Shown here one piece after another: positions 1 through 64,000 of a DNA stretch of 64,000 nucleotides. The first letter of the stretch is position 1; the number at the start of each line of letters is the position of its first letter. This stretch comes from an uncultured Candidatus Saccharibacteria bacterium. Its GTDB lineage: Bacteria > Patescibacteriota > Minisyncoccia > Phycocordibacterales > CAYRGE01. The notes below the pieces were generated by a model. It saw only the letters and a list, made by a program, of their open reading frames with translations. It was not told the DNA's origin and searched no databases. The translations under genes were made by a program, and so were the position numbers. The stretch is taken from contig CAZTCT010000001.1 of assembly GCA_964612415.1 (NCBI GenBank), positions 137,949 to 201,948 of the forward strand, given 5' to 3'.

Positions 1-294
1 GAGCCCGTGTGGGCCATTGGGAAAAATGCTGAACGTCCAGCAACCCCGGAAGACGTTCTTGAAATATCAATTCTTATAAAAAAGGTGTTGGCTGACGCAT
101 ATGGACAGCAAAACGCTGAACACGTGCCCATTCTATATGGAGGTTCAGTTGACCATACCAATGCAAAGGGTTTTTTGCTTGATGGTAATGTACGAGGATT
201 GCTTGTGGGGAGAGCAAGTCTTTCGGCGCGATCATTTGGCGAGATTCTTGCCATTGCTGACTCAATAGAAGCATCTCGAAAGAAAAAGAAATAG
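1..294 (+). CDS. tpiA: Triosephosphate isomerase, C-terminal part; gene is cut by the window start (frame is open from nt 1)
   Basis: Translation YGGSVDHTNAKGFLLDGNVRGLLVGRASL matches the conserved TIM C-terminus. The reading frame is open upstream of the first Met. Confidence 0.75.
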   Translation, partial: EPVWAIGKNAERPATPEDVLEISILIKKVLADAYGQQNAEHVPILYGGSVDHTNAKGFLLDGNVRGLLVGRASLSARSFGEILAIADSIEASRKKKK

Positions 295-295
295 C

Positions 296-1456
296 ATGGA
301 AGGCGTAAAATGTATAAATGAAGCAGGAGATGTTCGGGGTAAAAAGGTTTTCGCCCGACTTGATCTAAATGTTCCCCTAGAGAATGGACGAGTAGAAGAT
401 ACTTTCCGTATCGATAAAGTGCTCCCTACGGTCCGGTATCTTATGGAGAGAGGGGCGCGTGTAATCATGGCGTCACATATTGGCGAAGAACCAAATGAAA
501 CACTGCGGCCTGTCGCTGAATATATTCAGGCACAGTTTCCAATTACTTTTATCGATGATATTTATAGCGATGACCTGAAGGATGTTGTTAAGAGTATGAC
601 CGAGGGGTCCGCTATTCTTCTTGAGAATCTTCGTTCAGCACCAGGCGAAACAAAGAACGATCCAGGGTTTTCTCGCTACTTGGCAGACCTTGCGGATATC
701 TATGTGAACGATGCATTTCCTGCAGCGCATCGTGCGCATGCGTCTATTGTTGGCATACCACAACTCATTCCAGGGTTTATGGGCTTACAGTTTAAAGACG
801 AGCTAGAGCACCTTTCAATGGCGCTTAATCCAAAACGCCCATTTCTATTTGCACTTGGAGGAGCGAAGTTTGAAACCAAAATCCCACTGATGGAGAAATT
901 TTTTGATATCGCAGATCATTTGTTTATCGGAGGAGCGCTCGCCAACGACTTTTTTAAACTCAAAGGTTATGAAATTGGGCAATCTCTCTCTGATGATGCC
1001 GGGGTTGATCTAAGGCACATGCTTGAGAGTGACAAACTTCTCCTGCCGGAAGATGTGTGGGTGATGACAGAGGCAGGCGAGAAGGAACTGCGCACACCGG
1101 GTGCGCTTTTGTCTACAGATAAAATTATGGATTCGGGGCCTAAGACTGTCGCGCGTGTCGGCGAGCTCGCAAAAAGTGCGGCGCTTGTGTTGTGGAATGG
1201 TCCGCTTGGAGAGTATGAAAAGGGTTTTGACTCGGGTACAAAAGGTCTCCTCTCTGCGCTTACCGAAAGTGGCGCAACAACCATCGTTGGTGGAGGTGAC
1301 ACTGTCGCACTTGTTCATGAAATGAAGATTGCCGACAAACTCAACTTCATCTCAACTGGAGGGGGTGCAATGCTCGATTTTCTTGCAGACGGGGAATTGC
1401 CCGGTATCGATGCGTTGGAAAAAGGACCTGCTTGGAATCCGGAGTCTACCCAATGA
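296..1456 (+). CDS. pgk: Phosphoglycerate kinase
   Basis: 386 aa with PGK hallmark motifs (hinge GGGDTVALV, GGGAMLDFL). It starts 1 nt after the tpiA stop. Confidence 0.9.
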   Translation: MEGVKCINEAGDVRGKKVFARLDLNVPLENGRVEDTFRIDKVLPTVRYLMERGARVIMASHIGEEPNETLRPVAEYIQAQFPITFIDDIYSDDLKDVVKSMTEGSAILLENLRSAPGETKNDPGFSRYLADLADIYVNDAFPAAHRAHASIVGIPQLIPGFMGLQFKDELEHLSMALNPKRPFLFALGGAKFETKIPLMEKFFDIADHLFIGGALANDFFKLKGYEIGQSLSDDAGVDLRHMLESDKLLLPEDVWVMTEAGEKELRTPGALLSTDKIMDSGPKTVARVGELAKSAALVLWNGPLGEYEKGFDSGTKGLLSALTESGATTIVGGGDTVALVHEMKIADKLNFISTGGGAMLDFLADGELPGIDALEKGPAWNPESTQ

Positions 1457-2826
1457 TTTTTTCTTTAAAAAAGACAGAGCTACTTCTTGGAGTTTTTGTC
1501 TTCCTTTTTTATACAAGTCTTCTTGCGGCGATTGTTTTGGTGGGAAATGGGCGCGGGCTTCAAGCAGAAAATGTTTTTTCCCCTGAGGGGACGGATGCTC
1601 GCGAGTACGTTTCTCTGGCTCAAACATTAGTCTCCTCGCAACGGTATGCGATATCTCCTGATAGCCCCCCAGAGTATTTCAGGAGTCCTGGATATCCTAT
1701 GTTTATTGCCCCAATCCTTTCCGTAACGGATTCAACAGCTGTTCTTATTGTTGTCCAAATACTGCTAGTATCGGTTTCTGCTGTGTTTATTTATAAAATT
1801 GCGGCGGAATTATTTTCTCATTGGGTTGGCTTGGTCACTACCCTTATCTTTGTCTTAGATCCGGCAGTTATTACAACCTCACTCGTTACCCTTACCGAGC
1901 CTCTTTTTATAGCACTACTGCTTGGTACTACATGGGTTCTATTGCGGGAACACTCAACGAGAAACGTTATTTTGGCGGGAGTGCTTATGGGGGCACTTAT
2001 CCTTACACGCCCAGTAGGGATCTTTTTGGCCCCATTGTTTGTCTGCTTACTGATATATAAGGGGAATAAGGATTTAAAGACTATTTTGATAAGGAGTGCC
2101 GCCTTTGTTGGCGTAAGTGTCGTTGTTTTTGTTCCATGGATGATTAGGAATGTGTATCTTTCTGGGCATTTTTCACTTTCTTCCATATCGACCTATAACA
2201 TGCTTTTTTACAACGTAGTTGAGTTTGAAGTACAGAAAGGAGCCCCCAAAACAGAATTCATTAAAGGTCTTCAAGAACGCCTCGGGAGCAATAGTGATTT
2301 TGAGCTTCGGTCTTTTGACTATGCCGCAGAAGAACAAGCCCTTATCCACGAGTACCTTACGGGGCATGTTTTTTCGTACGCACTATTTCATCTGACAAAA
2401 ACAGCCCCCTTCTTCTTAGGGAGTAGTCTTGATGTTGCTGAGCGGCATTTATTTGGGCTTGGGCTTTTGGATAGGGAGCCAGGACCAAGTGCAAATATAT
2501 CTGGTCTTCTAATTTCAGGGGATGTAGAGGGTGTGATGTCTTTAATGCGCGAGCATTTTTGGATAACAGGGGAAAGAATTTGTTGGCTGCTACTCACAAT
2601 ACTTGCTCTTAGTTTGCCAGTGGTTCTGTTTTTTAAAAAAGATTCTCGCGCGGCAATCGCGCTGCTCTTCTCCCTGCTAATTCTTTTGTTTGCGATACTG
2701 GCTGGCCCTGTTTCGCACCCTCGATACCGAATCCCAGCAGAACCCTTCTTGCTCATTCTTGCCTTCGGCAACATTTATGTTATTAGTAAAGCGATTTGGG
2801 CCGCGTATGCCAAGAAATTTATATGA
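1453..2826 (+). CDS. Polytopic membrane glycosyltransferase, GT-C fold (ArnT/PMT, GT83/GT39-like)
   Basis: More than 10 predicted TM helices. The first extracytoplasmic loop carries a GTDAREY motif resembling the GT-C catalytic D-x-x-E-Y. The ATGA start/stop overlaps the pgk stop. The longer upstream start at 1432 is less likely. Confidence 0.5.
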   Translation: MIFSLKKTELLLGVFVFLFYTSLLAAIVLVGNGRGLQAENVFSPEGTDAREYVSLAQTLVSSQRYAISPDSPPEYFRSPGYPMFIAPILSVTDSTAVLIVVQILLVSVSAVFIYKIAAELFSHWVGLVTTLIFVLDPAVITTSLVTLTEPLFIALLLGTTWVLLREHSTRNVILAGVLMGALILTRPVGIFLAPLFVCLLIYKGNKDLKTILIRSAAFVGVSVVVFVPWMIRNVYLSGHFSLSSISTYNMLFYNVVEFEVQKGAPKTEFIKGLQERLGSNSDFELRSFDYAAEEQALIHEYLTGHVFSYALFHLTKTAPFFLGSSLDVAERHLFGLGLLDREPGPSANISGLLISGDVEGVMSLMREHFWITGERICWLLLTILALSLPVVLFFKKDSRAAIALLFSLLILLFAILAGPVSHPRYRIPAEPFLLILAFGNIYVISKAIWAAYAKKFI

Positions 2827-3272
2827 ATACTCCAACTGACATTGTTACATCACCGGAATCTGAAAGTGGAATAACGACGACTATTATAGGCTCTCGTACT
2901 ACCCAGGAATTTGTTCGTTATTTTGCAGCATCTCTCCTTGCGCTTATAGTTGACATTGGGTCTCTTGCTTTACTAACAAGTTTTTTTCACGTCCCGTATC
3001 TTACATCAGGATGGATTGCATTTACCTTCGGGTTGACCATTGTGTATTTATTGAGCATCTTTTGGGTTTTTGAGGTGCGCAAAGTGCGAAATGTCTGGAT
3101 TGAGTTCTTTGCCTTCCTTATTATCGGAGTTGTTGGTCTTGGGATCAATGAGGTAATTCTCTGGGTCTTTACAGGTCTTCTTGGGTTTTTCTACCTTATA
3201 TCAAAAATCGGAAGTGTAATTGTTGTTTTCACATGGAATTTTTTTGCACGTAAATTTTTGCTTTTCCAATAA
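2823..3272 (+). CDS. GtrA-like small membrane protein (polysaccharide-synthesis associated)
   Basis: About 150 aa with four hydrophobic helices and a GtrA-family-like layout. ATGA overlap with the upstream GT-C gene suggests translational coupling. Confidence 0.45.
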
Positions 3273-3273
3273 T

Positions 3274-4839
3274 ATGACTAGCGATAATCAAAAAAAGAAA
3301 ACAGCTGTCATTATTGGTGGTGGGCCCGCTGGGCTGACAGCAGCATATGAGCTTCTCCTTCGAACAGACATAAAGCCAATCATCCTAGAGCGCGACCCTA
3401 AGTATGTTGGAGGGATTTCCAGGACCGTTGATTATAAAGGGAACAAGATTGATATTGGGGGCCACCGGTTTTTTTCAAAATCAGATCGCATCATGCAGTG
3501 GTGGGCAGAAATGCTTCCAATTCGGTTCAAAGAAGGATCTTCGGATATTACTTACCAACGGACTACGCGCGCACTTACAGAAGGGCTTGCCATGGCAAAT
3601 GACTCACATGGAGAAAATGTGATGCATGTTCGCCCGCGAAAGACTCGCATTTTGTACGGGAATAATTTCTATGCATATCCGGTGGAGCTTTCTTGGGATA
3701 CGCTGCGTAAGTTAGGGCCGATAAAAGTCTTTAAAATTGGCGTAACATATACATGGTCCACACTTTTCCCTCGGAAGCCGGAGAAGACTCTAGAAGATTT
3801 TTTCATCAATAGGTTTGGAGAGGAACTTTATAAAACATTTTTCAAATCATATACGGAGAAGGTGTGGGGTGTTTCGTGCAGTGAATTGTCTGCCGAATGG
3901 GGCGCACAGCGGGTCAAAGGTCTTTCTATAAAGAAGGTAATCACACATGCGCTTAAAAAGGTGTTTTCATTTGGGCCTCTTTCAGGGAAGTCTGTTGAGA
4001 CATCGCTTATTGAACAATTTCTTTATCCAGCGTATGGGCCTGGTTTTATGTGGGAAACGGTTGCAAAAAATATCAAACAACTTGGCGGAGAGATATACAT
4101 GGGCGCTGATGTGGTGCGCTTAGATCACAAGGAGATGAAAGTGGTAGATGTCTTGTGTAAAGTCGATGGGCGGGGGCAGTCTTTCCACGCAGATTATGTC
4201 TTTTCTAGTACAGATATAAAGACCCTTTCAAAAATTATGTCACCATCTGTGCCACAGTCAGTCAAAGAAGTATCTGACGGTCTTGAATATCGAGATTTTA
4301 TTACAGTTGGGCTTCTATTAGAAAGACCCCCTCAAGAAAAAAATGGAGAGCCTATCTCTGACACATGGATGTATATTCATGAACCAGGCGTGTCGGTGGG
4401 GAGAATTCAGTTCTTTCACAACTGGGACCCACTTCTCCTTGCCTCACCAGAGAATGGGTGGGTTGGGCTTGAGTTCTTTTGCGCCGAAGGAGATGCTTTG
4501 TGGAGTATGAAGGACGAGCATCTGGCTAAACTTGCAACAAAGGAGTTTATGCAATTAGGGCTTTGCGAAAATAATGTGGTCTTAGACACGGTTGTTATTC
4601 GACAGCCAAAAGCGTATCCTGGGTATTTTGGGAGCTATACTCAATTTTCTGAAATAAGAGATTACTTTGATAAATTCAATAACCTGTTCCTTGTAGGGAG
4701 AAATGGGATGCATCGTTATAACAATCAAGATCATTCAATGCTTGCCGCAATGGCCGCGGTGGACTTCATATTGGGGAATGTTGAAAGGGAAGCAATCTGG
4801 AGTGTAAATACTGAAGAGAGCTACCACGAAACCAAATAG
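3274..4839 (+). CDS. FAD/NAD(P)-binding oxidoreductase (amine-oxidase / UDP-galactopyranose-mutase-like Rossmann fold)
   Basis: N-terminal dinucleotide-binding motif [16 protein letters not shown]. 521 aa. Co-located with glycosyltransferase genes. Confidence 0.55.
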
Positions 4840-4852
4840 AACAAAAAACAAA

Positions 4853-4873
4853 GCCACCTGGTTTCAGGTGGCT
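4853..4873. terminator. Hairpin gccacctg-gtttc-aggtggc between convergent genes; putative bidirectional terminator
   Basis: Perfect 7-8 bp inverted repeat, A/T-flanked, lying between the 3' ends of the 3274-4839(+) and 4902-5882(-) genes. Confidence 0.4.
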
Positions 4874-4901
4874 GTAAAATATAAAGCAAAAATTGGTAGA
4901 A

Positions 4902-5882
4902 CTATTTTTGCAATGTTCTGCCAGAGGACCATAAAGGGGGACAGTTTAGCATCCATCTTCCTGCGGGCCAATTTCTCATGTGTAGCACCATCAAGGAAAC
5001 ATTAGATGTGCCATTCCCCAGAAAGAACTGGGCTTGTGAAGCCAGGAGGGTGTCAATCATGACCTCTTGCCCAAGTTCTACTCCAGATGCATACAAATGG
5101 TGTGAGCCTGTGTTGTTGCATGTACGCTTACAGTCTGTCGCGATAACTCGAGCACCGAAGTGCTGTCGTGTTATATCAAGCCACCTGGTATCATCCGTGA
5201 GTAAGAAAATCTTCACTTCCTGCGGGACTGTTTTGAGCACCTTCATGCCAGACATGTTGACGTCATTGATATTTGGCACCTCGGTGAATTTGTCCGATCC
5301 ACGAATGTGTACGGCAGCATAGGGCCCTTGAAGATTCTCCTGTCGGAAGATGTTTGCCCTAGCTACGATTTCCTGGCGGGGGCGCAAATATTTGGCGGTT
5401 AACCAACGGTAAATTTCTCCGGGATCTTTTTGGTACATCACGTGAGTAGGCGGGATGTGGGGTATCAAATCTACAACTCCAACGAAGAAATCGCAGACCG
5501 CGACTTCTTCATCTTGACCCAGATAGCTTTCGGGCTGCATTCTTGAATGGGGACCTGCCCATTTGGAGACTTCCTCAGTCAGATTCTCTTTGCTCCATTT
5601 GGGCGGGAAGAAATCCCCGTCCGGGATGTTGTTGATACCGGAAGAGTTGATTGGCTCGTAAAAATTTTCAAAACCTCCGAACAGACTGCTTCCTTCCCAA
5701 TGAATGACCGGAATGCGCTCTGTGATCTCTGCGAGCAGTAACGCTCCGAGTGTTGCGAAGACATCGCTGTAGAAACCACACCCCCAGCTTTTAATCAGGA
5801 GGTAGCCGTTATTTGTAGTGCTTTTGCGACGGGGAGTTGCTGACCGTAGTGAATCCGAGGTGAAACTTCTTTGTGCTTTCAC
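4902..5882 (-). CDS. Putative glycosyltransferase, fucosyltransferase-like (GT11/GT23-type HxRRGD motif family)
   Basis: Motif AVHIRGSDK resembles the HVRRGDY motif of alpha-1,2 and alpha-1,6 fucosyltransferases. The C-terminal DTLLASQAQFFLGNGTSNVS resembles GT11 motif III. The call rests on motifs only. Confidence 0.35.
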   Translation of the reverse strand: MKAQRSFTSDSLRSATPRRKSTTNNGYLLIKSWGCGFYSDVFATLGALLLAEITERIPVIHWEGSSLFGGFENFYEPINSSGINNIPDGDFFPPKWSKENLTEEVSKWAGPHSRMQPESYLGQDEEVAVCDFFVGVVDLIPHIPPTHVMYQKDPGEIYRWLTAKYLRPRQEIVARANIFRQENLQGPYAAVHIRGSDKFTEVPNINDVNMSGMKVLKTVPQEVKIFLLTDDTRWLDITRQHFGARVIATDCKRTCNNTGSHHLYASGVELGQEVMIDTLLASQAQFFLGNGTSNVSLMVLHMRNWPAGRWMLNCPPLWSSGRTLQK

Positions 5883-5992
5883 GTGGCTCTCCTTTAGGCA
5901 ATATTGCCAAGATATGTGAATGATCTTCTTTTACAATCATAGCAAAAAAATGGTGCTTTGTCAATGTTAGATGGAGTTAATTGATTCACTTT

Positions 5993-6400
5993 TTATAGAA
6001 GTTCGCGGATTTTTTGTGCAGTTTTTTCCATCTCTCCTTCTTTGTAAGGTGATCCTACCCAATGGGTGTGGCCGTCATCTTTATGGCGAGTTATCACATG
6101 AAAGTGAGCATGAAAAATAAGTTGCCCAGCATAGCCCCCGTTGTTCATGTGAATATTTATGCCGTCTGCATTCACTGCCTCTTTTGCTGCTGCAGCAAGT
6201 TTTTTTAAAATTGGAGCCATGTGAGATAAATCCTCATCAGGGATTTCGTGGAGATTTGCGTAGTGCTCCTTTGGGATTAAAAGTATGTGCCCGGGGTTTA
6301 CTGGTTTTATATCAAGGAACGCGTAGGATTTTTCGTCCTCATACACTTTTTCGCTTGGGGTTTCTCCGGCAACAATCTTGCAAAAGAGGCAATCATTCAT
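5993..6400 (-). CDS. HIT-family (histidine triad) nucleotide hydrolase
   Basis: Histidine triad HAHFHVI. Conserved N-terminus MNDCLFCKI starts at an internal Met (ATG at 6400-6398). The longer ORF-track start at 6559 would overlap recJ. Confidence 0.8.
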   Translation of the reverse strand: MNDCLFCKIVAGETPSEKVYEDEKSYAFLDIKPVNPGHILLIPKEHYANLHEIPDEDLSHMAPILKKLAAAAKEAVNADGINIHMNNGGYAGQLIFHAHFHVITRHKDDGHTHWVGSPYKEGEMEKTAQKIRELL

Positions 6401-6428
6401 AGGGTGATTGTATGCTAAAATGTGATGC

Positions 6429-8150
6429 ATGAAAAGTGCTTCAAAGCGCGTCTCTCCTTCAAAAGCGGCAAAGGAAGAGTTCATTGAGTATCCTCCATTA
6501 TTGCGCGACCTTCTCATAAAGAGAGGAATCGCTACACGAGAAGATGCGGAAGTTTTCATGGCTCCTAATTACGATCGTGACGTGTACGATCCATTTCTCA
6601 TTAAAGGAATGGAAAAGGCGGTTTCCCGTATTCTTGCTGGGATTAGAGCGCAGGAGCGCATTATTATTTATAGTGACTACGATGCCGACGGAATCCCTGG
6701 GGGAGTAATTCTGCATGACTTTTTTCAAAAGATCGGGTACGAAAATTTTGGAAACTATATTCCCGATAGACACACAGAAGGATACGGGCTCAATCATGAA
6801 GCGCTTACCTCTTTTAAAAAAGATAATGCGACGCTCATTATTACCGTAGACTGCGGCATTGCTGATGTTGAAGAAGTTGCATTTGCACAAGACAATGGCA
6901 TGGACGTCATCGTAACCGACCACCATCTTCCGCAGGAAGTTCTGCCAAAAGCATTTGTTATTCTCAACTCAAAACAAGAAGATGATACGTATCCATTCAA
7001 AGAGCTAGCTGGCGCAGGCGTTGCATACAAATTAGTGCAGGCACTTGTTGAAAAAGGAAGAGAAGAGAAATTATTTGACGTGCCGGTGGGGTGGGAGAAG
7101 TGGCTCCTTGATATGGCAGGTATCGCTACGATCTCTGATATGGTGCCGCTAAAAGGAGAGAACAGGGCTCTTGCGCACTTTGGGCTGCATGTATTGCGGA
7201 AGAGCAGACGTCCTGGGTTGAAAAAACTTCTTTCAAAACTGAAAATTAATCAGAGAGATATCACGGAAGACGACATTTCATTTATGGTTGCTCCTCGCAT
7301 CAACGCAGCGAGCAGAATGGATGTTCCGTTTGAAGCATTCAGATTATTTGCTACACAAAATGACGATCTCGCAGCAGAACTTGCTGATCACCTGCATCAT
7401 ATTAATGATATGCGCAAAGGTCTCGTTGCTTCTATTGTGAAAGAAGCGCGCAAGACTCTTGGGAAAAGAGAGGAAAAAAATATTATCGTCATCGGAGATC
7501 CAAATTGGCGTCCGGGCATACTTGGGCTTGTCGCAACACGCCTTGTTGAGGATTTTAAGAAACCCGCATTCGTGTGGGGTGGTGGGGAGAGTGGGCATCT
7601 CAAAGGATCGTGTCGCTCTGATGGGACGGTCAATGTGGTTGAGCTCATGACACAAGTCTCCGCAGGCACCTTTGTTGATGTAGGCGGACATGAGTTTTCA
7701 GGGGGATTTTCTGTTTCACGTGAGCGCGTGCATTTTCTTGAGGAAGAACTTATTCGTGTATATGACTCGGTCAAGAAGTCTACTTCCCACACACCGCTCT
7801 ACAATATAGATGCGGAGCTCCCAGTTTCTGCGGTTACATGGGATACCTATGCATCAATAGAGAAACTTGCTCCGTTTGGTGTGGGGAACCCGAAGCCGGT
7901 CTTTATGTTTCGCGATGTGACGGTAGAGAGTGTCGCTTTCTTTGGAAAAGAACGCAATCATGTGCGCCTTAAAGTTTCTTCTGGAAACGCGCGCTCAGAT
8001 GCAATTGGCTTCTTCTTTCAGAAAGAACTTTTCCCTGAAGTTTCTTTTGAGAAGGGCGCGCGTATCCATCTTGTTGGATCAATAGAAAAATCAACTTTTG
8101 GATCTCGTCGGGAATTGCGTCTACGCATCGTAGATGTTTTGCCGAATTAG
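6429..8150 (+). CDS. recJ: Single-stranded-DNA-specific exonuclease RecJ
   Basis: DHH motif (VIVTDHHLP), a DHHA1-like C-terminal region and a GGGH-like motif. 573 aa. Confidence 0.85.
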   Translation: MKSASKRVSPSKAAKEEFIEYPPLLRDLLIKRGIATREDAEVFMAPNYDRDVYDPFLIKGMEKAVSRILAGIRAQERIIIYSDYDADGIPGGVILHDFFQKIGYENFGNYIPDRHTEGYGLNHEALTSFKKDNATLIITVDCGIADVEEVAFAQDNGMDVIVTDHHLPQEVLPKAFVILNSKQEDDTYPFKELAGAGVAYKLVQALVEKGREEKLFDVPVGWEKWLLDMAGIATISDMVPLKGENRALAHFGLHVLRKSRRPGLKKLLSKLKINQRDITEDDISFMVAPRINAASRMDVPFEAFRLFATQNDDLAAELADHLHHINDMRKGLVASIVKEARKTLGKREEKNIIVIGDPNWRPGILGLVATRLVEDFKKPAFVWGGGESGHLKGSCRSDGTVNVVELMTQVSAGTFVDVGGHEFSGGFSVSRERVHFLEEELIRVYDSVKKSTSHTPLYNIDAELPVSAVTWDTYASIEKLAPFGVGNPKPVFMFRDVTVESVAFFGKERNHVRLKVSSGNARSDAIGFFFQKELFPEVSFEKGARIHLVGSIEKSTFGSRRELRLRIVDVLPN

Positions 8151-8181
8151 TAATGTAGCAGAAATGGTATAGTGTACGGCA

Positions 8182-8895
8182 ATGGAAATATCAAAAAACA
8201 TTATTGCGTATGCGGATGGGAGCTCACTTGGCAATCCTGGCCCAGGAGGATGGGGAGCTCTTGTCTATAAACCAGACACACAGGAAGTAGCAGAGCTTGG
8301 CGGTAGAGATGAGCACACGACAAACAACAGAATGGAGCTTACTGCAGCAATCTCCGCGCTTGTTGAAATCGGAGAAACTTCGTTGCCGATAATTCTCCAT
8401 TCGGATTCTTCATATGTAATAAATGGCATTACAAAATGGGTTTCAGGATGGATGAAGCGTGACTGGATAACAGCCCAAAAAACTCCTGTGCAGAATGTTG
8501 ATCTATGGAAAGAACTTGTGGATGTGTGCGAAGGGAAAAATATTTCATGGCGACATGTTGCTGGACATTCAGGACTACCTGGCAATGAGCGTGCAGATCG
8601 TATTGCGGCTTCTTTCGCGGAGGGGAAGAAAGACGCATTATATCGAGGCCCTATGAAAGGCTACCCCATTGATGTTACGGATGTTTCTTATGACAAGAGC
8701 AAGCAAGATACTCGTGCACGAAGCAAAGCCCGTGCGTACTCGTATGTAAGTCTCGTTGATGGAGTGATCATGCGACATGCTACATGGGATGAATGCAAGC
8801 AACGCGTTGAAGGGAAGGGGAATGTACGTTTCAAAAAAACTTTAGACGCAAAAGACGAAGCTCGCCTTATGAAGGAGTGGCAGAGGACTGTTTAA
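8182..8895 (+). CDS. rnhA: Ribonuclease HI with an approximately 85-aa C-terminal extension
   Basis: ADGSSLGNPGPGGWGAL...TNNRMELTAAISAL...HSGLPGNERAD is canonical RNase H type 1. The extra basic C-terminal tail is not part of the canonical domain. Confidence 0.85.
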   Translation: MEISKNIIAYADGSSLGNPGPGGWGALVYKPDTQEVAELGGRDEHTTNNRMELTAAISALVEIGETSLPIILHSDSSYVINGITKWVSGWMKRDWITAQKTPVQNVDLWKELVDVCEGKNISWRHVAGHSGLPGNERADRIAASFAEGKKDALYRGPMKGYPIDVTDVSYDKSKQDTRARSKARAYSYVSLVDGVIMRHATWDECKQRVEGKGNVRFKKTLDAKDEARLMKEWQRTV

Positions 8896-8898
8896 AGT

Positions 8899-10398
8899 AT
8901 GAAGACAAGCAGGCTCATTCTCCTGTTTGTCATGTTCCTCGGGGGAGTGGTCGCAAGTTTTGTTTTTGATGCGGATGTATATATAGGCGCCTTTGGGTTT
9001 TTGCTCGGGGGCGCTCTTTTTGTGTACGGGAAGATGGTTCGTGTGGGCAGCGTTTTATTTGTTTCATCACTTTTCATACTTTTCTCTGTCGGTGTCTTTC
9101 GTACGGGGATGATTCACTGGACAGAAAGAAGCGCTCTGCTTGATGAACAAGTGGGGGCGGAGATTATTTTGGAAGGAGTTATTGATGATGAGCCTGATGT
9201 AAGAGCAGGGCGTACTATTTTGGTATTCAAGCCGCAATCAATTCAGGAAGGAGGAAGAGATGTAGACATACAAAATCAGAAGAGGAGTCGGGTTAGGGTG
9301 TACGTTGATCCATATCCGCAATGGCGCTATGGGGAACATGTGCGGTTGCAAGGAGTTCTGGAATTCCCAGAAAATTTTGAGAGTGACACAGGTCGTACTT
9401 TCAACTATGTCTCCTATCTTGCAAAAGACGGTATCTTCTATCAAATGTATCGTCCGCAAGTTACAAGTGTTGGTGAGACAAACAAGCGTTCGATTAAAAG
9501 TGTTTTGTTTTCAATCAAAGCTACCCTCGTTGAGAAAGTAAATGAAGTTCTTCCAGAGCCAGAGAGCTCACTTGCTGGCGGCATTACTTTGGGCGCGAAG
9601 TCATCGCTTGGTGAAGATCTGCTCGATAAGTTTCGTATCACGGGGATTATTCATATTGTAGTTTTGTCTGGGTACAACATCACTATTGTTGCGGATTCAA
9701 TCATGAGAGTTCTAGGGATTTTGCCCAGAATGTTTTCACTTTTGGCGGGGTCAATTGGGGTTGTGTTGTTTGCGATTATGACAGGAGCTGGCGCTACTGT
9801 GGTAAGGGCATCTATCATGGCGCTTCTTGTCGTCATTGCGCGTGCAACTGGGCGAGTGCATGAAACGGGACGCATACTGCTCTTTGCAGCTGCAGCGATG
9901 GTGTTATGGAATCCATACATACTTTTATTTGATCCATCGTTTCAACTTTCATTTGTTGCTACGCTTGGTCTCATTTACCTTTCACCAGTACTTGAGCGCG
10001 CCTTTTCCAAAATCCCAAAGCGTTTTGATTTACGCGCAATTGCCTCTGCGACAATAGCCGCACAGATTGCTGTGTTGCCGCTTCTTCTTTATCAGAGCGG
10101 CATCTTCTCGACTGTCTCATTGCCAGTGAACATGCTTATCTTGCCATTTGTTCCGCTTGCCATGCTCGCAAGTTTTCTCGCCGCAATGTGTGGTTTCATT
10201 GGTGTGGCCTTTGCCTTTCCATTTGGGCTGATTGCGTACTCACTTCTTGCTTATATGTTTGGGGTCGTGGAATTCTTTGCCGGAGTTCCGTTTTCTGCAA
10301 TCACCATTCCTACATTTCCTCTGTGGGCCGTATTTGCCTCGTATGGACTCCTCGCTATTTTGCTCGTGCGTATATATAGACCAACGTCCAAAAATTAA
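8899..10398 (+). CDS. comEC: ComEC/Rec2-family DNA-uptake channel, membrane part (DUF4131 plus competence domain); no fused MBL domain
   Basis: N-terminal TM, an OB-like periplasmic segment, then about 8 TM helices typical of the ComEC competence domain. The ORF stops before any beta-lactamase domain. Confidence 0.7.
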   Translation: MKTSRLILLFVMFLGGVVASFVFDADVYIGAFGFLLGGALFVYGKMVRVGSVLFVSSLFILFSVGVFRTGMIHWTERSALLDEQVGAEIILEGVIDDEPDVRAGRTILVFKPQSIQEGGRDVDIQNQKRSRVRVYVDPYPQWRYGEHVRLQGVLEFPENFESDTGRTFNYVSYLAKDGIFYQMYRPQVTSVGETNKRSIKSVLFSIKATLVEKVNEVLPEPESSLAGGITLGAKSSLGEDLLDKFRITGIIHIVVLSGYNITIVADSIMRVLGILPRMFSLLAGSIGVVLFAIMTGAGATVVRASIMALLVVIARATGRVHETGRILLFAAAAMVLWNPYILLFDPSFQLSFVATLGLIYLSPVLERAFSKIPKRFDLRAIASATIAAQIAVLPLLLYQSGIFSTVSLPVNMLILPFVPLAMLASFLAAMCGFIGVAFAFPFGLIAYSLLAYMFGVVEFFAGVPFSAITIPTFPLWAVFASYGLLAILLVRIYRPTSKN

Positions 10399-10997
10399 TA
10401 TTTCTTAAATCCTTCAACTTCCTCAACTACAGCTTCACTGTTTATGTATTTATAGAAAAGGGCGATGACGACTAGCGCGATAAGCGCGAGGACAACTGCA
10501 TATGGGCCAAATACTTTTGCGCTTTTGCCGAAGTAATATCCAATTGCAAGAAATGGTGCAGTCCAAATAACCGAAGAAACAAAAATAATCATGGCGTAAA
10601 CTACGCGGTTCATCTTTGCGATTCCTGCCGGGATGGGGACGAATACTTTAATTGCAGGAAGAAGTTTGCCGACAAAAAGAAAGAAGCCACCTCTTTTTTG
10701 AAATGCGATCTGTACCTTGCTTATCTCGCGCGCGGGAAAGAGCGGCCATCGAGTGAGGTATTCAAGACCTTTGGCACGAGCAAATTCGTAGAGAAGTATA
10801 TTTCCTATTGTGTTGCCGAGTGCTCCCACAAGCACCACAAGCCAAAGTGTGAGATTGCCGGTGAATATGAAATACCCAGCAATAATATAGAGTACTTGGC
10901 TTGAGGGGACACTTACTGCTCCATTAGCGATCATGAGTAGAAATATCCCGGCGTATCCAGAAATCGTGATGATGTGTTCGAGTGTGCCTTCTCCCAT
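10395..10997 (-). CDS. DedA/TVP38 (SNARE-associated) family membrane protein
   Basis: DedA signature spacing (G-x-x-x-G ... F-R-x-LP-like, LLYEFARAKG...RWPLFPAR) and multiple TM helices. The start was chosen at the internal Met (MGEGTLEH). The longer ORF reaching 11252 would overlap the opposite-strand MBL gene. Confidence 0.6.
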   Translation of the reverse strand: MGEGTLEHIITISGYAGIFLLMIANGAVSVPSSQVLYIIAGYFIFTGNLTLWLVVLVGALGNTIGNILLYEFARAKGLEYLTRWPLFPAREISKVQIAFQKRGGFFLFVGKLLPAIKVFVPIPAGIAKMNRVVYAMIIFVSSVIWTAPFLAIGYYFGKSAKVFGPYAVVLALIALVVIALFYKYINSEAVVEEVEGFKKY

Positions 10998-11030
10998 ATT
11001 GATTGGATTGTAGCATGCTACGATAAGGCA

Positions 11031-11885
11031 ATGAATCGCAATCGGCGACTCTTGTGGGCGATTATCTTTTTGATCGGAGTGAATGTGTTTGTCTGGACGG
11101 CGCTTTATATACAAAGCACGCCAAATGAGCTTATCGTTGCTTTCTTGGATGTGGGGCAGGGTGATGCGATTTTTATCAAAGCTCCCAATGGGCATGAACT
11201 TCTTGTTGATGGAGGGCCTCCCGATGGATCGGCACTTAGAGCACTTGGACAAGTTATGCCGTTTTATGATCGCTCTATTGATGTTGTCTTAGCGACACAT
11301 CCAGATCAAGATCACATCGGAGGGCTGCCTGCTATTGTGGAGAGGTTTTCCGTTGGAGCTTTTATTGAATCGGGGAACAAAAAAGAATCTGCGGTAATGG
11401 ATGCTCTATTGTCCGGCGTTGAGAGAAAGGACATTGAACATATAATTGCTACAAGGGGAATGCGCGTCGCGTTTTCTCCCAGTATCTTTTTTGATGTCTT
11501 GTTTCCAGATCGGGATGTGAGTGATCTTGAGAGCAACGCGGCATCCATTGTTGGAGTCCTGACTTATGGCAGTACATCATTTCTTTTGACAGGAGATTCT
11601 CCATCTGCCATTGAACGGTATTTAGTTTCAATAGATGCAAAGAGTCTTGATGTTGATGTTCTTAAACTCGGACACCATGGCTCCCGCACCTCATCATCAC
11701 CAGAATTTCTTGCTGCTGCTTCGCCGGAATATGCGATTGTGTCCGCGGGCAAAGACAACCAATACGGACACCCTCATAAGGAGGTTATAGAGAATGTAGG
11801 AAATATAGGAGCAAAAATCCTCGCTACTATAGATGAGGGGGCGATTGTGTTTTTCTCTGATGGGGAAACCCTAAAGTACAAATAG
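11031..11885 (+). CDS. ComEC-type metallo-beta-lactamase-domain protein with N-terminal TM anchor (the detached C-terminal ComEC module)
   Basis: MBL motifs VLATHPDQDHIGGL and LKLGHHGS, as in the ComEC C-terminal nuclease domain. An N-terminal hydrophobic helix begins at MNRNRRLLWAIIFLIG. An alternative start is 10974. Confidence 0.65.
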   Translation: MNRNRRLLWAIIFLIGVNVFVWTALYIQSTPNELIVAFLDVGQGDAIFIKAPNGHELLVDGGPPDGSALRALGQVMPFYDRSIDVVLATHPDQDHIGGLPAIVERFSVGAFIESGNKKESAVMDALLSGVERKDIEHIIATRGMRVAFSPSIFFDVLFPDRDVSDLESNAASIVGVLTYGSTSFLLTGDSPSAIERYLVSIDAKSLDVDVLKLGHHGSRTSSSPEFLAAASPEYAIVSAGKDNQYGHPHKEVIENVGNIGAKILATIDEGAIVFFSDGETLKYK

Positions 11886-11895
11886 ACAATAAATA

Positions 11896-11925
11896 AACGG
11901 CTCAACCAATTGATTGAGCCGTTTT
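11896..11925. terminator. Palindromic terminator element, family copy 1 (aacggctcaaccaattgattgagccgtt)
   Basis: 10-bp stem with A/T-rich flanks, between convergent genes 11031-11885(+) and rpmB(-). Confidence 0.55.
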
Positions 11926-11930
11926 CCTCC

Positions 11931-12134
11931 TTATTTCACGCTTACGAGATGCTTGTTTGCCTTGAGGCAGCGGGTGCAGATTTTCTCGCGATGACCGTCG
12001 GAAAAAGTAGCCCACTGGAGGTTGGGTTGTCTTCGGACATTGCCGGTCGGGTTGAACTTGGTCGCACGGACACGGTTTGAGTAGCGTCCTCCGACTTGGG
12101 TTCCCTTATTACAAATGGGGCATGCTTTTGCCAT
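11931..12134 (-). CDS. rpmB: 50S ribosomal protein L28 (Zn-ribbon type)
   Basis: MAKACPICNKGTQVGGRYSNRVRATKFNPTGNVRRQPNLQ...CTRCLK matches bL28 with two CxxC pairs. The start was set at the internal Met of the longer track ORF. Confidence 0.75.
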   Translation of the reverse strand: MAKACPICNKGTQVGGRYSNRVRATKFNPTGNVRRQPNLQWATFSDGHREKICTRCLKANKHLVSVK

Positions 12135-12186
12135 ATATTTATCGTGTTCGGCTATGTTATCATAAACCCTATATTTCGCAAGACGT

Positions 12187-12810
12187 ATGGATGCTGACAT
12201 CATAAGCGCAATTTTCTTCATAGCGATACTCATTATGTCTGTGGTGATACACGAAGTTTCCCATGGCTACGTTGCCAATATCTTCGGCGACCCTACTGCG
12301 CGCTTGGCGGGGAGACTTACCCTCAATCCTGTTCCTCACATAGATCCACTGGGTTCGTTTATCATCCCTGCGATCCTCTTCTTCTCTACGCACGGGTCTT
12401 TCGTCTTCGGATGGGCGAAGCCAGTGCCGGTAAATCCATACAATATTAAGAAAGGGAGATTGGGCATGGGACTTGTCAGTGCCGCAGGAGTGCTCTCCAA
12501 TCTTCTTGTCGCCATCATCTTTGGGCTCATTGTGAGATTCTCGGAAGCATTGGCACTATCCTCCTCCTTTGTAGAGATTGCGCTCAATATTATGGTCATC
12601 AACCTCGTACTCGCTATCTTCAATCTCATCCCCGTTCCTCCCCTCGATGGGTCCAAGGTCCTCTTTAGCCTCCTTCCTGTGCGCCTTCATTATATAGAGG
12701 AGGCCTTGGAGCGGTACTGGATGTTCCTTATTATAGGGGTACTTTTGCTCGCTCCCTCTATTATTCTTCCTATTTTGCAGTTCATGGTCAGGCTCTTGGT
12801 AGGGGTATAG
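12187..12810 (+). CDS. Site-2 protease family (M50) intramembrane zinc metalloprotease
   Basis: HEVSHG (HExxH) inside a TM helix plus the LNPVPHIDPLGS motif. About 6 TM helices. Divergent from rpmB. Confidence 0.65.
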   Translation: MDADIISAIFFIAILIMSVVIHEVSHGYVANIFGDPTARLAGRLTLNPVPHIDPLGSFIIPAILFFSTHGSFVFGWAKPVPVNPYNIKKGRLGMGLVSAAGVLSNLLVAIIFGLIVRFSEALALSSSFVEIALNIMVINLVLAIFNLIPVPPLDGSKVLFSLLPVRLHYIEEALERYWMFLIIGVLLLAPSIILPILQFMVRLLVGV

Positions 12811-12896
12811 GCAAAGGGGCGGACAGGGCCCTTGCATTTTGTTCTCGGAAATAGTAAGGTATCCATACGCGCCTTGGGCGCTTGTTTTAATAACTT

Positions 12897-13322
12897 ATGG
12901 CGACAATCAACCAACTCTCACGCAAAAGCCGACGAAAGCCAGTCAAGAAGACAAAGACGGCAGCTTTGTCGCGCGGTTTTAATACACTCAAGAACAGACC
13001 GGTGTACTTCTCATCACCGTTCAAGCGTGGGGTATGTACGAAAGTTACGACCACAACGCCCAAGAAACCTAACTCAGCTCTCCGAAAGATCGCCCGTGTC
13101 CGCCTTACCAATGGAACAGAGGTCACCGCTTATATTCCTGGCATGGGACACAATCTCCAAGAACACTCAGTAGTTGTCCTCCGTGGAGGAAAGGTGAAAG
13201 ACCTTCCTGGTGTTCGCTATCAGGTAGTACGCGGTGTGCTTGATGCATCTGGTGTTGATAAGCGAATGAAAGGACGCAGTCGTTATGGTGCTAAACGCCC
13301 TAAAGCCGGTGCTAAGAAATAA
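12897..13322 (+). CDS. rpsL: 30S ribosomal protein S12
   Basis: [10 protein letters not shown]...[10 protein letters not shown]...[30 protein letters not shown] matches uS12. Confidence 0.95.
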
Positions 13323-13327
13323 TTTTT

Positions 13328-13795
13328 ATGCGACGACCTCTTAAAAAGAAACTCCCTATTACTCCAGATCGTGTTTACGATTCTATTGTGTTGAGCAAGT
13401 TCATCAACTGCCTCATGTGGGATGGAAAGAAAGAAGCTGCCCGCAAAGTGGTATACGACGCTCTCAATATCATCAAAGAAAAGGAGGGGAAGGATCCTTT
13501 GGAAGTATTTGAAAGTGCTATCCGCAACGTTGGTCCTCAGACAGAGGTCCGCTCACGCCGCGTAGGTGGTGCTAACTACCAGGTGCCTCGTGAGGTTCGT
13601 CCAGAACGACGACTTGCGCTTGCAATACGCTGGATCATTGAAGCGGGACGCAGCAAGAAGGGTGTCCCTATGGCAAAGAAGCTTGCAGACGAACTTCTCG
13701 CAGCATCTGCAGGAGAAGGAGAAGCAATCAAGAAGCGTGAGAACGTACACAAGATGGCAGAAGCCAACAAGGCGTTCGCACACTTTGCGTGGTAG
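13328..13795 (+). CDS. rpsG: 30S ribosomal protein S7
   Basis: uS7 signature (LINCLMWDGKK..., NYQVP). 155 aa. Directly downstream of rpsL. Confidence 0.95.
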   Translation: MRRPLKKKLPITPDRVYDSIVLSKFINCLMWDGKKEAARKVVYDALNIIKEKEGKDPLEVFESAIRNVGPQTEVRSRRVGGANYQVPREVRPERRLALAIRWIIEAGRSKKGVPMAKKLADELLAASAGEGEAIKKRENVHKMAEANKAFAHFAW

Positions 13796-13887
13796 TGCCT
13801 TGCGAGAGGGAATTGCTTTGGGGTATAGTGGAGGCAACAAAGCCCGTGCGGCTTATTTTTATTTCTATAAATTATATTTAGTACGTT

Positions 13888-16041
13888 ATGGAACGAGATT
13901 ATCCATTGGAGCGAGTACGAAACTTCGGAATCATTGCGCACATTGATGCGGGCAAGACCACGACATCAGAGCGCATCCTTTTCTATACAGGAATGAGCCA
14001 CAAGATCGGTGAAGTACACGAAGGCGAGACAGTCACCGACTGGATGGAACAAGAGCGAGAGCGCGGCATCACCATCACCGCGGCTGCTATTACTTGTTTT
14101 TGGACAAAGACGGGAGACGATGCGACAAACAAAGACAATAAGTATCGTTTCAATATCATCGATACTCCAGGACACATCGACTTCACCGTAGAAGTGAAGC
14201 GATCTCTTCGCGTACTTGATGGCGCGGTTGTGGTATTTGACGGAGTCGCAGGAGTAGAGCCACAGTCAGAGACAAACTGGCGCTACGCAGAAGAAGCACA
14301 AGTGCCACGCATCTGTTTCATCAATAAGCTTGATCGTACAGGCGCATCCTTTGAGCGCTCATATGCAAGTATTTTAAATCGCTTGAGCAAAAAGGCGGTC
14401 CGCGTGCAAATCCCAATCGGCCTTGAAGATCAATTTGAAGGAGTGATTGATCTTCTTAAGATGAAGGCGTATCACTTTGAAGGTGAGATGGGTAATAAGG
14501 TTATTGAAGGAGAAATCCCAGAGAATCTGAAAGCTGACGCAGAGAAGTACCGCCATGAACTCGTAGAACGCATTGCCGAGCAAGACGATGCTCTGATGAA
14601 TGACTATCTTGAAGGGAAGGAAATTCCAATCGAAGATCTTACTCGCGTTCTTCGAAAGGCGGTCGTGACCAATCAGATCTTCCCAGTGTTTGCTGGCTCA
14701 GCACTCAAGAACAAAGGTGTTCAGCTTGTGCTCGATGCCGTCGTTGACTACTTGCCATCACCAACAGATGTTCCTCCAATGAAAGGTATTGATCCTGAAA
14801 CAGGAGAGGAGATAGAGCGCCACGCCTCAGATGACGAGCCATTCTCTGCGCTTGCTTTCAAACTTCAAGCTGACCCGTTCGTGGGACAGCTTACCTTCTT
14901 CCGTGTGTACTCAGGTACCGTAGAGGCGGGTTCATATATTTATAATTCAACAACTGGTGAGAAAGAGCGCTTGGGACGTATCGTGCGATTGCAGGCTGAC
15001 CAGCGAGAAGAAGTAAAGAAAGTTTTCGCAGGAGAGATCGCTGCCGGGGTAGGTCTCAAAGGTGCGAAGACCTCACACACACTTTGTTCTGAGGACAAGC
15101 CAATCATTCTTGAGCAGATCGTCTTCCCAGAGCCGGTTGTTTCTTTGCGTATTGAGCCAAAGACAAAAGCAGACCAAGAGAAAATGGGCCTTGCACTCTC
15201 AAAGCTTGCTGATGAAGACCCAACATTCCGCGTATCTACCGATCCCGAGACTCTTGAGACAGTTATCTGGGGAATGGGTGAGCTTCACCTCGATATCATC
15301 GTTGATCGCATGAAGCGCGAGTTCAAAGTGGAGGCGAATGTCGGTGCTCCACAGGTAGCGTACCGCGAAACAATCACGAAGCCTGCAGAGACGGAGGTGA
15401 AATACATCAAGCAGACTGGTGGTCGTGGACAATACGGTCACGTCAAAATCAAGGTCAAGCCTCTTGAGCCGATTGAGGAGGGTGCGAAGATCGCCAAGAA
15501 CACTAAGCGCGAAGACCACTTTGAGTTCATCAACAACATTAAGGGAGGTGTTATTCCGCAAGAATTCATTCCTGCGGTTGAAAAAGGTTTGCGCGAAGGT
15601 ATGGACCGAGGAGTTTTGGCAGGGTACTCACTTGTTGATGTATCAGTAGATCTCTTTGATGGTTCGTACCACGAAGTAGACTCATCAGAAGTCGCCTTCA
15701 AGGTTGCAGCATCTCAAGCTATTCAAGAAGCTGCACGAAAGGCGGGCCCTGTTATCCTTGAGCCGGTTATGAAGGTTGAGGTTACTACACCGGACAAATT
15801 CATGGGTGATGTCACAGGACATCTCTCATCAAAGCGTGGACAGATCATTGGTATGGAAGACCGAGACATGTATCGTGTCGTTCGTGCCTTCGTTCCGCTC
15901 TCAGAAATGTTTGGCTACATCACTACCCTTCGCTCAATGACAGAAGGACGAGCGAACTTCTCAATGGAGTTTGATCGCTACGAGATCGTTCCGAACAACG
16001 TTGCCGAGGGCGTCATTGCAGCTCGAGCAGGGAAGAAATAG
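13888..16041 (+). CDS. fusA: Elongation factor G
   Basis: N-terminal GTPase [21 protein letters not shown], full EF-G length (717 aa), in str-operon context. Confidence 0.95.
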
Positions 16042-16066
16042 AGATTTTATTGCTAAAAAAGGGAGA

Positions 16067-16102
16067 AAAAACGGCTCAACCGATCGGTTGAGCCGTTTTT
16101 TG
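16067..16102. terminator. Palindromic terminator element, family copy 2 (aaaaaacggctcaaccgatcggttgagccgtttttt)
   Basis: Perfect 14-bp palindrome with an A-run upstream and a T-run downstream, immediately after fusA. Confidence 0.65.
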
Positions 16103-16178
16103 GTAGTATCGCGAACCTTTTAGATTGGCGGGATTGTGGTATTTTTAAGAAGGAATACACAACAGAGGAGCTTAAGAT

Positions 16179-16700
16179 ATGACAGAAAATCAGAGTGCTG
16201 GTGAAGCTGGTGCAATGGCTGGCGCAAATCTCTTGTCGGTACTAACGACGGGGGTTCCGATTGATCCACAGAGTCTGATTGTTCCAGAAGGACTTTCTGC
16301 CAGAGAACAGGAGTTGCTGGGGATATTAATGCCCAGACTCTATCAACCTTACATTCAGGTTGAATATAACAAGGTTGCCGACAAATATCGGTTTACTTTT
16401 TCTGACGAGCCAATAAAAACGGTCGAAGAACAGACTCCGTGCGTGGAGACTCTTCACGACGAAACCGGGAAAATGGTGGCGTTTGAAGTCCGGGGTATTG
16501 GCTCGACTTGCCGCACGGAGTTGCCGAATCTTGTTTTACGGCCCCGAAACATACGTCTGTCTGACGCACTCGCTCTTATGGAAAGGATCCATGGCCCATA
16601 TTTCTTCGAGAACGGAGGCCGCACAGGGGCTGAGGGGAATCGAGCGTGGCTTTTCACACAAGCCGAACAGTACGACATTCATATTGACCTCGACTGGTAA
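16179..16700 (+). CDS. Hypothetical protein (173 aa) inserted between fusA and tuf
   Basis: Clean ORF with an upstream SD-like agaggag. No recognisable motifs. Bracketed by a terminator upstream and a promoter-like TTGACT-N16-TATGAT downstream, at about 16744-16775. Confidence 0.45.
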   Translation: MTENQSAGEAGAMAGANLLSVLTTGVPIDPQSLIVPEGLSAREQELLGILMPRLYQPYIQVEYNKVADKYRFTFSDEPIKTVEEQTPCVETLHDETGKMVAFEVRGIGSTCRTELPNLVLRPRNIRLSDALALMERIHGPYFFENGGRTGAEGNRAWLFTQAEQYDIHIDLDW

Positions 16701-16936
16701 ACATCGCACTCCTTTCGCTCACCCTCGCAGGTGGGCTTTTTTCTTGACTAATATTCGTGTTTTGTTATGATGACCGGTACCGCAGTGCATGCGCCTTTTT
16801 GTTTTGTGGCGGATTATTTCGCCACACTTTGCGCAGTCTAGCGGGGAGAATCAAGGAAGTGAGCGCTCAAGGAGTGTTCTCGCGCATTGAGCGGTCAATT
16901 CCTATAATTATTTGGAATTAATAACAATTATTTACT

Positions 16937-18127
16937 ATGGCAGATTTTGAACGAAATAAGCCGCACCTCAATGTTGGTACAATCGGCCACGTTGACCACG
17001 GCAAGACGACTCTTACCGCTGCTATCCTCCACTCTCTTGAGTTGGCAGGACAGAAGGTTAAGAAGAAGTCAGTTGATCAGATTGACTCAGCTCCTGAAGA
17101 AAAAGCTCGTGGAATCACGATCGCTCTTTCTCACAACGAGTACGAGACAGAGAAGCGCCACTACGCACACGTAGACGCTCCAGGTCACGCAGACTACATC
17201 AAGAACATGATCACTGGTGCCGCTCAGATGGACGGCGCTATCCTCGTAGTTGCAGCGACCGACGGTGTAATGCCACAGACTCGTGAGCACATTCTCCTTG
17301 CACGCCAAGTTGGTGTCCCAAAGATCATCGTCTTCTTAAACAAAGTAGACATGGTTGATGACAAGGATCTTGTTGACCTCGTTGAAGAGGAAGTTCGCGA
17401 ATTGCTTACCAAGAACGAGTACGACGGAGCAAACGCTCCTGTTATCCGCGGTTCAGGTCTCAAGGCTCTTGAGGCATCATCCAAGGATGACGAGTGGGTA
17501 AAGAAGGTTCTCGAGCTTGCAGCAGCACTTGATGAGTACATCCCGCTCCCAGAGCGAGACACCACCAAGCCGTTCCTTATGCCTATCGAAGACATCTTCT
17601 CAATCGAAGGACGCGGTACAGTTGTTACCGGCCGTATTGAGCGAGGTACTGTAAAGATCGGTGAAGAAATCGAAATCGTTGGTATCAAGGACGCCGCAAA
17701 GACTACTGTTACCGGTATTGAAATGTTCAACAAGCAGCTCCAAGAAGGTGTTGCTGGAGACAACGCAGGAATTCTCCTCCGAGGTCTCAAGAAGGACGAC
17801 ATTACCCGTGGACAGGTTCTTGCAAAGCCAGGTAGCGTTACCCCTCACACCGAATTTGAGGCAGAAGTATACGTACTCTCAAAGGAGGAAGGAGGACGCC
17901 ACACACCATTCTTCTCTGGCTACAAGCCACAATTCTTCGTCCGCACCGCAGACGTAACCGGTGAGGTTACTCTCGCAGACGGCGTAGAAATGGTTATGCC
18001 TGGAGACACTGCGAAGTTCAAGGTTAAGCTCCTTGCTCCAGTTGCTCTCGAAGACCAGCAGCGCTTTGCTATCCGCGAAGGTGGCAAGACTGTAGGTGCA
18101 GGTGTGGTAACAAAGATCGTCGCCTAA
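16937..18127 (+). CDS. tuf: Elongation factor Tu
   Basis: [44 protein letters not shown]; 396 aa. Confidence 0.97.
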
Positions 18128-18149
18128 CTCACAACTATCTAGAAGCTCT

Positions 18150-18506
18150 ATGACAGCAAAAGAAGCGACAAAGAAGGCAGCAACGAAAGACAAGGATATC
18201 ATCCCGAAGCTTCGCATTCGCGTACGCGCATACGAGAGCAAGGTGCTTGATATGTCTGTCAAACAGATCATTGATACCGCACTTCGCTACGAAGCAGGTA
18301 TTGAAGGTCCTGTGCCGCTTCCTACAGAGATCAAGAAGTACACCGTCAACCGCTCAACATTCGTTCACAAGAACGCGCGAGAACAGTTCGAAATGCGAGT
18401 GCACAAGCGCTTGATTGATATCTTGAATCCAAATGCGAAAGTCGTAGAGGCACTTACCAACATGAGCCTCCCATCCGGAGTGAGCATTGAGGTAAAGATG
18501 CTCTAG
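18150..18506 (+). CDS. rpsJ: 30S ribosomal protein S10
   Basis: LRIRVRAYESKVLD...TEIKKYTVNRSTFVHKNAREQFEMRVHKRLIDI matches uS10. The short basic N-terminal extension is unusual. Confidence 0.9.
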   Translation: MTAKEATKKAATKDKDIIPKLRIRVRAYESKVLDMSVKQIIDTALRYEAGIEGPVPLPTEIKKYTVNRSTFVHKNAREQFEMRVHKRLIDILNPNAKVVEALTNMSLPSGVSIEVKML

Positions 18507-18527
18507 TCTCTAAAGACTTTGAGTCAA

Positions 18528-18560
18528 CACAAAACCCGCCGAAAGGCGGGTTTTGTTTTA
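18528..18560 (+). terminator. Rho-independent terminator after rpsJ (aaaacccgccgaaaggcgggttttgtttta)
   Basis: GC-rich 7-bp stem with a GAAA loop followed by a U-tract. It severs rpsJ from rplC. Confidence 0.6.
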
Positions 18561-18570
18561 TAATTAAATT

Positions 18571-19074
18571 ATGCGAAAGCGCGCAAAACAATTAATTCTC
18601 AGGAGAATCGTCGCAAGAATTTATGCGGGGACTACTTTTATTACGAATGTTTATTTAGACCATCATTCACATCCTGATACTGCGTGGATTAGGAATATAT
18701 ACATTCTCTTATCTTTTTATACGGAGCTACTTCTTAAAGCAATCTATATTTACGAGAAAGAATATTCAAAGCGCCAGGATTTGGAAAAGGTACTCATTAC
18801 GCAGGGACATAATCTTGAAAGAATCGGGAAGGAATTAGGACCTGATATATTAAAAAAATACAATATTTACAATATAAAAAAATTTAGAAGACATCAATAT
18901 AAAGTAGTTACAGACGTTGGGACTTTCTATGTTAAGGATTTTGTTGATATTCGATATGATTTTTTAACTCCTCGAGTTCGCAAATTAAAAGGCAATGAGC
19001 ATGAAATGTTTCGAATCCAGATAGCTTTTATTAATCGTATTGTGGCCTTCTTGAATGGCCCAGCTTGGTCCTAA
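18571..19074 (+). CDS. Hypothetical protein (167 aa) in a strongly AT-rich island between rpsJ and rplC; possible horizontally acquired gene
   Basis: Local composition is far more AT-rich than the flanking ribosomal genes and rich in Ile/Tyr/Lys/Asn codons. No recognisable catalytic motif. Confidence 0.45.
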   Translation: MRKRAKQLILRRIVARIYAGTTFITNVYLDHHSHPDTAWIRNIYILLSFYTELLLKAIYIYEKEYSKRQDLEKVLITQGHNLERIGKELGPDILKKYNIYNIKKFRRHQYKVVTDVGTFYVKDFVDIRYDFLTPRVRKLKGNEHEMFRIQIAFINRIVAFLNGPAWS

Positions 19075-19084
19075 GTAAAGCCAC

Positions 19085-19112
19085 TTGCATAATTTCTAGA
19101 CTTCTGTATACT
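19085..19112 (+). promoter_or_regulatory. Sigma70-like promoter TTGCAT-N16-TATACT driving rplC onwards
   Basis: -35 at 19085-19090 and -10 at 19107-19112, about 160 nt upstream of the rplC start. A hairpin at 19127-19146 follows in the leader. Confidence 0.4.
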
Positions 19113-19272
19113 CCTCCCATACAAGAAGTACCTACCCTGGTAGGTACGCCAAGTCCCAGATAGCGGCAGCTTATAGAGGGGACCAATGGCATCTCGCGAA
19201 ATGCGGCATGCTATTGCCGTATTTTTTGTTTCAACAGCTCAACGGGATGCCTCGTTGAGCCGTTCAAAACCC

Positions 19273-19884
19273 ATGAAATTCATTCTTGGACGAAAGCAGA
19301 ATATGACCCAATTCTTCAAGGAGGACGGCACCTGTGTGCCTGCCACTGTGCTTTCGGTCGGCCCTATGGTCGTCACCCAGATCAAGACTCCGGAGAAGGA
19401 TGGCTATGTAGCCGTACAGGTAGGGTATGAGACCCAGAAGGAGTCTCGCCTCACAAAGGCAGAGAAGGGACACACCAAGGACCTCGGTGGTTTCACCACA
19501 CTCAAGGAGTTTGCTCCAGGAGAAACCACTTTTGCTATCGGAGACAAGATTGACGCAAGTGTCTTCGCAGAAGGAGACAAAGTGGTCGTAAGCGGTATCT
19601 CAAAAGGAAAAGGTTTCCAGGGTGTAGTGAAGCGCCATGGATTCTCAGGTGGTCCACGTACCCACGGTCAGAAGCACTCTGAGCGTGAGCCGGGCTCTAT
19701 CGGAGGAGGTGGACGCGCAGGTGGTCGTGTTGCAAAGGGTATGCGCATGGCAGGACGCATGGGAGGTGACCGCATTACAGTGAAAGGACTTCGCGTGCTT
19801 GCGGTAGACAAGGATCAAAACCAGATCCTTGTTTCAGGCGCAGTCCCAGGTCGAAGAGGAACACTTATTGAGATCTACGGATAA
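19273..19884 (+). CDS. rplC: 50S ribosomal protein L3
   Basis: Start chosen at MKFILGRKQNMTQFF, which matches the uL3 N-terminus. The longer track ORF from 19186 is less likely. Confidence 0.9.
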   Translation: MKFILGRKQNMTQFFKEDGTCVPATVLSVGPMVVTQIKTPEKDGYVAVQVGYETQKESRLTKAEKGHTKDLGGFTTLKEFAPGETTFAIGDKIDASVFAEGDKVVVSGISKGKGFQGVVKRHGFSGGPRTHGQKHSEREPGSIGGGGRAGGRVAKGMRMAGRMGGDRITVKGLRVLAVDKDQNQILVSGAVPGRRGTLIEIYG

Positions 19885-19889
19885 ATACC

Positions 19890-20651
19890 ATGGAAACAAC
19901 TATTTACAACCAAGAAGGAAAGAAGACTGGAAGCATCACTCTCCCAGAGCATGTCTTCGCTACTCCATGGAATGCTGACCTCGTACATCAGGTAGTTACT
20001 TCTCTTGCTGAGAACAAGCGTGCAGGTACTGCACACACCAAGACTCGCGGCGAAGTCCGCGGAGGTGGCAAGAAGCCATGGAAACAGAAGGGTACCGGCC
20101 GCGCACGACACGGCTCTACTCGCTCACCAATCTGGGTTGGCGGTGGTGTTGCCCATGGTCCTCGCAATGAGCGCAAGTATGGCGCCAAGATCAATCGCAA
20201 GATGATGGCAAAGGCACTCTACACAACTCTCTCTGAGAAGTTGCGCAACGGTGAGCTTCTCTTCGTTGAGAGCATCTCTCTTTCTGAAGGGAAGACAAAG
20301 GAGGGTAAAGAAGTATTCTCCGCACTTTCAAATATCAAAGGTTATGAGAATATGGCCAAGAGCAAGCGCGCACTCTTTGTCGCAGGACTTGGTCTTGATG
20401 AGAAGACAAAGCGAGGGTTCAGGAACTTCTCAAATATCTTCGTTGGTGATGTCCGCACGATGACACCCGCTGACTTGCTCAACTACACGGCTGTCGCGAT
20501 TGTTTCTCCAAAAGAGGCTGTAGCATTCCTTGGCAAAAAGCTCTCAGCTTCTTCTGAAAAGGCAAAGCCTGTGGCAAAGGAGGAAAAGAAGGTCGAGAAG
20601 AAAGTAGCAAAGAAGCCAACTGCTAAGAAAACTTCAAAGAAAACAGCGTAA
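19890..20651 (+). CDS. rplD: 50S ribosomal protein L4 with Lys-rich C-terminal extension
   Basis: uL4 core (GKKPWKQKGTGRARHGS) with a KKxxKK tail. Confidence 0.9.
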   Translation: METTIYNQEGKKTGSITLPEHVFATPWNADLVHQVVTSLAENKRAGTAHTKTRGEVRGGGKKPWKQKGTGRARHGSTRSPIWVGGGVAHGPRNERKYGAKINRKMMAKALYTTLSEKLRNGELLFVESISLSEGKTKEGKEVFSALSNIKGYENMAKSKRALFVAGLGLDEKTKRGFRNFSNIFVGDVRTMTPADLLNYTAVAIVSPKEAVAFLGKKLSASSEKAKPVAKEEKKVEKKVAKKPTAKKTSKKTA

Positions 20652-20660
20652 ATAATTATT

Positions 20661-21062
20661 ATGGCGATACTTGATGTATTTAAAAAAGAAGATGGCAAGG
20701 ACAAGAAGGACGCTGCTCCAAAGGCAGAGCGTGCTTCTAAAAAGCCAGCCACAAAGTCTGACAAACAAGCAGCTTTAGTAGGTCGCCCTGCGACACATGT
20801 GCTCATCAAGCCTTTCATCACCGAGAAGGCGACTATGCTTGCTGACGGGCAGAATATTTATACATTCCATGTTGAGTCTGATGCCAACAAGAACGAGATC
20901 AAAAAGGCGGTAAAGACTCTCTACGGCGTTGATGCCGTGAAGGTCGCTGTCATCAATCTCCCGGCTCGTCGTGTCATGAGACGCGGTATTCCTGGTACAA
21001 AGTCTGCCAAGAAGAAGGCACTTGTGTATCTTAAGAAGGGAGATACCATAGAATTTGCATAA
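20661..21062 (+). CDS. rplW: 50S ribosomal protein L23 with Lys-rich N-terminal extension
   Basis: uL23 core (HVLIKPFITEKAT...YTFHV...KVAVIN) preceded by about 35 basic residues. Confidence 0.85.
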   Translation: MAILDVFKKEDGKDKKDAAPKAERASKKPATKSDKQAALVGRPATHVLIKPFITEKATMLADGQNIYTFHVESDANKNEIKKAVKTLYGVDAVKVAVINLPARRVMRRGIPGTKSAKKKALVYLKKGDTIEFA

Positions 21063-21912
21063 AATTATGAAAACATATTCATCAGCAACTCCATCACGTC
21101 GCAACATGTCTACCGTCCCATTCAAGGAGACGTTGACTGGCGACAAACCAAAGAAGTCGCTTCTCAAGGGAGGGAAGCGTTTTGCTGGACGCTCAAGCTC
21201 TGGTCGCATCGCTGTCCGACACAAAGGAGGTGGACACAAACGCCGTTTCCGAGCTGTAGATTTTGATTACAACAAGAAGGATGTTCCTGCAAAGGTAGAG
21301 ACGGTGGAATACGATCCACACCGATCTGGCTTCATTGCACTTATCTGCTACGCAGATGGTGAACGTCGCTATGTATTAGCACCTCGCTCACTTCGCCCTG
21401 GTACCAAGGTACTTGTTTCAGAGAAGGCAGATATTGCTCCGGGCAATCGTCTTCCACTCGCGAAGATTCCTGTAGGTACGTTTGTATACAACATCGAGAT
21501 CAAGCCCGGCTCAGGCGCACGCATTGCACGCTCTGCAGGAAACTATGCAGAAGTGATCGCTCAAGACGCCGGCTATACTCACGTGAAGATGCCTTCAACA
21601 GAAGTACGCAAGATCTCTGAGAAAGCATGGGCATGTGTTGGAGAAGTCTCCAATCCAGAGCACCGACTTGTTGCTTTAGGTAAGGCAGGACGTTCACGAT
21701 GGCTTGGTATCCGTCCGACAGTACGTGGCTCTGCCATGAACCCTGTAGATCACCCATATGGAGGTGGTGAAGGACGCCAAGGACGTGGTCGCCGACGCGC
21801 AGTCTCTCTCTGGGGCAAGCCGACAGGCAAGGGGCAGAAGACCCGCCGAGCGAAGAAATACTCAAATGTATTCATTGTCTCTCGCAGGAAAGTAGGCAAG
21901 AAGAGGAAGTAA
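21055..21912 (+). CDS. rplB: 50S ribosomal protein L2
   Basis: uL2 motifs (GGGHKRRFR, NPVDHPYGGGEG). 285 aa. Confidence 0.95.
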   Translation: MHKIMKTYSSATPSRRNMSTVPFKETLTGDKPKKSLLKGGKRFAGRSSSGRIAVRHKGGGHKRRFRAVDFDYNKKDVPAKVETVEYDPHRSGFIALICYADGERRYVLAPRSLRPGTKVLVSEKADIAPGNRLPLAKIPVGTFVYNIEIKPGSGARIARSAGNYAEVIAQDAGYTHVKMPSTEVRKISEKAWACVGEVSNPEHRLVALGKAGRSRWLGIRPTVRGSAMNPVDHPYGGGEGRQGRGRRRAVSLWGKPTGKGQKTRRAKKYSNVFIVSRRKVGKKRK

Positions 21913-21915
21913 GAA

Positions 21916-21946
21916 AAACTCCGCACATGTTGCGGAGTTTTTTGTT
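21916..21946 (+). terminator. Rho-independent terminator after rplB (aaaaactccgcacatgttgcggagtttttt)
   Basis: 8-bp stem plus T-tract directly after the rplB stop. Confidence 0.55.
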
Positions 21947-21996
21947 GTGGATAAGATTTTCCTGTCTGCGTGCAAAAAGAAGTATAATGATTTTGT

Positions 21997-22332
21997 ATGG
22001 ACCAAGATAATCAGATGCAAGAGAGTAAATTCTTTTCTAAGGGGACTCTTACATTTGTAGCTATTGCGGTCATTGCCGTTTTGGTATGTGTCTGGTATCT
22101 CCTTGGAGGTACTCCGGAGGGAGCATCGAATGAGATAGAGCAGGAGGGCGGTTTGCAAGAGGAAATGCTCAATGCGTTGCTTAAAGCAAAGGAAGGTGAA
22201 CCAGAAACACCAGCCCCCGCGGCAGAGGATATGGAGCAGGCCCTTGAGGATGCTAAAGCTGGAGAGAAAAGCATAGCTACTCCTTCAATTGAAGAAATGC
22301 AGACAGCACTTGAACAAGTAAAACAAAATTAA
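21997..22332 (+). CDS. Small single-pass membrane protein with acidic C-terminal tail, inserted between rplB and rpsS
   Basis: 111 aa with one hydrophobic helix (LTFVAIAVIAVLVCVWYLLGG) then an E/A-rich tail. A -10 TATAAT lies 8 nt before the ATG, suggesting a near-leaderless transcript. Confidence 0.4.
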   Translation: MDQDNQMQESKFFSKGTLTFVAIAVIAVLVCVWYLLGGTPEGASNEIEQEGGLQEEMLNALLKAKEGEPETPAPAAEDMEQALEDAKAGEKSIATPSIEEMQTALEQVKQN

Positions 22333-22352
22333 CTTTTTAATATAAATCCTTT

Positions 22353-22823
22353 ATGAAAATCTTTCTTCGTCGATTTGCATTTCTTGTGGTGGCGCTTGTG
22401 GCTGCTCTTGGGATCAATTATGCGTCTGCGGCGTGGACAGCGCCAACGGTAGCTCCCCCAGGGGGGAATATTTCAGTCCCGATTAATATAGGGAACGTTG
22501 CTCAAGCCAAGACAGGGACCATTAGTACTGTTGATTTCTATAGTGGGTACAGCAGCAGCAGGTATAATTTTCAGGTAAATAGTGCAGGGGTTGCTTCCAC
22601 TACAGGTGTTACCATCTATGGTAATCCAGTCGTGAAGTGGTGTTCTTCTACTAATCATTGCCTCGGCACCCCGATTCTCTGTATAAGCAACACAGCGAGC
22701 TTCAACAACAACGGCATTGCCGTAAATGTGTATGGTTCAAGTGTTAGCATTACGTATGCAAGTGGTTCATGGAGAGTTCAAGGGGGAGCAGACAACTGTG
22801 CGGGGGGCGTTCTCGTTATATAA
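22353..22823 (+). CDS. Secreted Cys-containing protein with cleavable signal peptide (A-W-T-A-P-T-x-x-P-P-G-G-N N-terminal motif)
   Basis: Signal peptide MKIFLRRFAFLVVALVAALGINYASA, then a Gly/Ser/Thr/Asn-rich mature part with four Cys. 156 aa. Confidence 0.45.
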   Translation: MKIFLRRFAFLVVALVAALGINYASAAWTAPTVAPPGGNISVPINIGNVAQAKTGTISTVDFYSGYSSSRYNFQVNSAGVASTTGVTIYGNPVVKWCSSTNHCLGTPILCISNTASFNNNGIAVNVYGSSVSITYASGSWRVQGGADNCAGGVLVI

Positions 22824-22880
22824 AGGGGTTCTTCGACAACTCCTTTTAGAGGTGTACCTAATCAAGAAAGGGTGGCCTGT

Positions 22881-22908
22881 TTGACAATCTCCCCCTTTCT
22901 GCTAGTAT
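22881..22908 (+). promoter_or_regulatory. Sigma70-like promoter TTGACA-N16-TAGTAT upstream of rpsS
   Basis: Near-consensus hexamers. A structured approximately 120-nt leader follows, including the perfect hairpin ggccac-tatat-gtggcc at 22928-22944. Confidence 0.5.
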
Positions 22909-23034
22909 TTGCTGCAACCCGTCACCCTGGGCCACTATATGTGGCCTTTGTGTTTTGAAGAGGTTTTCTGCCCCTCCGGCAGAAGGGCGCCTTAAGTACA
23001 TAAGGCGAGCGGGTTTCTTTTACGATTTTTCATC

Positions 23035-23391
23035 ATGGCACGTTCAATCTACAAGGGTCCATACGTTGACCCAAAGCTTTTAAAGAAGATAGAAGGTAAA
23101 AAGCCAGACCAAGCTGGCGTTATTCGCACGTGGGCTCGTCGCAGCCAGATCGCCCCTGAAATGGTAGGTTTTGTCTTTGGCGTACATAACGGCAAAGATC
23201 ATGTTGAGGTGCGTATCACAGAAGAAATGGTGGGGCATCGTCTTGGTGAATTTTCTCCTACAAAGAAGTTTATCCGTCACGGAGGAAAGATGCAGAAGGA
23301 ACTTGAGGTTAAGAAGAAGGAGGCGGAGATCGCTGCAGCCAAAGCAGCAAAGGCCTCAACTGACGCAGCTTCAACGAAGCCTGCTAAATAA
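23035..23391 (+). CDS. rpsS: 30S ribosomal protein S19 with Lys/Ala-rich C-terminal extension
   Basis: uS19 core (HNGKDHVEV...[18 protein letters not shown]). Confidence 0.9.
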
Positions 23392-23396
23392 TTATC

Positions 23397-23810
23397 ATGA
23401 AAGCATTTGTTAAACAGTATCGACAGTCTCCTCGAAAAGTACGCCTTGTTGCAGATCAGGTGCGCGGCAAGAGTGTTACGCGTGCCACCATCATGCTCAA
23501 GATGATGCGCAAGCGAGCAGCTGGTGTGGTACTCAAGGCAGTTTCTTCTGCCGCTGCGAATGCTATTGAGAATGACAAGAAAGAAGCAAAAAACCTTTTC
23601 ATAAAAGAGATTCGTGTAGATGAGGGTATTACCCTGAAGCGCTACATGCCTCGCGCTATGGGTCGTGCAAGTCGTATCAACAAGCGCGCAAGTCACATCC
23701 TTGTTACTTTGGGGGAGAAGGCAGTAAAAGGGGAAGCTGTTGAAGTAAAAGAGGAAAAGAAAGCCGAAAAGAAGCCTCGCGCTGCAAAAAAGGCGAAAGC
23801 AACAAAATAA
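23397..23810 (+). CDS. rplV: 50S ribosomal protein L22 with Lys-rich C-terminal extension
   Basis: uL22 core (SPRKVRLVADQVRGK). Confidence 0.9.
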   Translation: MKAFVKQYRQSPRKVRLVADQVRGKSVTRATIMLKMMRKRAAGVVLKAVSSAAANAIENDKKEAKNLFIKEIRVDEGITLKRYMPRAMGRASRINKRASHILVTLGEKAVKGEAVEVKEEKKAEKKPRAAKKAKATK

Positions 23811-23821
23811 TTTAAAGAAAT

Positions 23822-24484
23822 ATGTCGCACACAGTACATCCATATTCACACCGCCTGGGAATCATCAGAGACTGGAAATCTCGCTGGTTTGGGGTGAAGG
23901 GACAATTTAGGGAATATCTCCGAGGAGATGTTTTGCTCCGTGAATATCTCGAGAAGCGCCTTCGCGGACTTTATGTATCAAGTATTGAGATGGAGCGTGG
24001 TGGTAAATTCTTGCGTGTGCTCGTTAAGACCGCTCGTCCTGGTATGCTCATTGGCCGAAGTGGTGAAGGAGCGGCTCGTTTGCGTGACGACATCAAAAAG
24101 TTTGCTGAGAAGAACAAAATTCAGATTCCTGCTGAGCTTAAGATTGATGTTGAGGAAGTAAGACACCCAGAAACTGATGCTGCTATCGTAGGTGCTATGG
24201 TCGCAGAAGGACTTGAGAAGCGTTTGCCATTCCGAGCTGTGATGAAGCAGACAATCGAGAAGGTGATGGCTAACCGTGAGGTACAAGGAGCAAAGATTGC
24301 TCTCTCTGGTCGCCTGGGAGGCGCTGAAATGAGCCGCGCAGAAGAGCTCAAGCGAGGAGGTATCCCACTGCAGACATTCCGTGCGGATATTGATTTTGCA
24401 AAAGAGAAGGCATATCTCCCTTACGGAGTAATCGGTATCAAGGTGTGGATCTATAAAGGTGAGGTTTTTGAGAATGAGAAATAA
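23822..24484 (+). CDS. rpsC: 30S ribosomal protein S3
   Basis: KH domain plus C-terminal domain (GRLGGAEMSR...IGIKVWIYKGE). Confidence 0.95.
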   Translation: MSHTVHPYSHRLGIIRDWKSRWFGVKGQFREYLRGDVLLREYLEKRLRGLYVSSIEMERGGKFLRVLVKTARPGMLIGRSGEGAARLRDDIKKFAEKNKIQIPAELKIDVEEVRHPETDAAIVGAMVAEGLEKRLPFRAVMKQTIEKVMANREVQGAKIALSGRLGGAEMSRAEELKRGGIPLQTFRADIDFAKEKAYLPYGVIGIKVWIYKGEVFENEK

Positions 24485-24489
24485 ACACC

Positions 24490-24912
24490 ATGCTTTTCCC
24501 TAAGAAAGTAAAACATCGCAAGTGGCAACGAGGCCGCAAGAACCCAAAGAAGATCTCGGCTGATACACGAGGAACTACTCTTGCGTTTGGTTCATATGGT
24601 CTAAAGGCGCAAACCTCTGCGCGTATTCGTTCCAACCAAATTGAGGCAGCTCGCAAAGTTATCGCACACACGCTTACAAAAACGGGGAAGGTATGGATCC
24701 GCGTTTTCCCAGACCGTCCTTACACACAGAAAGCTGCTGAGGTGGGTATGGGTAAAGGTAAGGGTGATCCACAAGGGTTTGAATTTGAGGTACTTCCAGG
24801 GCGCTTTATTTTCGAACTGGACGGTGTCCCAGGCGATGTTGCGAAAGAGGCACTCCGCAAGGCCGGGAAAAAGCTTCCAGTGAAGACAAAGATCATCAAA
24901 CGAGAAGAATAA
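24490..24912 (+). CDS. rplP: 50S ribosomal protein L16
   Basis: MLFPKKVKHRKWQRGR... matches uL16. Confidence 0.95.
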   Translation: MLFPKKVKHRKWQRGRKNPKKISADTRGTTLAFGSYGLKAQTSARIRSNQIEAARKVIAHTLTKTGKVWIRVFPDRPYTQKAAEVGMGKGKGDPQGFEFEVLPGRFIFELDGVPGDVAKEALRKAGKKLPVKTKIIKREE

Positions 24913-24913
24913 T

Positions 24914-25117
24914 ATGGCTACCAAGAAGGATTTTACAGATAAAAAGGATGCGGATTTGCGCAAAGAGCTTGCTGAGAAGCAGGAGGCTTTGCGCGTTTTC
25001 AGGTTTGGTGCAGCAGGCAGTCGCGTGAAGAATGTGAAGGAAGGGCGTGACTTAAGGCATACAATCGCCCGTATTTTGACCGAAATGCGCCGCCGCGCCC
25101 TTGAAGAAAAGGCATAA
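24914..25117 (+). CDS. rpmC: 50S ribosomal protein L29
   Basis: 67 aa, helical and Lys/Glu-rich, in the conserved position after rplP. Confidence 0.8.
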
Positions 25118-25139
25118 TTGTGTAGTATTGCTTTCTATT

Positions 25140-25391
25140 ATGACGACAAAAGAAACATTAAAGAAGAAGCGCCTTACAGGGACAGTGGTCTCTGACAAAA
25201 TGGACAAAACAGTTGTTGTCTCTGTTTTGCGTTATGTAAAACATCCTAAGTATGGCAAGTACCAGAGGATCAGCAAGCGATATAAGGCACATTCTCCTGA
25301 GAATGCTTTTAAGATTGGGGACAAGGTTTCTATTGAGGAGTGTCGTCCTATATCAAGGGATAAGCGTTTCCGTGTTGTAGAAAAGATATAA
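25140..25391 (+). CDS. rpsQ: 30S ribosomal protein S17
   Basis: [20 protein letters not shown]...HPKYGKY matches uS17. Start set at the internal Met MTTKE. Confidence 0.9.
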
Positions 25392-25395
25392 TTTT

Positions 25396-25767
25396 ATGAT
25401 TCAACCAGAGACATGGGTAAAAATTGCTGACAATACCGGAGCAAAACTCGGGGAAGTCTTTAAGATTTTGGGAGGTACACGCCGTCGCTATGCACAGATT
25501 GGTGACATTGTTGTGCTCTCTGTTAAGCTTGCTGAACCACGCAAGGGCGTGAAGCGAAAAGACGTCCTTCAGGCAGTTATTGTTCGACAGACGAAGCCTT
25601 ACCGACGCAAGGATGGTTCATACATCCGCTTTGACGAGAACGCAGCGGTAATTTTGGAAAAAGGAAAACAAGAACCAAAGGGCGGTCGTATCTTTGGCCC
25701 CATTCCTCGCGAGATCGCAGAATTGGGGTATCAGAAGATCGCGTCACTTGCTCCAGAAGTTGTATAA
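25396..25767 (+). CDS. rplN: 50S ribosomal protein L14
   Basis: [17 protein letters not shown] matches uL14. Confidence 0.95.
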
Positions 25768-25772
25768 ATATT

Positions 25773-26051
25773 ATGAAGATCAAAAAAGGAGATACAGTTG
25801 TAGTGATTGCCGGTAAGGATAAAGGCAAGAAAGGGAAAGTTACAGAGAGCTTTCCTCGAGAATTGCGCGTGGTTGTTGAAGGAGTGAATATGCACAAAAA
25901 GCACTCAAAGCCTCGCCGAAGCGGGCAGAAAGGTCAGATCGTCGCTTTTGCCGCACCAATCCATGTTTCAAATGTTGCGCTTGCAGATGCAAAGGAAAAG
26001 CCTGCTCGTGCTACTAAGGCAGCTAAAAAGGGTTCATCTGACGCTGCATAA
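25773..26051 (+). CDS. rplX: 50S ribosomal protein L24
   Basis: [23 protein letters not shown] matches the uL24 KOW domain. Confidence 0.9.
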
Positions 26052-26066
26052 TATAAAACCAAAGCC

Positions 26067-26609
26067 ATGAAAACCGTCAAAGAAAAACAAACAACCTCTT
26101 TCGATACCCTCAAGGGCGCCTTTGGGTATACCAACAAGATGGCTTCTCCTCGCTTGGTGAAGGTAGTTGTTTCAAGCTCTTTTGGTCGTGCAAATGACCG
26201 AAAAGGGAAGATGGAACTTGTTGCAGATCGTCTGTCGAAGATAACAGGGCAAAAGACATCAGTGCGTCCAGCAAAGAAATCAATTGCCTCTTTCAAACTC
26301 CGACAAGGAGATCCTATTGGACTCTCTGTTACTCTCCGTGGAGATCGCATGTATGCATTCCTCGATAAGCTTTTTAACATTGCGGTCCCTCGTATGCGTG
26401 ACTTCCGTGGTTTTGATAAAAAGAGCGTTGATGCCATCGGCAATCTTTCTCTTGGCATTACCGAGCACACTATATTTCCAGAAACGGCCGACGAAGACCT
26501 TCGCGATGTTTTCGGACTTGCGGTGACCATTGTGACTACAGCAAAAACACGTGACGAGGCAGAAAAATTCTTTGAGATTATTGGCGTTCCTTTTAAAAAG
26601 GAAGGCTAA
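26067..26609 (+). CDS. rplE: 50S ribosomal protein L5
   Basis: uL5 motifs (NxMxxPRLxKV..., GxxxxxLxFPE). 180 aa. Confidence 0.95.
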   Translation: MKTVKEKQTTSFDTLKGAFGYTNKMASPRLVKVVVSSSFGRANDRKGKMELVADRLSKITGQKTSVRPAKKSIASFKLRQGDPIGLSVTLRGDRMYAFLDKLFNIAVPRMRDFRGFDKKSVDAIGNLSLGITEHTIFPETADEDLRDVFGLAVTIVTTAKTRDEAEKFFEIIGVPFKKEG

Positions 26610-26622
26610 AGCGTAAACGCGT

Positions 26623-26651
26623 TTGACAAATAGAGTGTTTTGCGCGAATAT
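26623..26651 (+). promoter_or_regulatory. Promoter-like TTGACA-N17-GAATAT immediately after rplE
   Basis: Near-consensus -35 with a weaker -10. It would launch an approximately 150-nt transcript ending at the terminator at 26777-26810. Confidence 0.3.
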
Positions 26652-26776
26652 TGGCAAGCTCGCTGCACGAAAAGCGAATATGCTTTCCTCGTTTCAATGA
26701 TCGTGGCGTTCTGGCCGAAATATTAGTAGGCGAAGTCAAAGACACCGCACTCAAACAGGAATCCTGCACCGATGCC

Positions 26777-26810
26777 CCCGGCCCCTTACAACCTTTGGGC
26801 CGGGGTTTTT
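26777..26810 (+). terminator. Strong rho-independent terminator inside the r-protein cluster (ccccggccc-loop-gggccgggg-ttttt)
   Basis: 9-bp all-GC stem with an 11-nt loop and a T5 tract. Confidence 0.6.
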
Positions 26811-26828
26811 CTTTAAAGCGGGGCGCCA

Positions 26829-26857
26829 TTGACTCGAGGACCCCTATCTGTTAGTAT
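26829..26857 (+). promoter_or_regulatory. Sigma70-like promoter TTGACT-N17-TAGTAT upstream of rpsZ
   Basis: Same consensus architecture as the promoters at 22881 and 39397. About 140 nt upstream of the S14 start. Confidence 0.5.
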
Positions 26858-27001
26858 GCCCCTACATACCCACAGAGGTATGCAGTTCTCTCTTTAATCC
26901 GCATTTCTCCTCCTGGCCTTCTCTTGCAGTAGGTAAGAAGCATAAATGCGTGATATTAAAAAGAAACTACCTTGCTCTTGTAGAAGAGCGCGTTAATTTT
27001 T

Positions 27002-27187
27002 ATGGCAAAGAAATCAACAGTCTATCGTTCAAAGAAAAAGCCCAAGTTTAAATCTCGGGTTGTAAGACGATGTTTTCGATGTGGTCGCAAGCATGGGTTT
27101 ATGAGAGATTTTGACTTGTGCCGCATTTGCTTCCGCGAACTCGCAAACGAAGGCAAGATTCCTGGTGTACGTAAATCATCTTGGTAA
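27002..27187 (+). CDS. rpsZ: 30S ribosomal protein S14, zinc-binding type Z
   Basis: 61 aa with [25 protein letters not shown], the four-Cys type of uS14. Confidence 0.9.
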
Positions 27188-27194
27188 TTTCAAT

Positions 27195-27581
27195 ATGGAC
27201 CCAATCGCAGACATGTTAATACAGATCAAGAATGGCGGCGCTGTCGGCAAAGAGAGCGTCTGTGTCCCATTCTCGAAGTTCAAGCACGAGGTTGCTAAAC
27301 TTCTTGCCAATAAAGGTTATGTGAAAGCAACTTCTATCAAGGGCAAGGCGCCAAAACGAGTCCTTGAGATTGAGCTTGCATACAACGGACGAAAGCACCG
27401 CATCTCTGGCGTTGCTCGTGTTTCAAAGCCATCACGACGCGTGTATCAAAGTTCTCGTAAGTTGTATCCAATTCGCAATGGGTATGGGATCCTCGTGCTC
27501 TCCACTCCTAAAGGAGTCCTTGCGGCTGATGATGCGCGCAAGGCACACGTAGGAGGAGAGGCACTTTTCACAATCTGGTAA
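27195..27581 (+). CDS. rpsH: 30S ribosomal protein S8
   Basis: MDPIADMLIQIKNG matches the uS8 N-terminus. The longer track ORF start at 27111 was rejected. Confidence 0.9.
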   Translation: MDPIADMLIQIKNGGAVGKESVCVPFSKFKHEVAKLLANKGYVKATSIKGKAPKRVLEIELAYNGRKHRISGVARVSKPSRRVYQSSRKLYPIRNGYGILVLSTPKGVLAADDARKAHVGGEALFTIW

Positions 27582-27587
27582 ACATAT

Positions 27588-28121
27588 ATGTCACGTCTCG
27601 GAAAAAACCCAATAGTTATCCCCGCAAACGTAGAAGTGTCTACTGATGGTGTTTCTGTGCGTGTGAAGGGTCCAAAAGGGGAGATTTCTCGTCCAGTTCG
27701 CAGCGAGGTTTCAATTGAGATCAAAGATAAAGAAATCACCCTTGCTCCCAAAAATAATTCAAAGTTCGCACGCTCTCTTTGGGGCACGTATGCAGCACAT
27801 ATCAAGAATATGGTTGAAGGTGTTGTTACTCCTTTTGAGAAAAAGCTTCAAATTGAAGGCGTGGGGTATCGCGCAGAAATGACCGGCAACAAACTCACAC
27901 TTTCTCTTGGTTACTCACATAAAATCAATGTTGAGGTTCCAGCAGGACTTACCGCTACCGTTGAGAAAAATATCATTACCATTGTTGGAGCTGACAAGGA
28001 GTTGGTAGGCTACTTTGCGGCAAAGATCCGCAGCTTCAGGAAGCCAGAGCCATATCAAGGAAAGGGTATTCGTTATGAAGGCGAGGTTATTCGTATGAAG
28101 GAGGGTAAGAAGACCGCGTAA
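27588..28121 (+). CDS. rplF: 50S ribosomal protein L6
   Basis: MSRLGKNPIVIPANVEV matches uL6. 177 aa. Confidence 0.95.
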   Translation: MSRLGKNPIVIPANVEVSTDGVSVRVKGPKGEISRPVRSEVSIEIKDKEITLAPKNNSKFARSLWGTYAAHIKNMVEGVVTPFEKKLQIEGVGYRAEMTGNKLTLSLGYSHKINVEVPAGLTATVEKNIITIVGADKELVGYFAAKIRSFRKPEPYQGKGIRYEGEVIRMKEGKKTA

Positions 28122-28130
28122 TAAAACTGT

Positions 28131-28484
28131 ATGAAAAAGATTCGTAACCAAAAAACAGAAAAACGTTTCTCCCGCCACAAGCGCATCCGCGCCAAGGTTT
28201 CTGGTACCAAAGAGTGCCCACGTCTTTCTGTGTATCGCTCTAACAAGCATTTTTACGCACAGCTTATTGATGATGAGGCACGCCGAACGATCGTCTCTGT
28301 TTCTGATATGGGAACAAAGAAGGGAACAAAGACCGAGCATGCGGGGAAGGCAGGAGAAGAGCTCGCGCGCATGGCAAAGGAGCAGAAGATTGAGAAGGTC
28401 GTTTTTGATAGAGGAGGTTTCCTTTATGCAGGGCGCATCAAGGCTTTTGCAGAAGGGGCTCGTAAAGGAGGACTCAAGTTTTAA
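28131..28484 (+). CDS. rplR: 50S ribosomal protein L18
   Basis: RLSVYRSNKHFYAQLIDD...FDRGGFLYAGRIKAFAEGAR matches uL18. Confidence 0.9.
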   Translation: MKKIRNQKTEKRFSRHKRIRAKVSGTKECPRLSVYRSNKHFYAQLIDDEARRTIVSVSDMGTKKGTKTEHAGKAGEELARMAKEQKIEKVVFDRGGFLYAGRIKAFAEGARKGGLKF

Positions 28485-28487
28485 TAT

Positions 28488-29099
28488 TTGCGTATGACAG
28501 AAGAAACAAAGAAAATTGAACAAGATACAAAAGGTGGTGCTCAGACGACTGAGAAGCCTACATCTCCTGCGCAAGGATTTGGCGGAAGAGAGCGTGGTCG
28601 TCGTGGCGGACGAGGAGGACGAGGCGGACGAGGAGGCAAAGGGCGGGACAAAGGTGGAGAGCGATACCGTCCAGAGTTTGATCAGAAGATGATCGATATC
28701 CGACGCGTAGCTCGTGTTGTTGCTGGAGGACGCCGCTTTAGCTTCCGGGTTTCTGTGGTTATCGGAAACAGGAAAGGTATGGTAGGCGTTGGTCTTGGCA
28801 AAGCGGGAGACACTTCTCTTGCCATTGATAAAGCTGTTCGCGATGCGCGAAAGAATGCGATCAACATTCAACTTACAAAAGAAATGTCTATCCCTCACAA
28901 GACTGAGGCAAAGTACGCAAGTGCTTCAGTAGAGATACGACCTGCTCCAGGAAAAGGTCTTGTCGCGGGAAGCTCTGTCCGTAGCGTACTTGATCTTGCG
29001 GGGGTAACAAACGTGACCGCAAAGATCCTGACTCGTAGTAAGAACAAGTTGAACAATGCCCGTGTTGCGGTTAAAGCACTCGAGAAGCTTAATGGATAG
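28488..29099 (+). CDS. rpsE: 30S ribosomal protein S5 with Gly/Arg-rich N-terminal extension; no rpmD (L30) follows
   Basis: uS5 core (VARVVAGGRRFSFRVSVVIGN) preceded by (GGR)n repeats. rplO starts 10 nt after its stop. Confidence 0.9.
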   Translation: MRMTEETKKIEQDTKGGAQTTEKPTSPAQGFGGRERGRRGGRGGRGGRGGKGRDKGGERYRPEFDQKMIDIRRVARVVAGGRRFSFRVSVVIGNRKGMVGVGLGKAGDTSLAIDKAVRDARKNAINIQLTKEMSIPHKTEAKYASASVEIRPAPGKGLVAGSSVRSVLDLAGVTNVTAKILTRSKNKLNNARVAVKALEKLNG

Positions 29100-29108
29100 A
29101 TAAAGCCT

Positions 29109-29564
29109 ATGAAAATTCACGATCTCAAAAGACATTCTCCTCTCAGAAAGAAAAAGCTCGTTGGCCGTGGAGGTAAAAGGGGTAAGACTTCTGGAAAGGG
29201 AACGAAAGGACAGAAAGCTCGCGCAGGACGCAAGATGCGCCCGGAATTGCGTGATCTTATCAAAAAGATTCCAAAGCTTCGCGGGTACAAGTTTGCTGGT
29301 GTGGAGAAACAACCCGTAAGTATTGTTAATGTTGCAACTCTGCAGAATGCATTTGCTGACAATGACGCAGTAAATCCGAAGACACTTATTGCGAAAAGGG
29401 CAATTTCTGTACGAAAGGGCACTACGCCAACCGTAAAAATTCTCGGTGACGGGGAACTTTCAAAGAAGCTCTCTGTCTCAGGGTGCCTCGTCTCTTCTTC
29501 TGCTCGTGATAAAATCACAAAGGCAGGAGGCAGTGTTGCGGAAATTGCGAAGGCTGCAAAATAG
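29109..29564 (+). CDS. rplO: 50S ribosomal protein L15
   Basis: GRGGKRGKTSGKGTKGQKARAG matches the uL15 N-terminus. Confidence 0.9.
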   Translation: MKIHDLKRHSPLRKKKLVGRGGKRGKTSGKGTKGQKARAGRKMRPELRDLIKKIPKLRGYKFAGVEKQPVSIVNVATLQNAFADNDAVNPKTLIAKRAISVRKGTTPTVKILGDGELSKKLSVSGCLVSSSARDKITKAGGSVAEIAKAAK

Positions 29565-29582
29565 CCCTTTGTAGACAGTTTT

Positions 29583-30845
29583 ATGCAGGAATTTACTCAC
29601 AAACTGAAAATCATACTTACTGACTCAGATCTACGAAAGCGGCTTTTCTTTGTCGCCGCTGCGCTCATTGTGTTTCGCTTTCTCGCGAACATTCCTATCC
29701 CGGCTGCAGATGGTGCGGCTCTCAATACAGACGGTTTCCTTGGATTTCTTAATATATTGACCGGAGGTGGGTTGTCCGCAATCTCTATTGTCATGCTCGG
29801 AGTAGGGCCGTACATTACCGCATCTATCGTGATGCAGCTTCTTACGGTGATGTCTCCAAAGCTTAAAGCTCTCTATCATGAGGAAGGTGAGGCTGGACGC
29901 CGAAGATTCATACAGTACTCACGTATTTTGACCATCCCACTTGCGATACTCCAAGGATGGGGACTTTTTTACTACCTGCAAACACGAGGCGTGCTTCCTG
30001 CTGAACTTTTGCCTTTTGATGTCTTTGTTAACATCGTCGTAATCGTTGCAGGCTCGCTTCTTTTGATGTGGATCGGAGAGTTGATCTCTGAATTTGGTAT
30101 CGGGAACGGCGTCTCTCTTATCATTTTTGCGGGTATCGTTGCCGCACTTCCTCAAACTCTCGCGCAACTTCAACTTACTTTCGTTGCACAGAGCATTCCT
30201 GTGTATCTCGGCTTTCTTGTAGCAGCATTCTTTATCGTAGCGGCGATCGTAGCTGTAACTGAAGCAGAGCGCCCTGTCCCAGTGACGTATGCTAAACGAG
30301 TAAGAGGGATGAAGGTATACGGAGGCACCTCTACATACTTGCCTTTGCGACTCAATCAAGCTGGCGTGATGCCTATCATTTTTGCGCTTTCATTCCTTAT
30401 CTTTCCGCAGGCATTTGTTAATATCCTTGCCCAGACAGCTTCTGGAGCGGTAAGCACTTTGGCAGGATGGGTAAGCGCCATTCTTTCAAATCAGGTCTTA
30501 TTCTCCATTCTTTATTTTGGTTTGGTCTTTATCTTCACCTTTTTCTACACCGCTGTTACCTTTGATCCAGATGCAATTGCAACAAACTTGCAGAAGAACG
30601 GTGCTTTCATTCCTGGCGTACGTCCAGGCAAGTCCACGGCAGAGTTTCTCGGAAAGGTACTCACACGCATCACCCTTGTTGGGGCGGTATTCTTGGGTAT
30701 CGTTGCAATCTTGCCATTTATCATGATCACAGTTACTGGAGAGCCAAACTTTGCTCTCGGCGGCACCGCACTCCTTATCGTTGTTGCGGTAATTCTTGAC
30801 CTCATCAAGAAAGTTGATGCGCAGATCGCGATGCGAGAGTACTAA
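29583..30845 (+). CDS. secY: Preprotein translocase subunit SecY
   Basis: 10-TM topology with the conserved GIQP-like plug/hinge region. 420 aa. Canonical position after rplO. Confidence 0.95.
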   Translation: MQEFTHKLKIILTDSDLRKRLFFVAAALIVFRFLANIPIPAADGAALNTDGFLGFLNILTGGGLSAISIVMLGVGPYITASIVMQLLTVMSPKLKALYHEEGEAGRRRFIQYSRILTIPLAILQGWGLFYYLQTRGVLPAELLPFDVFVNIVVIVAGSLLLMWIGELISEFGIGNGVSLIIFAGIVAALPQTLAQLQLTFVAQSIPVYLGFLVAAFFIVAAIVAVTEAERPVPVTYAKRVRGMKVYGGTSTYLPLRLNQAGVMPIIFALSFLIFPQAFVNILAQTASGAVSTLAGWVSAILSNQVLFSILYFGLVFIFTFFYTAVTFDPDAIATNLQKNGAFIPGVRPGKSTAEFLGKVLTRITLVGAVFLGIVAILPFIMITVTGEPNFALGGTALLIVVAVILDLIKKVDAQIAMREY

Positions 30846-30918
30846 TTTGTGTGCATTAGGGGTGCCACTTTCTATCTGCTACAATGGCAGTAGCGCCTCA
30901 TAAAAAAGGCGATTTACT

Positions 30919-31512
30919 ATGCATCCACAAGCTTTTATATTTTTCGGAATGTCGGGGTCTGGCAAAGGCACCCAAGCAAAACTTCTCAATGAATATCTCA
31001 AAGAGACCACCAAACGGGAGGTTCTCTATATTGAGACAGGGCAAAAGCTGCGCGAGTTCAAAGAGAATGAGAATCTCACCAGTCTCTTGGTTAGAGATAT
31101 TATGGATCACGGGGGTCTTATTCCTGAATTCTTGCCAATTTATCTTTGGACGGAGTTCTTAGTGCACCACTTTAGCGGCAATGAACACCTCCTTCTAGAC
31201 GGACTTTGTCGTCGCATTGATGAGGCACCTGTCCTTACGTCTGCGCTGAAGTTCTATGGCTTTAAAAGCCCATGTGTCATCTTTCTTAAAGTCTCTGACG
31301 AAACAGCATACAATCATATGAAAGCACGACAGAGGAAAGACGATACAGATGAGTATATAAAGAGCAGACTTTCTTGGTTTGGGCAGGAGGTTATGCCCGC
31401 GATAAACTATTTGAAGAAAAATGATTACTATAATTTCATTGAGGTTAACGGAGAGCAATCAATTGAAGACGTACACAAGGAAATCATAAGCAAAATTGTG
31501 ATGCCGGATTAA
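30919..31512 (+). CDS. adk: Adenylate kinase (short form)
   Basis: P-loop FFGMSGSGKGTQAKLL, in the conserved secY-adk-map arrangement. Confidence 0.75.
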   Translation: MHPQAFIFFGMSGSGKGTQAKLLNEYLKETTKREVLYIETGQKLREFKENENLTSLLVRDIMDHGGLIPEFLPIYLWTEFLVHHFSGNEHLLLDGLCRRIDEAPVLTSALKFYGFKSPCVIFLKVSDETAYNHMKARQRKDDTDEYIKSRLSWFGQEVMPAINYLKKNDYYNFIEVNGEQSIEDVHKEIISKIVMPD

Positions 31513-31513
31513 C

Positions 31514-32281
31514 ATGGGAATCGTTAAGACAAAAGAAGAAATTGAACATATTCGCGAAAGCGGCAGGCGTCTTGCTACTGTTTTAAAGGAGGTAATCTCT
31601 GCGACAAAGATAGGGGTGTCAACAAAAGACCTTGATGCGCTTGCAGAGCGGCTCATTCGCGAAGGTGGAGATACTCCTTCCTTTTTGCACTATCAGCCTG
31701 ATGGTGCTGAATATCCGTATCCAGCAACACTGTGTGTCTCTGTAAATGATGAGGTTGTTCATGGGATCCCTGGGGAGTATGTATTGCAAGACGGGGATAT
31801 TGTGGGACTTGATCTGGGACTCTGTCACAATGGCTTTCATACTGATATGGCCGAAACAGTCATCGTAGGGAATGCGCCAAGCGATCGTGTCGAAGCCCTT
31901 GTAAAAGCCACCAAGGAATCATTAAAGCTTGGGATTCAAGCTGCGCGTGCGGGCAATAAGGTCGGAGATATAGGAAGTGCGATAGAACAGGTGGTGCAAA
32001 AGACCGGATTTGGCATTGTGGAAGAGCTTGGGGGTCATGGTATTGGGAAAGACGTACACGAAGAGCCATTTGTTGCAAACTTCGGCACTGAAGGCACGGG
32101 GGTAGATCTCGTCTCCGGTATGGTACTTGCCATTGAGCCTATTGTGACGGAAGGGTCCCCGCGTGTTTTTTTGGATAAGGATGGGTATACATTCAAGACT
32201 CGTGATGGCAAACGTGCCGCACACTTTGAGCGGACTATTTTAGTGCGTGATGGTGCGCCAGAAATACTCACACCACTCTAA
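31514..32281 (+). CDS. map: Methionine aminopeptidase type I
   Basis: Pita-bread fold motifs (VHGIPG, DIVGLDLG, GHGIG). 255 aa. Confidence 0.9.
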   Translation: MGIVKTKEEIEHIRESGRRLATVLKEVISATKIGVSTKDLDALAERLIREGGDTPSFLHYQPDGAEYPYPATLCVSVNDEVVHGIPGEYVLQDGDIVGLDLGLCHNGFHTDMAETVIVGNAPSDRVEALVKATKESLKLGIQAARAGNKVGDIGSAIEQVVQKTGFGIVEELGGHGIGKDVHEEPFVANFGTEGTGVDLVSGMVLAIEPIVTEGSPRVFLDKDGYTFKTRDGKRAAHFERTILVRDGAPEILTPL

Positions 32282-32316
32282 TCTCTTTTGATATAAGTGG
32301 GCTATAATAGGAAGCA

Positions 32317-35079
32317 ATGGCATCTCAAAATTTTGAGCGTCCTTCGCAGCCACTTGCATCGCCTTCTGCTGAGGTGGAGTACTTAAGGCAGGGCGTGCAC
32401 AACAAAGAGCGCGCATACAGAAAAGAAGGGCAATCCTTTGAGCGTCCAGCTGTTGCCCGTGAAGTTGTTAAGGCATATGAAGCAGCGCCTGTTTCTTCGG
32501 TGCTGGATTCTTCGCTTGCAATGAAACGAAGTGAGATTGAAAAATCTGTGCTCCATCTCTCAGCTTCTCATGAAGAAAATGTTGAGAAACTTGCTTCTAT
32601 TATGGAAACAAAGGGAGTGAAGAATGCACTTGAGGTTGCGAAGCGGGCAGGCAATCCCCATCTTGAAGACGATTTCCATCGCTTTCTCATTCAATATCTT
32701 GTAGAAAACGGATCAATCGCGGGACTCAAAGAAGGGACGCCTCTTTTCAAAGCACTTCACATGAAGCTCTTTGAAGTCATTTTGCCGCATACAGATGATG
32801 CAGGGCGTGATAGAAGATTTTCTGAAATAGTATCAGCGATGGAGCAGTTTTATGCGGGGATGCTCTCAGTGTCTGATCAGGGAGAGAAGCTCAAGCAGCA
32901 CTTTACTATTGAACTTGCGCTTTCAAACTATACAGATGAGATGGTGTTGTACTCTGCAATACCCGGACACAAAGCAGAAATGTTCCAGAAACATCTCTTT
33001 GCTATTTTCCCAGATGCACGCATTACAGAGCGCAGAGAAGATTACAATCCTTTTAATTCCAACGGTATTTCGCTTGGCGCGGTTGGGAGATTCGCGGCGT
33101 CACCGCTGTTGCCTATTAAGACATATGAGTCTTTTGATGCTGATCCACTCAACGTCATTCTCAATGCGTTCTCAAAGATGAAGAAAGACGGGGAAGGGGC
33201 TGCAATACAGATTGTCATTGCACCTGCGGGAGATAAATTCAACAAACTTTATGAGTCTGCGGCGGAGAAGCTTAAGAAGGGTGCGTCGCTTAAAGAGGTG
33301 AGTGCTTCTGCAGGGGCAACCGTTGCGAAAGAATTTCTCGGCACCGCGCGCGATATGTTTTTTGGTTCCAAGACTCCAACCAAAGAAGAATCTAAAGAAG
33401 TAAATCAAAAAGCTGTAGAAGGAGTTACTGCCAAGATCTCTGCACCTATTGTATCGGTCAATATTCGTGTCGTTACATCCGCGGAGACGGAGTTGCGCGC
33501 CAGGACTATTCTTGAAAATCTTATCTCCGCATTCAATCAGTTCAATAATACCAATGGGAATTCATTCACATTTACTCCTTTAGGCAAAAAAGATGTTTCG
33601 CCACTTTTACACCAATTCACCTTCCGACTTTTTTCAGAGGACGAGAGTTTGCCGCTCAATACAAAAGAGTTAACCACGATATTCCATTTTCCGTCTGTTG
33701 GAGTGAAATCATCAGAGCTGAAGTATGCAAAAGTGAAATCATCCGCAGCTCCTCACGGGGCATCGGGGGAGGGCATTCTTTTGGGGGTGAACAATCATCA
33801 AGGCGTGCGTAATGAAATCCACTTTGCCCCAGAAGATAGGATGCGGCACTTCTATGTAATCGGTCAGACTGGCACAGGAAAGACCACACTTCTCAAGAAC
33901 ATGATTATACAAGACATAGAGGCAGGAGCTGGTGTCTGTATGATAGACCCACATGGAAGCGATATTGATGATATATTGGCGGCAATCCCACCTCATCGTG
34001 TGGACGATGTGGTCTACTTTGACCCTGCAAGCCCAATTCCTATGGGGCTTAACATGCTTGAATATGATCCTGCTCACCCAGAACAAAAGACTTTTGTAGT
34101 AAACGAGCTACTTTCTATATTTCAGAAACTCTATGCCAGTTCACCTGAATCAATGGGGCCAATGTTTGAGCAATATTTTCGCAATGCCACCATGCTTGTG
34201 ATTGAAGATCCGAGTACGGGTAGCACGCTGCTCGAGGTTTCTCGCGTGCTGTCTGATGCAAAGTTCCGCGCACTCAAACTCTCGCGTTGCCACAATCCTG
34301 TTGTCCTACAGTTTTGGAACGAGATTGCGTCCAAGTCTTCAGGGGAAGCCGCACTTGCCAATATCGTTCCTTACATCACCAACAAGTTTGATGTATTTCT
34401 CGCCAATGACATCATGAGGCCGATCATTGCCCAAGAAAAATCCGCGTTTAACTTCAGACAGATCATGGATGAGCGCAAGATATTCTTAGTCAATCTTGCA
34501 AAGGGGCGCATTGGAGACATCAACTCGCAACTTCTCGGACTCATTTTGGTAGGAAAAATTCTTATGGCGGCACTCTCTCGTGTAGATGCGCAAGAGCGTC
34601 CAGACTTCTATCTCTATATAGATGAATTTCAGAATGTCACGACCGATTCTATTGCAACGATTTTGTCTGAAGCCCGCAAATACAGGCTCGGGCTCAATGT
34701 CGCGCACCAATTCATTGCTCAATTGGTAGATCGTATTCGCGACGCTGTTTTTGGTAACGTGGGTTCTATGGCGGTATTTCGCGTGGGCACTGAAGATGCG
34801 CAATTCTTGGAAAAACAATTTTCTCCCACCTTTACTGCTCGTGATATCATGAATCTTGAGAACAGGAATGCGTACATGAAGATGCTTGTGAATGGGCAAC
34901 CGGAAGCACCTTTTAATATTGAGACCTTACCGCCTCCAAAAGGGGACATGGCGCTTGTGGCGAAGCTCAAAGAGATCTCATCGCTTACTTATGGACGTGA
35001 TAGGCAGGAGGTAGAGGCAGAAATCGCGAAAAAATACCAAAAAGCCCCTCCCGCACAGCCTTCCCAGCAAGGGGCTTGA
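32317..35079 (+). CDS. Large P-loop ATPase, conjugative coupling protein-like (TraG/TraD/VirD4, TrwB_AAD_bind/AAA_10 type) with approximately 500-aa N-terminal domain of unknown function and no predicted TM anchor
   Basis: Walker A GQTGTGKTT. 22 aa downstream is IDPHGS, resembling the x-DPKG-D of type IV coupling proteins. Walker B is YIDEFQNV, then SEARKYRLGLNVAHQF. The N-terminal half is hydrophilic with no TM helix. Confidence 0.5.
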   Translation: MASQNFERPSQPLASPSAEVEYLRQGVHNKERAYRKEGQSFERPAVAREVVKAYEAAPVSSVLDSSLAMKRSEIEKSVLHLSASHEENVEKLASIMETKGVKNALEVAKRAGNPHLEDDFHRFLIQYLVENGSIAGLKEGTPLFKALHMKLFEVILPHTDDAGRDRRFSEIVSAMEQFYAGMLSVSDQGEKLKQHFTIELALSNYTDEMVLYSAIPGHKAEMFQKHLFAIFPDARITERREDYNPFNSNGISLGAVGRFAASPLLPIKTYESFDADPLNVILNAFSKMKKDGEGAAIQIVIAPAGDKFNKLYESAAEKLKKGASLKEVSASAGATVAKEFLGTARDMFFGSKTPTKEESKEVNQKAVEGVTAKISAPIVSVNIRVVTSAETELRARTILENLISAFNQFNNTNGNSFTFTPLGKKDVSPLLHQFTFRLFSEDESLPLNTKELTTIFHFPSVGVKSSELKYAKVKSSAAPHGASGEGILLGVNNHQGVRNEIHFAPEDRMRHFYVIGQTGTGKTTLLKNMIIQDIEAGAGVCMIDPHGSDIDDILAAIPPHRVDDVVYFDPASPIPMGLNMLEYDPAHPEQKTFVVNELLSIFQKLYASSPESMGPMFEQYFRNATMLVIEDPSTGSTLLEVSRVLSDAKFRALKLSRCHNPVVLQFWNEIASKSSGEAALANIVPYITNKFDVFLANDIMRPIIAQEKSAFNFRQIMDERKIFLVNLAKGRIGDINSQLLGLILVGKILMAALSRVDAQERPDFYLYIDEFQNVTTDSIATILSEARKYRLGLNVAHQFIAQLVDRIRDAVFGNVGSMAVFRVGTEDAQFLEKQFSPTFTARDIMNLENRNAYMKMLVNGQPEAPFNIETLPPPKGDMALVAKLKEISSLTYGRDRQEVEAEIAKKYQKAPPAQPSQQGA

Positions 35080-35114
35080 TAAATATTAATTAATGTGATA
35101 TAATTAAAAACAAT

Positions 35115-38100
35115 ATGAGTATGGAAGGAAGGCCAAGGATGCCATCAGAAGAGACCCCAGAAGGGAGTGGAATGACTCCTGAAGATACTAATTTAGAGAA
35201 TACTGAACGTGTTGAGCCCGATCTCCACGGGGCCGCTGAAGAGATTTTAGAACAAAGGGGTGAAACTGGAATTGAAGTTCCAGTTATTTCTGTTGGAGAT
35301 GAAGCGCAAGAAGATCCAGAGGGAGGTGTTTTAGAAGGAGAAGCTCTTGATAATGCTTTGCGAGAAGCGTTGCACGGAGATGACGCAAGGTTTGAGCAGA
35401 ATGTTCAGATAGAAACAGGTGAAATTGCTCCGGTTCAAGGAGAGCATAACGACAAGTATGTACTTCATGAAGAAAATGGAGCTCGTGTCTGGCGTAAAAA
35501 TAACGGAGATGAATCTACTCCAATACAAGAGGGGACTCCTGATGCGCAAAACGGATCAGAAGCACTTATAAACGACGGAGCGCTTGAAGGACAAGAAGAA
35601 GGTGAGGGTACACCTATTGATGCGGATGCCGAAAAGGCACAAGAACCGGCGGTGAGCAAGGAAGAAGTCTCAGCTACCCCAGAAAGTATAGAACGAGAAC
35701 CAGGGTCTCTCGCTGTTGCGCTTGAAGAGACCGCACAGAGTGTTGTTGCAGAAAAACAAGAACGGATGGAGGAGGCCCTCTCTCCTGAACAAATAGCGAC
35801 ACCAGAATATGCCAAGAAGGCAATTGATCACGAACTTGCTCGTTTAGGTATAAACCCGGAGGACATTGCAAAAGACGAAGCTTTCAAAGAATTTAACGAA
35901 CTCTCAGATGGACAGAAGCTTCTTGTTGCGCGCGATCTCAATAGATTTGCTTTCTCTGAATCAAAAATAAAAGCGCACGAGGAATTTAATAAGAGAAACC
36001 AGGAAGAAGGTGTTTTGAATGTAAAGAGAATTGCCCGCAATGTATTCCGCAACGTTAATATCGCTTCGTACCGGAAAGCGGAACTTAAAAAAGCGATGGC
36101 AGGGGGTGTGGGTATGCACGGAGAGACACTCAAAGTTCTTGCAGAAAAAGCCAAGATTGGTCCTGAGGTAGAGATTGACTCAGCGGGGAATCTCAATGTT
36201 CAGTATGCAAAACTTGAAGGCCTTTCTGCTGAAGAACAGAAGGTTGTGAGATTTTACAACAAAGTTGCAGGTAATTATGGCCGAACTCCTGCTGAGTGGG
36301 GCAACAAGAGCGCAACGAATGAGCAGAAAATGGAGTATTGGGCGAATAAAGAGGAGTACAACAGGGCAAGAAAAGAACTCTTGGCCCTTAAAGAGGCGAA
36401 GAGTTCTTCTGAAGATGCCATGCAGTATGTGAATAGTCTTGATGCTCTTGTAACACAGGACCAGTTTTTAAATACAGTCTCAGGAGAGAAACTTGAAGAA
36501 TCAATGCAAAGAGCTGCGACAGGGAGTGCTCTATGGCAAGGGTGGAAGGAAACGATTACTGAGAGAGGCATGTATGCCGCAGTTGGTGCGGGGACACGCT
36601 TTGCTGTTGTAGGTGCATTGGGGATTGCTGCTGTCCCAGTGATGGGTGCTACAGTTGCGCCTGTTGCCGTAGGAGCTATTGCTGCTTCTGCGCTTGTGGG
36701 ACGATGGATTGGGCGAAGACGCATGAGACAAACTCTAGATGAAAAAGAGATGCTTCGCCGCCATGGAGACAAGGCGTCTGAAGAGCAGAAAAATGTCTGG
36801 AAGGACAAACTTGCAAAGACAACTCGTGCAACAGACGGAGGGGATATCGAAAGTTATAAAAAGGGAGCGAATGAGCGTGGCAAAATCTTGGAGAAGCGCT
36901 ATGCAGAGCGGGGTATTACCGTTTCTGCAGAAGCGCTTGATGACAAGCTTGGGTTAGCTTTTGCGCAATTTGAGAAGGAGGAAGATCCTAAAAAGCGCAG
37001 TAAGGCGCTGGTATCTTTACGTGCACGTATTGGCTATACACAAGACAAGATCGATAAAGGGGAGGTTAACTTTGGCAATGGCGTAGACCAGCTTAAAAAT
37101 CAACTTGACCTCATTCAGGGGCTCTCAAGAGCACGCGCTCACTCAGTGATAGAAGACCCTGACGTTAAAAAAGAACTTGACGAGAAGATGGGCGAGCTTA
37201 CGAAGTATCAGGGGCACATGCGCAGCCGAGTTGAACAAGCCGAGAAGAAGAGGATCAACGCTGCGGGGAGGACAGGGGCTCTTATTGCAGCTACATTTAC
37301 TGGTGCATCTTATGCAATTACAGACTTTGTTATGTCTGGGAAAGGCGCTAACCTTGCAGATAATGCAAAGGAGTTTGCTGGGCATTTGAAAGCAAAACTT
37401 CCATATGGGCTTGGAGACGAAGAGCTCCACCGAGAGCTTGAGAGTTCAGCTGCTCGAGTCTATAACCCAGGTTCAGAGAATGGGAGCAATCTTTGGAATA
37501 TGATAGAACACGATCTTCGGGGAGATCTCAAAGGACTTGAGGGACATGAACGCGATGCCGTTATCATGGCTGGCTTGAATAAGTTTCGTGAACTTACCCC
37601 AGAGCAACTCAAAGAGATTGGTTTTTCATCAGCAAGTGGAGAAAATAATGTTGAGAATATATTAAAACTTGTGAGACCTACAGATCGCATTAATTTTTCG
37701 CGAGTTTACAATACAGCAGATCTGCACAATATTCTTGGACGTATGCACGCAGTGGCTCTTGAGAAGGGGGAAATGCCAGTCCCGGCGACAGGTTCTTCTG
37801 TTGTGGCAGAGAGTGCCACTTCATCTGGTACGCCAACTGCCCCAGCTCATGTGCCTAGTGGGGGGAAGGCGCCTTCTGTGAGCGAACTACCTTCGTCTGC
37901 AGGCAAAAGCGTACCACCTGAAGCTGCTGACATGCCACTTACGACACAGCGCGCTATTCCATCAGAGCCAAAAGGGAATGGTTCTATATTTAGTACTGAC
38001 GAGATTGAAAAGTATCGAGGATCAGGCGGCGGGAAAGTTGAACAAGTTGCGTATACTCCTCGGACTCCACAGGAAATCGTCAAAATCCCATCAAGTGATT

Positions 38101-39386
38101 TTGAACGACAGGTTATTTATACCGAGCTTAATAATGATGTGAATCTGATCGTGCCAGGTGGGGCAAGGGGCGCAAACTGGATGTATGTAAAAGGTGAATC
38201 AGTGGAGCGTCTAATGAATACTCGCCTTCAAGCCCCTCGTGCCGGGTATGTACCACAGCAGAGGAGTCCTTGGTCAGTAAGCGGAAGAATTCATATTGGT
38301 GGTCGCCATTCGGCATCTCAAGATTTTCTTAGAATTGAACATCGGCCCACACCTCCACCGCCAGTATATAGAGGTCCATTGCCAGTAGGACTTCGTTCTC
38401 CAGAGACAGTGGCGAATTTGCAAAGTTACATCAATGCCCTTGAAGAGCAGAGCGGTCTTTCATGGAGAAGGAGCGGCTACTCTGTTGAAAGATATATATA
38501 TGAGGCGACCAAAGTTTCAGGAAGGATGAACAATGTACCTGGCTTTGGCGACAACCCGATTCCTGGACCCGGCGGAGGACTCACCAGATCAAGCGGATGG
38601 TCTCAGGCTATTGCTGAGAACATGCGCAATAATGTCAACCAAGTTCCTAATGCAAAAGTTGCTGATGAATTTGTCAGAGACCATTTCAATGAATTCACAT
38701 CGCAATACTACTCTTCTCCAGAAGGAAGGAGTGATGCGGACCTCAATGTGATGCTTCAGAATGCGTACAAGATGCGCACCTCTCTTAATGAGCTCAACGA
38801 CAAATTTGGTATTTCTGATTATCAGGCGCGAAGCGAGCAGATTGAGGGAATCATCACAAAACTAGAGCGACAGACAGGGGCATCAAGTGGGGCTCCTCGC
38901 ATCGTGGCACGGGTATATGAAGAAAAGGATTTAACACCTTCTTCATTTAGCAAATTAGAACCTGGAGAGATTAAGGATATTCTCAATGTGCCTGTAGGCG
39001 AAGAAGAAGGGAAAGAGGTCATGAAGAATGTTGCCGATGAAGTAAATAAAATCTTCCAAACAAATGGCGCGCCAAAGAATGGGTTTGATTATGGAGAAGG
39101 AATTGGAAATATGAGTGCTGACTGGGAGGATATGAAAGGGAGGACTATAGATGAAATTCTCCATGCCAAGCTTCCTACCTCAAAGATCGTCGACGGCAAA
39201 ATCATTCCTCCAGAGGAGGGGGTCGGCATTCACTCTACGAAATTTTTGACGAAGGTACGCGCAGAGCTTATCCCCAAACTAGAATACCAAAGCGGTCTTC
39301 CTGCACATGGGCCAACTACACTTGAAGATTATATTAAGGATGCCCACGTACTTATAAAACGCGGACCTGACTTTAAGCCTGAATAA
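35115..39386 (+). CDS. Giant (1423 aa) protein: strongly acidic N-terminal region, central double-TM hairpin, long charged/coiled-coil and Pro/Gly-containing C-terminal region; function unknown
   Basis: Uninterrupted ORF. The first approximately 200 aa are Glu/Asp-rich. The hydrophobic segment GMYAAVGAGTRFAVVGALGIAAVPVMGATVAPVAVGAIAASALVGRWIGRRR would make two TM helices. It sits immediately downstream of the coupling-ATPase-like gene. Confidence 0.5.
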   Translation: MSMEGRPRMPSEETPEGSGMTPEDTNLENTERVEPDLHGAAEEILEQRGETGIEVPVISVGDEAQEDPEGGVLEGEALDNALREALHGDDARFEQNVQIETGEIAPVQGEHNDKYVLHEENGARVWRKNNGDESTPIQEGTPDAQNGSEALINDGALEGQEEGEGTPIDADAEKAQEPAVSKEEVSATPESIEREPGSLAVALEETAQSVVAEKQERMEEALSPEQIATPEYAKKAIDHELARLGINPEDIAKDEAFKEFNELSDGQKLLVARDLNRFAFSESKIKAHEEFNKRNQEEGVLNVKRIARNVFRNVNIASYRKAELKKAMAGGVGMHGETLKVLAEKAKIGPEVEIDSAGNLNVQYAKLEGLSAEEQKVVRFYNKVAGNYGRTPAEWGNKSATNEQKMEYWANKEEYNRARKELLALKEAKSSSEDAMQYVNSLDALVTQDQFLNTVSGEKLEESMQRAATGSALWQGWKETITERGMYAAVGAGTRFAVVGALGIAAVPVMGATVAPVAVGAIAASALVGRWIGRRRMRQTLDEKEMLRRHGDKASEEQKNVWKDKLAKTTRATDGGDIESYKKGANERGKILEKRYAERGITVSAEALDDKLGLAFAQFEKEEDPKKRSKALVSLRARIGYTQDKIDKGEVNFGNGVDQLKNQLDLIQGLSRARAHSVIEDPDVKKELDEKMGELTKYQGHMRSRVEQAEKKRINAAGRTGALIAATFTGASYAITDFVMSGKGANLADNAKEFAGHLKAKLPYGLGDEELHRELESSAARVYNPGSENGSNLWNMIEHDLRGDLKGLEGHERDAVIMAGLNKFRELTPEQLKEIGFSSASGENNVENILKLVRPTDRINFSRVYNTADLHNILGRMHAVALEKGEMPVPATGSSVVAESATSSGTPTAPAHVPSGGKAPSVSELPSSAGKSVPPEAADMPLTTQRAIPSEPKGNGSIFSTDEIEKYRGSGGGKVEQVAYTPRTPQEIVKIPSSDFERQVIYTELNNDVNLIVPGGARGANWMYVKGESVERLMNTRLQAPRAGYVPQQRSPWSVSGRIHIGGRHSASQDFLRIEHRPTPPPPVYRGPLPVGLRSPETVANLQSYINALEEQSGLSWRRSGYSVERYIYEATKVSGRMNNVPGFGDNPIPGPGGGLTRSSGWSQAIAENMRNNVNQVPNAKVADEFVRDHFNEFTSQYYSSPEGRSDADLNVMLQNAYKMRTSLNELNDKFGISDYQARSEQIEGIITKLERQTGASSGAPRIVARVYEEKDLTPSSFSKLEPGEIKDILNVPVGEEEGKEVMKNVADEVNKIFQTNGAPKNGFDYGEGIGNMSADWEDMKGRTIDEILHAKLPTSKIVDGKIIPPEEGVGIHSTKFLTKVRAELIPKLEYQSGLPAHGPTTLEDYIKDAHVLIKRGPDFKPE

Positions 39387-39396
39387 ATTTTCTTTT

Positions 39397-39424
39397 TGAC
39401 AAAGTCTAGTCTTTGGCTAGAATA
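39397..39424 (+). promoter_or_regulatory. Sigma70-like promoter TTGACA-N16-TAGAAT for ndk (near-leaderless)
   Basis: The -10 ends 8 nt before the ndk ATG and no SD is present. Confidence 0.45.
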
Positions 39425-39432
39425 GTGCCCAT

Positions 39433-39909
39433 ATGACACACCCAAAAGAAGAACAGACACTTATCCTTATTAAGCCAGATGCTATTCATCGTGCGCTTGT
39501 AGGTGAGATCATCAAACGCTTTGAGATGAAAGGGCTCAAGATTATTGGCATGAAGATGATACAGCTAGAGGATGTCTTACTTGAATCACACTATGCACAC
39601 ATCAAAGACAAGCCATTTTTCGTGGGCATCAAGAAGTTTATGAAATCGTCTCCTGTGGTAGGCCTTGTGCTCTCGGGTATTAACGCGATATCGGCAACAC
39701 GTATCATTGTAGGACCCACGAAGGGATATGAAGCGGACGCGGGGAGCATTCGTGGAGATTTGTCTCTCTCAATCCAGTCTAATGTTGTGCATGCATCAGA
39801 TAGCGCTGAAGCTGCCAAGGAAGAGATCAAGAGATTCTTTAAAGATGAAGAGTTGTTCGAGTACGATAGAAGTGATTTCAACTACATTTACGCAGACGAG
39901 ACATTCTAG
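39433..39909 (+). CDS. ndk: Nucleoside diphosphate kinase
   Basis: LILIKPDAIHRALVGEIIKRFEMKGLKI and the active-site region NVVHASDS. 158 aa. Confidence 0.9.
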   Translation: MTHPKEEQTLILIKPDAIHRALVGEIIKRFEMKGLKIIGMKMIQLEDVLLESHYAHIKDKPFFVGIKKFMKSSPVVGLVLSGINAISATRIIVGPTKGYEADAGSIRGDLSLSIQSNVVHASDSAEAAKEEIKRFFKDEELFEYDRSDFNYIYADETF

Positions 39910-39944
39910 ATTTGCTCGGGGTTTCTTTGAAGGTGTATAATACT

Positions 39945-40135
39945 CTCGGGTTGCTTGGATTAATAAGTCCACTTTTGACACTCGTTAGGGAGTCTCTATT
40001 GGAACGCGCAGGGCATGCCGAAAGGCGTACCGAATGAGCGTTCTTGCGGGCACCCACCTTTATATTTAAAAGGGGGCTTCCGTACTCCAAGCAACCCTTT
40101 ACAACACTCGCCCGTGCGGCGAGTTTTGTATTTCA
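39945..40135 (+). ncRNA. Candidate structured small RNA (approximately 190 nt) with its own promoter, 11-bp 5'/3' closing stem and intrinsic terminator; identity unassigned (6S- or SRP-RNA-like size)
   Basis: Extended -10 promoter TTGCTC-N18-TATAAT at about 39912-39941. The 5' gggttgcttgg (39947-39957) is complementary to ccaagcaaccc (40086-40096). There is an internal GNRA-capped helix (ggcatgcc-gaaa-ggcgtacc) and a terminator ctcgcc-cgtg-cggcgag-ttttgtattt at 40107-40135. No ORF is present. Confidence 0.3.
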
Positions 40136-40158
40136 AGCTTTTTTGCATAAATTATTAT

Positions 40159-40545
40159 ATGTCTTTACGTAATTTTCCTACAGAACTTGCATATCTTGTT
40201 CTCGGCATATTTATCGTGAATACAGCGGCGGTATTTTGGGGCTGGTATTACATAGTTCCCTCTATTGATATCCCACTTCATCTGGCTGGAGGATTTTGGG
40301 TTGGGGGAAGTGGCATGTGGGGCTACTACGCGTTTTCCAAAAAAATATCTAAAAAACTCAGCGTCACGATAGTGGGGTCAATGCTGATTGCCATTGTCAT
40401 TGGCGCTCTTTGGGAGGGGTTTGAGTTCTATACCAATTTATTACTCGCTCGAGAGCCTTTCAGCGCGCTTGATACGATGGGAGACATGATATGCGATATA
40501 ATTGGCGGAGTATGTGCGGGCTGGTATATTTCTAGAAAACCATAA
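40159..40545 (+). CDS. Small polytopic membrane protein (approximately 128 aa, 4 TM; VanZ-like size/topology)
   Basis: Start chosen at MSLRNFPTELAYLVLGIFIVN, after the candidate RNA terminator. The upstream part of the track ORF overlaps that RNA and is rejected. Confidence 0.4.
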   Translation: MSLRNFPTELAYLVLGIFIVNTAAVFWGWYYIVPSIDIPLHLAGGFWVGGSGMWGYYAFSKKISKKLSVTIVGSMLIAIVIGALWEGFEFYTNLLLAREPFSALDTMGDMICDIIGGVCAGWYISRKP

Positions 40546-40553
40546 ACGAATAC

Positions 40554-41924
40554 ATGGACAAAAAACTCTCAATTACTTTTCATGGAGGAGCGCGTAAGGT
40601 TACCGGATCAAACTTTCTCGTCACTACACCCGAAATATCTTTTCTGGTTGACTGCGGACTCTTTCAAGGAGAGCAGGGTGATTCAGCACGGAATCAAGAG
40701 AAATTCCCATACGATCCGTCTTCTATCGGGGCCTTGTTTGTGACGCACGCGCATCTTGACCATATTGGGCGCATTCCGGCGCTAGTGAGCTCAGGATTTT
40801 CTGGGCCAATCTATTCAACACATCCAACGCGTGATATGGCAGAGCTTGTTTTTGCCGACGGGGTGCGCATCTTTGAATACAACGAAAGGACAAAAGGTAT
40901 TAAGCCGCCTTACACAAAAGCAGATGTTGCCAAGACGTTGAGTCTTTGGCAGCCGATTGAATACCACAAAAAAATAGAACTTAGTCCAAATGTAACTGTT
41001 TCCTTATTGAACTCAGGGCACATTCTTGGTTCTGCCATGGTGGATATTTCTTATGCAGGGAAGAGGGTTGTGTTCACTGGCGATCTTGGCAATTCTCCTG
41101 CGCCACTTCTGCAAGATGTTGAGTCAATTAAGGGGGCTGACTACTTAGTCATGGAAAGTGTATATGGCAATCGTACGCATGAAGGGCGAGAAGACAGAGT
41201 GCGTATTTTTGAAGAGATCATTGAGGAGACCATCAAGGCGAAGGGTGTGCTCATGATCCCCGCGTTTTCTATTGAGAGGACACAAAATCTTCTTTTTGAA
41301 CTTGATCACCTTGTGACCTCAAAGAAAATTCCGGACGTGCCTGTATTTTTGGACTCACCACTTGCGATAGGAATCACGGAAATTTACAAGAAATATCGCG
41401 GTTCATTTAATGAACGAGCACAGGACATCTTAGCAAATGATGGGACTGTCTTTGAATTCCCACGTCTCAAAAAGACCAAAGAAGTGGAAGACTCTATTGC
41501 CATTAATGACGCACCAGCACCCAAGATCATCATTGCAGGGTCGGGCATGTCGGATGGGGGACGCATTATGCATCATGAGAAGCGCTATCTGGCAGATCCT
41601 CACAATACGCTGCTACTTGCGGGGTTTCAGGCCGTGGGGACGCTTGGACGTGCACTTTCGGACGGGGCAAAAGAGGTTGAAATTGATGGAGCGAAAATTC
41701 CCGTTCGAGCACGTATTATCGCACTGCGCGGGTATTCTGCTCACTGTGACTCAGACGGGCTGCTTGAATTTGTGAACAATGGAGCTGATTCGCTCAAGCA
41801 GGTGTTTGTCGTGTTGGGAGAGCCGGAGAGCTCGTTTTTCCTTGCACAACGGATACAAGATTATTTGGGCGTAAAAGCTACGGTGCCAAATCAAGGGGAT
41901 ACAGTTGAGTTGCAATTTGATTAA
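40554..41924 (+). CDS. MBL-fold beta-CASP family RNA-metabolising hydrolase (RNase J / CPSF73-like)
   Basis: HAHLDHIGRIP (HxHxDH), a beta-CASP segment, and C-terminal RGYSAHCD (motif C). 456 aa. Confidence 0.75.
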   Translation: MDKKLSITFHGGARKVTGSNFLVTTPEISFLVDCGLFQGEQGDSARNQEKFPYDPSSIGALFVTHAHLDHIGRIPALVSSGFSGPIYSTHPTRDMAELVFADGVRIFEYNERTKGIKPPYTKADVAKTLSLWQPIEYHKKIELSPNVTVSLLNSGHILGSAMVDISYAGKRVVFTGDLGNSPAPLLQDVESIKGADYLVMESVYGNRTHEGREDRVRIFEEIIEETIKAKGVLMIPAFSIERTQNLLFELDHLVTSKKIPDVPVFLDSPLAIGITEIYKKYRGSFNERAQDILANDGTVFEFPRLKKTKEVEDSIAINDAPAPKIIIAGSGMSDGGRIMHHEKRYLADPHNTLLLAGFQAVGTLGRALSDGAKEVEIDGAKIPVRARIIALRGYSAHCDSDGLLEFVNNGADSLKQVFVVLGEPESSFFLAQRIQDYLGVKATVPNQGDTVELQFD

Positions 41925-41944
41925 GAGCACGAGATGATACTAGT

Positions 41945-42571
41945 ATGAATGAAAAAAAGCATGACCACCTAAAAGTAAAAATATGTGTTTCTGGCGCAGC
42001 TGAGACAGGACACTGTGGTATGGATGCGCTTGATCGCGCCAAAGATCTCGGACGAGAGATTATACGCAACAATGCAGTGATCGTGACTGGTGCAACCACA
42101 GGGTTCCCCATGTGGTCAGCTATTGGCGCGAAGGAAGAAGGCGGAATTTCAATCGGGCTTTCTCCTGCATCAACCGAGAAAGAGCATGTTGAAAGCTATC
42201 GTCTCCCACTAGACTACATGGACGTCATCATTTATACAGGATTTGGATATTCGGGGCGCAACCTTCTTCTTACCCGTTCGTCTGATGCGGTGATAGTGGG
42301 GTGTGGACGCATTGGGACCATCAACGAATTTACGATTGCGTATGAGGACCATAAGCCCATCGGCATCTTACAGGGGAGCTGGGAGACAGACGAGGTTATC
42401 AAGCTTATCTTAGATAAAGGGCATCGTGGCGATGGGAATGTTGTTTTCGATACTAATCCGAAGCGTCTTGTGGAGAAAGTGCTCAAGCTCGTAGAGGAGC
42501 AGAAGACGAGAGATAATTACGTCTATAAGAATGTAAAGATTGAAGGAGGAGGAGGGAAGCGAATCTACTAA
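41945..42571 (+). CDS. TIGR00725/LOG-family Rossmann-fold protein (SLOG superfamily)
   Basis: ICVSGAAETGH...VIVTGATTGFPMWSAIGAKEEGGISIGLSP...IYTGFGYSGRNLLL pattern of LOG/TIGR00725 proteins. Confidence 0.55.
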   Translation: MNEKKHDHLKVKICVSGAAETGHCGMDALDRAKDLGREIIRNNAVIVTGATTGFPMWSAIGAKEEGGISIGLSPASTEKEHVESYRLPLDYMDVIIYTGFGYSGRNLLLTRSSDAVIVGCGRIGTINEFTIAYEDHKPIGILQGSWETDEVIKLILDKGHRGDGNVVFDTNPKRLVEKVLKLVEEQKTRDNYVYKNVKIEGGGGKRIY

Positions 42572-42583
42572 AAAAGTGCAATA

Positions 42584-42618
42584 AAAAACGGCTCAACCGA
42601 TCGGTTGAGCCGTTTTTC
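42584..42618. terminator. Palindromic terminator element, family copy 3 (aaaaaacggctcaaccgatcggttgagccgttttt)
   Basis: Identical core to copy 2, between convergent genes 41945-42571(+) and rplT(-). Confidence 0.65.
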
Positions 42619-42634
42619 CATCCCAAGAGAGGGG

Positions 42635-42982
42635 TTATTTCTTCACCTCTGCGACGATCTTTGCGAACTCTCCTTCGTGGTTCTCTGCGATATCAGCGAG
42701 GATTTTGCGATCAAGTGCGATATTTTTCTTCTTGAGAGCTCCGATGAAGGCGCTGTATGAGAGTCCAAGTGGGCGTACTGCTGCACCGATCTTGATCTGC
42801 CATAGGCGGCGATAGTCATTCTTTTTATCGCGGCGGTGTGCTCGCGCGTGTGAACCCGCGTGTACGATCGCCTCGTGTGCCTGGCGCTCCTTTTTGCTGC
42901 GGCCAAATTTATATCCCTTAACTTGCTTAAGGACATTTCGGCGGCGCTTTAATGCTACTTTTCCTCCTTTTACTCGTGGCAT
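42635..42982 (-). CDS. rplT: 50S ribosomal protein L20
   Basis: MPRVKGGKVALKRRRNVLKQVKGYKFGR matches bL20. Confidence 0.9.
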   Translation of the reverse strand: MPRVKGGKVALKRRRNVLKQVKGYKFGRSKKERQAHEAIVHAGSHARAHRRDKKNDYRRLWQIKIGAAVRPLGLSYSAFIGALKKKNIALDRKILADIAENHEGEFAKIVAEVKK

Positions 42983-43006
42983 GGTAGTTTCGTTACGTTC
43001 TTAATA

Positions 43007-43189
43007 TTAAGAGGGGATAAATCGGCTTTGAGCCTTCTTCTTCATAATAAAGTGTGTGGTGCGCTTCTTGTTGAGCTGAACTTTGCGGCTCTTCTTTGCG
43101 TTGAAGTGGTCGTGTCCTGGCTTACGCGCAACAAGCTTGCCCGTACGGGTTACCTTCAATCGCTTTGTATATGATTTGTTTGTCTTCAT
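43007..43189 (-). CDS. rpmI: 50S ribosomal protein L35
   Basis: MKTNKSYTKRLKVTRTGKLVARKPGHDHFNAKKS matches bL35. Confidence 0.85.
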   Translation of the reverse strand: MKTNKSYTKRLKVTRTGKLVARKPGHDHFNAKKSRKVQLNKKRTTHFIMKKKAQSRFIPS

Positions 43190-43190
43190 G

Positions 43191-43721
43191 TTATTTTTTC
43201 CCTCTCTCTATAACGATAGTGAAGCCTTTTGGGCTTTTCTTTGCTTCTTCGGCAATCTTATACTCCTCGGAAATAAGGTTCAAAATACGTGAAAGTCGTT
43301 CCTCTTGGAAAGTCTTGTCTGTGTATTTTGCGCGCCCTGGGAGGAAAAGATCTATTTTTACGCGGTGTCCCTCGGTAAGCCATTTTGAGGCCATCTTGGC
43401 CTTAAGTCCCAAGTCATGTTCGGATGTCCCGATCTTGACCTGAACCGTCTTGGTCTCAGTGACATGAGCTCGTGTCTTGGTATCCCTCTGCTTTTTGTTC
43501 TGTTGGTATTGGTACTTCCCGTAGTCCATTATCTTGGCAACAGGAGGTACTGCCGTCGGGGATATCTCGATTAGGTCCAATCCTCTCTCCTTTGCTGTCG
43601 CGAGGGCTTCTTTAAGGGAGATAACACCAAAGTTCTCACCTTCCTCTCCTATAACGCGAAGCTCTTTGGAGCGGATCTGCTCATTTATAGGCGTCCTTTT
43701 ATAGCTATCTTTCGGGGTCAA
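43191..43721 (-). CDS. infC: Translation initiation factor IF-3
   Basis: INEQIRSKELRVIGEEGENFGV... plus the C-terminal domain. Canonical infC-rpmI-rplT order. The true start may be a non-ATG codon. Confidence 0.9.
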   Translation of the reverse strand: MTPKDSYKRTPINEQIRSKELRVIGEEGENFGVISLKEALATAKERGLDLIEISPTAVPPVAKIMDYGKYQYQQNKKQRDTKTRAHVTETKTVQVKIGTSEHDLGLKAKMASKWLTEGHRVKIDLFLPGRAKYTDKTFQEERLSRILNLISEEYKIAEEAKKSPKGFTIVIERGKK

Positions 43722-43853
43722 ATGCGTTCTAAATTAAATTCCGCCGAAGCGGATGTAGGGCAAGTGTACATCTAAGGTAGGCAAAAGTCAACCCTATAAA
43801 CAGGCCTTTTGAAAGGAAACGCCCGCCAAGATAGGCGGGCGTGGGAGATGAAC

Positions 43854-44363
43854 TTACGGCACAATGACTTCCACTTCTGTGACGCTGACACGGCGAGGAG
43901 CTTTCCCGTCGTTGACATCAACCATGAGGGAAAAGTGTTTCCCATCTATGATATAAGGACGGTGCTCCATGGCGGTGCCACCTGACTTCTTCGTATGTTG
44001 CGGGAGCACGTATTTGACCGTACCGGTAAATGGCATTTCTTGCGTGATGGGGGAATAGTCGGTGGAGCCAGTTTTGCGTACGATTTGCTGAATGGTCTTT
44101 TGCTCCACCCATCTCACTTTTTTGCCAATCCAGTCGTGTGCGTCCACCATGTGCCCGATCCGCTCCTTTGTTCTTTTTAGGTTCTCTTCCGGATTTCGTC
44201 CGATATATTTTAGCCACTCACTTGCTACGCTTGCATGCATTTGCTCAATAAAATCTGCTTCGATGGCACAAACCACGCACATTTCTTTTAGCACAGAACG
44301 TGAATGAACGTCCGAGAAAAAAATCATCGGACCGGGGTTTCTCCGTAGGTGACGTTTTTGCAT
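43854..44363 (-). CDS. Hypothetical protein (169 aa)
   Basis: Clean ORF followed downstream (lower coordinates) by the hairpin cgcccgcc-aagatag-gcgggcg. No recognisable motifs. Confidence 0.4.
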   Translation of the reverse strand: MQKRHLRRNPGPMIFFSDVHSRSVLKEMCVVCAIEADFIEQMHASVASEWLKYIGRNPEENLKRTKERIGHMVDAHDWIGKKVRWVEQKTIQQIVRKTGSTDYSPITQEMPFTGTVKYVLPQHTKKSGGTAMEHRPYIIDGKHFSLMVDVNDGKAPRRVSVTEVEVIVP

Positions 44364-44475
44364 CAGGAACCTCCTGCTTTACTAGGCGTATCGTTGTCTG
44401 TGCCGAATATAACACAGATTTATAAAAAAACGACCCCCAACAAAGAGGGTCAAAGGGGTGGACGCGACGGTGGTA

Positions 44476-44580
44476 TTAGTCGGCAGAAGCTACGATGAGA
44501 TACAGAGCAATAATAACTGCAGCAAGTGGCAGAATGTCTTCGGGTGCAATGTGTGGGAGCCTTATCTTTGGCATTTTCAT
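44476..44580 (-). CDS. Candidate small hydrophobic peptide (34 aa; MKMPKIRLPHIAPEDILPLAAVIIALYLIVASAD)
   Basis: A GGAGGTG Shine-Dalgarno lies 5 nt upstream of the ATG. The C-terminal half is a single TM helix. It is below the ORF-track size cutoff. Confidence 0.25.
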   Translation of the reverse strand: MKMPKIRLPHIAPEDILPLAAVIIALYLIVASAD

Positions 44581-44661
44581 CAGCACCTCCTAGCAAACAA
44601 TCCCACTACAAGAGTATCACAAAAGATGTTCGGATGCAGGAGTCCGATATATACTAAGCAT

Positions 44662-45309
44662 ATGAAGATTACAAAGTTCGGACACAGCTGTCTTTTGATA
44701 GAAGAAGGGATTGCGCGTATCTTACTTGATCCAGGAGAGTATTCCGACATCCCTCGCGTGTCTGGACTCTCGGCCATTTTGATCACACACGAACATCGCG
44801 ATCATATATCAATACCAAAGCTGCAAACTATTTTAGAAAACAATGAAGGAGTAGAGATTATCACACATGAAGGAGTGGGCAAGCTTCTTGATACTGCGGG
44901 GATTGCGTATCGTTATTTAGGACACGAGGACGGAATAAATATAAATGGAGTTTCAATTGAGAGCTTTGGCGTCAATCACGAAGTGATACACGACACGGTC
45001 CCCATTGTGAGAAACACAGGATTTCTGATCGCAAAGCATTTTTTCTATCCAGGTGATAGGCTCTACAATCCTCATGTTCCAGTTGAGATACTTGGGTTGC
45101 CGGTTGCAGCACCATGGGCCACCATAGGGTATTTGGCGGATTACGCAAAAGAGGTAAATCCAAAAAAAGTAATCCCCATGCATGATGGGATGCTCAAACA
45201 AGGAGATATTCTCACTAATGGTCCCACACGCAAACTTTTAAAAAAAATTTTAGAACCGCTTGGTATTGAGTATGTAGACATGGAGGAAGGTTCTGTGTGG
45301 GAGGGGTAA
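44662..45309 (+). CDS. MBL-fold metallo-hydrolase
   Basis: Starts at MKITKFGHSCLLIEEG with HxHxDH as ITHEHRDH. The start was set at the internal Met. The 5' part of the longer track ORF overlaps the antisense small ORF. Confidence 0.7.
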   Translation: MKITKFGHSCLLIEEGIARILLDPGEYSDIPRVSGLSAILITHEHRDHISIPKLQTILENNEGVEIITHEGVGKLLDTAGIAYRYLGHEDGININGVSIESFGVNHEVIHDTVPIVRNTGFLIAKHFFYPGDRLYNPHVPVEILGLPVAAPWATIGYLADYAKEVNPKKVIPMHDGMLKQGDILTNGPTRKLLKKILEPLGIEYVDMEEGSVWEG

Positions 45310-45366
45310 AAAGAAAAGCTCTGCGAGGCATTCGCAGAGCTTTTGCTCAAAGGCAAGACGGTTGCT

Positions 45367-45780
45367 TTAGAGCGCGCGACGGATTCGTTCAACTGATCTT
45401 CTGAATGATTTGGTGTTGAATGTACCGTCTGAGATTTTAATAGCGCTTGTTTTGGTATACAACAAGCGGGCTGGAGATCCCACATTACCATCATACAAAA
45501 TAGGGCCACCTATCATTGCGATAGGGTACACATCAATGATGTTGTTCGTGGGAGTGCATACCCAACTGTGACGGTACACTCTGTGGAAGTATCCATCACA
45601 GTAAGGTAAATGGAATACTCTTGCCACCGCCCGGGCGAGCATGTGGCAGGATAGTACAATAGGTCTTCCCATCTCATTGACCCCCAGGTCAATATCTGGG
45701 AGGGCCTGTATTCTTTTGCTGACTTCCTCGAAAAGGACTATCTCATCATCGGGGATGTATCTACGAACGTAGGGTGTCAT
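45367..45780 (-). CDS. Hypothetical protein (137 aa)
   Basis: ORF downstream of ssrA on the same strand. No motifs recognised. Confidence 0.4.
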   Translation of the reverse strand: MTPYVRRYIPDDEIVLFEEVSKRIQALPDIDLGVNEMGRPIVLSCHMLARAVARVFHLPYCDGYFHRVYRHSWVCTPTNNIIDVYPIAMIGGPILYDGNVGSPARLLYTKTSAIKISDGTFNTKSFRRSVERIRRAL

Positions 45781-45884
45781 CGGAGACTCCTCCTCTAGAA
45801 GGTGACTTCTGGGGGCACTCTAAACAATGGTGATATTGTTGTCAAAAACAAAAACGCCCACGAAAGGCGTTTTGTTGTTGGCTG

Positions 45885-46277
45885 TGGAGATGGGGGGATT
45901 CGAACCCCCGTGCAAAAGTGTTCCTCGAACGGTTCTACAAAGCGTAGTTTGTTTCATTTGTTTAGATGCAATGAGTAGAAAACAAACAAAATCTTCATTA
46001 CATCGATCCTCTACATTTCAAAATATTGTCGAGGCGAGCAATATTTCTACATCTGAAGATATAACACCTGTTTGATCATGTCAGATTCACAATCAGCAGA
46101 TGGCTACGCGCTATTTAGGCGTATGCAAACGCGAAGTCGTTCTTCGTAAAGTACGGAGAGACGAGCGCCCGCGCTTTTTGTGCGATATTTGCACTTTTGT
46201 TTGGCATGTTTTTCGAGAGTTGCCATCTCGGCTTTGCGCATAAGAGGGGAGTACCCTTGTCGATGCCTAGCATCCCC
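45885..46277 (-). ncRNA. ssrA: Transfer-messenger RNA (tmRNA, SsrA); inferred tag ending ...KNDFAFAYA-stop
   Basis: The minus-strand 5' end GGGGAUGCUAGGCAUCGACAAGGG parallels the E. coli tmRNA 5' GGGGCUGAUUCUGGAUUCGACGGG. The 3' end is ...GGGGGUUCGAAUCCCCCCAUCUCCA, a tRNA-like T-arm plus acceptor. It sits immediately downstream of smpB. An internal ORF ends GCA-UAC-GCC-UAA. Confidence 0.7.
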
Positions 46278-46730
46278 TTATTGAAAACGGGATTTTATTT
46301 CTCTTTCAACGTCCCGAGCAGTATCGCGCTTCTTAATGGTTTCGCGCTTGTCGTGTTTCTTTTTGCTTCTAGCGAGACCCAAGGAGAGCTTGATATGCCT
46401 ATTTTTAGTATATAACGAAATAGGCACTATTGTCAAGCCCTTCTGGGATTCTTGCGAGGCGAGCCGCTCAATCTCCTCTTTGTTGAGGAGGAGCTTTCTG
46501 TTGCGGAGTGGGTCAAAATCTTTCGGCGCATTATTTTTTTGAAACGCAGGGATATCAGCTCCCACGAGAAATGCTTCGCCGCCACGGACGAGTACGCGTG
46601 CGCCTTCAAGGGAGCCGTGTTTTGCGCGGAGCGTCTTCACCTCAAATCCGTGCAGGGAAATACCGGCCTCCCATTCCTCGAGGATGTCATAGTCAAGCCG
46701 CACCTTTTTTCGCTCTACTAATATAGGCAT
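46278..46730 (-). CDS. smpB: SsrA-binding protein SmpB
   Basis: Full-length match to SmpB (GISLHGFEVKTLR...LLLNKEEI...LARSKKKHDKRE). Its stop codon abuts the predicted tmRNA 5' end. Confidence 0.9.
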   Translation of the reverse strand: MPILVERKKVRLDYDILEEWEAGISLHGFEVKTLRAKHGSLEGARVLVRGGEAFLVGADIPAFQKNNAPKDFDPLRNRKLLLNKEEIERLASQESQKGLTIVPISLYTKNRHIKLSLGLARSKKKHDKRETIKKRDTARDVEREIKSRFQ

Positions 46731-46822
46731 GTCGTGCGTATTGTAGCATGGGGAGGGGGCTTTAAGAGCGGTTTCCTTTTTAAGGGTTTTGGGTATAATG
46801 AAGCTCTTAATTCTTACATCTC

Positions 46823-48766
46823 ATGCTTCCCGGCAAACAACAAAAGAAGAACGGGGCTCCTGAGCGTGCGCCCAATAAGCGATCTCCTGAAGGAGGGAAG
46901 GAGCAGTTTTTTGGTAATCTCGTTACTGCTATTCTTATATTCCTCATCATTGCGACTGCGTATTCTCTCATCGCTGAGCGTGGTGATGCAGCAGAGAAAA
47001 TCGCACTCTCTACTCTTGCGTCAGATATAAGCGCGGGTAATGTGGTGTCACTTACCGTGTCTGGCAATGTCGTAGAGGCCACATACGCGGATGATTCAAT
47101 AAAAGAGACTCGCAAAGAGAATGAGACAGCTCTCTCTGAGACACTTGCAAACTACGGTGTGCGCCCCAATGCGCTTGAGCATGTAGAGATCACCATAAAA
47201 GAGCAAAGTGGATTTGGGTATTGGTTTGTAAATCTCCTGCCGCTTATCCTACCCATTGCACTCATCATCCTTTTCTTCTGGCTTATCTCACGACAAGTGC
47301 GTGGTGCAGGTATGCAGGCGTTCACCTTCGGGCAATCAAAGGCGCGCATGATTGATCCGAATGACAAAAAGCAGAAGGTGACATTTAAAGATGTTGCCGG
47401 AGCAAAGGAGGCAAAAGAAGAGTTAGTTGAGATCGTAGACTTTTTGAAAAATCCCAAAAAGTTTTTGGAGATCGGTGCGCGTATTCCAAAAGGCGTGCTA
47501 CTTATCGGTGCCCCTGGTACAGGTAAGACATTGCTTGCTCGCGCCGTAGCGGGGGAAGCGTCGGTGCCGTTCTTCATCATCTCTGGCTCTGAATTCGTAG
47601 AGATGTTTGTCGGTGTGGGTGCAAGTCGTGTGCGTGACCTTTTCAAAATGGCGAAAAAAGCTGCGCCCGCAATTATTTTCGTAGATGAGATCGATGCCGT
47701 GGGGCGTGTGCGCGGCACAGGTATCGGTGGAGGTAATGATGAGCGGGAGCAAACACTCAATCAAATCCTCGTTGAGATGGATGGATTTGAACCGAACGAA
47801 AAAGTGATAGTTATGGCAGCCACGAACCGGCCGGATGTATTGGACCCAGCACTCTTGCGACCAGGAAGATTTGATCGTCGCGTGGTGCTTGATCTACCGG
47901 ACATAAACGATCGTGAGGAAATTCTCAAAACTCATTCAGGCAAAAAGCCCCTTGCGGAAGATGTGAACTTTCGCGTTATTGCAGAGCGCACACCAGGATT
48001 CTCTGGTGCCGACCTTGCATCTCTCATGAACGAAGGGGCGATCCTTGCTGCGCGAGAGAATCGCAAGACAGTTTCGCAGTTTGACCTCATTCGCTCCATT
48101 GAGAAAGTGATGCTTGGTCCTGAACGCAAGAGTCATCTTTTGAGTAAAAGGGAAAAAGAAATTACCGCATATCATGAAGGTGGGCATGCGCTTGTTGCGT
48201 CTGTGTTGCCGCACTCTGATCCGGTGCACAAAATCTCTATTGTCTCGCGTGGACACGCAGGAGGGTATACGCTCAAGTTGCCGCTTGAAGAGAAGCGACT
48301 TCGTTCACGCAATGAATTTCTCGATGATATATCAAGCGCGCTTGGTGGGTATGTTGCGGAGAGGATGCTTTTCAATGATTTCACTACTGGGCCTTCAAAT
48401 GATATTGCAGTTGCAACAGCGCTCGCGAGAGATATGGTCACAAAATATGGCATGTCAGAAAATATTGGCCCTGTCGCACTTGAACCGGGGGGAGGCCGAT
48501 TAAGTCCAGGGCATGAGCTCGGGAGACATGAATATTCAGAAACAATCTCAACGAAGATTGATGATGAAGTTTCAAGAATAATGCAGGAGGCAAAAAAGAA
48601 AGCAGAAGACGCTATCACTACACACCGAGAGGCATTAGACGCCATTGCCAAGGAACTCATCCGTGTGGAAACTATTGAGCGGGAAGATTTTGAAAAGATA
48701 CTCGTTGCTCATGGGATTACACCCAAGAAGCTCCCTGAAGAGGAGGCAGCGGACCCGACAAAATAA
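46823..48766 (+). CDS. ftsH: ATP-dependent zinc metalloprotease FtsH
   Basis: Two N-terminal TM helices, an AAA module ([25 protein letters not shown]), SRH, and the HEGGHALVA zinc site. 647 aa. Confidence 0.95.
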
Positions 48767-48782
48767 GTAAGAAATAGGTAAG

Positions 48783-48817
48783 AAAAACGGCTCAACCGAG
48801 CGGTTGAGCCGTTTTTT
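48783..48817. terminator. Palindromic terminator element, family copy 4 (aaaaacggctcaaccgagcggttgagccgtttttt)
   Basis: Same stem as copies 2 and 3 with one central substitution (gatc to gagc), between ftsH(+) and the tRNA(-). Confidence 0.6.
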
Positions 48818-48818
48818 C

Positions 48819-48894
48819 TGGTCCGCCTGGCAGGACTCGAACCTACAACCACGGAGATATAAGCTCCGTGCTCTAACCATTGAGCTACAGGCGG
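48819..48894 (-). tRNA. tRNA with anticodon UAU (tRNA-Ile, AUA-reading); CCA encoded
   Basis: Cloverleaf: CCGCCUG-UA-GCUC-AAUGGUUA-GAGC-A-CGGAG-CUUAUAU-CUCCG-UGGUU-GUAGG-UUCGAGU-CCUGC-CAGGCGG-A-CCA. 7/4/5/5-bp stems, U33, A37. Confidence 0.7.
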
Positions 48895-49010
48895 CTTCTG
48901 GCTTGACTATAGTATACAAAAAGTATTGTCCGAGCAATGCATGTTTGTATCCACAGCAAGAAATAAATCTCTCCTATCTAAGAGGGTATAATGTGGGCAT
49001 ATACTTTTTT

Positions 49011-52000
49011 ATGAAGCGCGCGCTTCTTGCTCTGCTTAAAACATTGTTCATTTCTTGCGTTCTTCTTTTTGGAGGTACGCTTGCATTTGCTCAGACTATT
49101 TCTTATACACCGCTTGCTCCTTTGCCTGGAATCAATGATAGTGGTGGGCCAATTACCCTTACCACGTATCTAAGCGGGCTCTTTTATCTTGGACTTGGTA
49201 TTGCAACTATTTTGGCTGTGGTGATGATCGTCTTTGCTGGCGTGCAAATGATCGCAAGCGCAGGCAATGAAGCGTGGCGAAGCGCAGCAAAAGAAAGAAT
49301 TAAAAATGCATTATTTGGCTTGCTCCTTGCTTTGTTTGCATGGCTTATTATTTTTACAGTGAATCCACAAATTCTTGGGGTGCTCTCAACCGGGTTTACG
49401 CTCCAGAGCTCTCCATTTGAGCCGCGTATTCCTGGCACAGGAGGGTGGACTCCAGCAGGTGGGTTCACTCCGCCGCTCGGCACTACACTACCTGGCGGGA
49501 CTGGTTCGGGCGGATCTGGGTTTCCCGTTGGAACATCTGAGCCAAATCCATTTGATATTGACCAGATCATGAGAGATATTGAGAGTGGCAAGCTTGTTCG
49601 AGATCAAATAGAAATTGACCCATCAAGTGACGGGTCGCTTATCCGAACTTGTGCTCAAAAAGAACAAAATGATGGCGAGTGTGCAGCTGCGGATGTGAAT
49701 GGCGATGGGGCTGTGACCATTCTTGACTACAGTTTTCTTATTGATACAACAACAAGATTTGATCTCAATATGGACGGTGTCATTGACCCGTATCCATATA
49801 GACCAATTGAGAGCATGTGCTACATACACGATGGCAGGTACAATCTTTTGGGCATAAATAGTGCTGGAGAGCCGACGACAATCATTGGGATTGATTCAAC
49901 TCCTACACGCACCACGGGGTTCGTATTTGGATTTAATAAGTATGATCCATTTGTAGTCACTGTAGGGGACACTCAATATGAGATACCAAGTAGTGATTAT
50001 CAATATAACTATACACCACGTAATCTTTGGTGGGATTATTTAAGAGCAGATACAGAGCCACGACTTATACAACCACCACTATCAGCGGACGAAATATTCA
50101 ACTTAACTGGCTCTGGTTTGCCACCGGGGCCGCCAGCATTCCCGGGAGACAATCTTCCTCCTCCGCCACCACCTATCCCCAATATTGGCGACGGCGCTCT
50201 TCCACCACCACCACCCGACTTTCCACCAGGTGGGGCGAGTTCTTCTTCGGGGACAGGGAGTACTGGCACCACAGGATCCGTGCCTTCAGGGAGTATCCCA
50301 GTAGTATCTCCTGGGGGTATAACTAGTTTGCCGCTTGTCTCAGAGACGTACTCTCAGAATCAATGTTTTGCAAGTTCGTACGGGACTCGTGTTGGGTTTA
50401 CCATAGCGGAAATTGACATGCTCACAAAAGTTCTCCAGAGCTCTACTGGCGGGGTTCCTGCAACGACAAATTATTATCTCGATCTTAATAAATTGAGTGC
50501 TAATGTTGGGGGATGTTTTGTAAATGGTGCAACATTTGAATTCCTTGGCGGGGATTTCCCTGACAGCTTTAATTTTGGTAGTGGCACCCTTCCTCGGTGG
50601 ATGCATCCTGTGTACTCACATTATTTGTTTAATAATGACTTTTGGCCAAACCCGGACAATTTTTCATTCGGACAATTCTTCTCATTATTTAATAATGACA
50701 GAATCTATGCTTTAGCGGGGTGTAATGTGCAAAGATTCCTCCCGAGCTCCAGTAATCCTGGGCCATTCAGTGCCTATGATCCGATTACCTATACAGAATT
50801 CATGGATAGACCACAGTACATGACAGATACAACCGCACCTCTGCAAATCTTCGGGGCGGCACTTTACGCGACGCTCGTGCAGGCTGACCTCAATCATGAT
50901 GGACGTGTCAATCTTGCAAGCATCGGAGCTCCAACAGGAGATGCTACGCCAGAAGAAATTTCAGCGTGTCTTTCACAAGACCCGGAGAATTTATCAGCAG
51001 AGTGCCAGTCATTAGATATTACCTACGAAGATTTTAGTGGTGACAATGATGATCTTGCGATACTCAACCGCTGTATCACGCAGGATACTGCCACAGGTCC
51101 AGTGGGGGATTGTGTTCAAGCAGACTTCAACCAAGATGGGCATGTTACGACGGCAGACCATAACGGACTTTCTGCGTTGCTCGGCCTTGTGGGGCTAACT
51201 GAGGATCTGCGCACGGAAGGTCTAAGCAGAGCTCCTAATGGAGTAGTCCCTGTTCAAGACTTTGATATCTTACTTTGGACTCCCGACACAACCTATTCTG
51301 ACGCTGACATTCTCAATTTCTGTCTTGGGAAGAAAAAGTGGGGAGGGTGTGAGACGTCCGATCTTGATGGAGATGGACGTATTGATGCAAATGCTCCACC
51401 CCAGGCAACGCGGACCGATGCAGCAATCAACTTCAATTGGGGGTCAGGGAGTCCTATGTCTGGCATTGGGAATGATTGGTTTATTGCCCGATGGACAGCA
51501 GATGTAGATCTTCCAGCTGGAGATTACCGCTTCACGGTGACTGTTGATGACGGGGTTCGTGTGTATGTAGACGACAGACTCATTATTGATAAGTGGAAGA
51601 ACCAAAACTCTCCTACATATACAGCAGATATGACTTTAGCTGCCGATACGCACAATATTCGCGTTGAATATTATGAAGCACGCAATGCGGCGCTTATACA
51701 ATTTGACTTTGGTCTTGTGGGAGGCTCTCCAGTCTCTGTCCCCGGAGGATATGCTGCAGAATTTTGGAACATGGCAAGTAATGCCCGCGGAGCGTCACCT
51801 GCTATTCCTACGGGTGATCAACTTTTGATGAATGATATCAAGAAGTATGACATCAATGGCGACGGGATCATCTCCTTTGAAGGCAATCTTGTTCACCTCA
51901 CCGCACTCTCAACTACTATTGAGGTGGGTGGTAGAGTGCGTTTGGATTGGGATACTTCACGTGTTACGGATTGTGTTGCATCAAGTGAGCCTGCTGGGCT

Positions 52001-52931
52001 CTGGTCTGGGCCAAAGGCACTCAATGATAGTGAGATCAGTCCAATTTTAAATCAAAAAACAGCGTTCACTCTTACATGTACTAATGAACGTACAGGCTTA
52101 CCGATGTCTAATACTGTTAAAGTAGACGCTGTAGATACCACACCAATTGAGTTTAATCCAGATAACATCACTATTTCAGTATCTCCTTCATCAGTCTCTG
52201 CAGGAGATAGTGCGCGTATTTCTTGGAATGCCATTGGGGCCACAAGCTGTACCGCATCAGGAGGATGGAATCCCGTCATCAACACCTTTGGCACATATCC
52301 AGCAGATAATGTCCAAACAACCCAAACATTTGTCATCACTTGCGAACGAGATGGCGTGTCGGGAACTGCAAGCACTACGCTTGAGGTGGTACCAAGGGTT
52401 CCTGTCACATTGCTCGCTGCTCCAAGCGATGTTGCAATGAATGGATCAGCAAAAATTTCATGGGTTGCTTCAAATGTGCGACAAGGAAGAGATGGTGTGT
52501 GCACTGCTTCAGGGGATTGGAGTGGCTCTTATCGCGCCTCTGGAGAAGTTACAGTGAATAATCTAACTGCGACGAGCACGTTCTTTATGACTTGTGGGGG
52601 AGAGACTGCATCTGTTGTCGTCACCGTGAGACCATCTGTTTCTGGTGGAGGGTTTATTCCGGAAGCTATCGTTCTCTCTGCTACGCCTCCGCAAATCAAT
52701 CCAGGGTCTGTTGTTTTCCTCACATGGAGCGCACCTGGTGCAACCAATTGTATAGCAAGTCATCCGGTAGGGAGCCCTACTGTTCCCGGGTGGACTGGAC
52801 TCAAGGAGAGTGGAGGATTTGAACAATATACACTCCCTGCTTCAATTATTTCTGATACCATTGAATTTGCTCTTTCCTGTACGGATGGGACAAATAGTGG
52901 CTCAAAAACAGCAAGCATTGTCGTAAACTAG
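49011..52931 (+). CDS. Giant secreted/surface protein (1306 aa): signal peptide, VirB2/TrbC-pilin-like double-TM N-terminal domain, Pro-rich linker, dockerin/EF-hand-like Ca-binding repeats, PA14 domain, C-terminal Ig-like domains
   Basis: Start set at MKRALLALL... (signal peptide). The upstream part of the track ORF overlaps the tRNA. Hydrophobic pair LFYLGLGIATILAVVMIVFAGV / LFGLLLALFAWLIIFTV. Repeats DVNGDGAVTILD, DLNHDGRVNL, DFNQDGHVT and DLDGDGRID. PA14-like NFNWGSGSPMSG...FIARWTADVDLPAGDYRFTVTVDDGVRVYVDDRLIIDKW...HNIRVEYYE. Confidence 0.6.
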   Translation: MKRALLALLKTLFISCVLLFGGTLAFAQTISYTPLAPLPGINDSGGPITLTTYLSGLFYLGLGIATILAVVMIVFAGVQMIASAGNEAWRSAAKERIKNALFGLLLALFAWLIIFTVNPQILGVLSTGFTLQSSPFEPRIPGTGGWTPAGGFTPPLGTTLPGGTGSGGSGFPVGTSEPNPFDIDQIMRDIESGKLVRDQIEIDPSSDGSLIRTCAQKEQNDGECAAADVNGDGAVTILDYSFLIDTTTRFDLNMDGVIDPYPYRPIESMCYIHDGRYNLLGINSAGEPTTIIGIDSTPTRTTGFVFGFNKYDPFVVTVGDTQYEIPSSDYQYNYTPRNLWWDYLRADTEPRLIQPPLSADEIFNLTGSGLPPGPPAFPGDNLPPPPPPIPNIGDGALPPPPPDFPPGGASSSSGTGSTGTTGSVPSGSIPVVSPGGITSLPLVSETYSQNQCFASSYGTRVGFTIAEIDMLTKVLQSSTGGVPATTNYYLDLNKLSANVGGCFVNGATFEFLGGDFPDSFNFGSGTLPRWMHPVYSHYLFNNDFWPNPDNFSFGQFFSLFNNDRIYALAGCNVQRFLPSSSNPGPFSAYDPITYTEFMDRPQYMTDTTAPLQIFGAALYATLVQADLNHDGRVNLASIGAPTGDATPEEISACLSQDPENLSAECQSLDITYEDFSGDNDDLAILNRCITQDTATGPVGDCVQADFNQDGHVTTADHNGLSALLGLVGLTEDLRTEGLSRAPNGVVPVQDFDILLWTPDTTYSDADILNFCLGKKKWGGCETSDLDGDGRIDANAPPQATRTDAAINFNWGSGSPMSGIGNDWFIARWTADVDLPAGDYRFTVTVDDGVRVYVDDRLIIDKWKNQNSPTYTADMTLAADTHNIRVEYYEARNAALIQFDFGLVGGSPVSVPGGYAAEFWNMASNARGASPAIPTGDQLLMNDIKKYDINGDGIISFEGNLVHLTALSTTIEVGGRVRLDWDTSRVTDCVASSEPAGLWSGPKALNDSEISPILNQKTAFTLTCTNERTGLPMSNTVKVDAVDTTPIEFNPDNITISVSPSSVSAGDSARISWNAIGATSCTASGGWNPVINTFGTYPADNVQTTQTFVITCERDGVSGTASTTLEVVPRVPVTLLAAPSDVAMNGSAKISWVASNVRQGRDGVCTASGDWSGSYRASGEVTVNNLTATSTFFMTCGGETASVVVTVRPSVSGGGFIPEAIVLSATPPQINPGSVVFLTWSAPGATNCIASHPVGSPTVPGWTGLKESGGFEQYTLPASIISDTIEFALSCTDGTNSGSKTASIVVN

Positions 52932-53017
52932 TCTTTAAGAGGGGTATAAACACAAAGAGTTTTGAAAGAGAGGGAATGACGATATAATGGACTCATTAAC
53001 AATGAGTCCATTATTTA

Positions 53018-56000
53018 TTGTGTATGATGCGTAAATTCCTTCCGATTTTTGCTTTGACCTTAGTTGCTTCCGCTAGTTTTTTGCTCTCTCCTTCATTAAG
53101 TCGCGCGCAAACGACACTCTCTGAGGAGGAGCAGCTCGCGCAAATGGCCTCATTGCTGCAAGCGCTGCAGTCTGTGGTCAATACACTAAGCGCTGCGTCA
53201 GGGCAGAGTGCGCAGGGTGTTCCGCCACCGCCACCTCCGCCACCATCACCTGCAGGTGATGGATACTTTGGGGAATATTGGAGCACTCCTTCTGCGGGAG
53301 CGTCACCTGCGATACCAACAACTGCGCCAACCGCCACTCGTCTTGATACAAGCATTAACTTCTCTTGGGGGTCGGGGTCTCCTATGTCGAGTATCCCCTC
53401 CGATCACTTTATTGTTCGTTGGACAAAACAGCAGGATTTTTCGGGAGGGGACTATCTATTTAGTGTAAATGCCGATGATGGCGTGCGTTTGTATATAGAT
53501 GACCAGCTCGTTATTAATCAATGGATCAACCAATCCGCAACAACATATACCGCCGGGCGAACGCTTGCTGCAGGGACTCATACATTGCGAATTGAATATT
53601 ACGAAGCAGCTGGCTCTGCGACGATGCAGTTTAGCTTTACTCAAACAGCTGTTGCTCCTCCGGTTACCCCAGCCCCCACCGTCACCCTCACCGCAAACCC
53701 AACTTCAATCACACAAGGACAATCATCCACCCTCACCTGGAGCTCAACCAATGCCACAAGCTGTACCGCATCAGGCGGATGGACAGGCACCAAGACAACG
53801 TCAGGTACTCAAGCAGTCTCACCAACCGCAAACACTACCTACACCCTCACTTGTACAGGAGCAGGTGGAAGTGCAAACCAGAGTGTGACGGTGGGGGTGA
53901 GTGCAAACCCTGCACCAACGGTTACCTTTACCGCAAACCCAACTAGTACGACCGCTTCTCAGGGCGCAACTCTTTCGTGGAGCTCAACCAATGCCACAAG
54001 CTGTACCGCATCAGGCGGATTTTTGTGGACAGGAAGTCGCGCATTGTCTGGCTCTCAATTTATTACCCCTGAATCAACCACTACCTTCACTCTTGCATGT
54101 ACTGGGGCAGGTGGAACTACCACAAAAACGGCCACCGTTACGGTTGTCTCTTCTGGAACTACAAGTGGTCAGCTTTCTGGGAGCGCAAGCGTAAAGGCTT
54201 CGTCGCAGAACACCGATCTTTCGTCAGAAGGCACTACTGATTGGGTTCATTGGGGTTTATCAATCCCAACAAGTGTGAATCGAAAGTCTGGAGTGACGGG
54301 GCAGATTGGTTCTATGACGACCATTGGTGCAGCCTCTCTCAAGCGCTACGCTGACGATCGTGCGAAAGTATCTTGGGTCGGCGGTACGCCTACTGCAAGT
54401 ACAGGGAGTACTCCTGCCGGAGTGTACATAAAAGTAAATGGAAGTGGTTACACATTCACTGTTCCTGCAGATACGACAACACGCACACTAAAAATTTATC
54501 TTGGTGCGTGGAATGCGCAAGGTCTATTCCAAGCTTTTCTCAATGACAACAGTGCGAGTCCATACTCGGTGATTGTTGATGCTGGGTCAACGGGGACAGC
54601 AACAGATCGTGTCATTACGCTCACATATAAAGCTGCGTCAGCAGGGCAATCCCTGACAGTGCGCTACACACTTTTTGATGATTATGGGCTTGACGGGAAC
54701 ATCACTTTACAAGCAGCTACGCTTCAAGGTGTTTCTTCCACCCCAGCCCCCACCGTCACCCTCACCACAAACCCAACTTCAATCACACAAGGACAATCAT
54801 CCACCCTCACCTGGAGCTCAACCAATGCCACAAGCTGTACCGCATCAGGCGGATGGACAGGCACCAAGACAACGTCAGGTACTCAAGCAGTCTCACCAAC
54901 CGCAAACACTACCTACACCCTCACTTGTACAGGAGCAGGTGGAAGTGCAAACCAGAGTGTGACGGTGGGGGTGAGTGCCGCAACGGCCTACAATCTTGTT
55001 TACAGTACATCAGCGAGCCGCTCAAACCCCGCCGCTCTTAATGGCGCGGTAGTTTCGGGAGGTATCTATGTATTCTTGACCCCAGAGACGAACATAACTG
55101 GGGATGTGCTCTTTTATATAGATAACGTTTCTGGCAGTGGTACTGCGTATAAGACAGAATCAAACGCTCCGTATGATCTTGCGGGTACAAACACAAGTAA
55201 TGGAAGTGCGGCGCCGTACAACACAGCACAACTTTCTAATGGAACTCATACTGTTACCGTGCGACTTAACACGAATACGGTACTTACCTCAACGTTTACT
55301 GTGGCGAACAGCTCTTCCACCCCAGCCCCCACCGTCACCCTCACCACAAACCCAACTTCAATCACACAAGGACAATCATCCACCCTCACCTGGAGCTCAA
55401 CCAATGCCACAAGCTGTACCGCATCAGGCGGATGGACAGGCACCAAGACAACGTCAGGTACTCAAGCAGTCTCACCAACCGCAAACACTACCTACACCCT
55501 CACTTGTACAGGAGCAGGTGGAAGTGCAAACCAGAGTGTGACGGTGGGGATAGAGCTCGGGTATTTTGGAGAGTATTGGGATGTACCAACGGCGGGAGCC
55601 TCTCCTTCAATCCCAAGCACTGCACCAACATTTACGCGCATTGACCCAGCAATTGATTTTGATTGGACTACGAATGCACCAGGTACCTCGGTCGCCGCTG
55701 ACCACTTCATTGTACGCTGGACACGAAATGTTGATTTTGTCGCGGGAACATATCGCTTTACTGCATCAAGCGATGATGGGGTGCGCGTGTACGTTGACAA
55801 TCAACTACTTATAAATGACTGGACTAATCATGGCGTACGCACCTATGTGAATGACCTGACCCTTTCTGCGGGCAGTCATGCATTGCGCATTGAGTATTAT
55901 GAAAATACAGGCAGTGCGGTCGCGCAATTTAGCTTCGCACCAGTAACCTCTACCGGGAGTGTTGATACACAAGCTCCAACAGTAGTTATGACCTCTCCAT

Positions 56001-58306
56001 CATCAGGGGCTACTGTATCTGGTACGGTCGGTATCAGTGCTAGTGCCGCGGATGATGTGGGAGTAGTCGGAGTACAGTTCAAATTAGATGGAGCAAATCT
56101 TGGACCCGAAGATACAAGTGCTCCGTACGCCATGTCTTGGGACACCACAAGCGCGGCGAGTGGGGCACATACCATTAATGCAGTTGCACGAGATGCAGCG
56201 GGGAACAATAGGACATCTACCGGCGTATCTGTCACAGTAAATAATCTCACCGCACCACCGCCACCGCCAGCACCAGCACCCTCTTTTGACTCGCAGGCGC
56301 CGACAATTTCAGGAATAACTACCTCCAGTATTACTACAAGTGGAGCAGTTATCTCATGGACCACAAACGAAGCAACTACGCAGCAAGTAGACTATGGGCT
56401 TTCGGCATCATATGGGGCACAAACAAGTACACAAACGAGCCTTTCTACAAGTCACAGTGTTACATTAAGCAATCTCTCGCCAAACACTACGTATCACTTT
56501 CGAGTTCGCTCTGCTGACGCGGCGGGGAACGTGAGTGTCTCTCTTGATCAAACACTTACTACTGCATCCTTGGCAGATACGCAAGGTCCAAACGCAATCA
56601 CCAATGTTTCCGTTTCTGATATTCGTTCAAATTCAGCAACGGTGACATGGACTGTTCCCTCGGACATTCCTTCCGGTGCTCCTGCTTCATATGACTTGCG
56701 CTATAGCACCACGCTCATAACGCTAAGCAACTTCTCATCACGCACACAAGTGGCTGGTGAGCCAACTCCAACGAGTGCGGGTGCAACGCAAACATATACC
56801 CTTGCTGGGCTATCTCCCAGTACGCTCTACTATGTGGCTATTGTGTCAAAAGATGCTGCGGGGAATACATCATCTATATCAAATGTGATGACGTTTACCA
56901 CTGTCGCTGAAACAACCACTACCACAACCAGCACAAACAGTGGCACGAATACCTCTACCTCTTCTGGGACAAATAGTGGCACCTCGTCTAGTGGCGGAGG
57001 TGGTGGAGGAGGTGTTGTACAAACAATTGCTTCACCAAGAAACTTTATTGCGAGAGGGGCATCAAACCAGATTCTACTCTCATGGAGCAATCCACAAGAC
57101 ACTGAATTTATTCGTGTAAAAATAGTGCGAAAAGCAAACAGTGTTCCATCTTCATCATCCGACGGTACTACTGTGTATGAGGGAACAAACCAGACTTTCA
57201 CTGACACTAATCTTTCAAGAGACATCCTCTATTATTATGCTGCGTATAGTATTGATCGATCACTCCGTACTTCATCCGCTGTGTACGCCCAAGCGCGGCT
57301 AGGGCAACTCTCCGACGCAGAGGCAACGCAATCTCTTACGACCACTTCAGGAGGCGTCCCCACTGCACCCACAGCTCCTTCTGCGCCACAAATAAACACA
57401 GGCACAGTACCAACGGGAGTGTTTACCATAGGCTTGCAGGTGGGCTCTCGAGACATTCAAGTAAAACAACTCCAGCAACTTCTCAACTCTCTCGGCTTCA
57501 CGGTCGCTGAAAATGGCGCAGGTTCATCTGGTAATGAAACCGAGTTCTTCGGCCCAGCAACGGCGAATGCTGTCGCGCGATTCCAAGCTGAAAATATCCC
57601 TGAAGTTTCTCCGACGGACCGTGGTCTTGTCGGGCCAGTCACAAGAGTAAAACTTAACTCACTCGCATCAAGTGCTGGACTTGTGTCAACTACAGCTTCT
57701 TCTGTTTCAAATACCACCTCAACACAAGTACCCGCAGTATCTAGTGGGGCAGTACGTTTTACGCGGAACCTAAAAGTAGGCGATAGAGGAAGTGATGTGA
57801 AAGATTTGCAACAAGCGCTCAACTCTCTCGGCTTTACGGTCGCGTCTAGTGGCGCGGGGTCCTCAGGTAATGAAACCGAGTTCTTCGGTCCAGCGACGGC
57901 GGACGCGGTAGCACGTTTCCAAGAAGAATATAAGCAGGAAGTGCTTGCTCCGTACAATCTTGCTCGCGGGACTGGATTTTTTGGAGCATCAACTCGAACA
58001 AAGCTCAATACTCTTGTGGGGGGAGAAGGGAGTGGGGCAGGAGATACCGCAGCACTCATTGCGCTTCTCCAGGCACAACTTCTTGCGCTTCAAGCACAAC
58101 TTGCAGCTATTCTTTCAGGGCAAACAACTCAAGTAACTGTGCCATCTATTTCAACCCCAATTCCTACCACACCAAGTGCACCAACGACTTCACCTGACAA
58201 CAGTGCGCAAACATCAACTGATACATCGGGAGATACTACAGGGAGTACCTCTTCGGATTCTGGCGTACCACCGCCACCTCCGCCTCCACCGCCTCCTGCG
58301 TTTTAA
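53018..58306 (+). CDS. Giant cell-surface protein (1762 aa): signal peptide, two PA14 domains, at least four near-identical Ig-like (Big) repeats, two FN3 domains, two peptidoglycan-binding (PG_binding_1) repeats, poly-Pro C-terminus
   Basis: Signal peptide MRKFLPIFALTLVASASFLL. PA14-like blocks at about 53273-53648 and 55551-55935 (HFIVRWT...DDGVRVYVDNQLLINDW...LRIEYYE). Repeated PAPTVTLT(A/T)NPTSITQGQSSTLTWSSTNATSCTASGGWTG...YTLTCTGAGGSANQSVTVG. FN3-like ISWTTNEATTQQVDYG...YHFRVRSADAAGN. PGBD-like DIQVKQLQQLLNSLGFTVAENG...FFGPATANAVARFQ (twice). Confidence 0.65.
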   Translation: MCMMRKFLPIFALTLVASASFLLSPSLSRAQTTLSEEEQLAQMASLLQALQSVVNTLSAASGQSAQGVPPPPPPPPSPAGDGYFGEYWSTPSAGASPAIPTTAPTATRLDTSINFSWGSGSPMSSIPSDHFIVRWTKQQDFSGGDYLFSVNADDGVRLYIDDQLVINQWINQSATTYTAGRTLAAGTHTLRIEYYEAAGSATMQFSFTQTAVAPPVTPAPTVTLTANPTSITQGQSSTLTWSSTNATSCTASGGWTGTKTTSGTQAVSPTANTTYTLTCTGAGGSANQSVTVGVSANPAPTVTFTANPTSTTASQGATLSWSSTNATSCTASGGFLWTGSRALSGSQFITPESTTTFTLACTGAGGTTTKTATVTVVSSGTTSGQLSGSASVKASSQNTDLSSEGTTDWVHWGLSIPTSVNRKSGVTGQIGSMTTIGAASLKRYADDRAKVSWVGGTPTASTGSTPAGVYIKVNGSGYTFTVPADTTTRTLKIYLGAWNAQGLFQAFLNDNSASPYSVIVDAGSTGTATDRVITLTYKAASAGQSLTVRYTLFDDYGLDGNITLQAATLQGVSSTPAPTVTLTTNPTSITQGQSSTLTWSSTNATSCTASGGWTGTKTTSGTQAVSPTANTTYTLTCTGAGGSANQSVTVGVSAATAYNLVYSTSASRSNPAALNGAVVSGGIYVFLTPETNITGDVLFYIDNVSGSGTAYKTESNAPYDLAGTNTSNGSAAPYNTAQLSNGTHTVTVRLNTNTVLTSTFTVANSSSTPAPTVTLTTNPTSITQGQSSTLTWSSTNATSCTASGGWTGTKTTSGTQAVSPTANTTYTLTCTGAGGSANQSVTVGIELGYFGEYWDVPTAGASPSIPSTAPTFTRIDPAIDFDWTTNAPGTSVAADHFIVRWTRNVDFVAGTYRFTASSDDGVRVYVDNQLLINDWTNHGVRTYVNDLTLSAGSHALRIEYYENTGSAVAQFSFAPVTSTGSVDTQAPTVVMTSPSSGATVSGTVGISASAADDVGVVGVQFKLDGANLGPEDTSAPYAMSWDTTSAASGAHTINAVARDAAGNNRTSTGVSVTVNNLTAPPPPPAPAPSFDSQAPTISGITTSSITTSGAVISWTTNEATTQQVDYGLSASYGAQTSTQTSLSTSHSVTLSNLSPNTTYHFRVRSADAAGNVSVSLDQTLTTASLADTQGPNAITNVSVSDIRSNSATVTWTVPSDIPSGAPASYDLRYSTTLITLSNFSSRTQVAGEPTPTSAGATQTYTLAGLSPSTLYYVAIVSKDAAGNTSSISNVMTFTTVAETTTTTTSTNSGTNTSTSSGTNSGTSSSGGGGGGGVVQTIASPRNFIARGASNQILLSWSNPQDTEFIRVKIVRKANSVPSSSSDGTTVYEGTNQTFTDTNLSRDILYYYAAYSIDRSLRTSSAVYAQARLGQLSDAEATQSLTTTSGGVPTAPTAPSAPQINTGTVPTGVFTIGLQVGSRDIQVKQLQQLLNSLGFTVAENGAGSSGNETEFFGPATANAVARFQAENIPEVSPTDRGLVGPVTRVKLNSLASSAGLVSTTASSVSNTTSTQVPAVSSGAVRFTRNLKVGDRGSDVKDLQQALNSLGFTVASSGAGSSGNETEFFGPATADAVARFQEEYKQEVLAPYNLARGTGFFGASTRTKLNTLVGGEGSGAGDTAALIALLQAQLLALQAQLAAILSGQTTQVTVPSISTPIPTTPSAPTTSPDNSAQTSTDTSGDTTGSTSSDSGVPPPPPPPPPPAF
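53670..53904 (+). repeat. Intragenic direct repeat copy 1 (approximately 230 bp, Ig-like domain unit)
   Basis: Near-identical at nucleotide level to 54744-54978 and 55321-55549. It differs by one or two bases, e.g. accgcaaac versus accacaaac. Confidence 0.8.
54744..54978 (+). repeat. Intragenic direct repeat copy 2
   Basis: Same approximately 230-bp unit. It also creates spurious alternative-frame ORFs in the track (54675-54962). Confidence 0.8.
55321..55549 (+). repeat. Intragenic direct repeat copy 3
   Basis: Same unit. It ends at the junction with the second PA14 domain. Confidence 0.8.
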
Positions 58307-58342
58307 CACAAAAAGCCCGTCGCATATGCGCCGGGCTTTTTG

Positions 58343-60523
58343 TTATTCAAAATGTGTACCAAGAGAACGGGATACATGTTTCTCCCCCAACGTACTCTTT
58401 GAGAGAAAATCAGGATTTTCCAAAAGAATCCTCTCAGCCTCTGCGCGTGCGGCTTTTACCATATCAAGATTTTTTATTGCCTGCATACCAACATCGGAAA
58501 TACCCCACTGTTTTCCTCCAGATAATTCGCCTGCGCCACGGAGCTCAAGATCAAGTTCGGCAAGCTCAAAGCCATTTTTCGCTTTCACCAGCGCAGAGAG
58601 GCGCTTGTTTGTCTCGGCACTCTCGCTTGAGACAAAGCAATACGCCTGATGGGAACTTCTAAGCACCCGACCTCTTAGTTGGTGTAGTTGAGCAAGGCCA
58701 AATCGCTCTGCGCCTTCAATGAGAATCACGGAGGCATTGGGGACATTCACCCCTACTTCAACAACTGATGTTGCGACAAGAATATCTATTTCTCCCTGAG
58801 CAAATCGCTCCATCACCTCATCTTTTGCTTTAGGTGTCATCTTGCCATGCAGTACGGCAATCTCCTTATCAGGGAACACTTCCTTCTTAAGACGTTTTGC
58901 TTCTGCGACGGCCGACTTTGCATCAAGCGCATTCTTTTTGTCTGGGTCAGGTTCATCAATACGCGGACATATCACATAAGCTTGTCGTCCGGCGGTGAGC
59001 TCTTTACTCATCGTTTCGTAAGCCCGCGCAACTGTTTTTTTGCTGACAATTTCTGTGATAATAGTTTTGCGACCTTTAGGCATCTCGTCAATGATTGAGA
59101 GATCAAGGTCGCCATAGAGTGTAAGTGCGAGCGTGCGTGGGATGGGGGTTGCAGTCATGGATAAGAGATGAGGTGCAGGAGTCCGCATCTCACCCTCTTG
59201 TCCTTTGCGTGAGAGCTTCATTCTCTGCATGACGCCAAAGCGGTGCTGTTCATCAATAATCACGCACGCAAGATTCTTGAAGCGCACGGTTTTTTGTATG
59301 AGCGCATGAGTGCCTACTACAATTGAAATGTCGCCGCTTGCAACCCATTTAAGAAATTGAGCGCGGGAAATATCAGTATGCGAATCTGGGGAAACCTTAG
59401 AAGGGAATTTCCTGCATCCGGAGCCAGTAATGAGACCTATTTGAATAGGTAAGTGAGAAAAATAAGAGATGAATGATTCAAAGTGCTGCTTAGCGAGAAT
59501 CTCTGTCGGGGCCATATACGCCACTTGCAGGTTGGTGTATTGAAGTGACGATGGCTTTGCCATGACTATGGCATATGCAGCAGCTGCTGCGACGAGTGTC
59601 TTGCCAGAACCAACATCACCTTCAAGGAGTCGTGTGCCAGGACTGCCCTTTGAGAGGTCTTTAAGTATCTCGTCTATTGCTCTGCGTTGAGCATTTGTCG
59701 GAGGGAAGGGGAATCGCTCTAGGAACTTTGTGACATGAGTGTTTGCATCCTCAACATGATACGCCGGGTATTTTGCATACTCTTGTTTTTGTTTAAGGCG
59801 TCCAAGTTGGATAAAAAATATCTCCTGGAAAGAAAAACGTTTCTGGGCAGCTTGCGCGTCTGACTCCTTGCGTGGTGCGTGCATCCATACCAAGGCGGTC
59901 TTCAGAGATGGAAGGTGGTATCTTTTAAGGATCTCTTCGGGGATAGGGTCTTGGAGATGTTCGTGAATCCCTGTTTTCAGTACACGCTCAATATGATGAT
60001 GAAACCACCGAGATGAGAGATTCCCTCGTGCTGGGTATATAGGGTAGAGATTGGAAGTAAGTTCTTTACCAAAGAGTGGCAGGGAAAGCTCATCAAGGAC
60101 TTCTTGTGCTATGGGCTCTACTATTGGGTTTGCTAAATAAAGCGAACCACTACGCTCAGATATTGTGCCAGCTGCTTTGACGGGCATTCCTTTCTTTAAC
60201 ATCTTTGCGATGTAGGGTTGGTGGAACCAAATGATTTTAAGAGACCCGGTTTGGTCTTTGATCACTCCTTCTGCCATAGGGATCTTTGAGCGGAATGTTT
60301 TTGCGGTTTTAAGTGACGAGATGACTCCGAAGACAGTGATCTTTGCTCCTTTATTTATGGATGATATAGCCTGCGCTTCTGTAAGGTTTTGATATCGAGA
60401 GGGGAAGTATTGCAAGAGATCGGCAAGCGTCTCAATTCTCAAGCTTTCAAGTGCGCGAGACTGTTTTGGGTCTATACGAAAGTAGTCAGAAAGTGGAGTG
60501 TCTGGCGTGGCGGGAAGATTCAT
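58343..60523 (-). CDS. recG: ATP-dependent DNA helicase RecG
   Basis: N-terminal wedge/OB region, helicase motifs (GDVGSGKT, DEQHRFGV) and the C-terminal TRG motif. 726 aa. Confidence 0.9.
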   Translation of the reverse strand: MNLPATPDTPLSDYFRIDPKQSRALESLRIETLADLLQYFPSRYQNLTEAQAISSINKGAKITVFGVISSLKTAKTFRSKIPMAEGVIKDQTGSLKIIWFHQPYIAKMLKKGMPVKAAGTISERSGSLYLANPIVEPIAQEVLDELSLPLFGKELTSNLYPIYPARGNLSSRWFHHHIERVLKTGIHEHLQDPIPEEILKRYHLPSLKTALVWMHAPRKESDAQAAQKRFSFQEIFFIQLGRLKQKQEYAKYPAYHVEDANTHVTKFLERFPFPPTNAQRRAIDEILKDLSKGSPGTRLLEGDVGSGKTLVAAAAAYAIVMAKPSSLQYTNLQVAYMAPTEILAKQHFESFISYFSHLPIQIGLITGSGCRKFPSKVSPDSHTDISRAQFLKWVASGDISIVVGTHALIQKTVRFKNLACVIIDEQHRFGVMQRMKLSRKGQEGEMRTPAPHLLSMTATPIPRTLALTLYGDLDLSIIDEMPKGRKTIITEIVSKKTVARAYETMSKELTAGRQAYVICPRIDEPDPDKKNALDAKSAVAEAKRLKKEVFPDKEIAVLHGKMTPKAKDEVMERFAQGEIDILVATSVVEVGVNVPNASVILIEGAERFGLAQLHQLRGRVLRSSHQAYCFVSSESAETNKRLSALVKAKNGFELAELDLELRGAGELSGGKQWGISDVGMQAIKNLDMVKAARAEAERILLENPDFLSKSTLGEKHVSRSLGTHFE

Positions 60524-60623
60524 TGTATGACAATTGTATCATTTCTCTTGGTCTCAAGATGACGTGGTATACTTGGCGGCAGGTTTTGTTCCTCTTCAAC
60601 TAAATAAAAGTGAGGTAATCGCC

Positions 60624-61718
60624 ATGGAAACAATTGTATACGGCCTCTGGGGTCTTGCCTGGTGGCAGAAAATCCTTTTTGTCCTTGTGGCAACTCATAT
60701 TACGATCGCTTCGGTGACCATTTATCTGCATCGCGCGCAAGCACACCTTGCGCTGAGTCTGCATCCTGCGATCGCACATTTCTTCCGCTTTTGGCTCTGG
60801 CTTACTACTGGTATGCAAACGAAAGAATGGGTTGCAGTACATCGCAAGCATCATAGTACCGTTGAGACAGAGGCTGATCCGCATAGTCCCCAAGTGTTTG
60901 GCATCTGGAAAGTCCTTTTTGAAGGAAGTGAATTGTATACGCAGGCCCGGGCAGACAAGGAAATGGTTGAGCGATGGGGCAAAGGAGCTCCTGACGACTG
61001 GATTGAGCGGCACATCTACTCAATGCGGTGGCTTGGGATTTTCTCTTTGCTTATCGTCGACATTATTCTGTTTGGGATTTCAGGGATATCCGCATGGGGT
61101 GTTCAGATGCTCTGGATTCCATTTTTCGCGGCAGGTGTCATCAACGGCGGTGCGCACTATTTCGGGTATCGTAATTACGAAACAGATGACTCGTCAACAA
61201 ACCTCGTGCCGTGGGGGATATTGATCGGAGGCGAAGAGTTGCACAACAATCATCACCGTTTTCCTGTCTCAGCACGCTTTTCTGTGAAGAAAGGGGAGTT
61301 TGATGTAGGTTGGCTTTACATTCGTTTACTGGAGATATGTAAGCTTGCGCGGGTGAGCGCAGAAAAACTTGCTCCGCATTGGAATGAGCATGACCCAAGA
61401 TGGATGCTCAATCGATACAGACAGCAAGTACTGCTTCCTGTTGCCAAAGAAACTTTCTCCAAAGAGATGTATCGCCGATTCAAACGACTTGCCATGTATC
61501 AATCATGGAGTGCTTCGCATCGCGAGGAGCTCTCAGTGCTCCTCCGGCAGAACGATACTTTGGCTCGTATCTGGTACATGAGAGAAAGACTGGCCGCTTC
61601 TCTCCAGGAAAAAGGCGACTCAATTATTGCGTGGCGCAAAACTGCGCAAGAAAGTAGCATCAGACTACTGCAAGAGTTTGCCAAACGTTTCCAATCCTTA
61701 CCTCACAACGCCCAGTAG
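60624..61718 (+). CDS. Membrane fatty-acid (acyl-CoA/acyl-lipid) delta-9 desaturase with approximately 120-aa C-terminal extension
   Basis: Three histidine boxes in canonical order: HRAQAH, VHRKHHSTVETEADPHSP (HRxHH...DPH) and HNNHHRFP. Four predicted TM helices. Start set at METIVYG with an upstream GTGAGG SD. Confidence 0.75.
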   Translation: METIVYGLWGLAWWQKILFVLVATHITIASVTIYLHRAQAHLALSLHPAIAHFFRFWLWLTTGMQTKEWVAVHRKHHSTVETEADPHSPQVFGIWKVLFEGSELYTQARADKEMVERWGKGAPDDWIERHIYSMRWLGIFSLLIVDIILFGISGISAWGVQMLWIPFFAAGVINGGAHYFGYRNYETDDSSTNLVPWGILIGGEELHNNHHRFPVSARFSVKKGEFDVGWLYIRLLEICKLARVSAEKLAPHWNEHDPRWMLNRYRQQVLLPVAKETFSKEMYRRFKRLAMYQSWSASHREELSVLLRQNDTLARIWYMRERLAASLQEKGDSIIAWRKTAQESSIRLLQEFAKRFQSLPHNAQ

Positions 61719-61834
61719 GGCAATCCCGTTGCGGCTATATAAGTGCCGCACGACCCCGTAGAGACCCTCCTTAAGATATGACTCTTTCTGCGGGGTCTTT
61801 TTTGTATATGAATTTTAAATGTATGAGAGGGAGT

Positions 61835-61871
61835 TTAAAGCGGGTCAACCGATCGGTTGACCCGCTTTAAG
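61835..61871. terminator. Palindromic terminator element, family copy 5 (outer-stem variant: aaagcgggtcaaccgatcggttgacccgcttt)
   Basis: Conserved central tcaaccgatcggttga. The outer stem is replaced by compensatory gcggg/cccgc. Confidence 0.5.
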
Positions 61872-61895
61872 AAAAAAGGCTTAACAGAGGCAAAA

Positions 61896-61930
61896 TAAAC
61901 GGCTCAAGCGTACGCTTGAGCCGTTTATTT
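61896..61930. terminator. Palindromic terminator element, family copy 6 (inner variant: aaacggctcaagcgtacgcttgagccgttt)
   Basis: Conserved outer aacggctcaa/ttgagccgtt stem with the central tetramer changed to gcgtacgc. It is tandem to copy 5, between the desaturase(+) and tRNA-Ser(-). Confidence 0.55.
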
Positions 61931-61935
61931 CCTAC

Positions 61936-62021
61936 GGAGGCGGAAGGATTCGAACCTTCGGACCAGTTTCCCGGTCAGCAACTTAGCAGGTTGCTGCATT
62001 CGACCGCTCTGCCACGCCTCC
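61936..62021 (-). tRNA. tRNA-Ser (anticodon GCU), class II with long variable arm, G73 discriminator; CCA not encoded
   Basis: GGAGGCG-UG-GCAGAGCGGUCGAAUGC-A-GCAAC-CUGCUAA-GUUGC-UGACCGGGAAACUGGUCC-GAAGG-UUCGAAU-CCUUC-CGCCUCC-G. Confidence 0.75.
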
Positions 62022-62067
62022 AGTGTGAGAATGGTGCTACTCTAACACATTTTCTGTTTGCGGGCGA

Positions 62068-62742
62068 CTAATGTGCGAGAGCAAACCCGTATACTCTTTT
62101 TGCCCCTGCTTTCTTTAAAATCTTCATTGCCTCGTGCATGGTTGCGCCAGTGGTGACGATATCGTCCACAACAATGACAGTCTTGTCCCGCATGTCATCA
62201 CTGACACAACGAAAACACCCCTTTATATTTGATGCGCGGGCGCTCCTGGTTCTCATTGTGGTTTGGGGGTTTGTTTTTTTGACTCGGGCAAGAACATCTG
62301 GTCGCACCTTTACTTTATCTTTGCGAGCATGAGATATGATTTCTGAAATGATTAAAGATTGATTAAAGCCACGCTCGCGCTCTCTCTCGTGCCATAGCGG
62401 GATGGGGACGAGCACAAAAGGATCTTCTTCTGTGATGCTAAATTTATCTAATGTGCCCAAAAAGGCATCTTTGAGTTTGCGTTCCAATACATCAAGTGCC
62501 GATTTTCTGTACTTGAATTTCACATGAGTGATTACTTCTTTCACAACCCTGTCTTGATAAAAACAAGCTGCAATAATGTCTTGCTCAACCAAAATGAGAG
62601 GGAAATGGATATTTTTGCCACATTCATCGCACAATAGGACTCCGAATCTTTTGCACCCGACACATGAGTCAGGAAATAGGGTACCCAGCGCCTTTTGAGT
62701 TAACAATTCCACACCTTTCCCCAAACGTTTCAGTGCGTTCAT
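62068..62742 (-). CDS. comFC: ComF-family protein (ComFC; zinc-finger plus phosphoribosyltransferase domain)
   Basis: N-terminal CVGCKRFGVLLCDECG Zn-ribbon and C-terminal PRTase motif VIVVDDIVTTGATM. Confidence 0.75.
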   Translation of the reverse strand: MNALKRLGKGVELLTQKALGTLFPDSCVGCKRFGVLLCDECGKNIHFPLILVEQDIIAACFYQDRVVKEVITHVKFKYRKSALDVLERKLKDAFLGTLDKFSITEEDPFVLVPIPLWHERERERGFNQSLIISEIISHARKDKVKVRPDVLARVKKTNPQTTMRTRSARASNIKGCFRCVSDDMRDKTVIVVDDIVTTGATMHEAMKILKKAGAKRVYGFALAH

Positions 62743-62825
62743 GTGATATAATTTTCCTTGTGTATTAGCACACTATGATATCCATACTCTATCATCATAG
62801 TGAGGCAATGCGGTATTGACACGAC

Positions 62826-63947
62826 ATGGCTGGAGTTATTTCAAAAATCTTAAAATTTAATCTGACACCCGGGAAAGTAGTGATTGGTATTGATATCGGA
62901 ATGTCAGCGATCAAAGTAGTGGAGCTTTCTGGTGAGAGAGGGAAGGCGATACTCAAAAATTACGGAGAGATCGCTCTTGGTCCTTACGCAAGCAGCACGA
63001 TAGGCCAGGCGGTGCGGCTTTCTGAGGAACGTATCGCACAGGCTATCACTGATGTCCTTAAAGAAGCTAAAATAGAAACAAAAAGAGCGGTGCTTGCGCT
63101 TCCTCTTGGCTCCACACTCCTCTCTTTCATTGAAGTGCCTACGGCAGACGAAGAAAAACTTGCGCGGATTATTCCCATTGAAGCCAGAAAATATATTCCG
63201 GTGCCAATATCAGAGGTGACGCTTGATTGGTGGGTCCTTCCACAACATGGTGATATCACACAAGTAAAAGCGGGAAGTGTGGGCGAGCCCGCAGAAAAGC
63301 AGAGTAAAATGTCTGAAGTGGTCATCTCTGCGATTCACAATGAAACGCTGAGTAAATTTTTAAGAATTCAGTCTGAGGCGAAGCTTGATGTTAAGCAATT
63401 TGAAATAGAAATATTCAGCAGTATCCGCTCTGTTATTGGTCGGGACATGTCTCCGATCATGGTTTTAGACATGGGCGCTGGAAGCACAAAACTTGCAATG
63501 GTAGAATATGGAATAGTGAGAGGGTACCATATCATCAACAAAGGGGCGCAAGATGTAACACTTGCCCTCGCTTCATCTTTGGAGATTAGCATGGAGAAAG
63601 CAGAGGAGGTGAAGCGCACAGCTGGTCTTGATGGAATGGTTGACGGTAAAAAGATCGCAGATGTTGCTTCTACTACCCTTGAGTATATTTTCAGCGAAGC
63701 TGAAGCGGAAATGTTGAAATATCAAAGAAAGACAGGTAAGCCAGTGAGCCGCCTTATCCTTGTGGGGGGAGGGGCGATGCTCAAGGGCGTTGATAAGCTT
63801 GCTAAGGACACGCTCAAAGTTGAGGTTGTGCGTGGCGATCCATTTGCAAAAACCGAGGCTCCCGCCTTCCTTGCCCCAACGCTTCGCGAGGCTGGTCCTG
63901 AGTTTGCAGTTGCCATCGGCGCGGCACTTAAAGCCCTTGCAGAATAA
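62826..63947 (+). CDS. pilM: Type IV pilus assembly ATPase-like protein PilM (actin/FtsA fold)
   Basis: VIGIDIGMSAIKVVEL...ALPLGSTLLSFIEVP...LDMGAGSTKLAMVEYG...LILVGGGAML is the PilM/FtsA-like pattern. 373 aa. Confidence 0.8.
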   Translation: MAGVISKILKFNLTPGKVVIGIDIGMSAIKVVELSGERGKAILKNYGEIALGPYASSTIGQAVRLSEERIAQAITDVLKEAKIETKRAVLALPLGSTLLSFIEVPTADEEKLARIIPIEARKYIPVPISEVTLDWWVLPQHGDITQVKAGSVGEPAEKQSKMSEVVISAIHNETLSKFLRIQSEAKLDVKQFEIEIFSSIRSVIGRDMSPIMVLDMGAGSTKLAMVEYGIVRGYHIINKGAQDVTLALASSLEISMEKAEEVKRTAGLDGMVDGKKIADVASTTLEYIFSEAEAEMLKYQRKTGKPVSRLILVGGGAMLKGVDKLAKDTLKVEVVRGDPFAKTEAPAFLAPTLREAGPEFAVAIGAALKALAE

Positions 63948-64000
63948 GCAATAGTTATGGCCTTTAACCAAAATCAAAAAATCTCCTTCATCCCCAAAAA

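Follow-up and report, generated by a model that had tools for sequence, protein, structure and literature searches.

Comparative evidence for an ssrA promoter inside smpB and a tmRNA gene that opens directly at the smpB stop codon in Paceibacteria

Promoters embedded in a coding sequence can drive the synthesis of a downstream small RNA, as is the case for MicL inside cutC and DapZ inside dapB of enterobacteria. RNase P also releases structured RNAs from operons in which tRNA and mRNA are mixed, as in E. coli, where tRNA genes share a transcript with tufB; in the operons of this kind known to us, the parts are separated by spacers. The tmRNA is normally far more abundant than the smpB mRNA. 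In E. coli, smpB and ssrA follow one another on one strand, and the 5' end of the tmRNA precursor is matured by RNase P (PMC3968760). The small-genome bacterium Mesoplasma florum, whose long tmRNA tag is read by its own Lon protease, provides a further point of comparison. For the Patescibacteria, transcription signals are, to our knowledge, essentially unstudied.

The locus described here lies in a 64,000-nt stretch of DNA, which we refer to as the window. It is a standard trans-translation module (SmpB plus tmRNA) of the Paceibacteria (Patescibacteria/CPR) in extremely tight packing, with the following features.

46823 to 48766, plus strand: ftsH, with Pfam AAA and Peptidase_M41 matches, divergent from smpB
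46278 to 46730, minus strand: smpB coding sequence, 150 aa (ORF list, Pfam PF01668, SmpB of relatives)
46431 to 46436, minus strand: putative -35 element TTGACA, codons Leu99-Thr100 (promoter scan and sequence)
46407 to 46412, minus strand: putative -10 element TATACT, codons Tyr107-Thr108, 18 nt after the -35 (scan and sequence)
46278 to 46400, minus strand: predicted 5' leader of the pre-tmRNA, about 123 nt, equal to the last 41 smpB codons
45885 to 46277, minus strand: ssrA (one-piece tmRNA); mature 5' end G46277, discriminator base A45885 (RF00023; ARAGORN -ps)
46271 to 46277, minus strand: 5' strand of the acceptor stem, GGGGAUG, pairing with 45886-45892
46115 to 46192, minus strand: tag-encoding frame of 25 codons, with GCA (46192-46190) as resume codon and TAA (46117-46115) as stop (translation)
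45909 to 45893, minus strand: T arm, GGGGG-UUCGAAU-CCCCC (sequence and Rfam alignment)
45892 to 45886, minus strand: 3' strand of the acceptor stem, CAUCUCC, then A45885 (sequence and Rfam alignment)
45851 to 45873, minus strand: intrinsic terminator hairpin AAAACGCC-UUUCGU-GGGCGUUUU plus U run (terminator scan)

SmpB gives a full-length match to PF01668 (E=8.4e-46), in which its residues 6-146 align with positions 3-142 of the 143 in the profile, and its best homologues, 57-99% identical, come from genomes of Paceibacterota/Parcubacteria, that is, Patescibacteria or CPR. Its stop codon TAA occupies 46280-46278. The RF00023 match runs over 45882-46277 on the minus strand and spans the whole model (1-374); it scores 121.8 bits, where the gathering threshold is 47 (E=3e-48). 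Because it opens at 46277, the spacer between smpB and ssrA is 0 nt: the first base of ssrA immediately follows the smpB stop codon, as an earlier note made from the sequence alone had claimed. This 5' end is fixed independently of the Rfam model by the acceptor stem, which pairs from G46277. The tRNA-like domain has a 7-bp acceptor stem, GGGGAUG/CAUCUCC, that includes G3:U70, the alanine identity pair, and a T arm with a GUUCGAAUC-type loop. Among relatives, all pairs of the acceptor stem form in 73/80 and G3:U70 is present in 79/80, with covariation to, for example, GGGGGUG/CACCUCC and GGGACUG/CAGUUCC. As regards the pseudoknots PK1-PK4, the Rfam alignment covers all helices of the tmRNA model, although it flags several pairs as non-standard, both in P2 and in the helix that follows the tag. 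The DNA following the acceptor stem reads A/CAG (...CUCCA/CAG), so the 3' CCA is not encoded and must be added post-transcriptionally; CCA is encoded in only 13 of 80 relatives, and its absence from the gene is common in many bacteria and not disqualifying for a tmRNA. The terminator hairpin, with nine pairs followed by TGTTTTTG, lies 11 nt past the discriminator base. Of the bidirectional terminator proposed earlier at 45846-45876, the hairpin and T-run at 45873-45851 hold on the minus strand, whereas the terminator scan called nothing on the plus strand; a bidirectional signal is not needed, since the next gene after ssrA (45780-45367) has the same direction.

Such an abutment could arise from mis-assembly, from a decaying ssrA pseudogene or from a mis-called smpB stop. 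In favor of this reading, ARAGORN at default settings did not find the tmRNA in the window, and gene callers instead place a spurious 52-aa ORF within it. With its threshold lowered (-ps), ARAGORN does find the tmRNA and agrees with Rfam in placing the 5' end at 46277, the position already given in the earlier note. Default ARAGORN also detects just 49 of 74 tmRNAs of the clade, missing about one third. A strain with 97.6% DNA identity over 4.4 kb (L081), recovered from another sample, SRR33902050, has a junction identical to that of the window, and hence the abutment is not an assembly artefact. An exact zero spacer, TAA/GGGG, also recurs in L145, which belongs to an independent, unrelated lineage. 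Furthermore, the score over the full RF00023 model, the intact acceptor stem, G3:U70 and T loop, a tag that agrees with the clade consensus, and an SmpB of the 150-aa length usual among its homologues all speak against an artefact, which we regard as effectively refuted.

Translation of 46192-46115 yields the tag ANIAQKARALVSPYFTKNDFAFAYA up to the stop codon; in short form it is also given as ..SPYFTKNDFAFAYA. The resume codon GCA is position 86 of the tmRNA and is preceded by ..AAAGU, in agreement with the context in relatives (..aagt GCA at positions 86-94). About 75 relatives within the Paceibacteria (Patescibacteria/CPR) give the consensus A(K/N)..K.K..VSPYFG.NDFAFAYA(xA), in which the extreme C-terminus is variable. 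The single substitution that separates the window from L081 within the tag region is synonymous in the ANIAQKARALVSPYFTKNDFAFAYA frame. From these comparisons, the tag is the ordinary tag of the clade rather than special to the window genome, and both the frame and the last residues, ...FAFAYA, are those read earlier from the sequence. An alternative tag proposed by ARAGORN -ps, AGARLSVLYEERLRVCIRLNSA (AGARLSV...), was rejected, as the tags of relatives and the conserved resume context favor the other frame. Literature searches with the strings FAFAYA and NDFAFA, incomplete in coverage, returned nothing relevant. As for a protease that might read the tag, neither Lon nor Clp occurs among the 14 window ORFs scanned, the 64 kb being part of the genome only; the large ORFs in this search were solely translation factors, SecY, RecG, ComEC and an RNase J-like protein. 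Of 88 loci, 63 have an FtsH gene at most 3 kb from smpB-ssrA, arranged in one of two ways, and this conserved neighborhood makes FtsH a candidate tag protease.

Relatives were drawn from a first set of 80 loci on one-genome-per-species contigs, fetched partly via a pattern over the SmpB motif discussed below, from a second group of 8 loci fetched by exact protein identity, and from a metagenome set of 80 loci fetched with SmpB patterns outside that motif. Wherever a tmRNA could be called (Rfam, nhmmer), it lies 3' of smpB and in the same orientation. Among the loci without a tmRNA call, L065 and L122 alone extend amply past smpB; the others have 0-613 nt of downstream sequence each. The comparison of smpB-ssrA spacing, named in the earlier note as a check, gives spacers between -8 and 799 nt; the medians are 83.5 and 56. 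About one-fifth of the spacers are 15 nt or shorter (12 nt in L006, for instance), and the spacer of L015 is 25 nt. In three lineages (L078, L080 and L111), the genes overlap by 8 nt, such that tmRNA bases 6-8 (UGA) serve as the smpB stop. As the spacer measures 40-125 nt in the species nearest to the window (SmpB identity 65-71%), the zero spacer is best read as a recent extreme of a clade-wide trend.

If no room is left between the two genes, the signal for ssrA transcription has to be sought elsewhere. Within smpB, positions 46436-46407 read TTGACA-18 nt-TATACT, a match of 11/12 to the sigma-70 consensus in a promoter scan; the -10 scores 5/6, and the 18-nt gap is one base above the optimum. 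The SmpB motif over the site is G-L-T-I-V-P-I-S-L-Y-T. We assume sigma-70-like recognition for Patescibacteria, for which the support is limited to consensus-like sites upstream of other window genes. To illustrate, the 64-kb window holds five sites of at least 11/12, compared with 1.25 expected; the embedded site is one of these, and three of the other four lie just upstream of, or between, ORFs. In relatives, the spelling is mostly 12/12, TTG ACA ... TAT AAT being the perfect consensus, and the -10 is TAT AAT, TAT ACT or TAT AGT. A TTGACA-18-TATAAT-like site is found in 75/80 loci of the first set. Because this set had been fetched partly through a pattern covering the motif, the test was repeated on the other locus sets, where the site is present in 8/8 loci fetched by protein identity (seven distinct sequences) and in 78/80 metagenome loci. 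In loci that keep it, the embedded site is approximately the sole promoter-like sequence from the smpB start to the tmRNA.

The conservation is seen at positions where the protein leaves a choice. In a synonymous-site profile of smpB over 87 sequences, a single peak stands out, at codons 99-108, with -log10 p values of 47, 20, 6, 6, 2, 11, 9, 10, 5 and 11; elsewhere in the profile, most codons stay below 4 and none exceeds 10. The compared sequences are related, and p-values of this kind overstate their independence; the synonymous sites next to the motif are, however, saturated, and at the neighboring codons Gly98, Ile101, Pro103 and Ser105 every synonym is in use. Codon counts in the first set and the metagenome set are as follows.

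Leu99 as TTG: first set 83/83; metagenome set 79/80; background 20-27% (metagenome 0.20, p=2e-54)
Thr100 as ACA: first set 71/84; metagenome set 65/80; background 0.25
Tyr107 as TAT: first set 71/83; metagenome set 74/80; background 0.55
Asn108 as AAT: first set 62/63; metagenome set 62/62
Ser108 as AGT: first set 8/9; metagenome set 13/13
Thr108 as ACT: first set 5/6 (subset of 81); metagenome set 3/3

Codon 108 is thus always AxT in the metagenome set, whichever residue it encodes, and the exceptions in the first set are one AAC, one TCA and one ACA. With its two hexamers near TTGACA and TATAAT and its 18-nt gap, the embedded site fits a sigma-70-type promoter, for which a gap of 16-18 nt is expected, and it shows selection on the DNA beyond the need of the protein. 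This is strong comparative evidence that the embedded site acts as the ssrA promoter. Literature searches on an smpB-internal ssrA promoter and on tmRNA in Patescibacteria, again with incomplete coverage, gave nothing relevant. In short-spacer relatives, a TTGAAA that lies 4-18 nt before the tmRNA (codons 145-146) was considered as a second promoter and rejected, given that its start would fall inside the tmRNA; this hexamer is absent from the window at that position.

The loci that depart from the pattern serve as natural controls. In every site-bearing locus with enough downstream sequence, ssrA follows smpB on the same strand. L122 retains Leu-Thr...Tyr but spells it CTA ACC...TAC CAA; a terminator immediately follows its smpB, and the nearest 2.5 kb contain no tmRNA. 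L065 has neither the motif nor a nearby ssrA. The site is also lost in L134 (TAT TTG), where a perfect TTGACA-16-TATAAT stands in the 63-nt spacer, and the motif is lost in L070, where a consensus promoter adjoins ssrA with its -10 ending 7-9 nt before the tmRNA. In L075, the motif is likewise lost, and only a weaker promoter-like site (10/12) is found, in the 799-nt spacer. These loci bear on a simpler account, in which a single smpB-ssrA transcript begins at a promoter 5' of smpB, RNase P frees the tmRNA and the internal site is inactive. Neither terminator nor spacer separates the two genes in the sequence and scans of the window, such that co-transcription certainly can occur, and read-through is part of the model that we prefer as well. 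As the only source of tmRNA, however, a transcript of this kind leaves two observations unaccounted for: in about 150 of 160 relatives, the synonymous sites are kept so as to match the sigma-70 consensus exactly, and the site is lost precisely where ssrA is absent (L122, L065) or has a promoter of its own (L134, L070). Moreover, the promoter scan gave no strong match in the 92 nt 5' of smpB, despite the excess of tmRNA over smpB mRNA that is normally seen. We therefore hold this account to be unlikely. The single transcript envisaged in the earlier note may well exist, but the abutment does not imply that it is the sole source, and, in view of the conserved site inside smpB, the bulk of the pre-tmRNA probably begins there. 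That the internal promoter alone would serve ssrA is less obvious for long-spacer relatives, in which the distance from the -10 to the tmRNA reaches about 590 nt.

From the position of the -10, transcription would be expected to start 6-8 nt downstream, at A46400 or G46399. A quite different possibility is that an unconventional promoter, which would overlap the 3' end of smpB, directs transcription from G46277 itself, in which case no 5' processing would be needed. The consensus -10 that ends 7-9 nt before the tmRNA in L070 indicates that near-leaderless transcription of ssrA exists in the clade. In the window, however, neither the sequence nor the promoter scan offers a -10-like hexamer positioned for such a start: positions -12 to -7 read CGTTTT, and the single TAAAAT present (-20 to -15) is not preceded by a -35 at a distance of 16-19 nt. 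In addition, many relatives have a long leader hairpin that ends at -1 and pairs with G1-G4, which is only sensible if a leader is transcribed. A direct start is accordingly very improbable. Because there is neither room for a promoter nor a -10 for G46277, the tmRNA 5' end would have to be generated by cleavage of a longer RNA that includes part of smpB, and in this respect the earlier proposal of an excised tmRNA stands. As to the hairpins, the strong-stem criterion alone separates real from shuffled sequences; a count of loci with G1-G4 paired to the leader was set aside as uninformative, 47% of shuffles giving the same. In the window itself, a 130-nt leader folds no better than its shuffles (z=-0.54).

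Taken together, the genes, their boundaries, the tag frame and the conserved promoter sequence make it likely that ssrA is served by the internal promoter together with read-through. Under this model, ssrA would be transcribed mainly from the sigma-70-type promoter within the smpB frame, to which read-through from a weaker smpB promoter would add. The primary transcript would carry a leader of about 123 nt, consisting of the last 41 smpB codons, and an endonuclease acting on the tRNA-like domain would cut between A46278 and G46277. This is presumably RNase P, the expected 5' maturation enzyme as for all tmRNAs (PMC3968760); the substrate geometry is present in the sequence, and the enzyme itself is assumed. 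RNase P RNA was not found in the 64-kb window, which is not expected to hold it. Transcription would end at the hairpin 45873-45851, and the 3' end would be trimmed to A45885 or C45884 before CCA is added. The tmRNA, charged with alanine via G3:U70, would then rescue stalled ribosomes together with SmpB, adding (A)ANIAQKARALVSPYFTKNDFAFAYA to the stalled protein as a mark for a protease, for which the neighboring FtsH is a candidate. If the promoter indeed lies inside smpB, the spacer contains no essential signal and is therefore dispensable, consistent with its length of 0 nt here and -8 nt elsewhere.

A more speculative extension, which we consider improbable in its full form, is that a promoter absorbed into smpB partly fixed the motif G-L-T-x-V-P-x-x-x-Y-N and freed the spacer to collapse, and that maturation and trans-translation now throttle SmpB. 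Were this true, all full-length smpB mRNAs would, after the zero-spacer cut, stop exactly at the UAA and be devoid of a 3' UTR. Such an mRNA would also lack a protective hairpin of the kind that ends at -1 in longer-spacer relatives, and would be a borderline non-stop substrate open to 3' exonucleases. Maturation of the tmRNA and trans-translation would then limit SmpB synthesis, giving a built-in feedback between the two partners.

The DNA at this site seems to be put to dual use, in that ten codons of a conserved protein motif spell a consensus promoter for the RNA partner of that protein, and the dual use appears to be maintained across a large uncultivated lineage for which the data set itself contains loss-of-function controls. 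An embedded promoter would explain the tight linkage of smpB and ssrA and the fall of the gap to zero or below, and it offers a concrete promoter sequence for Patescibacteria. There is also a consequence for annotation, namely that where ARAGORN misses the tmRNA, a false 52-aa protein is reported inside it. The clade tag (..SPYFG.NDFAFAYA..) and the conserved ftsH provide a starting point for the study of tagged-protein turnover in minimal cells.

In its components, the locus is textbook trans-translation (PMC3968760), and the architecture, with a zero spacer and a putative promoter that lies in the coding sequence of the partner and would constrain it, is new, as is the clade-specific long tag. 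Literature searches, incomplete in coverage, found no description of either the embedded-promoter architecture or the long clade tag. The window shares with E. coli the order smpB then ssrA on one strand and a one-piece tmRNA with the G3:U70 acceptor stem, the T arm, an Ala resume codon and an in-frame stop. It differs in that E. coli has a 214-nt spacer with ssrA's own promoter, in contrast to 0 nt and a putative promoter inside smpB, and the homologous E. coli SmpB codons, GGC TAT ACC GTA GTG GCG CTC TCC CTG TAC TGG, do not resemble a promoter. The E. coli tag has 11 residues and ends in YALAA, whereas that of the window has 25 codons and ends in FAFAYA; CCA is encoded in E. coli and not in the window. 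The tag of M. florum, AANKNEENTNEVPTFMLNAGQANYAFA, is long like ours (27 versus 25-26 residues), has an aromatic/Ala end (..ANYAFA versus ..FAFAYA) and comes from a small-genome bacterium, as does the window clade. The likeness, judged by eye, is limited to length and the last residues, and the earlier description of the tag as Mollicutes-style thus holds for its length and its aromatic-Ala-aromatic-Ala end, with no similarity beyond the last few residues. Whereas M. florum reads its tag with its own Lon, the conserved neighbor in the window clade is ftsH. As in MicL and DapZ, the promoter would lie in the 3' part of an ORF and the 5' portion of the transcript would be coding and then processed. 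Here, however, the host ORF encodes SmpB, to which the RNA is an obligate partner. Synonymous sites preserve the promoter sequence throughout an entire bacterial class, and this sequence appears to help fix the SmpB residues Leu-Thr...Tyr-Asn. Finally, as in operons of the tRNA-tufB type, a structured tRNA-like RNA would be cut from a transcript that bears a coding sequence, with the difference that the cut predicted here falls directly after the stop codon and would leave the full-length smpB mRNA without a 3' UTR.

Among the relatives in which smpB and ssrA, the tmRNA gene, are separated by a spacer of at least about 40 nt, a hairpin, long and often perfect, has its 3' end precisely at position -1, the base before tmRNA G1. 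Examples from the related smpB-ssrA loci (L handles, each with its own coordinates) are as follows.

L001, 3457-3500, hairpin
L059, 3439-3494, hairpin
L083, 3454-3493, hairpin
L005, 3448-3511, hairpin
L087, 2661-2740, hairpin

The position of this hairpin is kept across lineages, and its sequence varies between them. The 5' arm in these relatives follows a CCC(C) stretch whose pairing with tmRNA G1-G4 places the predicted RNase P site within a stem. Strong stems, those in which G1-G4 are paired and dG is no higher than -20, are found in 20 of 59 loci, as against 1.9% of shuffled leaders. In the relatives the hairpin may stabilise the 3' end of the smpB mRNA after the cut, or may act as a clamp during folding or processing. 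In the window this hairpin is represented at best by a weak UCCC...GGGA pairing.

Some long-spacer relatives also carry a small ORF, starting M.YFVYILLS.. and GIY-YIG-like by eye, between smpB and ssrA.

L142, 2942-3040, inserted ORF
L149, 2939-3040, inserted ORF
L062, 3439-3500, inserted ORF

The insertion looks like a mobile nuclease gene that landed in the spacer. At the other extreme of spacing, smpB runs 8 nt into the tmRNA gene in three separate lineages, where its stop codon, TGA, is supplied by conserved tmRNA bases 6-8 (GGGGAUGA or GGGGGUGA).

L078, 3431-3438, smpB/tmRNA overlap
L080, 2947-2954, smpB/tmRNA overlap
L111, 1209-1216, smpB/tmRNA overlap

One further relative, L033 (3470-3500), has a tmRNA without the 5' GGGG, its sequence passing from GAAATT into ATGCAAGGCATAGAC as against GGGGATGCAAGG in relatives. 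The acceptor stem is consequently unable to form, perhaps through damage to the gene or a mistake in the assembly.

Short-spacer relatives (e.g. L015, L022, L034, L019, and L055) repeatedly show a TTGAAA or TTGATA motif 4-18 nt ahead of the 5' end of the tmRNA. The reading frame of the motif varies, and in some cases it overlaps the stop codon of smpB. A small synonymous-site signal is seen in relatives at smpB codons 143-146. The motif was considered as a sigma-70 -35 element for ssrA and rejected, as the geometry does not fit; the window has no such motif at the corresponding position.

Detection of the clade's tmRNAs is incomplete, with ARAGORN at default settings finding only 49 out of 74. 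A 52-aa ATG ORF lies entirely within the tmRNA, in the tag frame, both in the window (46115-46273, minus strand) and in L081 (2533-2691), a strain from another sample, whose public record annotates it as a protein-coding gene. This ORF is a false gene, arising where the tmRNA goes unannotated. Directly after the tmRNA terminator is a promoter-like site, 37 nt upstream of the next ORF, which has no Pfam match.

45817-45845, minus strand, promoter-like TTGACA-17-TAGAGT
45780-45367, next ORF (137 aa)

On the other side of smpB, the window holds two neighbouring genes.

46823-48766, plus strand, ftsH, divergent from smpB
48819-48894, minus strand, tRNA-Ile, anticodon TAT (UAU), adjoining ftsH

The tRNA, called by ARAGORN, is confirmed by Rfam, and many relatives have a tRNA gene at the same place beside ftsH. 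Since AUA is usually read in bacteria by a modified CAU anticodon, a tRNA-Ile with UAU is uncommon. As for ftsH, 63 of the 88 loci L001-L088 have it no more than 3 kb from smpB-ssrA, either divergent from smpB, as in the window, or immediately following ssrA. That the linkage takes two forms suggests that ftsH and smpB-ssrA are functionally tied; in E. coli, FtsH degrades some ssrA-tagged proteins (PMC3968760).

What the first reader, a model, noticed from the sequence alone, without database searches (positions are those of the whole stretch)
48819..48894. tRNA with UAU anticodon (AUA-decoding tRNA-Ile) and C1-G72 first pair
The cloverleaf is clean, with encoded CCA. Anticodon loop CUUAUAU places U34-A35-U36. 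Most bacteria decode AUA with tRNA-Ile2(CAU) modified to lysidine by TilS. A genomically encoded UAU anticodon is rare, known from a few Mycoplasma, Bifidobacterium and Lactobacillus lineages. It implies loss of TilS and a different solution to AUA/AUG discrimination. The C1-G72 start is also atypical, since most elongator tRNAs begin G1.
Basis: partly seen in the sequence, partly recalled or inferred. Interest (0 to 1): 0.55.

Follow-up and report, generated by a model that had tools for sequence, protein, structure and literature searches.

The report
Conserved AUA-reading tRNA-Ile(UAU) in Paceibacteria
This is a genuine, working transfer RNA gene that reads the isoleucine codon AUA with an unusual UAU anticodon; it is not a one-off, because 72 of the 80 closest relatives retrieved from this uncultivated bacterial group (Paceibacteria/Parcubacteria-type) carry it in the same place next to ftsH.

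Summary
Window 48819-48894 (minus strand) encodes a clean 76-nt tRNA with anticodon U34-A35-U36, a C1-G72 pair, A73 and an encoded CCA (ARAGORN; Rfam 70.6 bits).

The window comes from a Paceibacteria/Parcubacteria-type (CPR) bacterium. Of the 80 most similar ftsH loci in public genomes, 72 carry a tRNA-Ile(UAU) beside ftsH, and none has CAU there. Across 58 distinct sequences the cloverleaf is 99.8% paired, with compensatory changes in 17 of 21 pairs. C32-U33-U34-A35-U36-A37 is invariant.

AUA makes up 17.7% of Ile codons in the window. In ftsH alignments it sits at isoleucine positions exactly as AUU and AUC do. So this is the functional AUA decoder.

C1-G72 is real and specific to this tRNA. 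It occurs in 42 of 72 copies, against G1 in all 37 neighbouring tRNAs, but it alternates with G1-C72 among relatives.

The inference "TilS has been lost" could not be tested. No tilS, ileS or tRNA(CAU) lies in the window or in 1.3 Mb of related loci, but whole genomes were out of reach. Published cases also exist where tRNA-Ile(UAU) and tilS coexist.

Verdict: a new, large-clade member of a known kind. Moderate interest.

The parts
48819..48894 (-). tRNA-Ile(UAU) gene, 76 nt including the encoded CCA (48819-48821). C1 = 48894, G72 = 48823, A73 = 48822.
   Evidence: ARAGORN; Rfam tRNA at 70.6 bits; own covariance model at 88.8 bits; sequence read.
48859..48861 (-). Anticodon U34 (48861), A35 (48860), U36 (48859). 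The 7-nt loop C32-U38 spans 48857-48863.
   Evidence: ARAGORN places the anticodon at position 34. The Rfam alignment places CUUAUAU in the loop. C32 U33 U34 A35 U36 A37 are invariant in 58 distinct orthologues.
48782..48817 (.). 16-bp hairpin with an A-run on one side and a T-run on the other. It lies between the stop of ftsH (48766) and the 3' end of the convergent tRNA gene (48819). It is probably a bidirectional intrinsic terminator serving both genes.
   Evidence: RNA fold -25.3 kcal/mol, z = -5.6 against shuffles. Terminator-like site reported on the + strand. The A-run and T-run were read. Its function is inferred.
46823..48766 (+). ftsH (AAA + Peptidase_M41). This is the conserved neighbour used as the synteny anchor. 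It is context, not part of the tRNA.
   Evidence: Pfam. 72 of 80 related ftsH loci have a tRNA-Ile(UAU) within the held flank.

Best explanation
The gene encodes the minor isoleucine tRNA of a Paceibacteria/Parcubacteria-type (CPR) bacterium. Its anticodon is written in the genome as UAU. U34 pairs with the third-position A of AUA, so no lysidine modification of a C34 is needed to read that codon.

Shown:
- The tRNA is intact.
- It has been under strong purifying selection, with an invariant anticodon loop, across a deep clade.
- AUA is used at a substantial frequency and at isoleucine positions.

Inferred:
- It is charged by IleRS. A73, U12-A23, C4-G69 and A37 are present.
- It is the main, and probably the only, AUA decoder.
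- AUG is rejected either by the ribosome acting on an unmodified U34, as shown for Mycoplasma mobile, or through an unidentified U34 modification. The invariant C32 and pyrimidine-38 are candidates for tuning codon affinity.

CCA is encoded here, but in only 8 of the 72 copies, so maturation in the clade generally relies on a CCA-adding enzyme. In this genome the gene is convergent with ftsH and shares a hairpin terminator with it.
For: Gene and structure:
- Gene calls.
- Clade assignment: best ftsH relatives are Nomurabacteria, Yonathbacteria, Paceibacterota and Parcubacteria MAGs at 66-75% identity. T4SS-pilin/PA14 giant proteins typical of CPR lie next door.
- Conservation: 71 relatives by ARAGORN plus a truncated copy in L036. 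There are 0 CAU genes at this locus.
- Covariation: 99.8% of cells paired, 17 of 21 pairs with double changes, score 0.715 against 0.07-0.14 for slid controls.

Identity features:
- A73 in 72 of 72 copies.
- U12-A23 in 58 of 58 sequences and C4-G69 in 51 of 58.

Codon evidence:
- AUA is read as Ile: 877 AUA codons in 81 ftsH genes have partner residues 53.5% I, 16% V, 12% L and 3.5% M. This is indistinguishable from AUU and AUC.
- AUA is 216 of 1218 Ile codons (11.6 per 1000) in the window. It is avoided in highly expressed genes: EF-Tu 0 of 26, EF-G 1 of 51. That is the pattern of a codon read by a minor tRNA.

Mechanistic precedent: PMC3575796.
Against: - No direct evidence of expression, aminoacylation or the modification state of U34.
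- IleRS was not available, so its adaptation to UAU is unknown.
- Two E. coli IleRS identity elements as I recall them (own knowledge, not checked here) are not conserved: position 38 is C or U rather than A, and the 29-41 pair varies.
- Whether a second AUA decoder (tRNA-Ile CAU plus TilS) coexists is untested.
- Four relatives with 1.9 kb or more of downstream flank show no copy (L010, L033, L034, L079). In other relatives the gene lies up to 8-10 kb away, so this is not evidence of absence.
Confidence: 0.88

Rival explanations
1. Redundant decoder. The genome keeps the canonical TilS plus tRNA-Ile2(CAU→lysidine) system, and this tRNA-Ile(UAU) is a second, auxiliary AUA reader, as proposed for Lactobacillus casei, Cyanothece and Ferrimonas.
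For: PMC3575796 documents bacteria with both systems. The same paper describes tilS as widely distributed in all bacterial clades. Only 64 kb of this genome, and about 20 kb of each relative, could be inspected.
Against: - A redundant gene would be expected to be lost or to drift. Instead it is kept in 72 of 80 relatives with an invariant C32-A37 loop.
- No U34→C34 reversion is seen in any of the 73 copies (72 complete plus truncated L036). If TilS were available, a single transition to C34 should be tolerated.
- No ORF over 150 aa with the PP-loop motif SGGxDS in the window. Across the 1.3 Mb of related loci only two ORFs carry the motif, one probably GuaA (motif at residue 218 of 509 aa) and one with the motif at residue 165; neither was checked against Pfam.
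- No CAU tRNA at all in that DNA.
All of this is indirect.
Confidence: 0.4
2. Decaying or non-functional tRNA copy: a pseudogene, or a mobile-element or phage-derived tRNA.
For: None beyond the unusual anticodon and the C1 start.
Against: - Full-length Rfam match at 70.6 bits with no mismatched pair.
- Syntenic conservation beside ftsH across relatives whose FtsH is only 66-75% identical to the window's.
- Abundant compensatory substitutions.
- No integrase or phage genes were seen in the ORFs scanned around it.
Confidence: 0.02
3. Codon reassignment. The UAU tRNA carries an amino acid other than Ile (for example Met, as AUA means in many mitochondria), or reads both AUA and AUG.
For: A U34 could in principle wobble to G. 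Other CPR lineages are known to have recoded UGA (own knowledge).
Against: - AUA columns in the ftsH alignment have the same residue spectrum as AUU and AUC. Met is 3.5% against 2.7%.
- The discriminator A73 and the U12-A23 and C4-G69 pairs fit what I recall of the E. coli IleRS identity set (own knowledge).
- The window ORFs were delimited with the three standard stops and give full-length Pfam matches, which does not suggest stop-codon recoding.
Confidence: 0.03

Closest known systems
Mycoplasma mobile tRNA-Ile2(UAU), the TilS-independent AUA decoding system (Taniguchi et al. 2013, PMC3575796)
   Same: A genomically encoded UAU anticodon in a bacterial tRNA-Ile that reads AUA. A37 follows U36, which is the t6A site. 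The host is a small-genome, host-dependent bacterium. AUA is used as Ile.
   Different: - In M. mobile, U34 was shown to be unmodified, tilS and tRNA-Ile(CAU) were shown to be absent, and IleRS carries Arg865 in place of the Trp that contacts base 34. None of these could be examined here.
- M. mobile is a single species within a tilS-positive group. Here the trait is found in 72 of the 80 closest related species retrieved.
- This tRNA has a C1-G72 / G1-C72 alternation and a pyrimidine at position 38.
Bifidobacterium and Neorickettsia tRNA-Ile(UAU) with a eukaryote-type IleRS (PMC3575796)
   Same: Bacteria with a tRNA-Ile(TAT) gene, reported to lack tilS.
   Different: Those lineages use an IleRS of the eukaryotic/archaeal type. 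The IleRS type of Paceibacteria was not determined here.
Lactobacillus casei, Cyanothece PCC 7424 and Ferrimonas balearica: tRNA-Ile(UAU) coexisting with tilS (PMC3575796)
   Same: The same kind of tRNA gene. They show that the gene does not by itself mean TilS is gone.
   Different: These are scattered single strains or species. Here conservation is clade-wide with an invariant anticodon loop, which argues for an essential rather than an auxiliary role (inference).
Canonical bacterial tRNA-Ile2(CAU) modified to lysidine by TilS
   Same: The same job (AUA → Ile), the same general body (D-arm UAGCUCA..GG.UAGAGC, A73) and C4-G69.
   Different: Position 34 is T in the gene in all 73 copies seen (72 complete plus truncated L036), never C. 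No lysidine step is required for codon reading.
Eukaryotic cytoplasmic tRNA-Ile(UAU), with a ΨAΨ anticodon
   Same: A UAU anticodon that reads AUA.
   Different: As I recall (own knowledge), eukaryotic genes carry an intron needed for Ψ34/Ψ36 formation and start with G1. This gene has no intron.

Membership tests
tRNA (Rfam RF00005) | Cloverleaf scoring above the family gathering threshold, with a 7-nt anticodon loop containing U33, a GG D-loop and a GTTCRANNC T-loop. | tested here: met
   70.6 bits against gathering score 29, full model 1-71. ARAGORN call. 99.8% pairing and 17 of 21 covarying pairs in orthologues.
Bacterial tRNA-Ile(UAU) AUA decoders | Anticodon UAU encoded in the gene. | tested here: met
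   Invariant in 58 distinct orthologues.
Bacterial tRNA-Ile(UAU) AUA decoders | AUA is a sense codon translated as Ile in the host. | tested here: met
   The residue spectrum at 877 AUA codons equals that of AUU and AUC. AUA is 17.7% of Ile codons in the window. This is an indirect, comparative test.
Bacterial tRNA-Ile(UAU) AUA decoders | Isoleucine identity: aminoacylation by IleRS. | tested here: inconclusive
   A73 in 72 of 72, U12-A23 in 58 of 58, C4-G69 in 51 of 58, and A37 invariant. However, position 38 is C or U rather than A, and 29-41 varies. The identity set is recalled from E. coli work (own knowledge). No enzyme data.
TilS-independent AUA decoding system (M. mobile type) | No tilS gene in the genome. 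| not testable with these tools
   No ORF over 150 aa with the PP-loop motif SGGxDS in the 64-kb window; two motif-bearing ORFs in 1.3 Mb of related loci, neither looking like TilS. Whole genomes could not be fetched. A TilS profile search reached only Aquificae and Enterobacteria.
TilS-independent AUA decoding system (M. mobile type) | No tRNA-Ile2(CAU) gene in the genome. | not testable with these tools
   No CAU tRNA of any kind in the window or the loci, but these cover only a small part of each genome.
TilS-independent AUA decoding system (M. mobile type) | IleRS adapted to U34: Arg or Lys at the E. coli Trp905 position, or a eukaryote-type IleRS. | not testable with these tools
   No IleRS in the window (Pfam) or in the loci (motif scans).
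TilS-independent AUA decoding system (M. mobile type) | U34 unmodified, with AUG rejected by the ribosome. | not testable with these tools
   This needs tRNA mass spectrometry and ribosome binding assays.
tRNA-Ile2(CAU)/lysidine system | C34 in the gene, as the substrate for TilS. | tested here: not met
   T at position 34 in the window and in all 72 related copies, including truncated L036.

The most novel reading that the evidence does not exclude
The Paceibacteria/Parcubacteria-type lineage sampled here, part of one of the largest uncultivated bacterial groups, has as a clade abandoned the near-universal TilS/lysidine system and relies solely on a genomically encoded tRNA-Ile(UAU). That would make it by far the largest bacterial lineage to do so: a fourth independent origin, at well above the species level. 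In this reading, the invariant C32 with pyrimidine-38 and the recurrent G1-C72 / C1-G72 flips are lineage-specific tuning or identity elements that let IleRS and the ribosome handle a U34 anticodon without misreading AUG.
Probability: 0.45. Interest if true: 0.62.

Novelty: new member of a known kind. Interest (0 to 1): 0.45.

Why it matters
Separating AUA (Ile) from AUG (Met) is a classic decoding problem. Bacteria are textbook users of lysidine for it, and the essential enzyme TilS has been considered as an antibacterial target. tRNA-Ile(UAU) is still described as a rare exception; a 2026 preprint cited here says so.

Finding it fixed, syntenic and invariant across the relatives retrieved from a very large uncultivated group suggests the exception may be the rule for a sizeable part of bacterial diversity.

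It also yields about 70 natural sequence variants of such a tRNA. These can be used to study how IleRS and the ribosome cope with U34.

On the practical side:
- In these genomes tRNA(UAU) should be annotated as the AUA decoder.
- Completeness or 'essential gene' checks that expect TilS and tRNA-Ile2(CAU) may mislead for this clade, if TilS is indeed absent.

Tried and rejected
1. Finding the source genome. Exact-match look-ups of FtsH, SmpB, EF-Tu and PGK from the window all returned nothing. The rest of the genome could therefore not be inspected.

2. Looking for tilS and ileS locally.
- Pfam scans of 30 window ORFs, including all those 283 aa or longer except the two I took to be EF-G and EF-Tu by size and position (not scanned), found neither.
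- Motif scans (SGGxDS; GWD[CTS]HG[LVI]P; K[MLIF]SKS) over all ORFs of 80 aa or more in the window plus 80 loci found only two SGGxDS ORFs over 150 aa, one probably GuaA, and no IleRS.

3. Reaching Paceibacteria TilS through the protein database. A profile of E. coli, Geobacillus and Aquifex TilS N-domains returned only Aquificae and Enterobacteria. The word pre-filter cannot be steered to a clade. I ran no further search on it.

4. Literature. No paper in the held library links Patescibacteria/CPR with lysidine or tilS. Hits for 'tilS' with 'Patescibacteria' or 'Saccharibacteria' were tumour-infiltrating-lymphocyte papers. The Patescibacteria tRNA-intron preprint does not discuss tRNA-Ile(UAU). 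The supplement of PMC3575796 listing the nine species is not held.

5. Promoter scan. No sigma-70-like site was found upstream of the tRNA, so the promoter remains unidentified.

6. Plasmid search of the ftsH-tRNA stretch. Only a weak ftsH match was found.

7. Treating C1-G72 as a clean subclade marker. On a rough FtsH neighbour-joining tree the 1-72 state needs about 16 changes. It is therefore either flipping repeatedly or the single-gene tree is too noisy. I draw no firm conclusion.

8. A metagenome scan for C34 variants was considered and dropped. Any usable pattern would also match elongator tRNA-Met and tRNA-Ile2 of all bacteria.

Full report
**1. Is it there?**

Yes. ARAGORN reports a tRNA-Ile with anticodon tat at position 34 at 48819-48894 on the minus strand. 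Rfam's tRNA model matches 48822-48894(-) end to end at 70.6 bits (threshold 29, E = 2e-13) with no non-canonical pair.

Read, the RNA is CCGCCUG UA GCUC AAUGGUUA GAGC A CGGAG CUUAUAU CUCCG UGGUU GUAGG UUCGAGU CCUGC CAGGCGG A CCA.
- C1-G72;
- loop CUUAUAU, with U34 at 48861, A35 at 48860 and U36 at 48859;
- A73;
- encoded CCA.

**2. Where does the window come from?**

The tRNA gene is convergent with ftsH (46823-48766, +; Pfam AAA + Peptidase_M41).

A 16-bp hairpin lies between them at 48782-48817, flanked by an A-run and a T-run (-25.3 kcal/mol, z = -5.6; terminator-like site). It probably terminates both genes. That function is inferred.

Upstream of ftsH are smpB (46278-46730, -) and a tmRNA (45882-46277, -; Rfam 121.8 bits). 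Downstream are two giant secreted proteins with PA14, T4SS-pilin-like, Ig and FN3 domains.

The ftsH product finds its best relatives, at 66-75% identity, in MAGs named Nomurabacteria, Yonathbacteria, Paceibacterota, Parcubacteria and Patescibacteria. The window is therefore from a Paceibacteria/Parcubacteria-type (CPR) bacterium that is not itself in the species-representative set. Four of its proteins are also absent from the exact-match index.

**3. The main new result: the gene is a conserved feature of the relatives, not a curiosity.**

I scanned the 80 related ftsH loci (about 1.3 Mb).
- ARAGORN finds a tRNA-Ile(tat) in 71 of them, usually within 50-900 nt downstream of ftsH.
- A covariance model built from these sequences recovers one more copy, cut by the contig end, in L036. 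It also carries UAU.
- Of the eight loci without a copy, four (L004, L008, L014, L045) have under 600 nt of downstream flank.
- The other four (L010, L033, L034, L079) have 1.9-10 kb. In some genomes the gene lies 8-10 kb away (L007, L067), so absence from the flank is not absence from the genome.
- No locus has a CAU gene in this position. No CAU tRNA of any kind occurs in the 1.3 Mb.

**4. It is under selection as a tRNA.**

In 58 distinct sequences:
- 99.8% of the 1218 pair cells are standard pairs;
- 17 of 21 pairs show changes on both sides;
- the covariation score is 0.715, against 0.07-0.14 when partners are slid by 1-3 columns.

Invariant positions include U8, A14, G18, G19, the T-loop, and the whole stretch C32-U33-U34-A35-U36-A37. 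Position 38 is always a pyrimidine: C in 57 and U in 15 of 72 copies. The window has U, as do its closest Yonathbacteria/Nomurabacteria-like relatives. A73 is present in 72 of 72 copies.

**5. AUA is isoleucine and is really used.**

In an alignment of 81 ftsH genes, the residues that other sequences place opposite 877 AUA codons are 53.5% I, 16.2% V, 11.7% L and 3.5% M. For AUU and AUC the Ile share is 53.1% and 56.2%, and Met is 2.7%. There is no sign of reassignment.

In 52 ORFs of the window, AUA accounts for 216 of 1218 Ile codons (17.7%; 11.6 per 1000). It is nearly absent from EF-Tu (0 of 26) and EF-G (1 of 51), as expected for a codon served by a minor tRNA. In the 81 ftsH genes it is 22.5% of Ile codons.

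**6. C1-G72.**

The pair is real and specific to this tRNA. Among the 72 copies the 1-72 pair is C-G in 42, G-C in 29 and A-U in 1. All 37 other tRNAs in the same DNA start with G1: Ser-GCU, Ser-ACU, Arg, Ala and Val (and for the window's tRNA-Ser).

It is not fixed, however. Acceptor stems that are otherwise identical occur in both forms, for example CCGCGUG and GCGCGUG. On a rough FtsH tree about 16 changes of state are needed. That tree is a crude single-gene neighbour-joining tree, so the number is only indicative. The pair is always a Watson-Crick pair, and a G/C pair in 71 of 72 copies. I regard the orientation as an unexplained, recurrently flipping character rather than a defining identity element.

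Encoded CCA is the exception, present in only 8 of 72 copies.

**7. How it most likely works.**

Shown: a conserved, intact tRNA whose gene-encoded anticodon is complementary to AUA, in genomes that use AUA as Ile.

Inferred from the M. mobile precedent (PMC3575796):
- U34 reads A.
- IleRS must accept U34. E. coli IleRS charges a UAU variant at only about 1% efficiency. M. mobile IleRS uses Arg865. Bifidobacterium and Neorickettsia use a eukaryote-type IleRS.
- AUG must be rejected, either by the ribosome acting on an unmodified U34 or through a U34 modification.

The invariant C32 and pyrimidine-38 are candidates for tuning codon affinity. This is speculation; position 38 departs from what I recall as an E. 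coli IleRS identity element (A38).

**8. What could not be settled: TilS.**

PMC3575796 lists bacteria with both tilS and a tRNA-Ile(TAT) gene.

- No ORF over 150 aa with the PP-loop motif SGGxDS occurs in the window. In the related loci only two ORFs carry it, one probably GuaA, and neither resembles TilS in motif position; neither was scanned against Pfam. No IleRS-like ORF was found.
- These cover only a few percent of each genome.
- A TilS profile search returned only Aquificae and Enterobacteria.

Indirect arguments favour a sole-decoder role:
- near-universal retention of the gene;
- an invariant anticodon loop;
- no U34→C34 reversion in any of the 73 copies seen (72 complete plus truncated L036). 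With TilS present, that transition should be tolerated.

I put the TilS-less reading at roughly 0.45-0.6.

**9. Comparison with what is known, and novelty.**

tRNA-Ile(UAU) as a bacterial AUA decoder is known. PMC3575796 reports nine tilS-less species in three clades, plus a few species with both systems. A 2026 preprint (doi 10.64898/2026.02.03.703510) still calls these 'rare cases'.

I found no paper in the held library connecting CPR/Patescibacteria with tilS, lysidine or tRNA-Ile(UAU). The library is incomplete, and annotation pipelines will have called these genes routinely.

The finding is therefore a new member of a known kind, but one that extends across many species of a very large group. 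It is of moderate interest now. The interest would be higher if the whole-genome census confirms loss of TilS.

Noticed in passing
L025 17269-17358, L026 18798-18883, L029 17635-17722, L032 15241-15326, L043 17877-17964, L046 21382-21470, L047 19908-19997, L051 13968-14057, L059 20168-20257, L065 14172-14259, L080 17381-17470: Eleven related Paceibacteria-type loci carry a tRNA-Ser with anticodon ACU (A34; loop UUACUAA; long variable arm; compensatory changes in the anticodon stem). In nine of them it lies within about 100-800 nt of the normal tRNA-Ser(GCU); in L026 and L080 the two genes are about 0.8-1.1 kb apart. As far as I know, A34 outside tRNA-Arg(ACG) is unusual in bacteria. If it were deaminated to inosine it would risk reading AGA (Arg). 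The window itself has only tRNA-Ser(GCU), at 61934-62022(-).
   Followed up: partly
window 45882-46277 (-) and 46278-46730 (-): The tmRNA (Rfam 121.8 bits) starts immediately after the smpB stop, so the two are probably co-transcribed. ARAGORN did not call this tmRNA in the window, although it called tmRNAs in most relatives. The Rfam alignment shows a long insertion in the tag-reading-frame region.
   Followed up: no
the 72 tRNA-Ile(UAU) copies (window 48894/48823 and L001-L080): The 1-72 pair alternates between C-G (42), G-C (29) and A-U (1), sometimes on otherwise identical acceptor stems. About 16 switches are needed on a rough FtsH tree. Repeated double transversions at one pair are unexpected and unexplained.
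   Followed up: partly
window 49011-52931 (+) and 53018-58306 (+): Two giant predicted secreted or surface proteins (about 1300 and 1762 aa). Domains include PA14, a T4SS-pilin-like N-terminus, dockerin/EF-hand-like repeats, Big_7, FN3 and peptidoglycan-binding domains. This is typical of CPR cell-surface or host-attachment repertoires.
   Followed up: no
window 32317-35079 (+) and 35115-39386 (+): A 920-aa ATPase with weak VirD4/TraG/HerA-like matches is followed by a 1423-aa ORF with no Pfam match. This may be a type IV secretion or DNA-uptake-related pair.
   Followed up: no
L006 13707-13766 (-) and 13540-13613 (-): Two weak matches to the tRNA-Ile(UAU) model (23.9 and 21.7 bits) lie directly on either side of the real tRNA gene in a Nomurabacteria locus. 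They may be decayed tRNA copies or other tRNA-like elements.
   Followed up: no
window 62826-63947 (+), 8899-10398 (+), 6429-8150 (+): PilM, a ComEC-type competence channel and RecJ are present. This is the type IV pilus and DNA-uptake gene set, common in CPR as far as I know.
   Followed up: no

Follow-up and report, generated by a model that had tools for sequence, protein, structure and literature searches.

A VirB2-like pilin module at the head of a giant PA14-containing surface protein, and its peptidoglycan-binding neighbour, in a Patescibacterial genome

Two adjacent and very large open reading frames, hereafter P1 and P2, were found in a 64-kb window (the whole stretch of 64,000 nucleotides analysed), and both are genuine surface-protein genes. 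P1 joins a predicted pilin module of the type IV secretion system (T4SS) to a long array with Ca loops and a PA14 domain, and P2 carries two PA14 domains together with peptidoglycan-binding domains. In the reading that we favour, to which we give a probability of roughly 0.4, P1 would be taken up by a T4SS as a pilin-borne protein and P2 would be tethered to peptidoglycan, both acting as complementary host-attachment adhesins. The features of the locus, by their positions in the window, are the following:

48819..48894, minus strand: tRNA-Ile, anticodon UAU (ARAGORN on the window; also beside the P1 orthologues in loci L091-L096)
49011..49094, plus strand: P1 signal peptide, aa 1-28 (...LAFA/QT), from the translation and a hydropathy peak
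49095..49415, plus strand: P1 VirB2-like T4SS_pilin module, aa 29-135 (PF18895, AF2 helices, hydropathy)
49416..49595, plus strand: P1 Gly/Pro/Thr-rich linker, aa 136-195, seen in the sequence and predicted to be disordered
49596..49835, plus strand: P1 first Cys-bracketed dockerin-like Ca-loop pair, aa 196-275, loops 228 and 251 (Dockerin_1, EF-hand_5)
49836..50870, plus strand: P1 fast-evolving middle, aa 276-620, including poly-Pro runs (divergence from P0002)
50871..51395, plus strand: P1 Ca-loop modules 3-5, aa 621-795, loops 626, 705 and 784, with conserved Cys pairs
51396..51848, plus strand: P1 PA14 domain, aa 796-905, and trailing GYAAEFW...ASPAIPT strand to aa 946 (Pfam, PDB 6QE7)
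51849..52928, plus strand: the sixth Ca loop of P1 (aa 947), followed by its four two-Cys repeats of PKD/Ig-like type, aa 958-1306
52984..53014, plus strand: perfect hairpin of 14 bp within the spacer (95 nt) that separates P1 from P2; it ends 12 nt 5′ of the P2 ATG
53027..53254, plus strand: P2 signal peptide (aa 1-27), Leu/Gln-rich helix and poly-Pro (aa 66-73)
53261..53641, plus strand: P2 PA14 domain 1, about aa 79-205 (Pfam; BLASTP to the P1 PA14)
53666..54160, plus strand: P2 PKD-like repeats 1-2, aa 214-378; the first 239-nt repeat begins here
54161..55318, plus strand: two beta-rich domains of P2 (aa 379-571 and 652-764) around PKD-like repeat 3 (54740-54979)
55319..55945, plus strand: P2 PKD-like repeat 4 (aa 765-844) and PA14 domain 2 (aa 845-973)
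55976..56896, plus strand: P2 Big_7 (aa 984-1052), poly-Pro (1077-1081) and two fn3 domains (about aa 1090-1290)
57435..58006, plus strand: two PG_binding_1 domains of P2, about aa 1470-1660 (Pfam)
58007..58306, plus strand: P2 Leu/Ala/Gln-rich helix, Ser/Thr/Pro-rich tail, C-terminal PPPPPPPPPPAF and stop codon
58311..58342, no strand assigned: hairpin with flanking A-run and T-run, read from sequence as a bidirectional terminator between the convergent P2 and recG

The coding frame of P1 spans 49011..52931 on the plus strand (1306 aa), and the ATG at 49011 was taken as its start because a longer frame opening with TTG at 48804 overlaps the tRNA-Ile(UAU) gene. P2 runs on the same strand from 53018 or 53027 to 58306, with 1762 aa when read from a TTG and 1759 aa from the ATG (53027) that the public record takes as its start. 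That these giant frames are chimeras or repeat mis-assemblies is very improbable indeed. Such a suspicion would draw on the three 239-nt repeats inside P2 (at 53666, 54740 and 55319; 100, 100 and 97% identical), since a separate Logan assembly (run SRR15237813), which matches the window at all 6634 of 6634 positions between 47090 and 53723, ends within the first copy, so that the copy number of the P2 repeats rests on one assembly. On the other hand, this second assembly reproduces P1 base for base, a full-length P1 homologue (83% identical) comes from a sample of another sequencing run, and the gene has syntenic orthologues and a dN/dS of 0.07, a sign of strong purifying selection. P2, in turn, is one unbroken 5.3-kb frame with a coherent domain order, and the assembled path is the only linear one through its repeats, their copy number alone being uncertain. 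The reading of both as single frames, given in a preliminary description of this DNA, holds with that reservation on the repeats of P2.

The same description had proposed for P1 a cleavable signal peptide followed by a TrbC/VirB2-pilin-like segment. The former was recovered at aa 1-28, with a hydropathy peak and a cleavage-site context (A-Q-x-Y-x-P-L-A-P-L-P-G) that is kept in relatives. The module that follows is laid out as a YTPLAPLPG motif, a first TM helix, a basic loop (RSAAKERIKN) and a second TM helix ending in NP, and hydropathy peaks centred at aa 10-22, 61-77 and 105-117 mark three hydrophobic segments in all. Residues 49-114 match the T4SS_pilin family PF18895 with 37.6 bits (Pfam gathering cut-off, 26.6), a pilin-family HMM of our own finds P1 with an E-value of 5.5e-38, and all invariant or near-invariant positions of the family are present. 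Its relatives amount to 15,546 representatives, and the module is at most 57% identical to stand-alone pilins of 112-165 aa. As judged from its sequence, aa 29-135 of P1 are a bona fide member of the VirB2-like T4SS_pilin family. The resemblance to TrbC/VirB2 stands as far as PF18895 is concerned, but P1 itself gave no match to PF04956 (TrbC/VirB2) at E<=0.01; the two families overlap on the same residues in the relatives P0038, P0047 and P0080, which shows homology by a transitive route only. A match below threshold to the Mycoplasma ICE pilin-like model NF045849 was also obtained. AF2 modelled the N-terminal 200 aa as a helical hairpin (helices 50-82 and 87-117), a weak model with a mean pLDDT of 52.6, and Foldseek with this weak model against the PDB returned generic helical hairpins only (E>0.2, no pilin among the top matches), a kind of fold that is poorly discriminated by such searches. 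Neither T4SS genes nor a second pilin-like frame were found among the ~40 ORFs scanned in the window. This distance from T4SS genes does not disqualify P1, because in ~40% of genomes pilins likewise lie away from virB4 (PMC12102498).

Beyond the linker come the Ca loops of P1. Four dockerin/EF-hand-like repeats had been noticed beforehand, and the domain type is borne out by Pfam (Dockerin_1, PF00404, 36.9 bits against a cut-off of 22.9; EF-hand_5, 37.3 against 25.9), but the count is not: six D-x-[ND]-x-D-G loops occur, at aa 228, 251, 626, 705, 784 and 947, some of them paired (228/251; 784/947). The first pair is collinear with those of P0036, P0037, P0039, P0040 and P0043. The loops probably bind Ca2+, to judge from their family membership. 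A Pfam search for cohesin families in P1, P2 and their neighbours found none, and for this reason the modules are termed dockerin-like Ca loops instead of cellulosomal dockerins. The middle of the protein (aa 276-620), where two poly-Pro runs are located (aa 383-388 and 398-402), matched no Pfam family in a lenient scan; an AF2 model of the core (aa 136-800, from an 8-sequence alignment) had a mean pLDDT of 42.9, below 50 in the middle region, and was unusable.

One PA14 domain in P1 and two in P2 had been counted by eye, and Pfam agrees (66.8 bits for P1 with PF07691, cut-off 24; 128.5 bits for the P2 pair). All three match PDB entries 6QE7 and 6QDI with E-values from 1e-26 to 1e-30 (2.6e-30 for P1 and 6QE7; 2.6e-30 to 9e-29 over the three domains). 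These entries, 6QE7 being from RsgI3 of Clostridium thermocellum, are polysaccharide-sensing PA14 dyads and the closest solved relatives, and homology in sequence also extends to the PA14 of Lap/RTX adhesins (6M8M). By their family, the three domains are likely to bind sugars. Unlike RsgI3, an anti-sigma factor, P1 and P2 hold them in an adhesin-like array, and in P1 the domain is nested in a dockerin-like Ca-loop pair: the whole PA14 unit, whose first beta-strand motif comes after the domain, sits inserted between loops 784 and 947, which have counterparts only ~15-20 aa apart in P0003 and P0036-40. As for the Ig-like repeats of the preliminary description, a two-Cys module of ~80 aa is indeed present in four copies in each protein, but gave no significant direct match to Pfam or to PDB sequences, a profile search against the PDB included. 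Repeat 1 of P2 is 60% identical to aa 865-941 of P0184, a stretch that scores 69 bits on K319L-like_PKD (PF22352). An LPxTG sortase motif is absent from both proteins.

P2 was correctly described as holding two fn3 domains (63.7 bits), two PG_binding_1 domains (69.1 bits) and a poly-Pro C-terminus (aa 1748-1757), and poly-Pro linkers occur in both proteins as stated; a Big_7 domain (65.5 bits) has to be added. The PG_binding_1 region (PF01471, above cut-off) contains a diverged 167-nt DNA repeat, at 57440 and 57776, and a lenient Pfam scan assigned no family to aa 367-768. P2 has a signal peptide and no membrane anchor, its sole other hydrophobic stretch by hydropathy being a Gln-rich helix at about aa 1687. 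The same C-terminal Big_7/fn3/PG_binding_1 layout is seen in Patescibacterial giants named peptidoglycan-binding proteins, such as P0298 (1762 aa; 41% identical to P2 over one third of P2) and P0234 (2939 aa), whereas P2 alone has the double PA14 and PKD-like repeats of near-identical sequence. No full-length homologue was found in 5.8 billion clusters, and P2 is a lineage-specific addition.

A comparison of homologues across genomes, as had been advised, sets P1 apart from its neighbour, since positional orthologues of P1 (486-763 aa) exist in five other assemblies, within a conserved order of FtsH, tRNA-Ile(UAU), P1-family gene and RecG. P0036, P0037, P0039 and P0040 (486-763 aa) share this locus, and together with P0003 (986 aa) they show the same pilin module and Cys-bracketed Ca-loop scaffold as P1. 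Unlike P1, all five lack PA14, and only P0003 among them has the four PKD-like repeats. A P2-like neighbour is absent in the first four, the contig of P0003 being too short to tell. Sequence and synteny indicate that P1 is a conserved syntenic gene enlarged by the insertion of PA14 and by four appended PKD-like domains. Like P1, its orthologues sit among housekeeping genes, outside T4SS clusters. With respect to P0002, the pilin domain is 95% identical at a saturated dS (above 1) and a dN/dS of 0.03, PA14 is equally constrained, and the middle (aa 276-620) falls to 55-66% identity as against 92-95% elsewhere. A scan of contigs from GTDB species representatives with P1 found no relatives, and a metagenome contig scan with a P1/P0002/P0003 alignment yielded six loci with generic pilins but no other gene like P1. 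The idea that the FtsH-RecG slot is a general pilin site was rejected, as none of 52 GTDB loci has a pilin-like ORF there; the gap ranges from 124 bp to 5.2 kb, with unrelated cargo (histidine kinase, RNR, lyase, hyaluronidase-like).

A pilin joined to an extracellular array had been regarded as unusual, which the relatives contradict. In addition to the syntenic orthologues, 67 of the 131 closest single-domain relatives extend at least 100 aa beyond the pilin domain and 23 at least 200 aa, and the modules found there include SLT, NlpC/P60, YkuD, CHAP-like and dockerin-like ones. Pilins with long extensions are interleaved with short ones, domain identity reaching 74% in the case of a 529-aa fusion and a pilin of 164 aa, and P0027, a fusion of pilin and CHAP-like domain, sits within a PrgI/TraC-like/VirB4-like cluster. 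Loci L089 and L091-L095 suggest that pilins with cargo may fall into two classes, one embedded in T4SS clusters and bearing hydrolases, the other orphan and adhesin-like. The extension of P1 (~1,170-1,182 aa) is the longest among the top 150 relatives, and PA14 occurs in 1 of 79. Pilin fusion is, on this sequence evidence, common in Patescibacteria, and P1 is exceptional in size and PA14 only.

The pilins of the TrbC/VirB2 family (PF04956; F, T and RP4 pili) share with P1 the two-helix hairpin with a basic loop, which in these pili faces the lumen. Classical members have 70-120 aa; head-to-tail cyclisation, which some of them undergo, would be impossible with a C-terminal fusion as in P1. To our knowledge, every conjugative pilus solved so far has the C-terminus of its subunits on the outer face of the tube, and we know of no Patescibacterial VirB2-like pilus visualised so far. 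Patescibacterial VirB2-like pilins have the same layout as P1 (signal peptide, YxPLAPLPG, helix, basic loop, helix, NP); those described are small and mostly placed near virB4 or in arrays, whereas P1 stands alone as an orphan gene among housekeeping genes, with ~1,170 aa following the pilin module. In the literature searched, we found no discussion of C-terminal cargo on these pilins. T4SSs with such pilins are widespread in Patescibacteria, and one cultivated species depends on them as essential (PMC12102498, PMC10633639, PMC12857230); pilin arrays comprise 2-11 genes (PMC12102498), and the array of Ca. Southlakia epibionticum is essential. In host-attached Paceibacteria, the unknown genes with the highest expression include those for T4SS pilins and for PGBD/Ig/PKD proteins (PMC10936435). 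The only CPR filaments solved so far, the Pam pili, are built from Ig-fold pilins by donor-strand exchange and are unrelated to P1 (bioRxiv 10.64898/2026.03.03.709456). Target-cell contact for T4SSs is provided by the VirB5 tip adhesin in Gram-negative systems or by wall-anchored adhesins of the PrgB type in Gram-positive ones, a role like that proposed here for P1, although neither is related to it in sequence and the analogy is functional only. PrgB is not detectable in Patescibacteria (PMC12102498), and VirB5 has been described as absent from Gram-positive-type T4SSs, Patescibacteria excepted (PMC12857230).

Given these architectures, surface adhesins of an attached, host-dependent cell seem a reasonable reading of P1 and P2. 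The bearer is an ultra-small Patescibacterium of the Paceibacteria type, presumably attached to a host. The hairpin of P1 would be inserted by Sec/YidC so that its basic loop faces the cytoplasm and its two ends the exterior, a topology that would place the whole C-terminal array in the extracellular space. As the pilin residues are conserved and pilus C-termini face outside, P1 may use the same machinery as short stand-alone pilins, and would be drawn from the membrane pool by a putative T4SS of the genome, necessarily encoded outside this window. With ~1,170 aa appended to every subunit, packing into a shaft is ruled out sterically, so that incorporation would need a special stoichiometry; P1 would be displayed in few copies as an adhesin carried by a pilin, the pilus tip being the most plausible place, and molecules still in the membrane would serve as anchored adhesins. 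P2 would be secreted and held non-covalently by the cell's own peptidoglycan, with the N-terminal PA14 and PKD array pointing outward. Both would bind glycans on the host cell surface, the variable middle of P1 (aa 276-620) perhaps tuning specificity. The bridging of own wall and host glycans suggested initially for both proteins thus fits P2, by its PG_binding_1 domains, but not P1, which would be anchored in membrane or pilus and has no wall-binding module.

A possible, though doubtful, alternative is that the hairpin of P1 was recruited purely to hold the protein in the membrane by its two helices and to direct its export, with no tie to a T4SS, P1 staying in the cytoplasmic membrane as a long tethered adhesin that reaches through the wall. 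The orphan position of P1 and its orthologues among housekeeping genes, away from any T4SS gene, agrees with it, as do the Gly/Pro linker and poly-Pro runs, which suit a wall-spanning stalk, and the size of the extension, which speaks against shaft packing. However, a mere anchor should keep its hydrophobicity and not its sequence, while the module shows 95% identity despite a saturated dS and retains the extramembrane YxPLAPLPG motif and the NP motif common to thousands of stand-alone pilins; the interleaving of long and short pilins likewise speaks against an anchor only.

Two other scenarios have little probability. The C-terminus of RP4 TrbC is trimmed during pilin maturation, and the pilin module of P1 could similarly serve secretion and processing only, the array being released after TM2, free or wall-associated and possibly docking to P2. 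The disordered linker directly after TM2 is a plausible cleavage zone, the dockerin-like loops suggest protein-protein docking, and P2 is wall-bound with two unassigned domains; yet there is no adjacent protease gene other than the upstream FtsH, a general housekeeping protease that is syntenic even at the empty slot, no cohesin or other partner domain was found in P2 or the neighbours, and orthologues exist without any P2. It is likewise improbable that P1 and P2 build a Ca-dependent scaffold similar to a cellulosome, which would capture environmental polysaccharides of the pectin/xylan type for nutrient scavenging and not for host adhesion. The best solved PA14 relatives are biomass-sensing dyads (6QE7 and 6QDI), P1 has Dockerin_1 matches, and a polysaccharide lyase with CBM60 occupies this slot in another lineage, but glycoside hydrolase, lyase and cohesin domains are missing from both P1 and P2, and the genome, as seen in the window, is reduced and dominated by housekeeping genes, in the way typical of host-dependent Patescibacteria.

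A last question is what the locus means for the biology of these bacteria. It bears on host recognition and attachment by ultra-small Patescibacteria and on the function of their T4SS and VirB2-like pilins, essential in the one species tested. The locus shows a pilin module routinely fused to extracellular cargo, and a conserved syntenic family of pilin and Ca-loop scaffold to which one lineage has added a lectin domain and a partner bound to the wall. If the module is competent for assembly, P1-type proteins would be the adhesins that the Patescibacterial T4SS has so far seemed to lack; even as an anchor only, the P1 family with its hypervariable middle would offer good candidates for host-range determinants. 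A broader and rather unlikely proposal regards Patescibacterial VirB2-like pilins as a modular display platform, in which the lectin arm of P1 would cap or decorate the T4SS pilus and replace VirB5/PrgB in target recognition. Were this true, the outward pilin C-terminus would carry wall hydrolases, Ca-loop scaffolds and lectins, with P1 as the extreme case and the first natural adhesin-bearing pilin of the conjugative type, and aa 276-620, as specificity determinant, would give a handle on the host choice of epibionts.

Two adjacent giant ORFs occupy the locus, as claimed in the preliminary description: P1, which carries a VirB2-like pilin module, and the downstream P2, which bears PG_binding_1 domains.

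49011-52931, forward strand: P1, 1306 aa, ATG start
53027 (ATG) or 53018 (TTG) to 58306, forward strand: P2, 1759-1762 aa

A longer mechanical P1 ORF from TTG 48804 overlaps the opposite-strand tRNA-Ile(UAU) gene (48819-48894, -), so ATG 49011 is taken as the start; P2 stands in the public record in its 1759-aa form. The misassembly or frameshift considered in that description is contradicted for P1 by the identity of positions 47090-53723 (6634/6634 bases) with the Logan assembly of run SRR15237813, and by P0002, a full-length homologue, 83% identical, from a different run, with a dN/dS of 0.07 between the two genes (synonymous sites saturated). P1 is a functional gene, and an assembly artefact is a very improbable account of the two giant ORFs. 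Between P1 and P0002, identity reaches 95% in the pilin module (dN/dS 0.03), 95% in the first Ca-loop pair, 94.5% in PA14 and 92.5% in the PKD-like repeats, and is 55-66% over aa 276-620. Constraint on the pilin module thus equals that on the lectin domain, and the middle region of P1 is fast-evolving. Genome and metagenome contig scans for further P1-like genes found none. P2 contains three 239-nt direct repeats (53666-53904, 54740-54978 and 55319-55557; 100/100/97% identical), whose products are identical PKD-like domains, which suggests a very recent duplication or gene conversion. Copy number is likely to vary here, or the assembly to collapse. The Logan contig ends within the first copy; the frame and domain order of P2 are coherent, with a repeat number supported by a single assembly.

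Pfam searches recovered every domain that had been named. P1 matches T4SS_pilin PF18895 (aa 49-114; 37.6 bits, gathering score 26.6), Dockerin_1 (36.9 bits, cut-off 22.9), EF-hand_5 and PA14 (66.8 bits), and P2 contains PA14 x2, Big_7, fn3 x2 and PG_binding_1 x2. The Ca loops of P1 are present, although six D-x-[ND]-x-D-G motifs (aa 228, 251, 626, 705, 784 and 947) replace the four initially counted; a Cys-x(8-12)-Cys bracket precedes several of them, and they are termed dockerin-like only, since no cohesin partner was found in P1, P2 or their neighbours despite the Dockerin_1 score. The Ig-like repeats likewise stand, corrected to an ~80-aa two-cysteine module in four copies per protein. No direct Pfam or PDB-sequence match was found for this module, and PKD/Ig-like is a fair label because P2 repeat 1 is 60% identical to a stretch of P0184, a repeat relative, scoring 69 bits on K319L-like_PKD. 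The two proteins have PA14 domains of one type (50-55% identical between them) and a PKD-like module in common (about 36% identity); both lack an LPxTG motif. The polysaccharide-binding dyads 6QE7 and 6QDI are the nearest structures to each of the three PA14 domains. P2 bears a Sec signal, lacks a membrane anchor, and has its pair of PG-binding domains close to the C-terminus. In P1, PA14 sits inside a dockerin-like pair of Ca loops, one on either side (51396-51881, aa 796-957); a GY..E.W strand opens each P2 PA14 but follows PA14 in P1 (GYAAEFW, aa 913), which resembles either a circular permutation or what is left of a second PA14. Mature P2 has at both ends a Leu/Gln/Ala-rich amphipathic helix (aa 28-76 and 1661-1759; 53108-53254 and 58007-58303) beside a poly-Pro run, of 8 residues at the N-end and 10 at the extreme C-end, possibly with a role in oligomerisation or wall spanning.

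The signal peptide and double-hydrophobic segment described for P1 are borne out by PF18895 and by hydropathy, which gives a signal peptide and two hydrophobic helices linked by the basic loop RSAAKERIKN; AF2 predicts helices at 50-82 and 87-117, and its model of the P1 core was unusable. By score and topology, P1 is a PF18895 member. The TrbC/VirB2 likeness holds through homology: P1 itself does not reach the PF04956 cut-off and is not a member by score, and relatives such as P0038 match both PF18895 and PF04956 (TrbC 90.8 bits) on the same residues, so the two families are homologous. A sub-threshold NCBIfam match (28.2 bits, E 1e-6) points to a Mycoplasma ICE 'pilin-like conjugal transfer protein'; the Foldseek comparison initially proposed was uninformative. 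With P1 aa 29-135 as query, HMMER searched all 1.84 billion representatives and returned 15,546 relatives at E<=1e-3, of which 1,391 reach E<=1e-10; within the top 150, 79 relatives are at least 250 aa long, and 78 of these match PF18895. VirB2-like pilins are widespread in Patescibacteria, often in arrays near monoderm-type T4SS, and essential in Ca. Southlakia (PMC12102498, PMC10633639, PMC12857230).

The fusion of a pilin to an extracellular array is less unusual than had been claimed. Of the top 150 pilin-domain relatives, 131 are single-domain proteins, and their median extension beyond the pilin domain is 107 aa; the extension reaches at least 100 aa in 67, at least 200 in 23, at least 400 in seven, and at least 800 only in P1 and its relative P0003. 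Cargo includes SLT, NlpC/P60, YkuD, weak CHAP, He_PIG and dockerin-like loops, with PA14 in P1 alone among the relatives examined. Long forms are interspersed with short ones, the 529-aa P0037 and the 164-aa P0041 having pilin domains that are 74% identical. Certain relatives are chains of 3-8 pilin domains. Among P0032, P0033, P0035, P0038, P0047, P0080 (these six of 455-820 aa) and P0028-P0030, some are 'poly-pilins' with 5-8 tandem T4SS_pilin domains per polypeptide; in others an SLT lytic transglycosylase comes after 2-4 pilin domains, which makes a VirB2-VirB1-like fusion. No description of either was found in the literature searched. P0027, a pilin plus CHAP-like fusion, lies inside a PrgI/TraC-like/VirB4-like cluster adjoining dnaA. 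At locus L089 (1-13000, GCA_048617235.1), two ~1,095-aa unannotated proteins, PrgI, TraC-like and VirB4-like precede such a fusion, and the cluster directly adjoins yidC-rnpA-rpmH-dnaA-dnaN, in agreement with the reported origin-proximal position of Patescibacterial T4SS. The literature searched covers small pilins and their arrays and does not describe cargo-bearing ones; the pilin-cargo pattern, the syntenic P1 family and the PA14/PKD-enlarged form are therefore new, yet not categorically new.

The nearest pilin domains belong to five proteins of 486-763 aa (P0036, P0037, P0039, P0040 and P0043), which carry the Pro-rich linker and Cys-bracketed Ca-loop modules of P1 in the same order. The four placed on contigs all show the order SmpB(-), FtsH(+), ~222-aa gene(-), tRNA-Ile(UAU), pilin-Ca-loop gene(+), RecG(-), followed in two of them by tRNA-Ser, PRTase and PilM, the order of window positions 46.3-63.9 kb; a P2-like gene is absent from all four, RecG coming directly after. 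The FtsH-RecG pair is also kept in 52 GTDB representatives, with gaps of 124 bp to 5.2 kb holding unrelated cargo and no pilin-like ORF. P1 is therefore conserved and vertically inherited in one subclade, in a variable slot. This convergent ftsH-recG slot in Paceibacteria (L003-L082; e.g. L013 10141-11451, L082 12299-14392, L054 4092-6218) holds, among other cargo, a polysaccharide lyase + CBM60, a PG_binding + hyaluronidase-like protein, a Cache/PAS histidine kinase or a class II RNR. In this lineage P1 grew by insertion of PA14 between the Ca loops of aa 784 and aa 947, whose counterparts in every shorter relative are separated by about 15-20 aa, and by the appending of four PKD-like domains, common to P1 and P0003, the latter without PA14. 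The tRNA-Ile(UAU) gene adjoins the P1-family gene in every relative examined (L091 9841-9915, L092 9656-9730, L093 9798-9872, L095 1787-1861); its anticodon would read AUA directly, the usual route being a lysidine-modified CAU. Among 5.8 billion clusters P2 has no full-length homologue. Its parts are common: the repeat recurs in >1,100 proteins, and P2 has the Big_7/fn3/PG_binding_1 tail of the Patescibacterial 'peptidoglycan-binding' modular giants, of which it is a new member.

The FtsH directly upstream is 66-75% identical to that of Nomura-, Yonath-, Taylor- and Kaiserbacteria and of 'Paceibacterota' MAGs, so the window derives from a Paceibacteria-type Patescibacterium without a close species representative. 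The remainder is housekeeping (PGK, RecJ, RNase H, ComEC, S7, EF-G, EF-Tu, SecY, rpoB/C, NDK, IF3, SmpB, FtsH, RecG), together with a fatty-acid desaturase, tRNA-Ser, a ComF-like PRTase and PilM. Three of these genes lie at the following positions:

8899-10398: ComEC
60534-61718, forward strand: fatty-acid desaturase family protein (PF00487, 51.8 bits)
62826-63947: PilM

Genomes of this type generally lack fatty-acid synthesis, and the desaturase might modify host-derived lipids. Competence and T4P apparatus are typical of Patescibacteria; ComEC and PilM indicate their presence in this genome, and a type IV pilus cluster may start with PilM at the edge of the window. Upstream of P1 lie the FtsH terminator and the tRNA, and a bidirectional terminator separates P2 from the convergent recG. 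The 95-nt P1-P2 spacer contains a perfect 14-bp hairpin, ATAATGGACTCATT-AAC-AATGAGTCCATTAT (52984-53014), which ends 12 nt ahead of the P2 ATG, and overlaps a TATAAT-like hexamer; it could act in attenuation, as a processing site or in the control of P2 translation. Across P2 (52001-58000) GC skew is negative (-0.04 to -0.07) and GC 0.49-0.50, against positive skew and about 0.46 elsewhere, which may reflect Thr/Ser/Ala-rich composition (16.5% Thr) or foreign origin.

In P1, a Sec signal and a true VirB2-like hairpin precede 1,170 further residues. The basic loop of the hairpin would lie inside and both ends would face out, which would place the whole array outside the cell, and P2 would stay attached to the wall of its own cell, its N-terminal PA14/PKD array pointing outward. 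The favoured reading, to which we give a probability of roughly 0.4, is that P1 is a pilin-borne adhesin, in part because it retains the conserved pilin residues of the family under strong constraint. P1 would act as a membrane-anchored adhesin until a T4SS draws it from the membrane pool, and display would be sparse or at the tip. A somewhat less probable alternative is that the hairpin serves as an anchor only, for which steric arguments speak, as does the orphan, housekeeping location: P1 is not encoded with T4SS genes in the window, where roughly 40 ORFs scanned include no T4SS component and the 64 kb hold no second pilin-like ORF. That the pilin is a cleaved carrier seems improbable, and polysaccharide scavenging in place of host adhesion is equally doubtful.

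In host-attached Paceibacteria, expression data (PMC10936435) place T4SS pilins and PGBD/Ig/PKD proteins with the unknown genes of highest expression, which is consistent with a role in surface interaction. For the missing adhesin of the Patescibacterial T4SS, this locus provides a concrete candidate that can be tested, and it also supplies a candidate host-specificity region.

Follow-up and report, generated by a model that had tools for sequence, protein, structure and literature searches.

The window, which is the whole 64-kb stretch of DNA that was analysed, carries desA on the + strand at 60624..61718; from its open reading frame, family profile, fold and selection, the gene is predicted to encode a 364 aa membrane fatty acid desaturase of the DesA family. 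The reading frame runs from an ATG at 60624 to a TAG at 61716−61718, the coordinates at which it was first noted. A Shine-Dalgarno-like (SD) GTGAGGT lies at 60610−60616, 7 nt 5' of the ATG; an AAAG-GAGGT-spacer-ATG arrangement also precedes the desA of a distant relative, L083, and alignment to the family model NF049918 begins at residue 7, for which reasons the ATG at 60624 is considered to be the right start. Longer starts at a TTG (394 aa) and a GTG (384 aa, the choice made in NCBI record P0002) are backed neither by the family model nor by L083 and were rejected.

The predicted protein features three His boxes and an additional Asn/His site. His box 1, HRAQAH (aa 36−41; 60729..60746, + strand), contains the invariant H36 and H41; His box 2, HRKHH (aa 73−77; nt 60840−60854 for the box alone), is followed by DPH (aa 85−87), the two together spanning 60840..60884 on the + strand with H73, H76, H77, D85, P86 and H87 all invariant. 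NGGAH (aa 174−178; 61143..61157, + strand) aligns to the NSAAH of stearoyl-CoA desaturase SCD1 and is the counterpart of the extra Asn/His metal ligands of that enzyme, with N174 and H178 invariant; His box 3, HNNHH (aa 207−211; 61242..61256, + strand), is likewise invariant. The metal ligands are intact, comprising eight His across the three boxes plus H178 and N174. The alignment on which invariance is judged holds 69 family sequences and has 80 invariant columns, the ligand set included, every one of which is kept in the window protein; HRAQAH, HRKHH, DPH and HNNHH had already been picked out in an earlier sequence-only reading, and all are present and invariant among the 69 sequences.

The divergent neighbour of desA is recG (58343..60523, − strand), whose best named relatives belong to Paceibacterota/Patescibacteria and which serves both as synteny anchor and as taxonomic marker. 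The two genes are separated by a 100-bp intergenic region, within which a 60-nt leader (60564..60623, + strand) containing the SD site differs from that of the relative L081 at only 4 of 60 nt, whereas synonymous sites within desA differ at 62%; since the divergence of the 60 nt is far below the synonymous divergence, the comparison suggests that a promoter or leader 5' of desA is conserved. The L083 leader has only the SD site and ATG in common with that of the window. An RNA fold of the leader, as would be expected of a thermosensor or riboswitch-like element, was not found beyond shuffled sequences (z-scores 0.07 and 1.05). On the 3' side of desA, a hairpin with a T-run (61780..61807, + strand) resembles a terminator; it is one consensus match, not above shuffle expectation, and is only suggestive in this role. 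Between desA and the tRNA gene lies the palindrome GCGGGTCAACCGATCGGTTGACCCGC (61839..61866, unstranded), which is one version of a bidirectional terminator found repeatedly; its core, TCAACCGATCGGTTGA, occurs four times in the window against 0.11 expected. The tRNA-Ser(GCU) gene follows at 61934..62022 on the − strand, and desA lies 3' of it, at a location whose content varies from relative to relative.

In an NCBIfam scan the window protein scores 440.9 bits (E 4.4e-132) against NF049918, the 'DesA family fatty acid desaturase' equivalog, for which the curated cut-off is 400 bits; the cut-off is also passed by the CPR relatives P0003 (447.8 bits), P0004 (421.8 bits) and L083 (522 bits), and a typical member of the family reaches 631 bits compared to the 441 of the window protein. 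The Pfam FA_desaturase search (PF00487) proposed in the sequence-only reading returns a match at 1.2e-13. At E<=1, scans against Pfam and NCBIfam gave FA_desaturase/DesA and ISL3-tail matches only, and no match to the other His-box families AlkB, sterol desaturase/FA hydroxylase or beta-carotene hydroxylase; AlkB, sterol desaturase and carotene hydroxylase identities are thus ruled out, and the concern that the protein might fall into another di-iron His-box family does not apply. Among solved structures, SCD1 (PDB 4ymk, 4zyo, 6wf2) is the best match and the only relative, though a remote one (E 1e-7, 16−21% identity) that lacks the C-terminal DesA/ISL3 tail. The substrate of SCD1 is acyl-CoA and its electrons come from cytochrome b5; a Cyt-b5 domain was not found in the window protein by Pfam scan. 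The sequence contains two long hydrophobic blocks, and the AlphaFold helices at residues 13−40, 48−62, 135−150 and 153−181 fit a four-TM topology, so that the SCD1-like four-helix transmembrane fold is predicted for the window protein; AF2 confidence is low (pLDDT about 50) over residues 181−225, His box 3 included. The earlier description as a delta-9-type His-box membrane desaturase stands, on the PF00487 match and the SCD1 fold, but its placement in the DesC/Ole1 family gives way to the Pseudomonas-type DesA indicated by NF049918.

Compared with DesA from P. aeruginosa (PA0286) and the NF049918 family, the window protein has its three His boxes at matching positions, and displays the same Asn/His extra ligands and hydrophobic blocks, with a helical tail of what is probably the same kind; in the homologue from Pseudomonas sp. 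A3 the boxes are found at 34−39, 71−75 and about 206−210 (PMC4975390). The two are only about 45−50% identical, however, and members of the DesA family are about 390−400 aa in length as against 364 aa for the window protein, whose tail lacks about 30 residues. The hosts also differ: the Pseudomonas-type enzyme resides in Pseudomonadota with their own FabAB pathway, and the window protein in Paceibacteria/CPR. The Bacillus subtilis Des and cyanobacterial DesC enzymes are membrane His-box acyl-lipid desaturases that act on esterified lipids using ferredoxin or flavodoxin. These belong to different subfamilies without the DesA tail, and neither NCBIfam nor PDB searches from the window protein gave a match to them.

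The C-terminal α-helical tail (aa 251−364; 61374..61715, + strand) is assigned as a reduced DesA/ISL3 alpha bundle from NF049919, PF01610, the AF2 helices and dN/dS. The sequence-only reading had described an approximately 120-aa basic and helical extension, which agrees with the 114 aa found after residue 250, their 20 K+R against 12 D+E (net basic), and the six helices of the AF2 model, mostly at pLDDT 88−96. It had further proposed that the extension was an unexplained novelty or fused domain, possibly for electron-donor docking; this is not supported, as the NF049919 'DesA/ISL3 alpha bundle tail' is usual in nearly all DesA-family proteins, and the structure prediction that had been suggested, with its six confident helices, led in a fold search to generic helix bundles only, with no electron-carrier fold, and no cofactor motif was found in the tail. 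The window tail scores 27.2 bits against NF049919 (E 4e-06, profile positions 12−119 of 122), just below the cut-off of 30; on the same profile the typical proteobacterial DesA P0019 scores 136, L083 71, and the window protein with its closest relatives 19−30 bits. In both pairwise and multiple alignments, three short deletions account for the absence of about 30 residues from the tail in the window lineage, among them a segment in which the family consensus has two conserved Cys. The dN/dS of the tail against the P0003 orthologue is 0.156, which indicates purifying selection.

The ISL3 element of the name derives from a helical module held in common by the DesA tail and ISL3 transposases (PF01610, NF033550). 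Partial matches of the window tail to PF01610 (DDE_Tnp_ISL3; positions 95−194, E 0.015, 15.5 bits against a cut-off of 23) and to NF033550 (positions 217−321, 14.4 bits against a cut-off of 180) were obtained, and a precomputed partial match to PF01610 is found on nearly all homologues listed. A transposase or transposase remnant was rejected, as the ISL3 likeness is confined to the tail, the scores fall below the cut-offs and the DDE catalytic region is absent from the window protein. Judged by profiles and alignments, the window tail is most probably the normal appendage of the family in a trimmed, more diverged form, and no new fusion. Nothing specific on the DesA-ISL3 tail was found in the literature searched; a structural, oligomerisation or partner-docking role for the tail in the family in general is only a guess.

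The host is assigned by its sequences to a Patescibacteria/Paceibacterota (CPR) genome, on account of the relatives of RecG and the gene content of the window. RecG relatives with names are from Paceibacterota, Patescibacteria, Parcubacteria, Yonathbacteria or Zambryskibacteria, or are an unclassified 'bacterium', with no other phylum represented, which bears out the earlier suggestion of a CPR-type organism. The window encodes the str/S10/spc ribosomal region, EF-G, EF-Tu and SecY; ComEC, ComF, PilM, RecJ, FtsH, SmpB and tmRNA; a T4SS-like (TraD/VirD4-like) coupling ATPase; and two giant PA14/Ig/fn3 surface proteins. A search for fab, pls, ferredoxin and b5 genes had been recommended; within the 64-kb window no fab, acc or pls genes are found, and neither ferredoxin, flavodoxin nor b5, nor an acyl-CoA synthetase or DesC-like reductase partner, is encoded. 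CPR bacteria lack lipid synthesis yet have normal lipid membranes (PMC7242380), and O2-dependent genes are now recognised in this group (PMC12577380). It is plausible that the host itself is without fatty acid synthesis, a statement that rests on the literature on CPR in general (PMC7242380), the window being 64 kb; likewise, from the chemistry of the family and PMC12577380, exposure of the host to O2, at least periodically, is plausible. No report of a fatty-acid desaturase was found in the literature searched on CPR, where 'desaturase' refers to the carotenoid enzyme CrtD.

DesA from P. aeruginosa, in a reaction that requires O2, introduces a delta-9 double bond into 16:0 at the sn-2 position of existing phospholipids (PMC10634369), and E. 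coli expressing a 394 aa Pseudomonas homologue has more unsaturated fatty acids (PMC4975390). By analogy, the window protein most likely uses O2 and a di-iron centre to introduce delta-9 double bonds into the esterified acyl chains of (scavenged) phospholipids; the phospholipid substrate and the regiospecificity are extrapolated from a homologue of about 45−50% identity. In the proposed mechanism the di-iron centre would take two electrons from a soluble donor of the ferredoxin/flavodoxin type and activate O2; a membrane phospholipid with a saturated C16/C18 chain would then lose two hydrogens from C9/C10 of that chain, giving a cis-delta-9 monoene and water. In this way a cell could adjust the fluidity of its scavenged lipids in situ, and only with O2 present. 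Because the reaction needs neither acyl-ACP nor acyl-CoA, DesA would suit a cell that imports finished lipids.

Two other activities merit consideration. The protein could be an acyl-CoA desaturase (DesB/SCD/Ole1-like) that acts on scavenged free fatty acids after their activation, given that the acyl-CoA desaturases SCD1 are the closest solved structures and that many database sources label homologues 'stearoyl-CoA desaturase'; this is thought unlikely, as those labels are KEGG-style names assigned automatically, the protein is no more than about 16−21% identical to SCD1, no desaturase model other than the NCBIfam DesA equivalog was matched, and the window lacks the synthetase or reductase partner such an enzyme would call for. 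The protein could also have diverged towards a different reaction, whether another regiospecificity, hydroxylation or another lipid substrate. In a neighbour-joining (NJ) tree the CPR sequences lie on long branches (root-to-tip 0.53−0.58, compared to 0.35−0.48 for others), the shortened tail scores below the NF049919 cut-off, and the family score is, at 441 bits, close to its own cut-off when set beside the typical 631; the catalytic half is nevertheless strongly constrained and the family-invariant residues are kept at all 80 columns, including the ligand set, which makes a changed reaction improbable. The constraint is seen against the 81%-identical orthologue P0003, where pS is 0.62, dS about 1.3 and dN 0.105; dN/dS is 0.08 overall and 0.054 over residues 1−250 (the catalytic part), with synonymous sites near saturation.

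The divergent recG-desA pair of the window recurs in four assemblies (L082, L081, the P0004 contig and L083), from different samples, with DesA identities to the window of 100%, 81%, 54% and 45% across the junctions. L082 is an independent assembly of the same organism in which the pair is kept; in L081, the 81% relative, desA adjoins a RecG fragment that is 83% identical to that of the window; on the P0004 contig it adjoins a RecG of 77% identity; and in L083 it adjoins a RecG of 60%, with DesA itself at 45%. Two other Paceibacteria, L084 and L085 (RecG 59%), do not have desA at recG; in L084 the corresponding slot, bounded by recG and the 3' side of tRNA-Ser(GCU), is occupied by a GH1 glycosidase and a DUF7282 protein, for which reason desA is considered to sit in a tRNA-adjacent variable slot. 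The GC content of desA, 0.48, is that of its neighbours. Since the pair is found in four independent assemblies, GC matches the neighbouring genes and dN/dS is 0.08, desA is predicted to be a resident, functional gene. Its reduced tail and its patchy occurrence among relatives (absent in L084 and L085) could also be expected of a decaying relic of transfer that is no longer functional; the ORF is intact, however, the low dN/dS is seen with near-saturated synonymous sites, all ligands are kept and the SD site and leader are conserved, so a relic is highly unlikely and a pseudogene is rejected.

Homologues were sought in a collection of 5.8 billion proteins. Among the matches listed, the close relatives are the window protein itself (P0001, P0002), P0003 at 81% and P0004 at 54%; the remaining homologues are 43−56% identical (46−53% by BLASTP for those from this collection, leaving aside one fragment), and those that are named or were checked for context are overwhelmingly from Pseudomonadota, with names such as Thiocapsa, Burkholderiaceae, Caldimonas, Methylomarinovum and similar. 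The best 80 matches in GTDB contigs (one genome per species) are nearly all Pseudomonadota, and neither the source genome nor its close relatives are among the species representatives in those 80, below which CPR copies may still rank. A protein scan of JGI metagenome contigs gave no further CPR copies; proteobacterial DesA proteins of about 45% identity dominate there through the EELHNNHH pattern. CPR-clade copies are rare among the matches listed, being those of the window organism, P0003, P0004 and L083.

The window protein, P0003 and P0004 form a clade in 50 of 50 NJ bootstraps, and desA is taken to be inherited vertically within at least this lineage. Monophyly of L083 with the clade is recovered in 7 of 50 bootstraps; L083 shares 4 rare residues with the clade (e.g. 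HH-x-TVET as against HHARCET), the top count, in a tie with a Legionella sequence. A search with the L083 DesA leaves it a singleton, its next-best matches (51−54%) being surrounded by proteobacterial genes: an upstream hydantoinase, rpmB/rpmG-radC-coaBC-dut on the downstream side, and GGDEF genes; the L083 copy may descend from the same acquisition event or from a second insertion at the same spot. Because the homologues beyond the close relatives are 43−56% identical and overwhelmingly from Pseudomonadota, the comparison indicates an old horizontal acquisition of desA from a Pseudomonadota-type donor, by now fully ameliorated. That a proteobacterial gene was instead misjoined to a CPR contig during assembly or binning is scarcely credible, even with Pseudomonadota as the nearest relatives outside the small clade, as CPR genes lie on both flanks within one contiguous sequence, the recG junction is found in four assemblies from different samples, GC is identical to that of the neighbours, and no proteobacterial sequence closer than about 56% is present among the matches listed.

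It is considered probable, from these sequence comparisons, that desA encodes a functional di-iron desaturase of the DesA family and that the gene, obtained horizontally from a Pseudomonadota-type donor, is now resident in a Paceibacteria chromosome. A fuller scenario can be put forward tentatively, at slightly less than even chances: a small Paceibacteria clade took a proteobacterial phospholipid desaturase, possibly from its own host lineage, and has kept it under selection for the in situ desaturation of scavenged host phospholipids by cells unable to make fatty acids.

The enzyme class, chemistry and tail are already catalogued, and the finding is of interest for ecology and evolution, not for its mechanism; what is unusual is the Paceibacteria host, the rarity of CPR-clade copies and the trimming of the tail. 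The locus would provide a clean, datable case in which a gene has passed from Pseudomonadota to a chromosome of Paceibacteria, at a variable slot adjacent to a tRNA gene. The CPR copies also amount to a deletion series made by nature for the uncharacterised DesA/ISL3 tail and, if the fuller scenario is true, the trimmed form would reveal which part of that tail is dispensable. The gene bears on the question of the source and adjustment of the bilayer lipids of CPR (PMC7242380); DesA acts on ready-made phospholipids, and would be one of the few ways in which a CPR cell could alter acyl-chain saturation itself. Its strict O2 need adds to recent evidence of CPR living with, and using, oxygen (PMC12577380). 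No surprising mechanism is implied, but the gene offers a testable lead on how CPR adjust scavenged lipids; should the fuller scenario be true, this would be a first concrete case of an enzyme with which Paceibacteria-type CPR remodel lipids, and the gene would mark an oxic lifestyle in their genomes.

The AlphaFold model of DesA, the membrane fatty acid desaturase encoded at 60624-61718 (+), has a pLDDT of ~50 at residues 181-225 (61164-61298), the invariant segment which contains the third His box; unlike these residues, the diverged C-terminal tail is modelled with confidence. The low pLDDT over residues 181-225 is probably an effect of metal-free modelling or of a shallow alignment. Two long-branched gammaproteobacterial DesA sequences, from the SAG AG-461-I20 (L063) and Legionella feeleii (L039), resemble the CPR copies, either by grouping with them in the NJ analysis or by having rare residues in common with them in the rare-residue count; this affinity is either a product of long-branch attraction or a hint of the donor lineage.

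The desA leader (60564-60623) lies within the divergent recG-desA intergenic region and is ~93% identical between the window and L081, the locus of a relative; the desA synonymous sites of the same pair differ at 62%, with the proteins 81% identical. TGTATGACAATTGTATCA-like repeats are present on the recG-proximal side of the leader region. No RNA structure signal was found in the leader at 60564-60623, and its conservation is absent in L083, a distant CPR locus with the recG-desA pair.

A palindromic element recurs in the window: three near-identical copies, AAAAAACGGCTCAACCGATCGGTTGAGCCGTTTTTT, are found 3' of fusA (16054-16113), in the gap between a SLOG/LOG-like gene and rplT (42571-42630), and after tRNA-Ile (48770-48829), while a variant of the palindrome, GCGGGTCAACCGATCGGTTGACCCGC, occupies 61823-61882 in the gap between desA and tRNA-Ser. 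The palindrome core has four sites in the window versus 0.11 expected, and the element looks like a bidirectional intrinsic terminator that is used repeatedly. The genome bearing the AAAAAACGGCTCAACCGATCGGTTGAGCCGTTTTTT palindromes also encodes ComEC, ComF, and PilM, a setting in which the element might serve as a DNA uptake signal.

The tRNA-Ile at 48819-48894 (-) has the anticodon UAU, and its position by recG/ftsH is kept across related Paceibacteria (L083, 4978-5053; L084, 8660-8734; L085, 8669-8743). Decoding of AUA by a UAU-anticodon tRNA-Ile is uncommon among bacteria, most of which read this codon with a lysidine-modified CAU tRNA. Between tRNA-Ile and recG, which adjoin in relatives, the window has an insertion (48.9-58.3 kb, +) that encodes two giant proteins of ~1375 and ~1762 aa, either secreted or located at the surface. 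Their domains are of the PA14, Ig-like, fn3, dockerin/EF-hand, T4SS-pilin-like, and peptidoglycan-binding types; both proteins also contain internal repeats that are nearly identical and have poly-Pro ends. The called TTG start of the 1375-aa ORF at 48804 overlaps the tRNA, therefore the true start must be further downstream.

Elsewhere, the segment 32317-39386 (+) encodes a TraD/VirD4-like coupling ATPase of 920 aa and, after it, a 1423-aa ORF which has zero matches in Pfam or NCBIfam. In a further cluster (1432-4839, +), genes for a PMT_2-type glycosyltransferase and a GtrA-like protein accompany that of an FAD oxidoreductase of 539 aa. This oxidoreductase is an amine-oxidase/UDP-galactopyranose-mutase-like flavoenzyme and scores 715 bits against NF005546 (PRK07208, 'hypothetical protein').

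Related Paceibacteria differ in the cargo of the slot that recG and the 3' side of tRNA-Ser(GCU) enclose. Comparison of 61719-61933 of the window with 3609-6000 of L084 shows that the slot has desA in the window, and a GH1 glycosidase with a DUF7282/cupredoxin-like protein in L084; because the cargo varies between the two, the tRNA-Ser(GCU)-recG slot is suggested to be a tRNA-adjacent integration hot spot.
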